Source of the DNA: Ylistrum balloti
Taxonomy: Eukaryota
Direction of reading: 5' to 3'
Length of the DNA stretch: 64,000 nt
NCBI RefSeq assembly: GCF_031769215.1
Contig: NW_026782393.1
Coordinates: forward strand, 62,001 to 126,000
Shown: piece after piece, positions 1 to 64,000 of the stretch
Numbering within the stretch: the stretch's first letter is position 1
Layout of the letters: every line of letters begins with the position of its first letter
Made by a program: the position numbers and the translations under genes
The notes under the pieces: generated by a model
The model's database searches: none
Seen by the model: the letters and a program-made list of their open reading frames with translations, nothing else
What the model was told of the DNA's origin: nothing

Positions 1-95
1 ACGTATATCAGATATGCCAGATATAAGACACTTGAGCCATAAAGTGCAAGCGAGAGGTAAGAAGTAACAAAGGCCTTCCATTCGTCCGTGGTCAT
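1..95 (-). other. Possible first coding exon of a gene running off the left edge (MTTDEWKAFVTSYLSLALYGSSVLYLAYLIY...)
   Basis: ATG at 95 opens a hydrophobic, stop-free frame to the window edge; ETS-like aacttccggt motif at about 161-170. No recognisable family. Confidence 0.2.
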
Positions 96-2566
96 TAACA
101 GTCGGATAACTCCAGTGTTTCTGAACCGGTTATCACAGAAGGTGCTGAAAACCGCACCAAACCGGAAGTTAAGATGCTTCACACAGGGTGATACAAACAG
201 CGCAACAATTGCATAGTAAGAGCCACAAATGGACTGAAGATGCTAAACAACGCATCGTTGTCACCTAATTTGATGCAAAGGAAAAGTTCGACTTCGTGTG
301 ATAAGGGGACTGTTCAGGGTACTGCGGTGGAATTCCTGACGATATGTGGTTATTATCATTAAGAAAATCAACTGAAAAACGAACATCTTATCCGACTGTT
401 AGAGTGCAGAATTCGCGTTGGAAATCACATAACTATTAGATAAGGGAGCACTGCAATTGGTAATCAGGATTTTAACGTTCTTTCGACTTCAAGGGATGAA
501 TTTTATTTTATTTTGTACGGAATTTATTTGATTTTTATCATATTCTGCCACACATTTGTTTTGCCGTTGGCTCGTGGGTATTTCTTATGCGCGTCCGTAT
601 TCAGACTTTTTGAAAGGCTGGACTTGATAGAAAGGAGAATTTAAGTTTTAAGAGTCTGATGGCTAAATTCACAATTTCTCTTATTCTGTCATAATAGTAT
701 TTATTTTATTCATGCCATTGAAATATATAGGAATATATCATTAATATTTTTTCAATTCTTTTTTTTGACTCATGAAAAAAATTATATATATATATTTATT
801 AAATAATAAGAAAAAGAAAAAAACCGGTCAACCTGAATGAGTTGCTTACTCCATGAAAGTCAGCAGACACGGCAATGCAAATGACCTTAACAAAGACCAA
901 ATCCAATACCCAACCGAGCGTCTTGAATGCTGAGCTAATATAACACGTCGGACATTTCAAGGGGATTCGTGTCATCAACAGCGACAATCGCAGATTGCCG
1001 AAATATTTTCAGCCGCGTAATAACTTGTCACAGGTTAAACTCTATTTCAACGTTTGACAGCAAATTATGTCTCTTACAGACAAGAATAAGTAATATTTTC
1101 TATGTGAATATGAAAAGAAATTACTACTGAAATTTACTTTTTATGTTTACATAGTTTTTCTTCGAAAAAAACCCGTTACATATTTTGTTGCGTACTGCGA
1201 AGTTCAATGAGTATTGTCCACAAAAAGCCTAGTCAGTCTCCTCTTTTTGATATAGCTACTGGCACTGTCCTCGTAATACACATGACACATATATTTTTGT
1301 TGTATTCGGCAGTGACGGAAAACCGCTGTAGCACGTGCGGTAATTCGACAGAATAACGCTCTGAATTTACTTAAATGTTACGTTTAGAAATATAAATTGT
1401 TGTTAAATTGGCGATTTTACACGTTGTAAAGAACAAGTTGATTAAAAACAATTCATAAAATCGCTGTTATATTTTATTAAGTTTGGAACTATGTTTCCGC
1501 GCGCAGCAATAATTTTGGCGTCGGTCATCAGGCAAAATTCAGCGTAGTTCGTCAATGTCAGGTAAGTTCGGGTTGACCAACAAATATGTTTGTTTCAATA
1601 GTCAGCTTTTAAGTCAGTGTTGCAGGATAAATAGAATACATGTTCTGTGTCTTAAATCTAAACTGTATTTTGGCTCGTGACAGAAAAACAAAAGTGGTTC
1701 GCAAGAGGCTCGTCACGTCTGTCTTTGTTCACCCTCGCCAAAACACCTCATATTTAAGAAACTGGCCATGTAATCTATATCTCCACGTGTGCGCAAGATA
1801 CTAAAATGTTAGACACACTTGTGACATATATTTGTTATCACTGAAGAAACTACTAAATATCCTGTTTGTCGTAATCGTTTGTATTTTACATTTAGCTATC
1901 ACTAGATTTATATAAAGTTATGTCTTGTTTTGTAAGGAATTCCAGGTATCTGTGCATTTTGAGTTTATTTTGTTCGTTTGTTTCTGTGAAAAGTGAATAC
2001 AGGCGGCAGTATAATATCTTTTGTTAAGATCCTTTGTGCGCTTCCATTCGGATCAGGCAACAAGATAGTTTACAAATGTTGACGTTCTATTGACATTTTT
2101 TCTTTATCGGTTTGAATGTCACAGACAATAAAATCGATAGAATGTTTAAAATTTTGGACTAAACAAAATGAAGAACGAATTTTCACATTTAGCAATTAAA
2201 TTAGCAAGTAAATTGTCTTTCTTTTTAATGGAGACAATATATATGGTCATCATTTACACAATGCACGTGCTTTCAGGTGTACTATACATGTTTCAGCACG
2301 AATTACTACAAAAAATAAGAATGCACATGCGTAAATATTATGATCAGGTTTAAATATCCTTCCATAACACACAATATTAATATTTTTAGTCTTTTTTCCA
2401 AAGCTTTGTGAAAGTTTGTGAATATTGTGTTTTCAAATTTCCCATCGCTTTTCCGATTTACAAAGTTTTAATTCCTGTCGGTAAACTCCATTTTCTTTGT
2501 TAATCAATACGAGAGATAATCTCTTCTGCAATACCATATGAATGGCGCAATAAAATTTGACGGTGT

Positions 2567-2579
2567 ACTTTCGGTTTCG
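2567..2579 (+). promoter_or_regulatory. ISRE/IRF-element-like motif upstream of RBR paralogue 1
   Basis: ACTTTCGGTTTCG fits TTTC-NN-TTTC, about 135-165 bp before the two in-frame ATGs (2702, 2732); kappaB-like GAGGATTTCC at 2659-2668. Motif match only. Confidence 0.45.
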
Positions 2580-2731
2580 AGTCCAGATATATCTGTTACT
2601 CAAAATCAATACATGTCCATATAGTTCTAAATTAATATCAAAAGTAAAAGTAGTAGCTGAGGATTTCCAGAATCTCTATCGTTACAAGGAAACTAAAACG
2701 TATGTTGACATCTAAAGAGGAGCAGACAAAC

Positions 2732-5160
2732 ATGACTACTTACATCAATATAGGAAACTTGTCCGGAGATCCAAGGTATGAAAGACGGATCGGGCTACAA
2801 ATACAGAAGGTAAGTGACTCAGTTTTACATAGTGTAATAAGATATATTTATCACACCGACCCGTGAAATTACAATGTCTACACATCGTCCAAATTATTCT
2901 GACATTTTATTGATTTTTTTTATGTCGGTCTGGAGACCGATGTGAAAAACGTCGACAGAACCTCAGAATTTAGACCACTAACCGTACTGTTTATATAGGA
3001 TTTCAACAGTGACCACGAAAAGGATTTGGCAACTCCGTCAAGTGTCACGCTGGGCGGGGCTCGATCGATATCCGGGGTCGTTTTTTTTTTGCAAGACACT
3101 GATATTACCAACAATCCTGTGATGTGATGATGGTGTCACCTTATCCCAACTGATAACATGCGGTGGACCTTCCACACATGTTCAGTGCGGAAGTCTGGCG
3201 AATCAAACTGAAGCTTATATTTTAAAGCACTGGCCATGTTTTCTATTAATCCTGCACCATTAATTGAAAATCATACTATTTAAACAGTCTTACCTAACGT
3301 TACGCTAAATTTTGTGATGACGGACGCCAAAATAATTGTTCCGCACAGAAATTAAATTCAAAGTTCAACAGATATGACAGCGATTTAATGAATATAAATA
3401 AACTAAGTTATAACAGCATATCAAATCACTTTCTTCAGCAGTTAATTTTATTGTTCAATATAATTTTCAGGTAATTACATAAAGTAAATGGAATCAACAC
3501 ACGTGCTAAAATACAGCTGTTTTCCACGACTGTTGAGTAAAGACAAATATATGTATAATGTATGTGGGAGATGTATTCCGACAATGGCTGATCCAATTCT
3601 ACATGCAGGATAAATATATAACATAGTGGTTATAGTACATATATATGGACCATGAGTTGGGAATTAGTGCCAAGTGCCTGTGATTACCTTTAGGGGACAG
3701 AAAAAAACCACGAATTAACAAACGTAAATCCGTTTGAATTCTGATGTTGTTCATGTATTTGTTTGTAATCTTTCGTCAACGTGACGGAACATGACAGAAA
3801 TGTAATTGTTCTATTCAATATTGAAACGTATAATAATGTTATTTTGTCACGAAGTTTCTGACGATAACTTTGCAGATAAGAAAGATTGGTGACCTAAAGT
3901 TGGCGCTGGAGGGCCCATTAGGCTTACCACGTGACAGATATGACGTCATCAAAATGAGAGAAGCTTTACTGTACGATGAGGCAGAATTAATAACACCGAC
4001 TGTTTGGTCAACAAAAGTAGTTCTGGTCATCCATCCGTGTTCTCGCCCTGTCTATGATCATCTGAAGACATCAGAAACGGATATAGTAAATGGAGACTTC
4101 GAAGATGAACAAAGGACTATTATGTCATGTGGCCATGGTATCGGTAAGTTTTACTAAGGCTAACCTCCAGTCCCATCTCTTCAGAGTCTCATTGTCTGTC
4201 ATTTGTCCATTATCCTTTCACTTTGTCTTTTCTTTCCCATGCAGTTAATTTTCTTTCCTCATATAAATCAAGTTCGTTCTACCTTGCTCGCTTGTCTGCT
4301 ATAGCACAAACGTTGAATAGTGCAGTCATTTTAGCCCCAGAATAGGACAAACCCCAAACTAATTGCAACATAATTCTTTATAGATAACTTTGAAAGTTCT
4401 ATTGTTGTAGTATATCATATTAAAAATCTACATGCGTGAAAATTGTGGAAATGCGTGAATATATTTTCTGACATTCAAATAAACGATTATATTTTCAGTG
4501 CCTGAGACGCTGTATGATTACTGTTGGAATGGTCTTAAACAAGGAGGTCTTGAGATCAAATGTCCTGCAATTGAGGAGTTCAGAGTGCGAGGCACTCAAA
4601 CAACATGTGGCTCCCTCTGGACCCTATATGAGTTGACCGTAAAGGCGCAATTATCACAAGATGAACGCATACTGTTCGAAATGAAACTTAGCAAGAATAG
4701 CTTGATGAAGATGGAGGGCGTTCAAGAGTGTCCGTTCTGTCGCTCTATCGCAGTTCGAGACAATGTCAGCAACGATAGAGTCTTGTGTATAAACTGCTGC
4801 AATACAAATCCAGATAACGCCGAATTCTGTTGGCAGTGTCTACATCCATGGAAGACCACGAACACCAACTATTGCGGGAATTTGTCATGTTCCACATCCA
4901 AGGGACCAAAAGCAACACAAGAAATCTTACGGACGTGCCCGTCAAGATCCATCGGTGGTCACAAGAGGACTACACCAATTGTCCGCGCATGCCCAAGTTG
5001 TCAAGTTCTTGTCGAGCACACTTCCGGCTGTAAGCAAATGACTTGCAAATGCCAGTACATTTTCTGCTTTATTTGTTTGCAACCATGGAAACAGAAAGGC
5101 GTTAACGGAGGTTGTGATTACAGTATAAACTGCGATCCGGCACCTTATCAATCCGTATAG
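2732..5160 (+). CDS. RBR-type (RING-IBR-RING) E3 ubiquitin ligase with N-terminal ubiquitin-like region, paralogue 1
   Basis: Exons 2732-2809 (in-frame upstream ATG at 2702 also possible), 3876-4143, 4499-5160; GT-AG, phases 0 and 1. Motifs: MSCGHGI..CP (partial RING1), CPFC..CINC..FCWQC..CGNLSC (IBR), RACPSC..HTSGCKQMTCKC..FCFICL (Rcat). Confidence 0.9.
3641..3673. mobile_element. Solo terminal inverted repeat of a small MITE family (also at 6720-6867 and 54691-54779)
   Basis: atatatggaccatgagttgggaattagtgccaa matches the right arm at about 54747-54779; no partner arm found nearby. Confidence 0.45.
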
Positions 5161-5399
5161 ATGTTTCTTGTGTGAGAGAGTAAATACCACTACATACACA
5201 AACAGATAAATAGAGTAGGGAATGTGTTAACGCGCTATTTTACCAGAACAAAGCTTAAACATTCCGGCACAAATTTTTAAAAATCTTTATTGTTTTTGTT
5301 TCTTCTCTTGCTGAGTTAATAGAAGAGTATCATTTCGCTCAGTGGTGTAATAGGTGTGATAACAGTGTGGAACATTATAGACGTATACATCCTCATATA

Positions 5400-5988
5400 G
5401 GCGCGAATCCTCTGTTAGCTTAAAGTATCCAAAGCTGACATGGGCAATTGCTGAGCTTGTTAAGCTCTCTTATAGGACATTGACAGAGTGTGTAATTTGT
5501 AAACTTTGTCGAAAATCAACAACAAACATTGCAAAGCATGTTCTTATCCAATGCCCAGCCTTATTCAGTAGTAGAGATATGCTTCTTGACCATATTGTAA
5601 ATACGATAACAGTAAACAATTATGTCAAATTTGATTTGTTAGATGAAGACGATCAGTATTTGTTTCTACTAGGGAGCAGAGGGACAATAGAAATGGAAGA
5701 CGATGAATGGGAGGATTACATTGCTGGAGTCGCACGATGTGTAAAACACATGCTTTGTGAATTAAACATCCTTCTTGCGAACTGACTCTCTTAGATGACG
5801 TATCTGATGACGTCAACATGTAAATAACGTGTAAAACTGCCAATAATTGCAGTAATGATTGTTTAATATATTACCACTTAATTCCATTTATACCTTTATT
5901 CTATTGAAACGTGGTAATTAATTGTAAAATAGGACATGCTAATTGATCTCTGCATGGAGGAAATAAAGAAACGGTCCGTTTGTCTGTC
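5400..5988 (+). mobile_element. 5'-truncated non-LTR retrotransposon (LINE) 3' end
   Basis: Frame YPKLTWAIAELVKL..CKLCRKSTTNIAKHVLIQCPAL carries a C-x2-C..H-x4-C knuckle like those downstream of LINE RT domains; stop at 5785; 3' end ggaggaAATAAAg (5962-5967) then a tgtctgtc tail. Confidence 0.7.
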
Positions 5989-6719
5989 ATAAGTTTGCGT
6001 ATTTTTTGTATGTTACAATATACATAAATATTATACAGTAAACTTTTGAAATGCGTCATTTTTGAATGATAAAACTAGGTTCAGGTGTAATGTATATTAA
6101 ACTTAGGAAACAAAGTGTTTTTCATTCAGGAAACCAATGGTTTTTAAAATTGACATAAATTGCGTTTGGGATACAATTTGCTCATACATACCAATGCTTC
6201 TATTCATATTGTTTTAAGTCGAGGAATTTGCTTATTTTCTTATATAGAGGTGCATATGGTGTGTTGCGCATGTAGTGATAAAGCAATTAAACAGCGAAAT
6301 ATCAGTGCGTCTGAGACGAGAAATTTATGATACCAATTACATTGATGTATTATATACTTAAGTTAAAGTTCTAGTTGTAACTGTTGTTACAAGATGTCGA
6401 CATTACAGCGCCTTATATCACGGATATTTATGGTCGAGCTTATATGTATAATATGTATTTTTTTAGCGGGAGGGGGTATCTATTTTCTTTTGGAGTTTTT
6501 CTTTCATCTTATCACATTTTCTTTCATCTGATCACACATATTTCCAAATTGTTGTTTTGCTATGTAATATTTGATTCATTGTGTGTGTCTTTTTTAATAT
6601 TGTATAGAGTAGGAAGACATTGTCTAATTGATGACGGAGAAACATGTCATACGGGTAATATAGTCCAATGTTTATCTATCTATTGATAATGTAATCATTG
6701 ATTTAAATGATCAATGCAC

Positions 6720-6867
6720 GGGAACTTGTCACGAATTCCCAACACATAGTCCACACATATGACCGTACGGGACACAAGTCAAACATTGTCATCTGTTGTC
6801 AGTTGTGTTACAATATATATTATACTACATTATATATATACGGACTTGGAAATTCGTAACAAGTCCC
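6720..6867. mobile_element. Small MITE with imperfect terminal inverted repeats
   Basis: Left gggaacttgtcacgaattccc; right ggaaattcgtaacaagtccc is its near reverse complement; same TIR family as 54691-54779. Confidence 0.55.
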
Positions 6868-7192
6868 TATGGTTCCATTATGTTATAACCTATGAAATCG
6901 TAACGGCTAATCGACTGATGAAGAGGCAAATGAATAAAAAATTCTTAAATGCTACTATTTCTTTGTTAGTCTTTTGTTTCATTTATTTATTAATTACGGT
7001 TTGATTTTGTTCACGCTGGAAGTTCTTAGATTAAAAATATATTAATCACCACGTGTGAAAAATAATTATATTACACTTTGTGAATTGAATAAAGTACATC
7101 AAGCAAATAGTTATTCAAATAATCGCAAGAATTGTGCAGATGACAAGAAGCAACTCGCAGGAGTAATTTCCCAAAACATAGTTTTCCAAACA

Positions 7193-7203
7193 GAAAGTGA
7201 AAG
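7193..7203 (+). promoter_or_regulatory. IRF-element-like motif upstream of RBR paralogue 2
   Basis: GAAAGTGAAAG (GAAA-NN-GAAA) about 160 bp before ATG 7364; kappaB-like GAGTAATTTCCC at about 7161-7172. Motif match only. Confidence 0.45.
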
Positions 7204-7363
7204 AAGACGGTTTTCCTTTTATGCGTCGTCAGGTCATCGATATAAATAACACGAAATTCATAGGTTAACATCTGGATACAGTTCCGCACTGTCACCGAAA
7301 TCAACATGAAGGATAACTCCCGGATACTTCTGTTCAGAGAGGAAGCTTAGAATTTCTACAGAG

Positions 7364-10300
7364 ATGGCAAAAATGATCAACACGGAGACATTATCAGGGG
7401 ATAAAAGATATGAGAGGACGATTACGGTGGATCTACAAAAGGTAAATATATTATCTACTTACACCTAACACATAGGCATGGCTAGGTGATTTGTGTTATC
7501 TCTATCCACAGAAAACCAGGAACATGTATATAACACACAGCATAAATACAAAGGATACTATTAGTTTTATGCAATTTGTATTGGACTTTCCCAAATTGCA
7601 TCATTTGTTGTTTTCATTAAGCGCTATGTACACACATTAAGCATATGCCACATAAGGACGACCCTCAGTTTTCTCTAATTGTTTTCAAATACTACTACTA
7701 CTACAGCATAGTGCTTTGTATATACAAACCGAAAGCAAAAGTGAAGTTTGAATATGGTTGTGAAATACATTATACGTTAGGAATGAAACTGGCAAACCAA
7801 GTATAGTACACGGTATTTACATGTTATTTTCGTAAATATGCTTTACAATAGTCCGAATTATTCAGACATTTATTGGTCAATGTCGGTTTTTATATACTTC
7901 CGTTAAACAAAACAAAAAAACAAAAAAACTGTAAGGTACAAAACAAACTGCTTGTCTATTAATGTCATACGGTAAATCATATAAGATAACTTAAAACTAT
8001 TTCAGTGTATTAGAAATTTTATATGATTCAATTCAAGACTAATTAGCCCAATCCTATTACCATTATAACGAAATGTTAACATACTGGTACTTGTAAGGTG
8101 TATAAAGCATATCCATGGTGATTTGATGGGTTTATTTCCCCATGGATAGCCAGTGTCATTTTGGGGCAGGATCTTGTAGTAGCTGGTGATTACTTCACTA
8201 AACAACATATGTCACTTAACACCCAGAGCAAAAAGTGTAAAATGTGTACCTAAGGACACAGTCAAGGCTGCATAATCGGCCATGGGTAGAAAGTGTTGAA
8301 AGGTCTTCAGCTCTATTTACATACATTTTCATATTGTTCCAACATTATTATTAAACGAAACAAGTAAGGAACATTTGAAAATGATACTTAATGAAATACA
8401 TCATCGATATGCAGTTCACTTTCATTTGTGAACTAGCTAATACATACCGCGTTACTTTCAGTTGGAATGTCAATATGAAGACACCTTTCCTCTTCACATG
8501 TAACCCAGGGTGTTGAGAGGACGTAAATTTCTATACAATAAACAAGCTTCTAAACTGATAAAGCTGATAAGTTTGTTTACCTTTGATTAATAACCTTCAT
8601 CATAGCTCACATCTAAACTGTTTTTGCTTAGTAGTCTGTAAAACCTAAAATTAAACATTTTCTGCTTTGATGCCGAATAAGCTTAAAACTCCTTGTGATA
8701 TCTGTTGTAGACAAAGTCAATATATGACCTGAAGAAAAAACTCGCTACAGAACTTGGTCTTACGGTAGATAGATTTGATATCGTGAAAATGGCCGATGCA
8801 TTAGTGTACGAAAATCAGCAGCAGTTGGTCAGCACTGACCTAGACGATCCCATTCGTATTATCATCCACCCAGAAATGAGACAGGTGTATGACCACTTGG
8901 TGACCCTCGCCAAAGACATGATTATGGATTTCGAGGAAGATGACAGGACAATCATGTCGTGTGGACACGGAATAGGTATGCCATACGAAATTTTCTGGTT
9001 GTCTTTACTCATAACATGGTAAAATCTGGGAGATGACCTGTTTAAACAAGACAGTTATTATTAGTGAAGCAGAGGACGCATATTCTTTAAAAGCATCCGG
9101 TCATGACATCCTTGTACTTGTTAAACCGTCCATATATACATATTTTGTTTGTATTTTGGTTGCTGGAAAGGAAACTCGTGTAAGGAAACACATGTGTAAT
9201 ATGAGATAGATGGATATTCTTGCGTTCCTAACGCAGTAGTGAAATAAATTGCTTGCTTACACCTACAAGTTAAATCGATAACCACTTGGCCAGCTGCTAC
9301 ACTTAACGACTGCATGGTTCAAGGTTGTAAATGTCCTATATGACTAATAGCATTAGTCCCAATGTAAAGCTGTTTTATAACTTATTCACATCATTAGAAT
9401 AACCAGTTCACATAGTAACATAGTAGAAAACGTGACGATTTTACAGAAAATAGCACTCTAGGCTCAGTAGCTAAAGTGATGATCTATGTTTCGAACCCTA
9501 AATTAATACCAGCGCTCTTAATTATCTTCTTTGATAATTCTATAATCAGTTACAAACAAATTTGTATATTTTGGAAAATTCGACCATGAAATAGTAAGGT
9601 AAAGAAAAGTAAATAGCTGTGATGATAAGTATAAGAAATAACATTTGAAAAAGTAGGATATTCGAAAACAGTCCAAGAGTCGTTATAAGTTATTAAAAGA
9701 ACTTTGTAAAATTCAAGTAAATACTTCCCTGTTGATTGAAGTACGTTTGTTTTTGACAGTGCCTGATAATCTCTATGATCTCTGCTGGAATAACTTGAAG
9801 GACGGAGCAGTGCAGTTTGAATGTCCCGCAATAGAAACATTTAATGTCAGAGGTAATCAGAACTCATGTAGGGCCATATGGACTCTGTATGAGCTGACGG
9901 TCAAAGCGCAGCTGTCCGCGGACGAGCGGATCCTTTTTGAGATGCGCCTCAGCAGGAACAGCTTACAGAAAGATAATGACATACAGGAATGCCCCTTCTG
10001 TCGATGTCTCTCTACCAGATCCAGTGAAAAGAACAATAGAGTTCGATGTCTGAACTGCTACCAAACCAATCCAGAGAACGCTGAATTTTGTTGGAAATGT
10101 CTTCATGTTTGGAAAGAGAACGCTGCTGCAGATTTCTGTGGGAATCTGGAGTGTACGACTGCCAAGGGCCAACATATGTCACAGGAGATCCTTAGGACGT
10201 GCGCAAAGAAGACTATAGACGATTACAGAAATGTTCCAGCCGTCCGAGCTTGTCCAAGCTGCCACGCGCTTGTGGAGCACGCACGGGGATGTAAAAGAAT

Positions 10301-10415
10301 GCCCTGCAAGTGTAAGTTCCAGTTCTGTTTCGTGTGCCTTAAACCCTGGAGTTCCACTGGATGTGGATACAACAAAAGATGTGCCTCTGTCGCTGCTTGT
10401 CAAACATTATCCTAG
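7364..10415 (+). CDS. RBR-type E3 ubiquitin ligase with N-terminal ubiquitin-like region, paralogue 2
   Basis: Exons 7364-7441, 8711-8975, 9760-10415; same intron positions and phases (0, 1) as paralogue 1. Motifs MSCGHGIVPDNLYDLCW, CPFCRC..CLNC..FCWKCL, RACPSC..HARGCKRMPCKC..FCFVCL. Confidence 0.9.
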
Positions 10416-13289
10416 TAAAACACTTTATTAACATAAAACATGAACCAGTACGGGAACTTGGATCACTTTCTTCTGTAAATTGGATTTGAGCAAGTTGCTT
10501 GTTTGCATTTATTCAAGAGACATTGTTCTTCGGTTGTTGTCTTCAAGTTTTGTTTAACATGTCTGACGATAATGTTATTATAAGATATTACATTTGTTAT
10601 TAGTCATGTCAAACTTAAGAATATTATGATAAACCCTACGTCGCAGTATGATAATTTGTAACAATGAAAATAACTAAGCTTTTTTAGTGGATGAGAAATA
10701 TGCTTGGCTTTTTGTTTACCCAAAATTTCACGCATGGAAATAAATTTTTTTAAATTCTATTCTATTCTATTGCAAGTGTAAGGTTCATTTTTTTTAATTT
10801 TAAAGTAATTTGAAGGCAAACTGAACAATATATTCATTAAGAAATATCAAATCATATAATTATAAAGATATACCGATCATACAAGATCAATCTCCTCTTC
10901 TGCTTAATGAATAAGCAAGAATTGGGCATTACGATTCTTGGATTTAAATACGTTGTTAAGGTTATCGACATCCAATATAATAGTATTTAGTATAGTATGT
11001 GTGAAAGGATTTTCTAGTTTAAAGAACAAGGGGAAAAGTATTCTTGATTTTAAATTACAAGACTTTTTAAAACAACATGTGTTCTATGGGTATATTTTTC
11101 AAACATCCATGGCCAGTTCAGAATTGTGGCCATGTATTATAAAAAAAATCTGTGAATACTTTTCTTTAGCTGTAGTGTTTATCTGTTCAATAATATTCCA
11201 TTTCGTGATTTTGTTTCATTTTCTTAATACTGAATATATCAAATGGAAAAGTATTTATCAAAATGGAGATAAAGTTTTTATTCACGGAAAGAGGTAAGCT
11301 TACTTCCTTTTGTTGTAATATAAAAAATATGCTTAACAGAGTTTGTAGTCCCACTCAATAGTCTCAGAAATAATAGATAGTTATCCGCAAGCACAATACA
11401 TCAAATATCATCATCAGGAATTCGTGGGTATCATTAACGTATAAATTAAAAATGTTGGTTTTAAATTATCGTCTTGTCTTTTATCCCTCAGTATATCAAA
11501 GGATTTGGAGTTTAATGCGATTTTGTTGGACGAGGGTAATTTCTTTTACATGAACTTTTTTTTACCTAAAATATCATGTATCTATCAGTGGTTCAATACA
11601 TTATTATTCAATACATAACCTAAATAGAGGATTACAAATTTTGTCTGACATATGTATAGCAAGCCTTTAACAAGTGTTTAGCTTAGATACTTTCCAAAGA
11701 AATTTATTATTCAATTTTTCTGAATGCTATAATTTGGTAAGACATGTCAACATTTTTAAGGCGGGATAAGGTCTTATATCACATTTCCTAATTTCACAGT
11801 GCTAAATGCTTCGTCTGTAGTATCATTAATTTTTAGCTCGTCAGTGATTAAAGAAATTACCATAATTGCTTTGCGTCTTTTCCTGCAATATGTAACATAG
11901 TAGCGTATAGTGACCACACAAATGCATTTGATAACACTAGACTGGTTGTTCATTGTTTATTAAAAGTCATAGTACATAACCATCCTAGATGTTTCTCCCG
12001 CTCTTTAACTCGGGCCCATACATTGCCCCGCTCTCCTCTCTGCCCAGTGCCCCGGCGTCAACTCTCCCTCCGACTCTCTCGCAATCCCTAATATCCCCTA
12101 TACTTAAGTTTTACAACTTTCCTATCATCACGCCCATTGTGCATATACTTCAGATGGCACGTGCGTCTAGGAGTACATGTTATCAATTCCACACCCTTTG
12201 ATCTACCTTGTACAGTGCTTCTTATCTTGTTTACTTACCTATATGTTCAAGAGCGCGACACATACAAATGGGAGCATCTATCTGTCCTGATCAATCATAC
12301 ACCCCGCCCGTTATCAGGCGTGCATCACTACCTATCACTCACGGGATTTTTACATCGGTCCAGCATTGACTGACTTTTGACCTGATGTACTTTAAACTAA
12401 GATGCTGCTTTCTACACACCATTCCAAAGTAACCATTAAACCCATTTTATTACTCATTTTGTTACAAATATCACGGTATTGATTCAATAGATTCGCATTG
12501 TAAGAAATTTTGTGCGACCTTGTATATTTTTGGTCGTGTAGAATACCTTAAACTCAGTCAAGGCTATTAGGTTAAGGCTTAATATTCTTCATCATCTGGA
12601 TACGGTATTTGTTATGTCAACGAGATTTCCTATCTGGTCAAAATGATGTTTAAGGTCTTGATATTTTGGGTTTTGTTATGAGCTTCATACATGTTTCAGG
12701 ATGTTAAAGATGTGTGATAAACGTGATGTGACTATGTTGATACCTCTCTGGTTCATAAGATCTCCATAGTTTATGTCTGAAAAGAATCGATCTGAATTTC
12801 ACCACTTAAGAAAAGAATATCAGTGTTTTTGTTACGGAAAATGTCGTTTGACCCTCACATATGTGTAGATGAGCAATTCACTGACGAATATCACCTTAGC
12901 TTTCGAGAATAAACGTAGGTATATAAATGGAAAATTAATCAAATAACATGGTTTTTAAATATGTACAATAAAGGGCGTGCATTGCATACAAAAACTTTTT
13001 ATATCTCTTTTCAATCAGTAACACATTAATTTCCTTGACGCAGTCTGTCACATCAGTTATATTGAGGCGAATATCTAGTGATTTAGATTACCCACGAATT
13101 CTTCGAAAATAAATTTCTATTTACAGTTGCAGACAACTCCTATCTACTGTAGCAGGCGACCCCTGTTTATATTTGCAGACGACTCCTATTGTCCGAAGCA
13201 GATGATTTCTTTTTCCAGAGTATCTTCACTCATTACGATAAGGTCATAGTCACAATAGATTTAAACGATTTTGACCAGGAAATACATAA

Positions 13290-16200
13290 TCACGTGTCTT
13301 GTGTTTTTGGAACATGTCCAGCTGTTGCAAATTTCATCAGTCTGATTATCTCGAGTTTCGTCATACCAAACTCATTAATAAGAATATCCCGATCCAGTTC
13401 CTGAAGTATAGCTCCGTCAATTAAATTGTCTCTGAATGTTTCGGTATACTTCTGAAGTTTGAGTTTAATAAGGAATTTGCCTAACTCATCAATATCAAGT
13501 TCTTTTACGTTGATTTTATCCGACTTGCCACTGACGGCCGCTTGTTTCTGCCCTACTTGACTCTCCTCTTGTTGAACTAGTGTTATGTTTTCATCTCTTG
13601 TGCCCGGAACATCGCCTATAGGGCCCTCCGGCCTTTTCTGGCGTAAAGAATAGGTATTATCTCCACGTTTTGGAACCGGAGGAGGAGGTTCTTTCTTTGG
13701 ATTTTCGTTCTCGCTCTCTGCCTTGCTCTTAATTGCTCTATATAGCGGAGACTGATCAAGAGCAGAAAGTTGTTTAGGTGGTGTGGATGTTGAAGATGGA
13801 AGTTGCGCTGGAGGTTTGGATGCAGGAATTTTTGCCATGGGTTTCGGCGTTGTTATTGGTTTAGCTGTTGTAACCGGTGGTACTTTAACTGGAGTTGGAG
13901 TTAGCATATGTTTTGTGTCTAGCTCATTGTACAATGAATCGCTTGGTATGATATCATACACATTGTCATCCATGGTCTTTGGGACGAGGTCTGTATAACC
14001 ATCACGTCTTTTTGATTTCCTTCCCTTTTCCATACCTTCGTCAATGTGACAATAGTCCACAGGTGAAGCGTAATAGTATATATCGTGTCTAGTGGCGTGA
14101 TCGGAGTAAACAGCAATGTCTAAAACATAGAAATAAAAATCCTTTTAAATAATACGAAAAACTGAAAAGTGCATATGGAATACTTGGAAAATAGTAATTA
14201 CAAATGGACCAGAGATAGGATCAGTGGATATACACATGTATGGATAGGAAATGACATGATAAGGTTTTAGGGGCGTACGCGTACATAATAAATATCATCG
14301 ATAAAATTTCTAACACAACTTTGTTTTCTCCTAACCCAAGATGGTTTCTATAGGCACTGTAATTATGAACTATTGTGCGCCTTCTCCTTATTTCTATTTC
14401 AAGACAGAATATACAACTGTATAAGTAACTGTTTTAGACCTGACGAGTCCTAGAAGCAGCTGTAGGGTGATTCTTATTCATTATTTGGCTCTTCTTTATT
14501 ACGTTCCATAGTTGTAATGAAAGGATGATATTAACTTATGTATCTTTTACAATCTTCCTATGAAAGATACGAGATAGGTAGGAAAATTGCAATAAAATCA
14601 TTCGATCCAAACCACAAGCAGAAGAACCTATATTAATCTCCGTATTTGACCAACCTTCATTTCCTTTGATATCGTCAAAGCTGATATTCTTCACCACCTG
14701 TGCATGCATTTCTCTACAGACAGCGTCGAACCTTTCCTGTGGTTGAACTGCGAACCCAGTTATGATAGACAGACGAAGATCCGGCAGGTAAACAGGTACC
14801 ACCGTAACCTTTCCGTATAAGGAGGCTATAACATAGCATCAAATGATATATCATCCATAAATTTTTGTCTAGAATAGCAGATTAATAAATGATGAAAAAA
14901 AACCGAAATTTATCTATTTATTTCTGTAAATGTCCCAAAACCATTTTGATACCTGTCATTTCTTAATAATGATCTGTTCCTATGACTATGAATTAGTAAT
15001 TAATGAATGTTATACTACTGAATTCGGTGATTCAGAATACGCGAAGGCCTATTTATTTTGAAGTTTTATTTTGATCACTATTTTCGAGGACATATCTATG
15101 ACATTAAGTATTTTTAATTATCTATCATTCACTTCATATCTGCCGTAAGAAAACCATCCTTTTCTGCTTTTTTTATTGTTTTTATTATTTTTTTTCAAAA
15201 CCGCGAAAATCATTGAAGAAAAGCAATCTTTACACTAGCACAAAACGTTTTTATTTTCTTTTGAAAACAAGTAACGTAACAAGCATGCATAATAGGGTTA
15301 TATTCGAAATTTTTTATATTAAAATCTTTATTGTATACTAGGTTTGTGATATACATGGTTTGCTTTAAACAGTTTTTGATGTACAGAAACCATCTTTAAA
15401 AACTGTTTTACGTATATATAGCACTTATCATTCAAATGGTTTAGGTTTTATTATATTACTAGATATAACCATGTTGTATATGATAATTGAAACACAATTA
15501 AACGCATGATTAAGTTCAGACATGTTATGACGAGAAAATATACGAAATGTCTAGGTCTATGAAAGTATGGTATCTTCATGTCAATTTAAAATTCAAACAC
15601 ATTGTAATTCAACCGAAACATGAAGTCAGAAATAAAAGAGTATACTTTAAAAAGATTTTAAAAAAATAGAAATGATATTAGATATTAACGTACTTCCTGC
15701 CACTGCGTTTCCAAGAAGGAAGAATTCGTCATGTGTTTCCAGTAAAGAAATCCTGAACATCTGACCGCTTTTCTGACGAGTGCTTTTGTCAGTGTCTCCA
15801 ACTTTGAGCGTGTCCCCTCCAGACTTCCCAAGCTGAACCTCAACAGGGAGATCGTGCTTAAGGACAATATCTTGTAAAGTCTCCTCCTTACCAACTGGAT
15901 ATAGAAATTATATACATAACTATACCTATACATGTGTTTACGACATATTGTAAAGGTCCTTCTTTTCCATTTGAATGTCGCCATTAGATACATTTATAAA
16001 TCAAGGTACACATATATTTATATACAATATATTGTAAAATCTTACCGATTGGAATTAAACTGTATTTATTTTACAACATTTACGAAGAAAGTTTTTCCAA
16101 CTTATATTAATCATTCTTGTTGGTTCGGATGGAAGCGTGAGAGGGGTCTTAATGTGGGAGGAAACCGGAGTTCCCGGGGAAAATTCTCGGGCAAGTGACC

Positions 16201-17304
16201 GCACACCTTTTCACATCCATCACGGGGAATCGAACCCTGGACGGCTAGGTGAAAGGCGAGTACGTTACCACTACGCAACTTGACCAACCAAAGTGGATAT
16301 GGTTATTATATACATAACGATTTACACGTGGTACAAAAAGTATTTTAAGAACCAAGAGAATAACAATATGTCAACAAAGTCTTATTTCAAACTTGAATTT
16401 GATAAAACTCAGGTTAAGAAAAGAAGAAAGATTTTGAAGGAGATGCTTGAAATGTACTAGGAGAATACGGCCTGACGATCCAGAAGCGTAATATCTTTAC
16501 ATGGAATATTCATTGTATGACGACAAACATCAGATACGTATTATAAATATAAAGCTTTTAATTCATGAATAAATTCACAAATTTTGTAAATTGTAAAGGT
16601 ACTTCTAAATTGTGTTTATTCTCATGGTTGTTTATTCATAACGAGAGATATATAAACGATGTAATCTGATAAATTAAGTGAAAGTAACAGAAGCGAGTCA
16701 CATATGTTATTGGTATCACCTTTAGCTCCAGATTTGATCATACAGAACTTTGCGTCATAGTTGATAGGTATACTGAGATGTGTTCCATCTATTCCAGGCA
16801 GACGGCAACCATCACACATCTTAGCTATTACTCGCTTCTGGATCGAGAAGGTATGGATACGCAACACCTATAATAGAAACATCCGATATTTAGAAAAAAT
16901 ATTTTTGCGAACCACAGGAAAAGATAACCGTAGCAAAATAATGAAAACTACATTTTGTGAAACCGTAAAATCATGAGAAATCACATTTCTCTAAAAAATT
17001 ACAAACATTCATCGCAGATTTAATCAATACATTGAAAATATTATCTCAAAGGGTTATGTATTCACTGTACTCGGGGGGGGGGGGGGGAATGAATATGTGA
17101 AAAATAAATTATTTGAATATATACATAATACAACTGAAACAGTGTTTACATCATTACCTGCTCTCTATCGAACGTATCGAGCACCACCTCTCCACAATAA
17201 CCTTGGGTGATCATGATCAGCTTCGGAAGGGAGTCTTTATAATGGTCGTAGAATTCCTTAACGCTCATTTCATCTAAGGAACATTTGAACTGATAGGCTG
17301 CCAT
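13290..17304 (-). CDS. CABIT-domain / proline-rich / C-terminal SAM adaptor protein (GAREM/THEMIS-like architecture), about 498 aa
   Basis: Exons 17304-17158, 16867-16720, 15894-15694, 14825-14655, 14119-13290; GT-AG with consistent phases (0,1,1,1); total 1497 nt. N-term EFYDHYKDSLPKLIMITQGY and TLQDIVLKHDLPVEV resemble CABIT; PPPPVPKR is an SH3-ligand motif; ELGKFLIKLKLQKYTETFRDNLIDGAILQEL is a SAM domain. Confidence 0.82.
16111..16289 (-). mobile_element. tRNA-derived SINE (V-domain-like core), in an intron of the CABIT-SAM gene
   Basis: On -: A-box gttgcgtagtggtaa, B-box ggttcgattcc, core ttttccccgggaactccggtttcctcccaca, 3' cgcttccatccgaaccaacaagaatg shared with 54852-55078. Confidence 0.75.
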
Positions 17305-19039
17305 GATGTCGGCTGCAAAAATTATAACAATACCACGTGATTTTATAAAGCATTTCACATCAATAATCATGTAACAGGAAAACGCACCTAACCGTTATAG
17401 AATTACACTATCTAATCCGGGTGTACAAATGGTAATGCATTATTGAAGTTTCTTATTATTCTTAGTAATATTATTTTTGCAAACTAACAATCGTTATCAT
17501 GAATCTATGGTTTTGAACTTGTATTAAGCATAATTCCAGGAAAATTTCATTGATGTGCGGTCCAATGAACATGAAGCATCACATAAAGCAACATCCCTTT
17601 CGATCTCACTTCGCAGAGTTTGACATCCAGAGACGCGAATTCCATCGTACAAAGTTGTGTTAACATACTGATACAGTTATTTTCAATAAATTTCAATCAA
17701 GTCACTTAATTGAAGAACGGGTTCATTATACATAAGTGATCATTACTAGTCCTTAACTCATTGTAAGTTAACCTTATTCAAACGATAAGCCGTTTGTGCT
17801 ATCAAATATCACTTTAGAAACATTGCTCACTATCATTCTGGTGAGTATGAAAACATGTCTATATCCATACCTACAGATGACTATATAATTAAATGTATAA
17901 CGGATATTAAAAAATTGTATTAATGTATACATAGTATAGTGTGTGTGAGAGTTGAATACCTTTATTTTCAATATTTCTGTATTAATTCTTTTGTGTTATT
18001 TTCATTTCAATCTTGTGAAAATACTAAGTGTAAATCAATTAACTTATTCTACTCTGGCCACTATGTGGAGAAAATTTATATATAGGCTTTGCCTGTTATT
18101 TAATCCACATTGACATTAAAATCTTTCGTCAACAAAATTTGTTGAAATGAAATTTCTATATCCATTCTAACTAATGATAGTTCTCCTTTTTGCAGCACAA
18201 TGCACGACAAAATCGCAACAATGACTCACTGAACTCAGTATCTGCACCACTTTAACTTTGATATCTATTGTCATGTTTTTCTTTTTGTCGTGTCACTACT
18301 GCTTTCTGGATAATTTAGTTCATCATGACATCGCAGATATGAGTAAGACATTGTTCTGTATAGAAAGTTTGTATCCGTGTCTGTATTTATAAGCCGAATG
18401 ACTATTCCAGTTGTTATCTTCACGAGGGATGTCTAGTGTGGCAAATTACAGCTTAGCTATATATGACATTCCTAATGACAGAGCTAAAGAAAGGAAAAAT
18501 TGTTTACAAGTTATGTTTCAACCGGATAGCCTCAATACAGACGCAAGTATCGGTTACTGAAACAGCCATTGTTGATTGGTCGTAATCTTACAAAAGAAGA
18601 CAAAAAATTGCGTCAGTCAAATTGTTATTTACAACAAACAGCGTAATGTGAAGAAAAAGGTAGAATTCCAGGTGTTTTTTTTATTATTATTTTTTTCAGA
18701 TATAGGTAAAATGAAACAACACAGTGTCAGCCCTCCCTATTGCATATAGGACGCCTTATCGCTATATTCAAGCACATATCTGTTTAACCTACCTTTTTAT
18801 ACCGCTTATTTGGCAACTAATCAATATTTCCCACATAATTCACATGTTATTGCGGTGATAAATATCAAAACACTCACGAAACACAAGATAGCACTTTACT
18901 CCACTACTGTAAACCATACTATTATATATCTCAACAACAACAAAAAAACTCAAAATTAAATTATGCAATCAATAGCCTATGCTATTTTGGAAAATTTGTT
19001 CAAAATGTTATATCAATGTTTATGGCGTCTGGAAATTGG

Positions 19040-19310
19040 AAGATCTGGTCTCTGTATCGAACGGCATTTAGGTTTGGATCCAGGACCACTTAGGGGAGAA
19101 TCATCCACAAACCATTACAGAAGCCCCACCGAATACATCGCGTTCAACCACGCATGCGGCAGCGAAACGCTCACCGCGTCTGCGATATATCCGTTTTCTT
19201 CCGTCTGAGCGACACAGACAGAATCTAGACTCGTCAGTGAACATCACTTGCCTCCATCGACGCATCCCAAACCTATCGGAAATTACCAGACGAGGTCGGC
19301 GCGCAATGAT
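19040..19310 (-). mobile_element. Tc1/mariner transposase remnant (pseudogenised)
   Basis: Minus-strand translation ARRP..WRQVMFTDESRFCLCRSDGRKRIYRRRGERFAAACVVERDVFGGASVMVCG* then NLNAVRYRDQIL: first catalytic Asp motif (FTDES) and GGxSVMVWG-like block; internal TGA at 19101-19103. Confidence 0.85.
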
Positions 19311-19841
19311 TATCTCGTCACGGTTCGTTCACTGTCCACAGCGACTATTGAATGACTATGATGTTAACATGGAAAGCACATACAGTTTCTGGTGGACAGG
19401 GATTCTTTTGTTATGATTGCAGCAAAGGCAAGAAACAATGTCAGACAAACGAGTGCAAGTGCTATAAAGCAAAGAGACTTTGTAATAGCAGATGCCACAA
19501 TAGCCTTACTTGTCCAAATAAGTAATGTGTATACAGACATTGTAGGGAGGACATGATCTACATTATACAGCTTTCGATGGGGTCGATGTACGAGTAATGA
19601 ATAAAGTACACTTGTAACATACTTTGTACCAGTAGATACCAAGTAGTCTAACTTGTCAACATAAGTACTGTGTTTAAATATACAATGTAGGTAGGACATT
19701 ATCCACATTATACAGCATACGATTGGTACTTCAACTTAAAAATAAATCTGTTTTAACTTGTCCCTTGTTTTTTATCTTGATGTTCAGTTGTGTGTACATT
19801 ACTAGTATGTATGAGTAATGAATAAAGTATATTTAAATATC

Positions 19842-19974
19842 CAGGGATTTCGTGAAATAACTTAAGCATCATTCCAGTAATTACAGGAAATCCCTAAAGA
19901 TTTGAGTGATTTCGTGAAATTTCTAAGTGAATTAGGGATTTGACTAATTCACTGATAGTTTCACGAAATCCCTG
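19842..19974. repeat. MITE-like fragment bounded by a perfect 16-bp inverted repeat
   Basis: cagggatttcgtgaaa (19842-19857) and tttcacgaaatccctg (19959-19974), with internal partial copies; no target-site duplication seen. Confidence 0.5.
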
Positions 19975-21433
19975 ATTTCACAATATTACTGTAACATATA
20001 CATGCACGGTAAAGAGTACAAGAAATACATTACAGTTTGTGTTTAATACAGATAAAATTCACTTGGTAGATATGTCTCATTACTCATTGTAGGACAACAT
20101 CTTGTACTTCCAACTATATGTGTTTAGGTATATAGAATAATAACACGCCTCACCTGTAATTCGATATCAAGGTAAATTCATTCAATTAACCCCGGTCTAG
20201 TCAACAGTCTGCTTCAAGCTTAACATGTACACAAGCTTCCTGTTCTAATGATACCCTCCATTGCAAACTGGTGTATTTTTAGAACAGGATGAAAATTTTC
20301 CGAACAATAAAGGTATTTTAAAGGTGCTCCGAAATGCCTCGTGCTCATTTTATACATTCACGTATGTATAAACACACCTTGTACGATAATGCACAACATA
20401 AACACGATATGCAATAGGAGAAAGGCAGCTACAGGCAATAAAACACTCGGTCACATGTTTTACGCGAGTCAATGTTTACTTTATTATTTATATTTTATAA
20501 TTATTATACAATTTAAATTCCTAATATAAATCCTGAGTTGTTTAGATAGAAGATGGACCGTGGAATAGACATCAGTACTGTCGTTTAATTGTATTTTAAA
20601 CGAAATAATTTTTGATACTTAAAAATCCATTTTAAAACTATCATTAATGAAGATTTTTTTTAGTTTAAGTAAGATAACTTCTCTATCAATGTATATATAC
20701 TAATTCCCCTTATTACACTGTATAATTCTACAATTTAAACTTTTAAACAAATAAGATCTATAAATTAACCTTGTTAAATTATTTAATTTTATACATTGTT
20801 AAACTTTACATTTATATAAACCTCATTAATCTATGTATAATTTTATACAAGTTATACATTGTTAAACTATGTAGTTACATAAAAAAACTTTGTTTTAATA
20901 CATACATTTAAACTTTATATCTACACATTTTGACTTTCTTAAAATTTGGTGTTATACAAATAAATAAAGCTGACATAAACAAAGTAGATTTACCAATGAC
21001 GAAATGTTTTTTGTTTGTTTTTTGTTGTGTTGATGTGTGTTATGTAGAGTACTTTCGATATGTCGTGTAAGTTTATCTCTTGCTTTATTTATCTACATGA
21101 GGAATATTATAATCAGAATAACAAACTTATCAGAATTTATAATGTTCTATCTCTTGAATCTAATCAATAGTGATTAACATAGATAATATCGATAGGTATA
21201 TTATTTACTATTTAATATATTGTATATATACTGTGATAAATGGTGACATTAAAATCACAGGTAAGTAATAAATATAGAGAGGGTCATGTGTTCTCAGTCA
21301 TCACATCTACTGATTAATGTTGATGTTGTTCGAAATTTAAACAGATTTTAAAAAAACAAAGGTAAAAGCTTTCAACTTGAAATGGTCGCTGACTGTTGAG
21401 CTGTCCCCCCAGTCATCAGTGATACTAACTTAC

Positions 21434-21455
21434 CGGAAGTTGGCTTCGTGTCCAT
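21434..21455 (-). other. Putative upstream coding exon of the CABIT-SAM gene (MDTKPTS)
   Basis: aaaaATGGACACGAAGCCAACTTCCG|gtaagt: good Kozak context and a phase-1 donor that joins in frame to the acceptor ttttgcag|CCGACATCATG at 17312. Confidence 0.4.
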
Positions 21456-23121
21456 TTTTGATGCTTAATCTCCAATTTAGAAAAAAGAATGATCTTGGTG
21501 TAGTTTCTTGTGCAGTATTACATCTGTAAATACATTAATGAATTTATCAAACATAATTATATAGTTGTTGAGACGTAAAGAGTTGAACCAAATAAAATCG
21601 CACACAAAACATCACTAATACGTTTTAATTATTAGTGAAGCACAATAACAAAAGACCAAAATGAAGTATAAAGACTATCACATACATATGTGTATCATGC
21701 ACAGGGTCGACTTCCATATAAGATACCTAGTGTTTATAACAACAGGTTGAAGCCCTAAACAGTTCGTTCTAATCAATAAATACACCACTGCTTGTATGTT
21801 ATCGTTTTGGTTAATCAACAACACACAATTTTCAATAATGGTCCTAAGACATGCAGCATTGCGGGACAGACATACCAGTATTACAGGACTGACTTAATAT
21901 TTCATACACATTATCATTCCATGTATTGAATCTTTAAAGAAATAAGTTTTTTTTTTAACTTTCCAATGACAGTATGTATTCAAGCAAGACCACTTCACTG
22001 CATTATATACACTCAAAGCATTTATGCGATAATAATAGTTAATTTGCCAGTTGGAAGTAAACGTGAAGTAAACATAATACTTGAAATTTCTTTTGTGACA
22101 AAACGAAATAACAACTTTTGTCCTGAAAATCTAACCATGGTGAATAGCTCAAACGTTCAGATGACAACTGGTATTGCTATCTGTGACGTAACAATGATCT
22201 TTATGTTATATATTTGTTAAATCCATTGAGAAAATTTATATTTTCACTTCCCTAGGAAGAATTAGATCAATGTTTAACGAGCTCGTGTAAATTCCTATTA
22301 TATCAAACCCACAGCTAGAATTTTTTTCACATTTTGCTTAGATGCAAAACATTAAGGGAAAATGTAATTAGAATTACCTCAATCAAGGAACATTTCATCC
22401 TAAACATTTCATCCTAAACATTTCATCCCATCCATAAAGAAAGCAAGGCTTTTGTGCAATAGTTTCACTGAGTTGGAAGCAGTATGTTGCAAGCACAAAT
22501 ATATACACGAAACAAAAAGCTTTGTGAAGATAAACAACTTCCTCGTTGATAAAATACAAAATATATAGAATGTAGATGTAATGTGTCACTCTTCGATTTG
22601 TTACATCAACCATGAACATACCTCAAGACTTGTCATCGCCATTCTGTCTTCAACTGTCTTATCGTCAATGCAAGTCTCAGTAGGGTAAACTCCAGTATCC
22701 GTCTAGGATTTGGGCGCACTGACTGGGTGTGTGACGGCATGTACATTTATGTTTAAACATAAATATTATGGTTCAGTAAGCAGGGTATTCAAATTACTTC
22801 CTCGTCTCGTTCGAAATTGAATACTGGTTTTGTTATATGCAGATGTAATGGGTTTTCAGCTCTGTCGTGTTGGACTTCATTTTATTTTCATATGTATTAC
22901 CTAACGTGTATCGAATTTCACTGTTTGGTTCCTATGCGCAAATTCCCACGGACCATATATACATGCAAAATAAAATCTGTTTGGTTGCTCACCTTGCATG
23001 TATCTGCTGCTGATAGGACAATATAAACAATATCAATCAAGCTAAAGTATTCATCAGGCTCGGATACAATATACAACATAATACATGCAATTCACTGAAT
23101 GAAAAATAACATATCTATTAC

Positions 23122-25408
23122 ACCTAACGTCATCCATCACTCCTCACCTTGTCCACGAAGCCTAACGTCATCCATCACTCCTCACCTTGTCCACGAAGCC
23201 TAACGTCATCCATCTCTCATCACCTCATCCGTGAAACCTAACGTCATCCATCACTCCTCACCTTGTCCACGAAGCCTAACGTCATCCATCACTCCTCACC
23301 TTGTCCACGAAGCCTAACGTCATCCATCTCTCATCACCTCATCCGTGAAACCTAACGTCATCCATCACTCCTCACCTTGTCCACGAAGCCTAAAGTCATC
23401 CATCACTCCTCACCTTGTCCACGAAGCCTAACGTCATCCATCTCTCATCACCTCATCCGTGAAACCTAACGTCATCCATCACTCCTCACCTTGTCCACGA
23501 AGCCTAACGTCATCCATCTCTCATCACCTCATCCGTGAAACCTAACGTCATCCATCACTCCTCACCTTGTCCACGAAGCCTAACGTCATCCATCTCTCAT
23601 CACCTCATCCGTGAAACATAACGTCATCCATCACTCCTCAACTCATCCATGAAGCCTAACGTCATCCATCACTCCTCACTCCATCAATAAAAACCTAACG
23701 TCATCCATCAATCCTCACCTCATCCATAAAATCCTAACGTCATCCATCACTCCTCACCTCATCCATAAACCTAACGTCATCCATCACTCCTCACTTCATC
23801 CATAAAAACCAAACGTCATCCAACTCTCCTCACCTCATCCATAGAAACCTAACATCATCCATCACTCCTCACCTCATTCGTGAAACCTAACGTGATCCAT
23901 CACTCCTCACCTCATCCATAAAAACCTAACGTCATCCATCACTCCTCACCTCATCTATAAAAACCTAACGTCAGCCATCACTCCTTACCTCATCCATAAA
24001 GACCTAACGTCATCCATCACTCCTCTCCTCATCCATAAAAACCTAACGTCATCCATCACTCCTCTCCTCATCCGTGAAACCTAACGTCATCCATCACTCC
24101 TCTCCTCATCCATAAAAACCTAACGTCATCCATCACTCCTCTCCTCATCCATAAACCTAACGTCATCCATCACTCCTCTCCTCATCCGTGAAACCTAACG
24201 TCATCCATCACTCCTCTCCTCATCCATAAAAACCTAACGTCATCCATCACTCCTCTCCTCATCCATGAAACCTAACGTCATCCATCACTCCTCTCCTCAT
24301 CCATAAAAACCTAACGTCATCCATCACTCCTCTCCTCATCCATAAACCTAACGTCATCCATCACTCCTCACCTCATCCATAAACCTAACGTCATCCATCA
24401 CTCCTCACCTCATCCATAAACCTAACGTCATCCATCACTCCTCTCCTCATCCATGAAACCTAACGTCAATCATCACTTCTCACCTCATCCATAAAAACCT
24501 AACGTCATCCATCACTCCTCACCTCATCCATAAACCTAACGTCATCCATCACTCCTCTCCTCATCCATAAACCTAACGTCATCCATCACTCCTCACCTCA
24601 TCCATAAACCTAACGTCATCCATCACTAAACCTAACGTCATCCATCACTCCTCTCCTCATCCATAAACCTAACGTCAATCATCACTTCTCACCTCATCCA
24701 TAAAAACCTAACGTCAATCATCACTCCTCACCTCATCCATAAACCTAACGTCATCCATCACTTCTCACCTCATCCATAAACCTAACGTCATCCATCACTT
24801 CTCACCTCATCCATAAAAACCTAACGTCATCCATCACTCCTCACCTCATCCATAAAAACCTAACGTCAATCATCACTCCTCACCTCATCCATAAACCTAA
24901 CGTCATCCATCACTCCTCACCTCATCCATAAAAACCTAACGTCATCCATCACTCCTCACCTCATCCATAAACCTAACGTCATCCATCACTTCTCACCTCA
25001 TCCATAAAAACCTAACGTCAATCATCACTCCTCACCTCATCCATAAACCTAACGTCATCCATCACTCCTCTCCTCATCCATAAACCTAACGTCATCCATC
25101 ACTCCTCTCCTCATCCATAAACCTAACGTCATCCATCACTTCTCACCTCATCCATAAAAACCTAACGTCAATCATCACTCCTCACCTCATCCATAAACCT
25201 AACGTCATCCATCACTTCTCACTTTGTCCACGAAGCCTAACGTCATCCATCACTCCTCACCTCATTCATGAAACCTAACGTCATCCATCACTCCTCTCCT
25301 CATCCATGAAACCTAACGTCATCCATCACTTCTCACCTCATCCATAAAAACCTAACGTCATCCATCACTCCTCACCTCATCCATAAAATCCTAACGTCAT
25401 CCATCACT
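23122..25408. repeat. Minisatellite, 36-38-bp unit (cctaacgtcatccatcactcctcacctcatccataaa), about 60 copies
   Basis: Directly visible tandem array; unit starts at 23123, 23161, 23199... Confidence 0.97.
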
Positions 25409-27633
25409 TTTCTTATTTGAGAATGTGACGATACTTACCCTTCCGGAACACCTGGTCTTTTCCTCCTTGCACCTTTTCATGATTCTCAATGTAAACATTT
25501 CTTTTGTTTATTTTGCAGTAGTTTTATTGAATTTGAGTTTGGATTGAGTTTCCAAGTTCTAGTTGTTTTATGGTGCTGATAAAACTCTCTTCGGACAGTA
25601 TTCCATATCCTTACAACAAAATAAAGAAAATGAACGCTATCTTAAGTCTACACTTGACTGTTGTGGGTACAGGCTATCGGAATAACTTCGAGTTACCTTT
25701 CCTCTCTAAGATTCATTAAGTTCCAACTCTCAAATTTACTGGACATGAAACACAGTACCGGCTGACACTGTTCAGAATTACTCCTTTGATCACTGTCCGT
25801 TTCTGTGATCATGTTGTATTCTAAGAGATCCCACATGAAACTTTGTGCCTACGATTTCATGACTAATATTTTGTATATATTGGATCATTCACCTTCTTGC
25901 CTTTTACTTGTTTTAGATTTTTATTTAAATCCGTGTCAGTCCTTAAACAATTCTTGTTTAAAAGTGGACATGTTGGATGTTCATAAGTTTGAATGTTGTT
26001 TCAATTGTTGTGTACCTCGTTCTCACTTGAGAAAGCAACATTACTAACTTGGATTGGCCTAGCTTTACATAGCAAGTTTTGTCAATGAAGCCAAAAATGA
26101 TTTCTCTTCTGGAACACCTGGTCCTTGTACGTTTTCAGTGTATATTGTTCATATTTTGCTCTAGTTTTTTTTTAGTTTTGATTATGATTCTGTTCATGTG
26201 TTGGTATTTTACTTGTTATTTTTGTTATCCCTATTCCTTTGAAAGTAAACTGTGGATCTTTCTCAATTTTATATAAATCTTTCCATTGATCCCCTTTCGT
26301 ACATTTCGACAGCAATTGGAAAACAAAACTGGCAGACTTCTGTGAAACTATCCCTGCCGGCAAACAAGGATTTTGGAAGTTTTTAGTCTCCTGATTCATG
26401 AAATGAAATTCTGCCTGCAGAATCAATCATAAAGAATCTAAAATAAAATTGATTTTTTTGTCTCAATATTATTATTATACAAACGAAACACCGAATTACA
26501 GTTCTATATTTGTATCGTTTCAAGAAACGAAAACCGAATAATGATGGAATGACAGACCTCATTGAATCTTGGAATATTGAAATGATTGGGGCATAATAAG
26601 GTAGGTCATCACAAACTTAAATCTTAAATGATTTTTACTCATGTTTCCATTTACCGATTGCTTGAATGGAGTTCATTAATTTCTAGAACATCAGGACTCT
26701 AAAACTTAAAATGTTTGATTGATTTAATTTCAAATTAATGTCTCTTTCGCTCATGAATAAAAAAAAACATTTGACAACTCCCTCACATGTATATATATAT
26801 GTAAACAACATTTATTCATTATTTTCCAAAATTTTGCAGGAGATATTTCAGACCTGCAGCGCTGATATCCTTGGTACACAAAATATACAAGTCATAATCC
26901 CAATGAGGACAATGGTGATGGAAAAAGAATTGGATCCAGCCCTGATCACCTTTGCAGAAAATTTTATACCTCCTTCATTCAAGATACACACCAAGTCCAT
27001 TAATAGTTTGCAATGTCTAAAATTTTAGGTTATGATATGGTGAACTAAGATTGGTAGCCATGTGTATTCACATCAACCTCTCTGACATGACAGATGTTGG
27101 ACAGAGTAGCTACTCTCCTACAGGATTCTGTATTTAACATAAATACTCACCTCATACCCAACTGTTGATCCTTTCCAATACATCATTTCATCATAAACAG
27201 TTATTTTCAGATAACTTTGAAAATATTTTTAAGTATAATATTTTCTGCAGAGGTAAAAATACAGTCACTTCAATAGAAATAGGGCCTTGTTTATCAGATG
27301 CACATTTGTAAGTGTAAAATCACTTAATATAAGTAGCACATGTTGCTTCACAACACTACCAGCTGTACATGGTAGAAAAAACCAGTCTCTGGTAGAGGTC
27401 AAAGTTCAAAGACGATCTTCAAAAGTTCAGAGGTCATGGAATCACCTTTTAGAAAACAACTCCAAAATGAAGACGTTAAGAAATTGCTACAAAGTCTGTG
27501 GTCAAAGGTCATCATCACCAGCAGGTCAGAGGTCAGATCTGGACAGTCTCCATCCTCTGTCAAGCTGTGGTCTTATCTTTAGAAAATAACTCCAAAATGA
27601 AGACATTAAGAAATTATAGACAAATGTCTGTGG

Positions 27634-30600
27634 TCAAAGGTCATCATCACCAGCAGAATCCATGATAGCACCACGGTAAGCTAAATCCCAGTACTGCTCC
27701 ACACCACACTTTTTAAAATGTTCACGAGCAAAAAGTTCTGTGGGACACACTTTAAATTTCATCTCACCAAATGCTCTTGCTGTTGTCGTTCCCTGAAATT
27801 TCAAAGAAAGATTAAGCATTAGTGATTTTTAAGGGACTGCAATGAAATCTCCAAACCTTCGTCATCCTGTCTTTGTGTAGCAACTACAGGAACACTAGTG
27901 ATCCACCAAACAATTATGTGGATATTACTCACAATATGTGTTGATAACCAAATATTTCAATTTGTGACAACCTCCCAAACAACGTGACATTTGCTTGACT
28001 ACAAATAACCTCCCACACAAAGTGACATTTGCTTGACTACAAATTTTCCTAACCTCCCAAACAAAGTGACATTTGCTTGACTACAAATTTTCCTAACCTC
28101 CCAAACAACGTGACATTTGCTTGACTACAAATTTTCCTAACCTCCCAAACAACGTGACATTTGCTTGACTACAAATTTTCCTTACCTCCCAAACAAAGTA
28201 ACATTTGCTTGACTACAAATTTTCCTAACCTCCCAAACAACGTGACATTTGCTTGACTACAAATTTTCCTAACCTCCCAAACAACGTGACATTTGCTTGA
28301 CTACAAATTTTCCTAACCTCCCAAACAAGATGACATTTGCTTGACTACAAATTTTCCTTACTTCCCAAAAAACGTGACATTTGCTTGACTACAAATTTCC
28401 TTTCCTCCAAACAAAGTGACATTTGCTTGACTACAAATTTTCCTTACCTCCCAAACAACGTGACATTTGCTTGACTACAAATTTTCCTTACCTCCCAAAC
28501 AAAGTGACATTTGCTTGACTACAAATTTTCCTTACCTCCCAAACAAGGTGACATTTGCTTGACTACAAATTTTCCTTACCTCCCAAACAAAGTGACATTT
28601 GCTTGACTACAAATTTTCCTTACCTCCCAAACAAGGTGACATTTGTTTGTTTTATCTGATTCCTCCTCAGAATCGCTGTCATCTAAAACAGTAAATATTT
28701 CTCATTCTTTGAAATATGTAAGAGTTTTCTTTTCATAGTTTTAAAAGCAGTCTCAAAGCACAAGGCAGGATTTATCCATTAGAAGGCAAGTTAGGGTCAT
28801 CGATGTTTGAAATTTCTTGACAGATGACATCTTTTCCTTCACTATGAATGAAATTCAAACATCCTTGTTAAATAGTTCAGGTGTAACAAAACGTGTCATC
28901 TTCATTCCAAAAGTCAGAGACCAATGCCTCATTTTCTGAGATATGGTATGAACACAAATGGATGCACTTTTAGAAAATAGAACTTTAAAAAATATTCTGA
29001 TATGTTTTTCCAAATTGTTCAACAGAGTTAAAATGAGGTCTCGATAAGAAAATAAAAGAATATTTATCATAAAGTTATCAAAACATTTTCAGTTCTATCT
29101 ATGCTGAGTTTTATCGACATATGAGCTGTAAGTATCTGTCTCCATCTCTAAGTGAGAAAATATTACAATGTTTAATATTCTAATGACCAAAATTCTAAAC
29201 CAGAAGAAAGTTTTATTTTTTTGAAGTCTTACCATCGTCTTTCTTTTTGCCTTTATGCTGGTCCTCTTCCCATTTTATTCGGTGTAACATCAACCTCTTA
29301 AACTTTCTTTGTTGTTTTGGGCCTACGAAATATACAAATTACGCAAATATTTAAAAAGGTTTTCTTCTTGATCTCATCTGTTAACATACTAACTTACACC
29401 TCATGAATTGTTTACTACATACAGAAAAAAACAACACACACCTACAAAAAAAAAAAAAAAAGGAAACCTAATTTAAAAATGATTTTCCTCTACTGTTAAG
29501 GTTCCATAAATTGTAACATTTTTCTACATCTTTTTCATGGTACAAAAGGATTTTTTTTAATTTCAACTATAAAATGTAAGTAGGATTTGAAAATTGTACA
29601 ATAACATAATTAAAGAATAATTTTGAAATGAAAGGCATAACTAATAGTAATTGATGATTTTCATACTGCTTGTTAGGTACATGTTCATCTTAGAAAAACA
29701 GAAAGTGAGACTCACCTTATGCTAGACAAATTAAAACAGCGAAAGTAACAACAAATATTTCCATGTTTAAACCTTAATAATTTCAACATTTCCAAAACCT
29801 TGAAATCTACGAAATTTTTCCACAATACTTTTGCGTTATTACACAAAATATCAAGATCACAAAAAAAAATATTAGACTCGATCTGTAAGATCTATTACGG
29901 TAACTGCCAGCACCATTAAAAGTTGTGGAATGTTGCACTGCATAAAGACTTACCTCCCTCTACAACCACAGCATTACAGTCCCTATAGAGCACCACAATT
30001 CCTGTCATGTATAGCTGTTTAGCATTAGTTTCGATCTTAAACTTTTTGGAGGCATTTGTTAAATCTCGTATCCTGTAACCAAAACAAAATCTATAAATAT
30101 TAGCTGGGGAACAGTCTTTCTGCTTGATGTCTTTCTGCTATCAATTTGTAAAAGGATGATGGTATAAACAGGATATTTTTAGCATAAACAGAAGTACTTG
30201 GAGTTTCTAGTCTTAATTCTAGTTTGCTTGAGGCATTCTGACAGAGTTCACTGCATCGTGAAACAGTCCAAATCATAAGAGGAGTGATTGATTTTGAAGT
30301 TGTAAGACCTCATTGATGACAAGTGAAATTTACTCCACAATGTTTATAATTTGTGCATGTTTTTATTTTGCTGGGTTTATTGTTCTGTGAACAGCCAGGG
30401 TCAACATACATCAATGTTGAAATTAGAAAGTCACAGAACTGATGAAAATGCATAAATTTTGTGAGTCACACATGATTTGTGTCTAAACCACAATACCAGA
30501 TTAGTTACACATTATATTTAGGGAACACATTTTATCACCACAAGACACTATATCTTAACTATTCAACCCTAAATCTCATTTAAATACAAATATAGAGACA

Positions 30601-33453
30601 ATCCTCACCTACCTATATACACTAACATGAACACCCAGTGATACATCCTCCTTGATTTTTTTGGCTTTCTTTTCCTTCCTCTGTTCTGAAGTTAACTTCC
30701 TTGCTGCATTTGTTTCCTCATGTTGTCTATTATTATAAATATTTCACATTGAAAGTCAGCACACTAGTTAAGTAATTTTATATTGGCATAACAACAAACA
30801 GGAATGTTATTGTTTTTCTTGTTGTTGTTTTTATTTACTTTACGGATCAATCACTGATCAGACGTACAAACAATAGCAATGCTGTCCCTCGGGACATTTC
30901 TATAGATGAGACAACACTCTGATGACTTACTTTTGGCGTTTTTCCATCTGTGCACGGACATGTGCCTCAATCTTCGTAGGATCTTGTACTGCTTCGTTCC
31001 CCAGAACTCTCATCAGGTTGGCCATCCTCACTGTAATACAAACAATTTCAAACCTAGAGGTCACATGTAGAGGTCAAGTATTAAAAACTGACCCACCTCA
31101 CTGTAATACAAACAATTTCAAACCTAGAGGTCACATGTAGAGGTCAAGTATTAAAAACTGACCCTCCTTACTGACCCTCCTCACTGTAATACAAACAATT
31201 TCAAACATAGAGGTCACATGTAGAGGTCAAGTATTAAAAACTGACCCACCTCACTGTAATACAAACAATTTCAAACCTAGAGGTCACATGTAGAGGTCAA
31301 GTATATAAAAACTCATGGACTTTCACTGTAATACAAACAATTTCAAATCTAGAGGTCACATGTAGAAAGGTCAAGTATTTGAAAAACTGACCCACCTCAC
31401 TGTAATACAAACAATTTCAAGACTTTTGCTTATTGAGATGAAGTCCTTTGTCACATGTGACCTTGAAAGTGGGCCAAGTATTGAACAAAAACTGCTATGG
31501 GCCAAGTATTAGCCCCCTAGGCCTTCTAGTATTTGAGAAGAAGTTACCTCTTGAAACTGTAATACAAACAATTTCAAATGCCACAGGCACAATATCAGCA
31601 ATCTGAGCCTTTTGGTTATTGAGAAGAAGTTGTTTAAAGTCACCTTTAAAGTGGGTCAAGGTCATGCATTTGAAGCAAACTTGGTAGTCCTTCATCCCAG
31701 CATGTCACAGGCCCAATATCTACACTCTGAGCCTTTTGGTTAATGAGAAGAAGTTGTTTAAAGATTTTAACATATTTGACCCCTGTGACCTTTAAAGTGG
31801 GTCAAGGTCATTCATTTGAACAAACTTGGTAGAGCTCCATGCCAGTATCCTCTGTGCCAAGTATACTAGTATTTGAAACGTTTGAATGAAAATTTCAAAC
31901 ATAGAGGTCACATGTAGAGGTCAAGTATTAAAAACTGACCCACCTCACTGTAATACAAACAATTTCAAACCTAGAGGTCACATGTAGAGGTCAAGTATTA
32001 AAAACTGACCCACCTCACTGTAATACAAACAATTTCAAATCTAGAGGTCACATGCAGAGGTCAAATATTAAAATACTGACCCTCCTTACTGACCCTCCTC
32101 ACTGTAATACAAACAATTTCAAACATAGAGGTCACATGTAGAGGTCAAATATTAAAATACTGACCCTCCTCACTGTAATACAAACAATTTCAAACATAGA
32201 GGTCACATGTAGAGGTCAAATGTTAAAACACTGACCCTTCCCACTGTAATAAAAAGAAGTTCAGACCCAGAGGTTAAAGTTCACACATAGTGGTCAAGTA
32301 CATTAAAACATTGAATGTCCTCATTGTTACACTAACAAGCTCAATCTTAAAGGTCAAACAAGTTCAATCTTAAAGGTCAAACAGATTCAAATGTAGAGGT
32401 CAAGATTTGAAACACTGGCAATTATGACTGTAACAAATGAGAAGTTCAAATGTTAAAGTAAAAGTTCAAGTGTAGATATGAAGTTACAATAGATTTGCCA
32501 TCCTCACTGTAACCATACACATTTTTTGAAGGTTTCAACCTTAAGGTCAAAGTTCAAATGTTACGGTCAAGTATTTAAATGAGTATCCTTCCTGTAACAC
32601 AAAGACATTCAATCGTAGATGTCAAAGTTTTAACTAAGGAATCAAAAGTTCAAATATTAATGTCTAGTAATAAAATATTGGCTATCCTTGCTTTGCAAAA
32701 TACCAGAGAAAATACACAATTAGGACCTATCCTGAACATAGTCACAAAGACTGAAAATGTGGCAATACTTCAATGGTCCAAATCAACAGCCCCCGGCAGC
32801 CATCTCGACATTTGTATGCCGCGTTTATTACTCCAGGAACAGTCAGGGTCATTTTAAGTCATGGTTGCCTTGTATAAACTTGTGATTACCTCACTGAACA
32901 ACACACAGGAGGCCCATCATGTGCCATCAAGAGCAATTGGGGTAAGGTACTTTGACGAACGCCACATCTTCATCAACATTAATTAATCCATTTCTCAGTT
33001 TCCAGAGAAACACCAACAACAGTGAGTAGGGGGTACCGAATCATGCATGCTGCGGAGGATCTTAACCCAAATATCACGTAGGTCAACATTCTGGATAAAT
33101 GAGTTATTGCTGCGCCCTGCCAGTCGTCCTGACTACCAGTAAACATACAATGTGTGACTTCACAACGAAGGCTATTACTGAACTTGGTCATGAAGTTTTG
33201 AGATCCTTATAAAAGGAAAAGACAGTATTATTTAAAGTTATTTAAAGTTCTACATCAACCCTTACCTTTTGGTTCTGGTGGAGGTTGCAAACCAAGTCGA
33301 ATCTTTTCTTGTTCATCTTTTTGAGCTTCCTGTCTGTTTTGACGTCGTAACTTCTTTCGCTCTTTCTTTGTGAGATAAACAGGAATCTCTGGGGCCTTCT
33401 CTGGTTCAGCTATCAAAGTCCATGAAGAAGAGTGAATAACCTTCCAGTCTCAG

Positions 33454-33506
<53 letters not shown>

Positions 33507-36500
33507 CGTGCGTGCGCGCGTGTGTGCATGTGTGTAACAATCATAAATACATATCTGTCACTGAATTACTAGGACCTGCCCTGAAGTTTGTCTAGTTCTC
33601 AAACCAAACTGTTAACCTTTCTTAAGATAAATAACATCTTTCATAACAAAAAGAATGCTTAGAAATAAGGAGTTGAAAGTGTAATTTCTACAGAGTATAG
33701 GAAAAAGAGAGAAAACAAATATTGAAAAAAAAAACACACACAATATATATATCTTCAGTATTACAGTTCATTTTACAATAAACACATCAGAATTCTTTTA
33801 ATGAACTGTAGGGTATATGTCAGTATTCAAGTCTCCATGAGTGGAGTATTGAAGGAGACGACACAGTCCCAATTTAATGTCTCAGGATACAATTACAATG
33901 TAGCAACAGTAATACTAGCACCGTACTCAACACCTGAGAATCACCATCACAACACACAGAATACTGTACTCAACACCTAAAAAGCACCATAACAACACCC
34001 AGAATACTGTACTCAACACCTGAGAATCTCCGTTACAACATACAGATTACTGTACTAAGTACACGAGAATCGTCAGAGGCTCCGTAAAATGATCAAATGA
34101 TCCCATGCATACTGAATCCTGTTAAACTGATCTTTCACATGCTTAACATGCCATGGGAAATAATCAAAATACTTGGTGTAAATCTCTTCACCCAAACAGC
34201 GTCTGTCTGTACAAACCTGGAGGCTTCATCTGTATCGGATGTTCCACTAGATTTGTAATACCATATAGTTTCTCTCGCTCAATGTTGCCTTCTTCTGCAT
34301 AACTGAAAATAAATGTGAAAAAAATGTTAAATTCCAAGGTAATTTTGATTGTGAAATTCAATTCTTTCAAATTGTTTCAGAATCAGTCGGTAGCTGTCAT
34401 TTTACGTATCTTTCAAATAGTTGAAACACTACTTATTTATTATGTTTTCCCTGCACTTCTCTGACAAAATAGATTTTGCGACAAATTTTTTATAAACCAT
34501 GCACTACTGAAAACTGTCCAGCTTTACAGTATTAAACAAGTAAAACATGTTTACTTTTACCTGTCAGCACCAGTAATAAACTTTTTAGCCAAATAGAGCT
34601 TTATCTAAAGAGCAAAGTTAATGTAGGGTATATGTCAGTATTCAAGACTCCATAAGTGGAGTATTGAAGGAGACGACACAGTCCCAATTTAATGTCTCAG
34701 GATACAATTACAATGTAGCAACAGTAATACTAGCACCGTACTCAACACCTGAGAATCACCATCACACAGAATATTGTACTCAACACCTGATAATCACCAT
34801 CACAACACACAGAATATGGTACTCAACACCTGAGAATCACCATCACAACACACAGAATATGGTACTCAACACCTGAGAATCACAACACATAGAATATGGT
34901 ACTCAACACCCGAGAATCACAATCACACAGAATATGGTACTCAACACCTGAGAATCACAATCACACAGAATATTGTACTCAACACCTGAGAATCACCATC
35001 ACAACACACAGAATATTGTACTCAACACCTGAGAATCACCATCACAACACACAGAATATTGTACTCAACACCTGAGAATCACCATCACAACACACAGAAT
35101 ATTGTACTCAACACCTGAGAATCACCATCACAACACACAGAATATGGTACTCAACACCTGAGAATCACAACACACAGAATACTGTACTCAACACCTGAGA
35201 ATCACCATCACAACACACAGAATATGGTACTCAACACCTGAGAATCACCATCACAACACACATGGTACTCAACACCTGAGAATCATCATCACATCACACA
35301 GAATATTGTACTCAACACCTGAGAATCACCATCACAACACACAGAATATTGTACTCAACACCTGAGAATCACAATCACACAGAATATTGTACTCAACACC
35401 GAATCAACATTACAAAGCACAAATACAGTACTCAATATATGAGTATCACATTTCAAGACACACAAAAATATACTCAAAAACAAGAAGATCCATTCCATTA
35501 CAAAGTCAATTTGACCATCTGTATTCCTTCAGAAAGTAACCATATTAAAATATTGTTCACAAGACTGGTAGGCAGTATATGCAGTCACATGGTTTACTTT
35601 ATTTACTGTCACAAGGGAGAGACTGCAGTCGGTAGGATTGTCAGGATTTTCTCTTTTGATAAAGGAAAATTTCTCACATGTTTTAAACAGATCATTAAAG
35701 TCTCAAATGAATTTAACTTTTAACTTTTGTTCTTGCTGGTACTATAAAACTCTTTTATCATACAAGTGACTAAGATCCTATGCTGCGGTTACCACTACAA
35801 ACATGTTCTGTCTACAGTGGTTGATCTTCTTTTTTTTTTAATTAGTTCTTCATGTTTTAATCCTAGTCCTGAATCTAAACTTCATAGTAATTTTTGTTCT
35901 TTTGATCACATCAACAGAAATGCACTGAACATTGTTTCTTAACTGGCTACTGATATCACCAGAATACATATCATGGAACACAGTTTCAAATAGCTTGACT
36001 TTAAGAAATATCTCTCCATTTAAGTTCTATCTAATTGCAATATCTATTACACTGAACAAAGTTTTATTGGAGAAGACGCTCAACAGAATTGTGGATAAAT
36101 CTGGATATCTGAACAGTCCATCAACCTAATACGTTTCTAACAGGAACAGGAAAAGTTCTCCAAGGATTATTTTAGTGGTTGTTAGATTCAACAACAACAA
36201 ACAACTAAACAAACAAACAAATGTAGGGTATATGTCAGTATTCAAGTCTCCATAAGTGGAGTATTGAAGGAGACGACACAGTCCCAATTTAATGTCTCAG
36301 GATACAATTACAATGCAGCAACAGTAATACTAGCACCGTACTCAACACCTGAGAATCACCATCACAACACACAGAATATTGTACTCAACACCTGAGAATC
36401 ACAACACACAGAATATGGTACTCAACACCTGAGAATCACCATCACAAGACACAGAGTATTGTACTCAACACCTGAGAATCACCATCACAACACATAGAAT

Positions 36501-39500
36501 ATTGTACTCAACACCTGAGAATCACCATCACACAGAATATGGTACTCAACACCTGAGAATCACAACACACAGAATATTGTACTCAACACCTGAGAATCAC
36601 CATCACACAGAATATGGTACTCAACACCTGAGAATCACAACACACAGAATATGGTACTCAACACCTGTGAATCACCATCACAACACACAGAATATGGTAC
36701 TCAACACCTGAGAATCACCATCACAACACACAGAATATGGTACTCAACACCTGAGAATCACAATCACAACACATAGAATATTGTACTCAACACCTGAGAA
36801 TCACAATCACAACACATAGAATATTGTACTCAACACCTGAGAATCACCATCACATAGAATATGGTACTCAACACCTGAGAATCACCATCACAACACATTG
36901 AATACTGTACTCAGTTCTTGAGAATCACCATCACAACACAATGAATAATGTACTCAGTTCTTGAGAATCACCATCACAACACACAGAATATGGTACTCAA
37001 CACCTGAGAATCACCATCACACAGAATATTGTACTCAACACCTGAGAATCACCATCACACAGAATATGGTACTCAACACCTGAGAATCACCATCACAACA
37101 CACTGAATACTGTACTCAGTTCTTGAGAATCACCATCACAACACACTGAATACTGTACTCAGTTCTTGAGAATCACCATCACAACACACAGAATATGGTA
37201 CTCAACACCTGAGAATCACCATCACACAGAATATTGTACTCAACACCTGAGAATCACCATCACACAGAATATGGTACTCAACACATTAAAATCACCATCA
37301 CAACACACTGAATATTGTACTCAACACCTGAAAATCACCATAACAACACCCAGAATATTGTACTCAACACCTGAGAATCACCATCACAACACACAGAATA
37401 TTGTACTCAGTTCTTGAGAATCACCATTACAGGACAATGAACTTACTGATCTCCTGTCAGGACATAAGCATCCCACCATTCCATGTCTGGAACCTCACCT
37501 TCTTGCTGTGAAGGTAGAACAGTACACACTATTTAGATATGCCAAGAAATGATATATACTTTACCTACTATTCCAATTTAATAATCCTAGTTCCCTTCGG
37601 TCAGGGAAATATTGGCCCCATACACAAGATGAATACATTATTAGTTTTCATTAATTGTCAAACCAAATTGTTTATCTAATTTTAATGAAACTGGAAACTA
37701 GACAATCTGGTTGTAGCATACTTTACTTCAATTAATTTCTGTATGTATTTACTTATTTTTTTGTAAATGACCTAGGGATTAAAATTTGAATGGCCAAAAA
37801 TGCTAATATGCAACCATACCAGTTCTTTCTTTGGAGCAAGTGTTGCTAATTTTGCTGCAGATGCAATTCCAGTCTTCTTGGCTGCGTAGGCAATTTCATT
37901 CTGCAGTCTGTCTAACTGTGCCTGCAGCAAGATAACAATAAGATACTGAGTTTACAAAAGAAAAAAAAAATGCCAAGTCTATGATTGAGATATACATACT
38001 GTCAAATTTGATATGAAAATGTTTTTTAAAAAAAAAATTGGATAATGAGGGCCAGATTTTCTCAGGGATTTATATTGTTAATTAAACTTTACACCTGCCA
38101 AAACTTCATATGCAAAAACATTCAAGGAGAAATGACTTAATTTCAAACTGACATTTTTTGTTCAATGATTGGAAATCAAATAGGAAAACTAAGAAAAATC
38201 ATCTATATTGTCTAATATTATAGATCTCTCAAATATAAGGTTTCAAATGACCTTTGCTCGAAGCCTGCCAGCCATTTGTTCAAACTTTCCAATTTCATGG
38301 AACTTGAAGGAACGTCTTTGTCTCTGGGCACTCTTTGCCCTGAAAAAAAATCATATGTAATTTGATTTCAAAATATCTGATATAACAGTCATACATTAAA
38401 TATATCATGCATATAATTTCCTACATCATGATATACCAGTTTCAACATTTGTCTGTTCTATCAGTGATAAACCTTGTAAGAACCAACCATACTGCCACCA
38501 GTAGATATGTGGTCAGTATAAATTTAGAGTGCATCTATTTTCTTATCATGGCCAGACATTCTGTGGTCAATTTCATTCCTGAAGTCCTGAAGTGAATAAT
38601 GTTTGATGTTGTTTCACAATAGAAATTTCATATTTTCGCAGTGGTTACATTAATATTAGCCAACAACGTTCTGAGTGATATTATCACATCTTGTTTCAAT
38701 GTGCAGAAACATTAAAGACAAAAATTAAATGACTTAACTTCGATCATCATGCAAAATTTGAAATTTGAAAAAGTGGATGGTAGAAGGGAGATAATCACAT
38801 TACATAACAACCCAATAAATGCTATTGAAGCTATAGAAAATTGATTTGGCAAGACAGGAGAAACTTTTAGTGTTAACATGATGTACAATTCAAATTCTTC
38901 TTTCCAGGTGAGTTTTTCAAGTTTTTCCTAATAAGAAGCAATTAGATATCAATACACCTAATTATACACCACACACCTGTGTGAACTGGCTATATGGTAT
39001 GGTCCAAGTGACTTCCAGTTTTGACAGGTTGTACAGTATTTTCAAAATTTGTTTTCATCAAATTGAATTATAATATCTGAGGCAACTCTATAAACTTTCT
39101 TTCCCTGATTTATTTTTAAATCTTTATTTTAGAAAGATTTTTCATTACCATACATATACAAGACAAAAGCACACCCTCACACACAAAAACATTCCTTCTT
39201 GTACATATTTTAACATCACAGCAACCTCAAGATACCATGACCATCATGTAACAATATTACAATTAACTTTAAATTAAAAAAATATCAACCACAAAAATTG
39301 TCTTAAAAAAAAAACAAAAAAACAAGAGGCCCATGGGCCTTAACGGTCATCTGACAAAAAATACAAGATTTCAAATTTTGAACTTGAGAAGAAGTCGAAA
39401 ATGTGTTTTCAAGATGGCGGCCATGTTGAATTTCGGACCAACCCGAAATTAACAAACTTTGGTCAGGATCATGTCATGATCATTTCAGGTAAGTTTCAGC

Positions 39501-42500
39501 TCAATGAGACATGTAGAACTTGAGAAGAAGTTGAAAATGTTTACGACCTACGACACTGGACAAAAGGCGATTGCAATAGGTCACCAGACCCTTTGGTCAG
39601 ATGATCTAAAAAAACTCATTGTGTGTTCTTATTGCAATGCTTCATCAGTATAGCACAAAAATGGAACAATACAATCTTTAATCAAAATCTGTTTCAACTA
39701 CACCGGTTAATTTATGATATTACTTACTCAACTCTGGAATCAAAGAATCGACTTTCACTGATTTCTTCTGGTGGTTTCTCTATCAATCCTTTGAATTGTT
39801 CACGTCTTTTTGCTCGGATATTTGCCTAAAAATACCAAAATTAATTTTCTAATCTTGATGTTCACAGCAGTCAGTTGGAAACATATATTTCCAATTATTT
39901 TTTGTAATAGGAGACATTTGTAGTCATACTGTGTTAGTCTATAGTAACTGAACAATATAAGTACACACGACGTCGTACTAACAAGGTACTATCAAAAGTG
40001 TCCATGTAATGCAGAATTTCTGACAATACATTCAATGGCGTGATTTTCCATCAAGTAAAATCTGAGAATTCTTACGTCCATATTTGCGGAATTCTGTATT
40101 CTTTATTATCATATAAAGTCATCAAAGACTCATTTCATCGAAATGTCACAAAAATATTCAATAAATTTAACATCACATGATCACAAAAGTTTAATATTCT
40201 TTTTATGATTTTTCATAACAAGTTTTTCATTCAAATGAACACTTCATTTGTTGAGATATTTTTCAAGTTCTAGTGTGTATATATATCTGTTATCCATGCC
40301 TTTAATGTATTAGTATTGTGACATTTAATTTTAATTCCATTGCTGCTTTAAATATCTGACCTTGAGCGTGGGTGTATGATGCTGTAGTTGGACTGCTTGT
40401 CCTGTCATAGCATCTATTGTTCTTCCTTCCTCATCTAAAATCAGGGGTGTTGGTCTACAACACAAACATAACATCATCTTATATCTATCAGGGGTGTTGG
40501 TCTACAACACAAACATAACATCATCTTATATCTATCAGGGGTGTTGGTCTACAACACAAACATAACATCATCTTATATCTATCAGGGGTGTTGGTCTACA
40601 ACACAAACATAACATCATCTTATATCTATCAGGGGTGTTGGTCTACAACACAAACATAACATCATCTTATATCTATCAGGGGTGTTGGTCTACAACACAA
40701 ACATAAAATCATTCAATATCTTTCAATATCGACTGTCCACAACACAAACATGAAATTATTTTTTATTTTCTCATTGAATTTTATAAATGAAGTAATTTGT
40801 AGTTCCTTTTTGTTCTGTTTATGTGATATTTTCCTTATTGAGGTTTATCACAGTTTTATTACATGATATAGTAGAAGAAAACAATAATTACAAACTAAAT
40901 CAACACATATTTTTTTAGATGGTCCTATACTTGTTGTGACAAACCATAACAAATGTGTTGCTTAAGCTTGAGTACAATATTGGTTTCAACAATAAGCTAG
41001 TGCCTAAATATTTACCCACTCATAAATACAGCTGTTTGATAAAATTTTACTGTTTGATGGCCCTAATGACCTTTTATGTGGATGGGCTGTTAAGAATGTA
41101 ATAATAATAATAATAATAATAATTGATAAAATTATACATCAAAGGCATTACGTTGTCTGGTGACAAGTCCATCACCTGGTTTTGAGTACAATGCAGTACG
41201 TCTACCACTTAAACTGTATTACAAGATTAAGTTGTGGGATTGCACGATGTTACATGATGTGCTATGTGCACATGATGATTTCACAATAGGTAGACAGGAC
41301 GAAATTAGTTATCACACACCTGTGCATACTTTGTGTGATTCTATCATGGTTGATATCAATTTAGAAATCACTTATAGACGAGTGTAAGTATGGTTTATTT
41401 ATTTTCTTAATATATAAAAGAACACATTTCCTACTCCAGCTATTTATCTATAGCTTAGACTCATATATGTATCTATCAGGTACAGAGTGAATAGTTATAT
41501 ACTCATAATCTAACACGTTTTGTTCATAAAGTGCAACACATGACCAGTCTTTGTGTACAAACCAGGGCTCTCACACCCCATTTTGGGACTGGGGCCCGGG
41601 GCCCTTAGAATTGGGAAAAATAGCGGCGTTTTCCTTAGAATTAGGAAAACTTGGGGTTTAAATTGGGAAAAAAAGATACTATTTTACATTGGGAACGGGG
41701 CCGAATATCGGCCCCAAATCTGGCAAATCGAGAGCCATGCAAACTCTCATTAGATATATATTATTTAAGAAGAACATTAACTGGACATCTCTTTTCTTCG
41801 CGGCAATGAATCATTTAAATTATTATATCATCTGAAAGAAATTTTATTTTCTATACTTCTGTATTAGTCTCATTTTTCTATCATTTTGTAAACAAAAAAT
41901 ATATACTAGGGTGAATTTTAAGTGTCGTCATTATTACACCATCTTCAATACTCCAGGGGTTTAACGATCACTTTCGCTCACTTCACACCCTGGAACATAT
42001 CATGGCAAAATTGGAGGCACATGATAAGTACTTTGATTGCCTCCGTTTGATGTTTCATCTTGCCCAAAAGGTGTCGCACCAGGAACCTTCAGTTTTGCCA
42101 TGACATGTTCCAAGGGTGCAGAGAGCGAAAGTGATCATATTCCCTAGAGTATCGAGGGTGTTGTTACATGAAAGACTTAGCCAGTACGTATCTGGACCTG
42201 TCATGTATGTACATATATCAATATAAAGGTAATTTTTGTTCCCTAAGGCACACCACTTGTCACTCTCTCAGGTGTGAAATAAACGGCAGAAAAGTTAATT
42301 TATGCAGGATTTAAAATTAAAAAATTAAAAATGACATTTATAATCACTGATCTCTATTTAGTTATAACTATGTAAGTTTTCTGTTCAATTTTTAATCTGT
42401 AAAAATTAGTCAACCATTTTTACCAAACCCCCTTGAAAATGTGTATGGTGCATTTGTGTGGACGATGTTTTTGGTTTGATGTGTCTTACTACAACTGTAG

Positions 42501-45212
42501 ATATATTATGTTATGAAGATTTTAGCACTTACTTGTTTTGTAAAGGGAGCTGTTTCCTGTAGCAACAAATAAAAACTTCGTTAAAGAAGGCATGCAAAGT
42601 GACTAAGATCATATCAGATTTTTTTTTATCAAGTTAATATTTTATTGACAAATCCATCAAGTGTGACCAAAACTCATAATCAAAGCCACTAATAGCTATG
42701 TATTCAAAAACATTTTTTAAAAACTTCCTGTTTTTGAATAAGTACCTCATTTTTCAAGTGTACAAAAATTTTAATATTTTGTTAACTGATATGATTGGAT
42801 TGAACTGTTTTGGTTCCGTTATTCAATGTAATCAATAATACTGAGGTACTTACAAATTAGGAATCTGTACCCCTGATGCTGTGAGACTGGACATCTTATT
42901 CTGTATCATTGCCTGGAGTTCAGCTGCTCGTTTAGCCTTCTCCATGGCATCTGACATTAACACTTGAGTTTGAGACATGGACGGCTGTAAAACCAACAAG
43001 GTCACAAATTTTGTATTGAATTTAAGCATAATTGAATTTTAAGAACACTGTTTATTAACTGTTTTGGGATTTTTGAAAACCATAAAATCTCTGAATAATT
43101 AAACCATTAGATTTTATTGTTTTAATGATTTGCTTGCAAGTGATAGTTGAAATTTTTTTTTATCTTCCTCGTTGGCAAATGTCAAAACTTTTGAAGTTTA
43201 TCAAATAAATTGGCATTTCAGAAAGGAAGTAATAACCAATTCAGGTAAAGTATCATTTTTGATTTCTAACACCAGTGGAATGAAAACAAACCTTTGAAGC
43301 AGATGGCACAGTCACCATCAACTGTGTTTTTCTTTCTTCAATTATTTTCTGTGCATTCTGCATCATCTCTTTGATCTGTTGGCCATAAGTTTGATATGAT
43401 TAATAACATTTTGTACATACAGTTTTGTGAAAGGTTACAAAATTAAATATAATTGTGAACTATTGCTTCATTCATAACTATTGACCTACTCCTGATATAA
43501 AATTGATTCCCTTCACTCTAGGATGATTTAGACGAAATTGGAACAAATTTTCAACATTCCTACAGAGGAAGAAGGATTTTAAATAATTTTTCGCCCTTTT
43601 CTTTATTGAGCCCCAACCCTCCAGGGAGCAGAGACCCATCATTTATACAAAATTTAGTCTCCTTTACCTACGAAAGTTTCAGACCATTTTTGGACAAATT
43701 CAATACTGTATTTTGCTGCACTGTCTGATCTGATAAAAAGTTTCCACGGAGAATAAAAATAAAAGATAATATAAAAGCTATCTGAGTTTCATCAAAGTAA
43801 ATTTGAGAGAGATATAGGACTCACCTTGTCAGTAGTGAGCTGGCCAGGACTTGGGTTCCCAGGTCCAGGAATGGCGGGCGGACCATCATCGACAAATCTC
43901 CTCTTCCTTTTAGTTTCTGTTCCTTCATCACGATCATCCTAAAACATATTTAGTATCATAATTCTGATAATAAGGGACACGGAAATACCAGGTTAATTGT
44001 TATGAGACTGTTGAACTTCATGGTTACATATTTAACACAGCACTACTCTTATATATGGCCCTCAAAAGCAACAAACATCACCATATAGAAACAATATGTG
44101 ATGACAGGGAAAAACAAAGTTTGTATAAGTCAATATCATGATTATCATCAGTGTATAAGTGACTGAGAATTTTTGGCAAAAAAAATCATTTTGTTAGTTA
44201 AAATACATATACAAGATTTTTCTTTCACATTCTAACTCTATTTGAAAATAAATACTGAGGCAAAAGTTTTTTTTAAAATCTGTTAGTAAATTGTACCAAC
44301 ATTTAACTATACAGCACAGTGAAAGAATTATGGGATGATTTTAACCAATTATTCCTCGCTGGTGAAATCAAAGAATTTCAAATTTTCATCTGATGAATAA
44401 CAAATTTGAAGTGCTTGATTACTATATTTTACATAACATAGTTTCCCTTGCATTTTCACACCCAATTCATTGTCATGTAATTGTGGTAAGCACCTTTCTC
44501 TTCTTCCTTGCATTTCTGTTGGATGCTTTGTAATCTTCCCAAACTCCGAATAACTTGTCAGCGAAGCGCTTTGCCTGACCTTCATCTAGAATCACCAGCA
44601 ATTTATCTGTGAAGTATAAAATCAGACACATTAATCATATGAATATCAGGATGTGATTAAGAAGAAAACAATTTTTTGGAGTATTCATTTGAAGCTGAAT
44701 TCTTTACAATTTGTTGAATAAATTCAGAAAACAATTTTTTAAACCAACATACAACCCAACCATTCATTTGTACTGGTACACTATGAAAGCAGGCAGACAC
44801 TAAGACAGATATAAAAGTTATACAATTCATGTTTACAAATGTGTGCTCATTATAAAATGCAATTAAATTTAATTCAAATGCAAAAGTAAATAATGATTTA
44901 GGGAGAGAAACATATTGTAAGAAATTATCTTGATCAAAGGCTGCTGAAGATAAAATTTATAAACATACGAAATAAAAAAATATATAAATGATTTGCTAGT
45001 GGTTTCTTGCTGTCTTTACAGACAGTCAGACTTAAGGTTTCTCACATTGACAAATGCCGAGACTTACCTACAGTTTTGTGTTTATCATAACCTTTATCTA
45101 TGCAGTTGAGAGCTGCTGTAACCAGAGCTGTCTCACTGAATCCTAAAAATTTCTGAACAGTTTTATCCAACAAAGCCTTCAAGTCATCCCATTCTCTGTC
45201 TGACAAAGACAT
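27634..45212 (-). CDS. PRPF3: U4/U6 small nuclear ribonucleoprotein Prp3 (632 aa, 19 coding exons)
   Basis: Exons 45212-45068, 44606-44494, 43938-43825, 43375-43316, 42984-42854, 42556-42533, 40454-40361, 39825-39728, 38339-38252, 37921-37820, 37505-37447, 34302-34217, 33409-33266, 31030-30931, 30726-30613, 30072-29954, 29322-29233, 28682-28624, 27792-27634; all GT-AG, phases consistent, total 1899 nt. PWI-like start ([17 protein letters not shown]), [87 protein letters not shown] match recalled PRPF3 motifs. Confidence 0.97.
27968..28645. repeat. 44-bp tandem repeat made of the 3' end of PRPF3 coding exon 18 plus its 5' splice site (16 units including the genuine one)
   Basis: Minus-strand unit aaatgtcac(c/t)ttgtttgggag|gtaaggaaaatttgtagtcaagc; acctccc motif recurs at 28622, 28578, 28534, 28490, 28446 ... 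27970. Confidence 0.93.
31025..32600. repeat. 70-bp tandem repeat made of the 3' splice site plus first bases of PRPF3 coding exon 14 (about 12 clear copies plus degenerate ones)
   Basis: Minus-strand unit ...gtttgaaattgtttgtattacag|TGAGG; ctgtaataca at 31031 (genuine), 31101 and onward; interrupted by an unrelated insertion at about 31430-31890. Confidence 0.9.
31430..31890. mobile_element. Fragment of a common bivalve non-autonomous (HINE/Helentron-like) repeat inserted in the 70-bp array
   Basis: Recurring gtgacctt(g/t)aaagtgggtcaaggtca, aacaaacttggtag and gagaagaagtt motifs, also seen at 39321-39611; family assignment from recall. Confidence 0.45.
32890..33205 (-). other. Candidate alternative (poison or terminal) exon in PRPF3 coding intron 13
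   Basis: Acceptor ctgtcttttccttttataag|G (33207/33205); donor GTGAG|gtaatc (32890/32889); in frame with the upstream exon for 75 codons to TAA at 32981-32979; AATAAA on - at 32829-32824. Confidence 0.45.
33456..33533. repeat. (GT)n microsatellite with (GC)/(GCGT) tail
   Basis: Directly visible, in PRPF3 coding intron 12. Confidence 0.95.
33807..34060. mobile_element. Composite element copy 1: about 120-bp head plus short minisatellite
   Basis: Head tgtagggtatatgtcagtattcaagtctcca...ctagcaccg followed by about 3 actcaacacctgagaatcaccatcacaacacacagaat units. Confidence 0.75.
34622..35410. mobile_element. Composite element copy 2: same head plus longer 38-43-bp minisatellite
   Basis: Head near-identical to 33807 and 36222; tandem units directly visible. 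Confidence 0.8.
36222..37425. mobile_element. Composite element copy 3: same head plus about 1.1-kb minisatellite
   Basis: Head near-identical to the other two; array ends about 20 nt from the PRPF3 donor at 37446. Confidence 0.8.
39321..39611. mobile_element. HINE/Helentron-like non-autonomous element
   Basis: Starts aacaagaggcccatgggcc, contains gatggcggccatgtt and gagaagaag blocks, ends with hairpin ggtcaccagaccctttggtcagatgatct then aaaaaaa; matches my recollection of an abundant oyster repeat family. Confidence 0.6.
40440..40708. repeat. 47-bp tandem repeat made of the 3' splice site plus first 15 nt of PRPF3 coding exon 7 (6 copies)
   Basis: Minus-strand unit agatataagatgatgttatgtttgtgttgtag|ACCAACACCCCTGAT; tcaggggtgt at 40441, 40488, 40535, 40582, 40629, 40676. 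Confidence 0.93.
41563..41739. mobile_element. MITE with 10-bp TIRs and a 5-bp flanking direct repeat
   Basis: caaac|CAGGGCTCTC ... GAGAGCCATG|caaac (one TIR mismatch); internal palindromes ggggcccggggccc and ggggccgaatatcggcccc. Confidence 0.7.
41936..42161. mobile_element. Fold-back MITE with about 80-bp imperfect inverted arms
   Basis: Left acacc..gatcactttcgctc..ggaacatatcatggcaaaattggagg pairs with right ccttcagttttgccatgacatgttcc..gagcgaaagtgatc..ggtgt. Confidence 0.75.
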
Positions 45213-46076
45213 AGTGTTAGTCCTTTATTGAAACAAGACTTAGATATTCTTGGAATCTCTTAAGTTTTCAAGCCGAGGTCATTCAGAAGTTCCATCTAAG
45301 ACTAGGAATAACAACATCAGAAAGGATCCGTGACAGTAACGACCTCTTTACCGTAAACTGTACATCATAAATCTGAAACAATACAAACAAATACAACATC
45401 AGTGCACATACAAAACAAAATTCAATTCTAGCATTCTCTTTTTCTATTTTTTTGGTTTCTGTTCTATTCTACTCCACTCCTGAAAACATTGAAAAAAAAA
45501 AAAGATTTTCTTTGATTTACATGTATGAATTATTTCTACAGTGCAGGTTACACATTTTGAAAAAAAAACAACAAATTCCAGTAAAACAAAATATTTCCTT
45601 AAGCTGTCTGATAGCTACATTACAGGATTACTTTGGACCAAAGAATCTTACTGCTCAGTGGACCCTGTAACCAAATAAAACAAGCCTTGATTTAAGTCTT
45701 TGGATTTCAATATACATGTATATATGTCTTTTAATTACAATGAAAAGTACTTCATGGCTAGTCAGATCCATTGAGACTTCAGGTTAGTCTCAACAGTGAG
45801 TAAGATATAATCAAACAACTATCAGAAGCATCATTATGAAGAGATGAAGATGTATAAAGTAATATTAACATGTAGTGATTTTAATAAGAAAAAGAATGTA
45901 TTAATCCTCACCATTCCATAAAATGTATATGTGTACATCATAAATATATATATATTGTACTGCTACAACAAAAACACTTACATAACATAGTATTTATGGA
46001 AAGGCACAGCTTGAACTTCAAAATGAAGTGATTTGGAAAAATAGTAAGGAGTTTCAATTTAGTAAAATTAATATCT

Positions 46077-46112
<36 letters not shown>

Positions 46113-46774
46113 AATGTGTGTGTGTGTGCGCGCCTATGTACATCACAGACTTCGAATCTTTCTTAAGTCCGTAGTGCAGTAGGGGTCATAGGGTACTTTG
46201 TTATGGAACAAAATTTCTCATCGTCGCAAAAATCGAGGATATGATACTGAAAGCGAGAAAAAAAACATTTTTGATCAATTCCTCAATTTTATTACTCCTT
46301 TTGAAATTAATATTTTTCTGGAGAAAAATTGTCGCGTCCACATAGTTGGTCAGTTCAACTTTTGAAAACGAAATTATTTCAATGACATTTAATTGAGAAA
46401 GCACCCTGGGAGTCAAAACTTTTCGGGCTACGCCAATCCGGAGTCAGAACTTTTCAGCCTACATTTTACAGATAAGACCGATGAACGTGATGAAGTGATT
46501 TTCTTTTCTGAATGGGGGCATAAAACTATAGGATGATTGTTTTCACACTCATTATTTTCAGCAAGACCAGCCGGTAGACACTTTCGCGTGTTAACCATTA
46601 TCCATGTGTGCGGAGACAAGTTGTGCACATTACAGTACCGCAGTAGGCCTACATGATGCTTGATCGGGCTGCTGCCAGACTTCAAACACTTAAACCGTTT
46701 ATTGGATTTTAAAAACTATTGAACTTGTCATCATCAACTCAAAATTTTGCTTATAATTCCTATTTCATGCTTAC

Positions 46775-46820
46775 CGACTTAACGCATTGACTTCGCAAAC
46801 GGAAACGCGGAGCAGGTTCT
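46775..46820 (-). promoter_or_regulatory. Putative non-coding first exon / TSS region of PRPF3
   Basis: CpG-rich ccgcgtttccgtttgcg stretch ending in TCG|gtaagc donor (46775/46774); a matching acceptor gtttcag| lies at about 45372, upstream of the ATG. Confidence 0.45.
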
Positions 46821-47009
46821 TGTAAGTAACAGTAAAACTGATTGGTTCGTATATATTCTCTGAGAATATATTGACCAATGGAAAGCAGTATTATATAGTA
46901 CGCATATTTTCTAAATTTAAAACCGTGTGCCTGTTGGATAGATCCGGATTATATAATGAAATAACTATACAGTCAATTACTTTACTGGAACAGAACAAAG
47001 AATTTTATT

Positions 47010-47160
47010 NNNNNNNNNNNNNNNNNNNNNNNNNNNNNNNNNNNNNNNNNNNNNNNNNNNNNNNNNNNNNNNNNNNNNNNNNNNNNNNNNNNNNNNNNNN
47101 NNNNNNNNNNNNNNNNNNNNNNNNNNNNNNNNNNNNNNNNNNNNNNNNNNNNNNNNNNNN
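47010..47160. other. Assembly gap (151 N)
   Basis: Run of N between PRPF3 and the BMP gene. Confidence 1.
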
Positions 47161-48459
47161 AGCCTTGAAATATATCTAAAGATCAAATATGTAGAATGAT
47201 GTTGTTTTCTTACTTCTATAAGGAAAACGAGTGATCTATAAATACTAATAATTACATTTCTTTTTTTATTCGGGGTTTCTTTCGCTTCCTACATCAGTTA
47301 AGTTGTGCAGATTCAGCAACAAACATTTGACTGATGACCAACCTTCACCAAAATGATTAATTTCCTTTTCGAATGTTTTCTATGAATGAAAAAAATGATG
47401 CAATCAGTTGATTCCAGTACACACGTTATTTGGCATATCTTTTCACTCGCAGGACTTTTCACATTTTTTTTTCTGACTCTTGTAATACAACCTAACAACC
47501 TGTGGTCCATTATCAGTTTCGTTGGGACCTAACTTATTACTCGTAACAAGTACCCATAACAGAACCGGAGATGTTCCGGAAAACGTTTATGATTTTGAGA
47601 GATATGAAGCGTGCACTTCAAACATATTCATCAGTCGCTGAGATCACTTGTTTGCGTTCATTTGGGATTGGCTCCTCAAAGAAGAGAAATCTTCAGAAGC
47701 TTTCATATTAAGTCCGCTGGCGTTCGACACAAATACTCCCAAACATATTTACTTAGTTTGTACTCTAATTTTCAAACTTAATATAATTTTGACTAAATTT
47801 TGACTACGATTTGAGATTCATAAATTTGATCTTAATAATTGGACTTTTTTTGAGGGGGTTGGGGTGGGGGGCGATACTCAATAGGTCATGAAGACCTTTG
47901 CAAGTGATAAAAACATTTTCTATGACAGAGAGTTTTAGTTTCTAACACTGACAAATGGAAATCGAGAATAACAGATATTTATATCTTTCTGCCATTCGAA
48001 TAAACGGTAGAAATTGATATAAAACACCGAACATCTTCACATAAGTAATAAAACTTGAAAAAGCTGATCAACTGCAAATTTTAAGAATGCAATACATATG
48101 ATCAGAGACATATGATATACGTCCATAATATATTCTGTGTAAAGTAGCTTTCATTTTTTAACCGACATTGTTTCCACTTGCTACATAGTAATTTTGCAGA
48201 ACATGTCAAATAAATATTAAATTAATATTAAAATTTAGGAAGAATTCTTTGAAGAACAGTTTTTAGACTAAAATTAGAGGAGGAAGCGGTTTGGTTTTAC
48301 TTGATGTTTGAGTTATTGTCAGAGATGTTGTGAAAAAAGACGAGCAATTCAGGATGATAATACATAATTCAATATACTAATAATTGTATGCAAGTTATCC
48401 CCCTTGCGTGTAAAGCAAACATCGGTCATCGGTTAACGACGATTTTCAATTACTTCTTA

Positions 48460-48506
48460 CAGAGACGTGTATAACACATATGTGTTATATGTTATATACG
48501 TCTCTG
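48460..48506. repeat. Short palindromic element cagagacgt...acgtctctg (second copy at 51657-51689)
   Basis: 16-bp arms with one mismatch here; 10-bp perfect arms in the second copy. Confidence 0.6.
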
Positions 48507-48658
48507 CTTCTTAACAGAGACATCTTAAATATAAAATTTGAACTCTTGGAAAGTGGTTTACATTAATGTACAACGCATATGTATAGTTTATTATCTTATA
48601 ACTCTGAGTTACAAGAGGACATCTTTACATACGTTTGATGAAAAGGTTATCAACAACT

Positions 48659-48690
<32 letters not shown>

Positions 48691-49429
48691 CAATTTTCGG
48701 ATTTTTTTTTTCATCAAGTTCTTTTCAATATTTAGAAGAACGATAGAGAGCCTGGCTAGAGGCCGAAGGGTCACTAGTTCGAACCATGGTGGGGCATGGT
48801 ATTTATGCGACTGTGCTGACATATGCGTCTAATTAAATAGTCAGGTATGATATTTGCAGAAGGAGGTGGTATCCCGCTTTGAGCCCCATAGGAAGTTTGG
48901 TGAGCCTTTCTGCCCATGCGTAGGAAAGTTAACTCACTCCGACGCACAAAGAATAACACGACCTGACACACTGGAATGTATACATACACACGGTAGTACG
49001 AAATTGTCAGGTGCGCCGATCTGACTGTGTGTGTGAGAGCTCGCTATACCTGTTATCGGAAAATCTCGTTAACATCAAAGTGGCCGACATTTGTGCTTAC
49101 CTCAACTCCCACACGTGGAGTTCGGAAACACCTGTGTTAGTTAGCGAGGTGACTAACACACAAGCCGGACGTATACTTGTTTTGAGGAACATGCAGTGCA
49201 GGAGGGGGTAATTATTGTACTCACCCAGACATCGGGTGCACTTGATTTGTGTACGCCGGTGTGTACTGCTGCTTTGCAGTCTCCCTTATAGCGTGTGTGT
49301 GGTATATTATGTAAAGATATGGTTGAACATAACTTGCGATATATATAGATACATTTACATCTGTCTTCAGGGATGTATTTATAAATAGACTGTGTAGTAT
49401 TTTTGTTGTTCGACGGATAAACAACCATC

Positions 49430-52400
49430 ATGGATTTGCGATCAGGTATCACGGTTCTACTAGTGTGTGTGACGTATTTACACGTGCGTTTCACTGCTGC
49501 CACAGTGTCCGGAGTGTACAGGGACAACGGAGTGGACAGGACAGAACGGACAACTGAATTCTCGAACCGGGATAAACGAGAAATGCAGCATGAAATATTG
49601 ACTTTGTTGGGACTCCACCATCGTCCAAAACCAGCTGGACACAGTACAACAGACTATTCGGCCCCACGCTTTATGCTGAATCTATACAATTCCATCACAT
49701 CAGACGGGGGTATCGTAGACGAGGGAAACCAGCGTCAGTTCAGTCGAAACGTCACAATCGAAAATCAGGTTGAACCTATCGACGGCAGTGACGTCATCAT
49801 GAGTTTTGTTAACCACGGTGAGTAATTAACGACACTGTCTACATCCCTGTTATAATTAAACGAGTTATTAAAATGTCAAAATTACTTGGGACTGAAAAAC
49901 TATCGAATGTGCACGTAGAAATGTATTACAGCATATGTACAACGTTCTCTCCTATTTTCACATACAATACTGTCTTCAAAACAGCCTTTTTGTCTACAAC
50001 TTTCACGGACCTAAAACCACCCAACATTCTTTATTGTATATAAATTCCTTATAGATTTATATATTCGGTATATGTTTTTCCTTACCAAGGTTGACGACTA
50101 TCAAAAACATATTTAGGAGAGAAGTAAGCGACATACCTATTCATAGTTGTACTAGTTTCTGATATATTTATCAACTGACTGTCTTTTTTTTTTTTTTTTT
50201 TTAGATATTTCTTGGATCTGTAGCATTAATGTTCTTGTATATAACGTTTTCTGATAGGATAGAAATCCGTCCATTGTAATAAAACAAACCCGAAATCTAG
50301 GGTATACAATTGTCATTCACATACTGTTTGACAGTTGGATAACACATCATTTTGTATCGACACGTAAGTTGCATACCATATTTTTAATTAGAGCTGAAAA
50401 TGTATACAATTTTCACTGGTATATTCATCTGAGAATAACAATTTGTTGATAAGATTAATTAGAATCGCAATTATCTTTAAATCATTTTAAGTACATTACT
50501 GTAAGGACATGTCGGATAAATTTCCGTATAAGTAACACTTTTCCATGGGTACAAAACCTGATGTAGCATTAAAACTCTTAGATATACACCTATTTTGTGT
50601 ATAGAGCTTCGAGTACAAATGCATATTTACTGTTACACAAAGTTATGGGCACAGTTTCAGTCTCTTGTTATACAAAGTTCTTGGGATACAAATATATTTA
50701 TAGCATCTTATTCTACAAAGTACTAAGTATACAAAGTTCTTGGGGTACAAATATATTTATAGCATCTTATTCTACAAAGTACTAAGTATACAAAGTTCTT
50801 GGGATACAAATATATTTATAGCATCTTATACAAATACTAAGTATACAAAGTTCTTGGGGTACAAATATATTTATAGCATCTTATTCTACAAAGTACTAAG
50901 TATACAAAGTTCTTGGGGTACAAATATATTTATAGCATTTTATTCTACAAAGTACTAAGTATACTAAGTTCTAGTGTTAATTGATGTTATTTTTATACGT
51001 GCATATTCTCGAAGAAATTTTTTTTTCACGATTTTATTTCATTTACCAACATTTTAAACGTACAGCTAATCATTTATTGTTATTATCCACTTTTTTACCC
51101 CTCTTAAATAAAACACAACACGTCGATTTCCCGGTCTCCAACACAATCAATTAAAACTACGTATGAATTATGGTCATACGTGCTGTCTACGTCAAATTTG
51201 ACATGAAACACTCGACACTATAATAATAAATGTAATGATGGATTACCCTTCCGCGGGCCCCCGGCGAGTTTTCCATTGATCATCAGGGTCATGTACTTAT
51301 GATGGGTAAAATGTTTACCATTGTGCTTTGTGTTGAAGTTTAAAACTTTACGATTTAGTGATAATCTGCCTCGATTACACGGCCGTGAGGCCAGGTGTTT
51401 GAACGATAGGCTCTTGTGTAGATTTAGACGGTTACTAGATGACTTCGTCAACTCCTCACACGTAAATTAAAGTTTATTGACGAGGTCTAGTTAGCTTTTA
51501 GGGATATTCGTTTCACCAAAAAATGGCTATGATATATTGCATAAGCTCAAACTAGTTTCACGGCGTTAGTCAACGTAACGTGTTCACGTGTTTTACGCTG
51601 TTTTCAGAAAGGTGATTGATTTTTGAAAATTCAAACATAAAATAAGTTAATATATGCAGAGACGTACATATCACATATATACGTCTCTGATAGATGTAGT
51701 TAAGATTTTACAATTACAACGATTCTGATTTAAGAAATTGTTGACGTATTGGTGTGAAAATATTCAGAACATAGATAAGAATTTACAGATGTTTTTTTCT
51801 ACTAGTGGTATATTAGGCGCGTGTACCGGTCAAATTTTAATTGAAGCACACCTCTCCTAATTGTGTAATAAAGTCCAATAACGCCCCTTAAACATATAGA
51901 TACAATGAAGTTTCATATCGCAATGTAGATTTACAATGTAGAATCATAGCAAACATATTTGTAGTAACATATCACATATGTAATATATGATTGTACGATT
52001 TTTATATCTATATATTTTACCTACTTATCTACTCTGTATGGCCGTTACCGTAGTAAATGAATAAAAGTGTACAAATGTGTAGAAATTAAGTTTATTACAA
52101 AGGTACTACGTAACATGCATACGAGTGTGTATGCCCCCCACCCCTCCTCTCTCGGTCTCGCTGTAGCCGTATGAACATTTTTGTACCGATAGATAACATC
52201 CTTGCGTTGCCATGCTTTTTGTTAGTAAACAGAGATCAGAATCACTTGCATTTTATGGAAGGGAAATTATCTCAAAATAATCTGATGCTTTCTGTAAACT
52301 TTCCCGTCACTGTACGGCAAAACAACTTCAATAGGATCAACGGGGATTTCGTCACGTCCTTATCTAGAACGTAAATCACACAAAATTTTGGAAGATTCAC

Positions 52401-55400
52401 AGATTGTTTTTCAGAATATACTCCAACACACTCAATTAGTGTTTTATCTCCCCCCCACTCCCCCCTCCCACACACACACACACAAAAAGGTCCGAAGATT
52501 GTCTCGTCAGATGCAAAATATCCTTATGATTTTTCTCGCTCATGGCAAAAAAAATCTGTGATGTTGCGGTTAAACAATACAATGAGTAATTTGGTTGGCA
52601 AAACACTCAATAGTTAGATGGTTTAGAATGGATTCTTCTGTCGCCAATAGGAGCATGATGTATAGCCCCATGTACCCCCATAAACTAGTAGTTAAGTAAT
52701 GTATCGGTAAAGATCAGTTCTTGCCTTTTCTGGAGCAAAGGCAACCTGCTTTTTTCAAACGACGTCCACGTCACAGGATGGGTAGGGAGTTTGGAGAGTG
52801 TGTATATTCTGCTAAGTTTATTGCTCGGCGAAGAGCCCGGGCCACCTTGAGGTGCGGAGAGTCTCAATGTAGTAGCGGGTGGCTACATCGCTGAACAACA
52901 TACGCGAGTCCCGCCGCAGGGCAGGAAGAGAAAGCGTCTTGCGCAGGGACGCAACCACTACTGCACAGACTAGTCCGTTTCTGAGCTTCCTAAGAAACTC
53001 AAACCGCCATAGGTATGGAGAGTCGAATGACATGCCTCGGATTCACCCGGATGACGTAGGTCAACACTGAGCCATCGCGGCCCGGAGTAAAGGGTACAAA
53101 TACATAACGGATGATGTTTAGAAACATTTTTCTGGCTGTAGATTTGTAGATCTTTTCTACAATACTCAATGTTTAGACAAACCTTTCCCAAATACTTTAT
53201 CTTGTCTCATTTGCCAAGTGTTGAAACCGTTTCGCTGTGAACCATTAGGGCGTGTGTGCGTTGTACTAAGTCGGAAATTGACGTAAATTGGATTTAATGC
53301 ACAGAGGCCTGTAACTGTGTACCGATGTCGACCTTTTAACTTTTTTTTTACAGAGAGGTTATTTTCGGTGGTAGTCTTATACATATATATCAAAAACACT
53401 CGTTACGGAGAATAATTTCACTTGTAAGGAGAGGAGGAAGAGCGTTATTAACCATATCACGTTTCAAAACTGGAGAATGAACACGTGCAGACGTTCTTGA
53501 AACTTTAAAATACATATCTTTATTACTTGTAAATATCTGTTTTCGGATTTATGTAGTTTTGTCGGTGTTTACAATACAGATTAAGATATATAGTGGAGTG
53601 GTTTGAACGCAAGCGCAAATACTGTAACATGTTAATAATGCTGGTGCGTAAACTTCCTTCCCTCCTTAGTTTTAATGAGCTCATTACGTTGCTTGTTTAG
53701 TATAATACTGTTGATTGGTAATGTCCGTGTTTGATATCCTCCTAACAAGATTTATTGACAGTGGCAATGTATCGGAAACGGGTAATACGTCCATTGAATT
53801 ATACTGCTTGTCGTGTACATCTGATTATCATTACACTCGGAACTCATCCAATTTTACATACACCACAAACGTATGAAGCACCTGTGATGAGTTCCGAGTA
53901 ATTATATTAATTAATGTACGCACAGACGTTTTTCTAGGTAGAGGATATTATAGTGCACGTATAATGAAAGTTATATGTTAGATTATCGGTTTTGCCAGGT
54001 CAGTAAAATAAAAAATGTTTGTGTTTCTGATAATTTGGCATTTTCCATGTATTACGGTTTTTATAGAAGGAGACTGCAATGCACTTTTGGAAAGAAACTC
54101 TCGTTTCTGTTTCATCAATACTCCACTTTACTGCTGTAAATCTAGTTTGAGCGGGTTGTAGGGTAAAAATCATCGTTACTATCTTAAGAAAATCCTTGCC
54201 ATACTCTCTAGTAGCTTCGTTCCTCGAGAAATTTTGGTCATGCTTCAGGCAATTGGTCCTCTTCTTGATTGCGGTTAAGTCAAAGTGGACTCGCCAGTGG
54301 AATTATATAGTTTGTTAGGCCTTGTTTGAGATGTTCTTGTCACGAATGACAATAATAATTGTTTTAATATTTTCAAATATTTTCAGCTAAAAAAGAAAAA
54401 CATTTACGTCGCCAGAAGGACCGAACATTCTATTTTGACTTCAGCGAAATCACACCGAAGGAGACGGTTGTGAGGGCTGAACTACGTCTTTATAAAGAAA
54501 AAGCCAGCAAGTGGAAGAAACATAAATTTCAAGTTCAAATCTACATGATCCAGCAAGGGAACAACCCGGAGTAAGTTTTGGTTGAGTGAGGATAATTCTT
54601 CTGTGGTGTACAAACATATATTCCTAACCGTGTATCGTTTTATTTGATCAGTCGATGTACGTGAAACTTGTCTTACTGTAAGACAGTGATTTGGCACGAA
54701 TTTCCGACCCACGATCCATATATTTATCATAGCAACATATATGTATATATATGGACCATGGGTCGAGAATTCGTGACAAACCTCTTATGCAATGTGCAGT
54801 CGAATTGAATCAGTCTCTCATCGTGATGTGACGTCATATTGGAATCACAACAAACTGTTGCCCAGTGGATTGCACTTGCTTTTAACCAATAGGCGTCCGG
54901 GGTTTGATTCCCGGAACGAACCGGAAAAGATATGGGATCACCTGTCTGACCACGTAGGGTCCTCCTACCATAAGGCCCGTCACGCGCTTTCATCTGAACC
55001 AATAAGAATGGTAAACATGAGCTAACATAAGACGTGTCTCGCAATTGTCGTAAAATTGATAAAGATTTACTTAATTACATGATTAAAGCTGTTAAACGTT
55101 AATCAAAATTACTCTATGAGTAAAGTTATTCAGGGCGCAGATCGAGACATGATCAATGGTCAGTTCACGCGATTACAAACTCGCCAGGCCATAGTTATTC
55201 TGTCTATGGAGTGTTTTAGCTGCCCTAAAGAATCCTTTTTTTTTGTATTGGGATTCAAATTATATTGATTAAACACTGAAAATACTGAATATCATTCGGG
55301 AGAGCTGACCGCATAATGAAGGTTATCAAATGGAGTTTAATATCTAACAGTTCCATAAATAAACATCACGTTGTTATGAAATCTCGTGTATGGCTGTGAT

Positions 55401-58400
55401 TTTGATATGATTGAGCGACATACTAATACCATGATTTAGGACACAGGAACGAATTTCAGAAAAAAAAATCGTACACCAGCAGTCAGGTTGTTTCTTATTT
55501 CTACAGAATTATAGCTTAAGTTTTAGTGGTTGAATTTCTACTTAAATTCTTATTAGGGACTTGTTCATGAGTTTAAAATCCTCCACGGGTATCAGTTTCA
55601 TCAATACTCAACTGTCATTATTGAAAAACTCCGCGACTGCGAACGGAAGCAAATTTTAATAAGGTTTTTAAAATTATATATACATAGTTCATGAAATAAA
55701 TCAAATGCACGATTAAAATGGTTGACACTGTAATTTCGTTTTGTATTGTGCTCTAGAGTTAAATTTATTATTCAATACAAAAGCTGTTGCCAACCATAAT
55801 TGCCTTACGTGCTATTTGACAAAAACGGTTAAGAGTTTTTGGTCCAGGTGAACTAAGGTCCGGTATCGTGTTTAGTTTTATATATCTCTCAATTTAAGTG
55901 TCTTGTCACTCACTAAACAGATATGTATTAGGTACGGAATTATCAGATACTTTCGAGTTAATAATAACACTTATTTGAACTTATGATGATATCGAGAAGT
56001 ATTTTATACGTCACAAGCATAGGTCTAGTTAATGAGCCCGAAGCAGTGGAGCGATCTTCAAAACTAATTCTTCACGATGATTGGTAGTTCTGTAACAAAC
56101 ACTTAACGTACTTGAATAATTTCTTAACTTGTAATTGTCGAAACTGATATTTGAATTTTGAAAAAAAATATGGAAACTACGATAAAACATTGATAGTTAT
56201 CGGCTGGTTACAAAGACTATTCATTTTAAATCATCAAAATTTGAAGATATATACCGTACCTGTTCATGTCAATATTGTCTGCTTTACCTGGTGACATTGT
56301 TTGTACATGTTTTACCTGTATCACGAATTGACATTTCCTTGTCTCTCCAGGAACTACGAGATTGTTACAGAAAACAATCTCACTGTGAGGGCTAACTACC
56401 AAGGCTGGCTGACCTTTAACCTTACAAACGCAGCCTCGCATTGGACATATTCCCCATCCTCAAACATGGGCCTGTTTATGAAAGTCATATTCCTGAAAAA
56501 AAGTAAGTCAGTGAAAAATAGATACTCGAATATCGCTTAAGGATGTATGCAACCTTAGAATTTCATTATTCTCTCACGACCAGGTGTGTTACAAATATTT
56601 ATTTTCATTTAAGATGGACTTTTAACACCACTGTATTTTTATAATTAGTTTTTAATAATCTCTACAAAAGAAGTATATGTAAGTTTTGTTGTTTGTAGTA
56701 ACCAGTGAAAGTAGTGTTGATTTCCCTGCCACCAACAAAAAAGATTTATACAGAAACTTATTTACAATGTGTAAAATAATAAATTGTGACCGGTACAGCG
56801 GACGAACATAGATATCGAAGGTTCGTGCCGGTATATATATAGATATTGGTAAATTTTGCCCTTTCTAATCACTGGTAATACCCCATGTAATGAAAAAACA
56901 TAATTACCGACATTTCTCGAGATGTATACGTTTCTGCTGTAAAATTGTCCTTAAATTCGTTTTCTTCTACATTATTCATCAAAATTCAAAAATTGCATAC
57001 TTTTTCGAAAAAAATATCTGATAAGGAACGACAACTCTGGGTAGAAATGGCCCCCTCTGCATTGCATTTATCTGACGTCATTTTAAATACTTGGTAGAAT
57101 ACTGATTTTCTTTTTCAGATCGTGATGTTAAACCGGAAAAATTCGGAATAGTGGGACGAAAGGGACCGGAATATAGGCAGCCTTTTATGGTCGGCTACTT
57201 CCGGTCCACACAGGAACTGCATGTCCGGAAGACTCGTGCAGCAGTTAGACGAAGAATGAAGGAAGCTGCTTATTCTTCCGACGAAGAAGAGGAAGAATAT
57301 TCTTACACTAGGGCTCTTCGCAGTACGTGTTATAATACAGGAACAGTCTTCACTCTAATTAATGTTTTTTTTTACATATTTTCCGTACGCTAAGGTCGAG
57401 ACACATAGGTGAATTGGTGAAAGTACAATATTTCATCTGTATATTTGCATTAGTATCTTTGCCTGTACCACAGAAATGGAGTTGCCAGGAAATCTCTGCG
57501 TTATTTATACACATGTGCATTACAAGCTGCCAAATTTTCATTCCTTCAATAGTTACATTGTAGATTAAAACACTTGTTATAGAACTATAAATATCTTCGA
57601 TTAAAATTCCAAATTTAGCAATTTAATCCACATTTTTTGTATTTTGAATGGGAACATCTCGAATGTTTTCGGTAATTATTTAAAGCAACCTTTTCGCAAT
57701 TTACAAGGTTGTAATTGACTCCATCTTCCATGTATCCTTTCACGGCTTGTCCTGAGATATATGGCGTGAAATGACATCCTAAATTGCTATAATTATTGCT
57801 AAAATGATTTTAAATGTAGAACTGAACCTTTGTTTTTTTTAATAATCCAGGAACTCCAAGGAGAGTGCCCCGACAATGGCCTTGCCAGAGACGGACATTG
57901 TATATGAAGTTCAGAGATCTTGGTTGGCAGGTAAGTTCACTTAATAAAAACCAGTGATAGTAACATCAATATCATGTGTATGCTTGCAAGCTTTAAATTT
58001 AAGAAAATGGTTACGATTAGTAAGACCGTATTGGGTTTATTAGGTGATTCCAAATGTAAAGGAACATCATTGATTTTATTGAAGTCCATCATGATAATTC
58101 TTTTTATAAAATCATGAATTTTACGGGCACGAAGTGGTGGTGCAAGAATTTTGAGGTCACGGGAAATGGTCACATATCATTTATATACCACGTGGTTTCA
58201 GGCCACATGCCATTTACGTAGCACGTTGTTTAATGCCACATATATCATTTACATATCACGTGGACAGTATGTTTACACTTTTTTCAAGTCGGAAGAAGAA
58301 CTTTAAACATTCTATATGCACTAGAATAAAATTTAACTTTGTCACGCTGTTTTTATTTTAGAACTGGATTATCGCCCCTGATGGATTCAAGGCTTTTTAC

Positions 58401-58622
58401 TGTGATGGGGAGTGCTCTTTTCCACTCGGGGCCCATATGAATGCCACCAATCACGCAATTATACAAACTCTCGTGCACCTAATGACCCCGTATAAGGCTC
58501 CAAGTCCAGGATGTGCTCCAACAAAACTCGGATCCCAATCGGTGCTTTATTTTGATCATAATTATAATGTTGTTTTAAAACGTTTTCCTGATATGATAGT
58601 TAAGGCATGTGGTTGTCATTAG
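49430..58622 (+). CDS. TGF-beta superfamily ligand, BMP5-8/gbb (BMP7-like) subgroup, 422 aa
   Basis: Exons 49430-49817, 54387-54570, 56351-56502, 57119-57322, 57851-57930, 58362-58622; GT-AG, phases consistent, total 1269 nt. Signal peptide; prodomain [43 protein letters not shown]; mature domain [51 protein letters not shown]. Orthologue versus paralogue not resolved, so no symbol given. Confidence 0.93.
50668..50968. repeat. 59-bp tandem repeat, about 5 copies, in BMP intron 1
   Basis: tagcatcttattctacaaagtactaagtatacaaagttcttggggtacaaatatattta recurs at 50701, 50760... Confidence 0.92.
52690..53083 (-). mobile_element. Probable CORE-type tRNA-derived SINE in BMP intron 1
   Basis: On -: head gggccgcgatggctcagtg (A-box-like), gggtgaatcc (degenerate B-box), gcgtccctgcgcaagacgctt resembling the CORE motif GTGTCCTTGGGCAAGACACTT; GC-rich block in AT-rich surroundings. 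Confidence 0.55.
54691..54779. mobile_element. Mini-MITE, about 33-bp TIRs with an AT-rich spacer, in BMP intron 2
   Basis: ttggcacgaatttccgacccacgatccatatat versus atatatggaccatgggtcgagaattcgtgacaa. Confidence 0.7.
54852..55078 (+). mobile_element. tRNA-derived SINE, same family as 16111-16289
   Basis: A-box-like ttgcccagtgg, B-box-like ggtttgattcc, shared gaaaag..ggtcac/gatcac and cgctttcatctgaaccaataagaatg blocks, AT-rich tail. Confidence 0.7.
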
Positions 58623-61600
58623 CCAATGAAAAGTGCGGTTACTGTTGATTTAATTTTCATCAAATGGAGTTGCAAGCCAAAGAAAATGTTGTGTTTGTGT
58701 CACGTGGCTGACATTGACCAATGAAGACCTTTGTTACATACCATGGTCAATTGACAACAGTGTGCTATATTTAATGTGATATGGAAACTGCGCACGCGGA
58801 ATTGCAACGTCTGAGATGGTCAGTTATATAAATGACACATTTAGATTATTCTGATTCCAAAGACTGTACCGTCTATGACTTTTGATAAGGTCCTCGTTCA
58901 AACCAGTGTTAGTGAACTTGTACAGATATATCACACTTGACATTGTTAGGTGCGATATTGCCAGTATTAGAACGCCGAAGTTGACAAAGTTGAAGAATTA
59001 GGAAAGAAAGACCAGAGTGTGGCACTGTGTCCAGATTTTTGTCTGGAAGGTCACACTGTACAAATGGACCAATCCAGTATGATTTCTAACAAAGTGGACC
59101 ACCCTGTTTGTGCTATACAACCGTCATTCTTCTCTGTATGATTTCCGTTCAATTTGTGTAAACTGTGTGAAAGGAGTCCGTGATGTTTTACATGATTTCT
59201 GGGCAGTTTGGGTATTTTTTTTTCATATAGAACAAATTTTCAATGAACATTTTTTTTATACGGAACAAATTGTATTCATGTGAAATTTGATCATAACTCC
59301 GAGCTTCAGGAGGGAGATATTTGAAACATCACAGACTCCTTTTACTTAGAAGATGAAGTAAATGTTTATTTGTATATAACATATGTATCAGAATGGATAG
59401 ATCTGACGAGAATATTTAACGTATGTGATGACAAACTATGCAATTTTGCGTTATAAAAATGGTGAAATTAACATATTTAAAAATAGGCCAGACATTTAAC
59501 ATATTTATGTTGTTTTTCATATATTTATTCCTTTCGGTCTTGTTCCTATGTTTCTCAATAGCATAAACATTCAACAGTCTACACACTTTTCCTCTCGTAA
59601 CTCAAACTGAAAAATACATAATCTACATGATAGAAGAAATTCAAGAGATTTGATATGAGCTGTCAGTTATGGGTTTTTCTCGATAAATATGCGATGTGTA
59701 AGAATTTTATTCCCTTTCCCATTTGCGCTGTGGAGGATGTACAAAATGTAATTCGATCCCAAGAGACTACCTTGAATTGGTACAAAACGGAGCTCACCAC
59801 ACACATTGATTATCATTACGACTTTGCGCGTGCATTAACTATACACGTGCGTTATCATGTCGTTTGTGATGATATACAAATCCAGGTGTTCTGGCTGTTT
59901 TAATACATACACGCGTCTTTGTTAGTGTAATTTCATCTTACACAGAAAACAAATACAATCATTATAATGAACCCTTGTCAACATTTCCTTACATTTACCA
60001 CGTGACATGATGCGAGTTGATTTGTGGTCAAGCTGACTATTCTCTGAACAAGCGTATCTCTGTTTACAAGTTTACTATTGTACTCCAATTTGACCCACTG
60101 GAGTTCAGATAACTAGATATAGGTATAGAGTGTTTGGTTCGTGAGATTATCAGTCTTAAGCCAACGTGAGGCGTTTCTTGGTATACATTTGAATATTAGT
60201 TTCCCTCCATCTTCTCGACCACATTTTTTTTTTACTGAATCATCACAATTTATTTTCATATGATTGATTATCTTTATCTTGACGCAATAACAGAATTATT
60301 TTCCCCGGTGTACAGTTGAATTTATACCCACCAAAAGTCATCCCACTCTTCGTGTAGCTCAGACCGTTGGTAATTATTAACACAAGTCAGGCCAGTCCAC
60401 TATTAATGAGGGGTAAATTTATTTATTGCATTTAACAGAATTGGCACTAGAAATAGATCTGTTTATGGGGAGAGGGTAGGGGTCAATCTATTAGACGAAA
60501 AGATACCTAATGCAAACCATTGATAAAGAAAATTTTTGTATTGAATCGAATTTCTGTTGAGCGAAGAAGTCGCATTACGCATAAATGCTTTTAAGAGTTA
60601 TTTCTGTAGAAAACCGTTTAAATATAGAAAACATTTGAAATATGACAGATTAGAACTTATGGTTTACAAAATTTGAACTATTTTTCACATTTTTGATGAG
60701 AAATGATGTATATATTTATTTTTTCCTAATATTATGAATTAACGAATATTTTTGCATGTTTTCGTGTCTGTTCTGGAATAAAGTGCTAATATTGATTTGT
60801 TTTTCTTCGTCTGTTTTGTCTCTGCTTCTGTCTCAGATTTACAGATATCTAAATACACACTTTCGTGTCTGAAATTATTTTTCATTCAAGTTTTAATTTT
60901 CTGACACGAGGTAAAAGAAAGTAGCATAAGGGTACAGTAAATTTAACAGATTTCACTTCAAGTGTAGAACCTGATATTCTTGTGATGCACATCTTCAACG
61001 TTAAAATGATATAGCCGATATGTCATTATATGATCTCGATGTCCGGCTAGGAATCGTACCCGAGACCACTGCCAGACAACACAAACACCTTTCCCTTCAA
61101 ATGGAAGCAACTGATACTGTACGTTAAGGCGTGCTCTCTTCTCCCGGAAAGAATTCGTCCTCAACTTTTACAGATGTAAAAATGATGCTTGTGAGCCATG
61201 CTTTGCATTTTGTCAATACTTCTGGAATCAATTCCTCGACGATGATATTACATAGTTTTTATCATATCAATGAGTCCGCCAGGATTGATTTCTGAACCAT
61301 TGTCCTACCAGAGTGAAATTCTCCCTAGCCTTGTCGACAGAAAGTGTTTCACCCCGAGTGACATGAACCACAGCGTGAAGACATGTTGAACGAACATAAC
61401 AAACTAAAGCAAAGCCATTAACTGGAACGTGTATATGTAGCGGATCATCATTTAGAAGCCGTATTATCCTTTCCCTTGGTTTGAAATGTGATATTATCTG
61501 TTAAATCAAGCTGTATTCATACTTAATAGTAAATAGTATGGATGACAAATGTTACAGGATTAAAAAGAAACAGACAACAAGAAACATCAACAAATTAAAA

Positions 61601-61989
61601 TATCACGTGTTTGGCTTGAGTAGTCCAGTGGCGATGATAAACCTGATATGCGAAATTCCATGTTAAGGAACACCAACAATCTTCAAAAATGTACGTGTTA
61701 AGAACTTGTTGTGAGAATTATTAGATAATAAAAATAAAGGTTATGTCATTGGTCTTTCCAATATTGTAAAAGTTAAGACGAAAATATCAGAGTATATCTG
61801 TAGGGGATATCTCATGTGACTTGTTCGAAAAATCTAAATCTCAGTTAGAAAAGATAACGGGGCTAATCAATATTGCTTTTATATCTAGATCGAAATCAAA
61901 TGTGATAGCTTGGTCAATTTACCCGATCTGAGTTACAGCTTTATCACTTTGGCATGTTAAATAAGTCCGGTTATAATCATTACAGGCAT

Positions 61990-62700
61990 CTGATGGTCCT
62001 GAACACCGCCTGTGATGGTCCTTAACATCGCCTGTGATGGCCCTTTACATCGCTGATGATATCACTTAACATCGCTATTGATGGTCCTTAACATCGATTG
62101 TGTTGGTCCTTAACATCACTGATGATGGTCCTTAACAACACTGATGATATCTCTTAACATCACTGATGATGGCCCTTAACATCACTGATGATGATCCTAA
62201 ACATCGCTGATGATATCACTTAACATCGCTATTGATGGTCCTTAACATCGATTGTATTGGTCCTTATCATCACTGATGATGGTCCTTAACAACACTGATG
62301 ATGGTCCTTAACAACAATGATGATATCACTTAACATCACTGATGATGGTCCTTAACATTACTGATGATGATCCTAAACATCGCTGATGATATCACTTAAC
62401 ATCGCTATTGATGGTCCTTAACATCGATTGTGTTGGTACTTAACATCATTGATGATGGTCCTTAACAACACTGATGATATCACTTAACATCACTGATGAT
62501 GGTCCTTAACATCACTGATGATGATCCTAAACATCGCTGATGGTATTACTTAACATCACTGATGATAGTCCTTAACATTGCTTGTGATGATCCTTAACAA
62601 CGTTGACGATATTACTTAACATCGCTATTGGTGGTTCTTAACATCGTTAATGATATTAGTTAACATCGCTGATGATGGTCCTAAACCGCCTGTGATGATA
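61990..62700. repeat. 22-bp minisatellite (gatgatggtccttaacatcact) with higher-order blocks
   Basis: Directly visible; variant block gatatcacttaacatcgctattgatgg recurs at about 62058, 62212, 62388. Confidence 0.93.
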
Positions 62701-63049
62701 CTTAAATAGAACATAACATGGTTATCCAAATCGGACAAGATACTAATCACGGCTATAGATAAGTGGTACATGTGACGATACACTGATTCACCTGTCCGAG
62801 TCATGGGATGGATTTTATAAAGGTGTTGACATACTTATATATTAAATATGTATAGTTTTAAGTACATGTACAGATAACTTATTTATTACGATATGAAATC
62901 ATTCAATCTATCAATGGCGTCGACTGTGGAGGACCCAATAGAGAAGCGAGTAAGTAAATGGAGTATGACGTGAGTAAATTATTCATATAATCATTTTCAT
63001 TGTTTATATATGTAAGTTTACTGTAAATATACAGTAAAACAACGATATC

Positions 63050-64000
63050 CTGTCCCTAGCTTATATACAGTATATCTTGATATAATGCCTGTCTATAACA
63101 TACAGTAAACCTCGATATAGCGTCCCTAGCTTATATACAGTATATATTGATATAATGCCTGTCTATAACATACAGTAAACCTCGATATAGCGTCCCTAGC
63201 TTATATACAGTATATATTGATATAATGCCTGTCTATAACATACAGTAAACCTCGATATAGCGTCCCTAGCTTATATACAGTATATATTGATATAATGCCT
63301 GTCTATAACATACAGTAAACCGCGATATAGCGTCCCTAGCTTATATACAGTATATCTTGATATAATGCCTGTCTGTAATATACAGTAAACCGCGATATAC
63401 CGTCCCTAGCTTATATAAAGTATATCTTCATATAATGCCTGTCTGTAATACAGTAAACCTCGATATAGCGTCCCTAGCTTATATACAATATATCTTGATA
63501 TACTCTCTGTCTGTAACATACAGTTAACTCGATATACCGTCCCTAGCTTATATACAGTATATCTTGATATACTGTCTGTCTGTAATACAAGTTAACCTCG
63601 ATATACCGTCCCTAGCTTATTATATACAATATACAATGTATCTTGATATAATATCTCTCTGTAATAAACAGCTAACCTCGATATACTGTTCCTAGCTTAT
63701 ATACAGTATATCTTGATATAATGCCTGTCTATAATATACAGTAAACCTCGATATACCGTCCCTAGCTCATATACAATATATCTTGATATAATGTCTGTCT
63801 GTAATACAAGTTTACCTCGATATACCGTCCCTAGCTTATATACAGTATATGTTCATATAATGCCTGTCTGTAATATACCTTTAACGTCGATATACTGTCC
63901 CTAGCTTATATACAGTATATCTTGATATAATGCCTGTCTGTAATACAGTTAACCTCGATATAGCGTCCCTAGCTTATATACAGTATATCTTGATATAATG
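63050..64000. repeat. 70-bp satellite (two related 35-bp halves), continuing past the window end
   Basis: gtccctagc at 63052, 63122, 63192...; halves tacagtatatcttgatataatgcctgtctataaca and tacagtaaacctcgatatagcgtccctagcttata. Confidence 0.95.

Follow-up and report, generated by a model that had tools for sequence, protein, structure and literature searches.

Tandem arrays spanning three splice junctions of the PRPF3 gene in the scallop Ylistrum balloti

In the scallop Ylistrum balloti, the gene encoding the tri-snRNP protein PRPF3 carries, at three of its own exon-intron boundaries, tandem repeats in which the authentic splice signal is reiterated up to 16 times. The locus raises the question of whether such arrays serve to regulate the gene in which they lie, or are instead a product of repeat turnover that the splicing machinery tolerates. 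We addressed this by analysing a window of 64,000 nucleotides of genomic DNA containing the gene, its transcript evidence and its counterparts in other scallops.

The PRPF3 gene and its junction arrays

Exact spliced mapping of the RefSeq protein P0248 (XP_060077700.1), in which the Pfam domains PWI, PRP3 and Prp3_C are found, places PRPF3 on the minus strand in 19 exons, in agreement with the gene identity and strand logic of the initial annotation. Over this span (27634..45212) the window is identical throughout to GCA_031769215.1. The exons needed here are as follows.

27634..45212, minus strand: PRPF3 coding span, ATG to stop, 19 exons (exact spliced mapping of P0248)
27634..27792, minus strand: exon 19, which closes the coding sequence and holds the stop codon (spliced mapping and RNA contigs)
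28624..28682, minus strand: exon 18, 59 nt, authentic donor following 28624 (spliced mapping and RNA contigs)
30931..31030, minus strand: exon 14, authentic acceptor preceding 31030 (spliced mapping and RNA contigs)
33266..33409, minus strand: exon 13, upstream partner of the intron with array A2 (spliced mapping and RNA contigs)
40361..40454, minus strand: exon 7, authentic acceptor preceding 40454 (protein-based model only)
42533..42556, minus strand: exon 6, a 24-nt micro-exon, upstream partner of the intron with array A3 (protein-based model)

Three arrays with units of 44, 70 and 47 bp had been described at these boundaries, and Tandem Repeats Finder combined with the exon overlaps confirmed them. 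Designated A1, A2 and A3, they are mutually unrelated in sequence, and each holds exon bases together with an intact GT or AG signal.

27970..28649, minus strand: array A1, 44-bp unit, 16 donor copies (Tandem Repeats Finder, x15.6, 94% matches)
31026..31420, minus strand: array A2, exon-proximal block, 70-bp unit, 6 acceptor copies including the authentic one (Tandem Repeats Finder, x5.4, 83%)
31421..31890, strand not assigned: high-copy interspersed element of ~470 bp splitting A2 (depth, interrupted unit, target-site duplication)
31891..32274, minus strand: array A2, distal block, 5 further copies of the 70-bp acceptor unit (Tandem Repeats Finder and copy-by-copy reading)
40440..40712, minus strand: array A3, 47-bp unit, 6 identical acceptors (Tandem Repeats Finder, x5.8, 99%)

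The unit of A1 consists of the last 21 nt of exon 18, the donor and 23 nt of intron 18, the last intron of the gene, and the array overlaps exon 18 by 26 nt. Read copy by copy, the first five copies are identical (GGGAG/GTAAGG, the slash marking the junction), copy 6 no longer has its GT, and GTTAGG, found in copies 8-10 and 12-14, is the reading of most distal copies; the GT is kept in 14 of the 15 pseudo-donors. At the other two arrays the acceptor is reiterated. In A3 the unit joins 32 nt of intron 6, with polypyrimidine tract and AG, to the 15 nt that begin exon 7, which is also the extent of its exon overlap. All six acceptors, five of them pseudo-acceptors, read tgtttgtgttgtag/ACCAACACCCCTGAT, and a degenerate, older copy reaches ~40767. 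A possible CTGAT branch point is available to each A3 acceptor from the preceding unit.

Array A2 comprises 11 acceptors in all (tattacag/TGAGG, written ttgtttgtattacag/TGAGG in the exon-proximal block) and overlaps exon 14 by just 5-6 nt; tract and AG are intact in its 10 pseudo-acceptors. The element that splits it interrupts an A2 unit, lies between the two copies of an 8-bp target-site duplication (TTGAAATT) and shows a read depth of 5e3-3e5 against a baseline of ~15. A transposable-element origin of the exon 14 acceptor itself was rejected in view of the homology of the A2 polypyrimidine tract and AG to single-copy acceptors in other scallops, and also of the position of the high-copy element, a later insertion within the array. 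Recursive splicing at A2, suggested by a GTGGGT 4 nt past an acceptor, was likewise rejected, because 4 extra bases would remain in the mRNA.

The initial annotation held that the other genes of the window lack such arrays. This is borne out in part at the edges of the remaining arrays (23122-25408, 50669-50972, 61991-62705 and 63021-64000), at none of which an exon was seen in a check made without exon models for those genes. The first of them, a 38-bp array in the interval separating the PRPF3 coding range from the SAM-domain one, with the donor-like unit GAG/GTGAGG on the minus strand, was considered as a fourth junction array and dismissed, there being no adjoining exon.

Splice-site choice in the transcript

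Alignment of assembled read contigs covered 27620-33420, a range that includes A1 and A2. In RNA contigs from two runs, exons 13 to 19 are spliced together at the exon-proximal sites, the donor at A1 and the acceptor at A2. The contigs of X6 and X7 join 27791 to 28623 (cut +1; GT..AG, minus strand), and contig records 17 and 20 join 33266 straight to 31030. No pseudo-site junction at A1 or A2 was found in these contigs, which show the major isoform only. Use of the exon-proximal acceptor of A3 is predicted by the RefSeq model; a search for Ylistrum transcript fragments over exons 5-10 found none. The canonical junctions are kept in both RefSeq isoforms and in all scallop transcript-derived proteins. 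A 651-aa scallop protein (P0252) was considered as an in-frame pseudo-site isoform, but its extra residues form an N-terminal extension, with no insertion at a junction. At the junctions checked, the main PRPF3 transcript is correctly spliced despite the arrays in the gene.

The consequences of choosing another copy were computed, and they bear out the earlier statement that an adjacent copy gives a stop or a frameshift: none of the unit lengths is a multiple of 3, and every alternative copy in A1, A2 and A3 alike leads to a premature stop. For all copies of A2 and A3, and for those of A1 from copy 4 onward, this stop lies at least 84 nt upstream of the last junction. Array A1 occupies the last intron, and its nearest two pseudo-donors would therefore escape classical NMD; relative to the last junction, the stop of copy 2 falls 34 nt downstream and that of copy 3 40 nt upstream, and neither is NMD-eligible under the 50-nt rule.

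Other scallops and the expectation from chance

PRPF3 has the same 19 exons in Pecten maximus, Argopecten irradians and Mizuhopecten yessoensis, and in none of the three species are arrays present at the junctions of exons 7, 14 and 18. On the other hand, different junctions are affected in two of them. P. maximus PRPF3 has ~20 echoes of the exon 5 donor and one of the exon 17 acceptor, and that of M. yessoensis has four echoes of the exon 17 acceptor and a 10-copy array starting in the exon 12 donor; no junction array was found in A. irradians PRPF3. The exon breakpoints of the exon 17 acceptor array differ between P. maximus (11-12 nt) and M. yessoensis (17-18 nt), which suggests recurrence. 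The junction arrays of this one gene differ from scallop to scallop, indicating rapid turnover. The three Y. balloti arrays also differ in age, as judged from copy identity (99% in A3, 94% in A1, 83% in A2) and from the transposable-element insertion that later split A2.

Whether three arrays in one gene exceed chance depends on the null chosen. About a quarter of PRPF3 intronic DNA is tandem repeat, and a coverage model predicts more than 3 junction arrays for the Y. balloti gene. An event null, in which a seed of unit length is duplicated at random, lying neither wholly in an exon nor containing a whole exon, predicts 0.4-0.6 junction arrays against the 3 seen (P 0.005-0.017, post hoc); across the four species, for units <=100 bp, it predicts 1.5 against 7, again post hoc. 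Taken alone, the three orthologs, which had not been selected for arrays, have 4 against 2.3 expected, and this is not significant (P 0.18). On this modest event-based excess, splice junctions may be favoured seeds, a preference for which pure neutrality gives no account.

Origin of the arrays and their bearing on PRPF3

This type of repeat is already known. In amphioxus, "mirage" minisatellites with units of 10 to 160 bp occur at 5' and 3' boundaries in Adh3, the globins BflGb6/BflGb9, troponin C and PGBD5, leave splicing undisturbed and differ in copy number between haplotypes (PMC3087553, PMC3902484). The scallop arrays resemble them in having units that span the exon-intron boundary, in affecting both boundary sides and in keeping the GT or AG through many copies. 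They share the defining features, namely a tandem unit of 10-200 bp, a terminal unit over a real boundary and a reiterated splice signal, and for A1 and A2 the RNA contigs add use of the authentic site in the mature mRNA. They differ in belonging to a bivalve mollusc, and so to another phylum, in reaching higher copy numbers (to 16, and ~20 in P. maximus), and in the presence of three separate arrays in one Y. balloti gene. Among human junction minisatellites, the 37-bp VNTR in IVS7 of F7 contains identical pseudo-donors that are silent because 5'->3' scanning picks the most upstream site, whereas in IFI6 (6-16) and CBS (IVS13) the two nearest pseudo-donors are used constitutively; LMNB2 and PDGF also carry such repeats (PMC1557585). 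The F7 repeat, with a first monomer spanning the exon-donor boundary and identical pseudo-donors after the authentic site, matches A1 and its RNA contigs. The human cases named here are donor arrays, whereas two of the three in Y. balloti PRPF3 are acceptor arrays.

We favour a simple sequence of events. A short segment across an exon-intron boundary would have been tandemly duplicated, on three separate occasions, and would then have grown into the intron through slippage or unequal exchange, the copy adjoining the exon body remaining the real splice site and the others becoming pseudo-sites. At the donor array A1, the first 5' splice site past the exon would be taken, much as in the 5'->3' scanning demonstrated by experiment for human F7. 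At the acceptor arrays, the choice would fall on the copy that runs on directly into the exon body and the donor downstream of it, exon definition being the presumed cause. Were a pseudo-site used now and then, it would yield an NMD substrate at A2, A3 and the distal part of A1, and a truncated protein at A1 copies 2-3. The arrays of Y. balloti PRPF3 are probably three independent, lineage-specific junction minisatellites of the mirage type, most likely near-neutral, with pseudo-sites essentially silent in the main transcript.

Three other readings were weighed against this one. Mis-assembly or over-expansion of the arrays in the reference is exceedingly improbable. Short-read contigs are too short to span the arrays, so that copy number rests on the reference, but the arrays themselves are not reference artefacts, because contigs of X1 and X2 (two other individuals, from two studies) enter A1 and the exon 14 edge of A2 from unique flanks, breaking at the array edges, and because read depth inside A1 is raised several-fold over baseline. 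Unit variants also occur within one individual in the read contigs, and similar arrays are present in the independently assembled genomes of other scallops. A second reading, put forward in the initial annotation, is that the length of an array could serve as a heritable dial for the output of PRPF3. Copy number would set pseudo-site use and so the yield of NMD transcripts and the dosage of PRPF3, perhaps with feedback, PRPF3 being a tri-snRNP protein. It has in its favour the premature stops described above (NMD-eligible by position at A2, A3 and A1 copies >=4), the five donors of A1 and six acceptors of A3 that are identical in sequence to the authentic sites, and the constitutive use of the nearest pseudo-donors in human IFI6 and CBS. 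It is nonetheless very unlikely: the RNA contigs at A1 and A2 contain exon-proximal junctions only, identical pseudo-donors are silent in F7, and no feedback element was identified. The other scallops lack all three arrays at the orthologous junctions and, in two cases of three, carry arrays at different ones; two of the A1 pseudo-donors also fall outside the 50-nt rule. The comparison with unproductive splicing and NMD, as in poison exons and RUST, leads the same way. Poison elements are as a rule deeply conserved, with isoforms that can be detected. The likeness lies in the premature stop that would follow from any pseudo-site in a splicing-factor gene, a stop that at all but A1 copies 2 and 3 precedes the last junction by more than 50-55 nt; the PRPF3 arrays differ in being species-specific, with no conservation among the three scallop relatives, in that one of them sits in the last intron, and in that no pseudo-site isoform appears among the RNA contigs, from which minor isoforms drop out.

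A third reading deals solely with how the arrays arose, and fits with their being functionally silent. Splice junctions might be preferred minisatellite seeds in pectinids, for example through transcription- or splicing-coupled damage or repair, and the clustering in PRPF3 would then reflect mechanism. The event-based excess (3 against 0.4-0.6 in Y. balloti, 7 against 1.5 in the four species) and the different breakpoints of the exon 17 acceptor arrays in P. maximus and M. yessoensis are consistent with such a bias. Those tests are, however, post hoc at a locus ascertained for its arrays, the unselected orthologs give P 0.18, A. irradians has no junction array at all, and no known mechanism would produce such a bias. 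Moreover, junction 24-mers are echoed within their own intron less often (6/144) than random intronic 24-mers (12-34%). We regard a bias of this kind as unlikely. Distinctly unlikely is the wider proposition that junctions are preferred, splicing- or transcription-coupled seeds in scallop genomes and that the resulting polymorphic arrays of identical strong sites measurably shift what essential genes, PRPF3 among them, produce; were it true, the shift would run via minor pseudo-site use or U1/U2AF recruitment. The evidence favours the alternative that had also been offered, that the locus shows how splice-site arrays are tolerated, and chance slippage in a repeat-prone genome was the right null to name.

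Viewed as near-neutral minisatellites, the arrays most likely inform on the repeat dynamics of the genome, not on the regulation of PRPF3, and the locus alone reveals no new regulatory mechanism. They extend to bivalves the mirage type described in amphioxus and in a handful of human genes. The locus also lends itself naturally to testing how splice sites are chosen. PRPF3 is essential and well expressed, and in it five identical strong donors stand in a row, with six identical acceptors at another junction, yet the main transcript, where checked, is spliced correctly. Arrays of this kind may be of use for learning how the choice among identical sites is settled by exon definition or scanning, and for the study of intron growth or birth.

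Structure and age of the PRPF3 junction arrays

The PRPF3 exons in the window, which comes from the saucer scallop Ylistrum balloti, are matched at 100% by RefSeq proteins XP_060077700.1 (P0248) and XP_060077701.1 (P0150), and the PRPF3 span is base-for-base identical in GCA_031769215.1. Tandem Repeats Finder recovered all three of the arrays that the initial annotation had described in this gene.

PRPF3 and its junction arrays (gene by exact protein-to-genome spliced mapping; arrays by Tandem Repeats Finder)
PRPF3: ATG 45212 to stop 27634, minus strand, 19 exons
A1: 27970-28649, exon 18 donor, 44 bp x15.6, 94% matches
A2: 31026-31420, exon 14 acceptor, 70 bp x5.4, 83% matches; second block of the A2 family at 31891-32274
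A3: 40440-40712, exon 7 acceptor, 47 bp x5.8, 99% matches

A masked N run (47010-47160) lies outside the array finding. Exon 15 (30613-30726; 114 nt, in frame, between the PRP3 and Prp3_C parts) is skipped in RefSeq isoform X2 (P0150, 602 aa) and present in both RNA contig sets, X6 and X7.

Read on the sense strand, A1 holds 16 copies of a unit that runs from the final 21 nt of exon 18 through the donor and 23 nt into intron 18. The strong donor GGGAG/GTAAGG is identical in copies 1-5, the GT is gone from copy 6, and GTTAGG is found in most distal copies. Two 88-bp double units (copies 1-2 and 3-4) are identical, which places the latest duplication at the exon-proximal end. One codon differs between the pseudo-copies and the authentic exon end (CTT, TTT or GTT, for Leu, Phe or Val, at residue 585; 28448-28644, copies 1-5), so that unequal exchange within A1 could replace one residue encoded by the real exon; around this position the sequence in other scallops is CHLVWE or CYLVWE. 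The A3 unit takes 32 nt, with the polypyrimidine tract and AG, from intron 6 and the rest from the initial 15 nt of exon 7; six of its acceptors are identical, and one further copy is older and degenerate. Each 47-bp A3 unit (40455-40712) closes with CCTGAT, so that a branch-point-like CTGAT motif precedes the AG of the following unit by 33 nt; judged from this motif, every copy but the first may have a branch point of exon-derived sequence.

The A2 unit, ttgtttgtattacag/TGAGG, has an exonic part of just 5-6 nt, and its 11 acceptors are split over two blocks. In three other scallops the exon 14 acceptor is single-copy, and its tract and AG are homologous to those of the A2 unit, which thus derives from the exon 14 junction. 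The approximately 470 bp between the blocks (31421-31890) break one A2 unit, carry a duplicated 8-bp TTGAAATT on both flanks, reach a DNA contig depth of 5e3-3e5 against a baseline of ~15, and are found in RNA contigs too. This stretch is a high-copy interspersed transposable element inserted into a pre-existing A2, with TTGAAATT as its target-site duplication. From this insertion and the identity among copies, A2 is the oldest array, A1 intermediate and A3 very young.

An artefact of the reference assembly is ruled out by DNA contigs from two other individuals (X1 and X2, from two other studies), which share SNP differences from the reference. These contigs enter A1 from unique flank and A2 from exon 14, breaking there, and their depth is raised several-fold within A1; the copy numbers given are those of the reference.

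Other repeats occur in and near the gene. In intron 13, DNA contig depth of ~1000 (baseline ~15) marks another repeated element at 32858-33051, overlapping a stretch proposed as a poison or terminal exon, with just a trace of RNA, in X7 only. One 43-bp minisatellite family occupies three blocks in introns 11 and 12 (33919-34056, 34738-35477 and 36338-37431), and identical ORF text recurs beside each; because the flanks are closely similar in all three, a transposable element present in three copies, each with a minisatellite inside it, is a likelier source than local duplication. Between PRPF3 and a SAM-domain gene, ~60 copies of a 38-bp unit (23122-25408) all read, on the minus strand, the donor-like GAG/GTGAGG and GAC/GTTAGG; this array lies outside the called coding ranges, with no exon adjoining it.

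Turnover among scallops and chance expectation

All 19 PRPF3 exons are common to Pecten maximus (locus L001), Argopecten irradians (L002) and Mizuhopecten yessoensis (L004), and none of these species has an array at the exon 7 acceptor, exon 14 acceptor or exon 18 donor. Different junctions are affected instead. Intron 5 of P. maximus (L001 3938-5050) repeats the final 20 nt of exon 5 with an intact GTAAGT donor in ~20 tandem echoes, in units of 47 and 60 bp; no donor array of the window is as large, and Y. balloti has this junction in a single copy. The exon 17 acceptor has one extra copy in P. maximus (L001 22192-22302, 54 bp x2.1, 11-12 exon nt) and four in M. yessoensis (L004 23836-24093, 57 bp x4.5, 17-18 exon nt); the exon breakpoints differ, and either recurrent birth or the remodelling of one old array would account for the pair. 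M. yessoensis also has a 38-bp x10 array beginning inside the exon 12 donor (CAG/GTAGTA echoing CAG/GTTTGT), and A. irradians PRPF3 has no junction arrays. Such arrays therefore arise and vanish fast across pectinids, and the three in Y. balloti are lineage-specific.

Two null models bracket the answer on chance. Under an event model, in which seed duplications of the observed unit length are placed randomly, leaving out any that lie entirely within an exon or span one completely, 0.4-0.6 arrays are expected in Y. balloti PRPF3 against 3 observed (P 0.005-0.017). The three orthologs, which were not selected for arrays, give 2.3 expected and 4 observed (P 0.18), and a post hoc pooling of the four species for units <=100 bp gives 1.5 and 7 (P 4e-4). 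A coverage model compared repetition rates of junction and random intronic 24-mers: in these repeat-rich loci, where arrays make up 12-31% of intronic bases, 12-34% of random intronic 24-mers are repeated within the same intron, compared with only 6 of 144 junction 24-mers. Three junction arrays in one gene are unusual, but a genome so prone to repeats could reach that number, the more so at a locus picked from a very large scan; junctions may nonetheless be moderately preferred as array seeds.

Site choice and its consequences

The RNA contig sets X6 and X7 cover 0.14 of sampled words, equal to the exon share of the stretch, and alignment showed them to be spliced. Contig records 17 and 20 join exons 13-19. 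The exon 18-19 joint (27791->28623, cut +1; GT..AG, minus strand) uses the first, exon-proximal A1 donor, and exon 13 (33266) is spliced straight to 31030, the exon-proximal A2 acceptor; such contigs represent the major isoform, and minor pseudo-site use may escape them. The A3 splice site is that of the RefSeq model, no Ylistrum transcript matches covering its junction having been found. The canonical junctions are retained in every scallop PRPF3 protein derived from transcripts.

Messages built for each alternative copy of A1, A2 and A3 all acquire a premature stop, in agreement with the initial annotation. Its further proposal, that array length acts as a heritable dial on PRPF3 output through NMD, is unsupported and unlikely, the lack of conservation and the position of A1 in the last intron both speaking against it. 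A premature stop is subject to NMD when it precedes the last junction by more than 50-55 nt. With pseudo-donor 2 the stop falls 34 nt inside the last exon, and with pseudo-donor 3, 40 nt upstream of the last junction; this rule exempts both from NMD, and the encoded protein would in each case be missing its final 52 residues. Only A1 copies from the fourth onward, plus every A2 and A3 copy, would be classical NMD substrates.

Most probably, the three arrays are junction minisatellites that are independent of one another, lineage-specific and near-neutral, and they are tolerated because splicing prefers the copy next to the exon body; at the acceptor arrays the mechanism of that preference, like neutrality itself, is our inference. 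They belong to an already known repeat type. In amphioxus, tandem repeats at exon-intron boundaries, named "mirages" (Adh3, globins, troponin C, PGBD5), affect both 5' and 3' boundaries and vary between haplotypes, leaving splicing undisturbed (PMC3087553, PMC3902484). Human donor-junction minisatellites occur in F7 intron 7, IFI6 (6-16), CBS, LMNB2 and PDGF; in 50 F7 constructs identical pseudo-donors were functional yet silent, the most upstream site being selected by 5'->3' scanning, and IFI6 and CBS also splice at the two nearest pseudo-sites (PMC1557585). The main value of the PRPF3 arrays is as a natural system in which to study experimentally how splice sites are selected.
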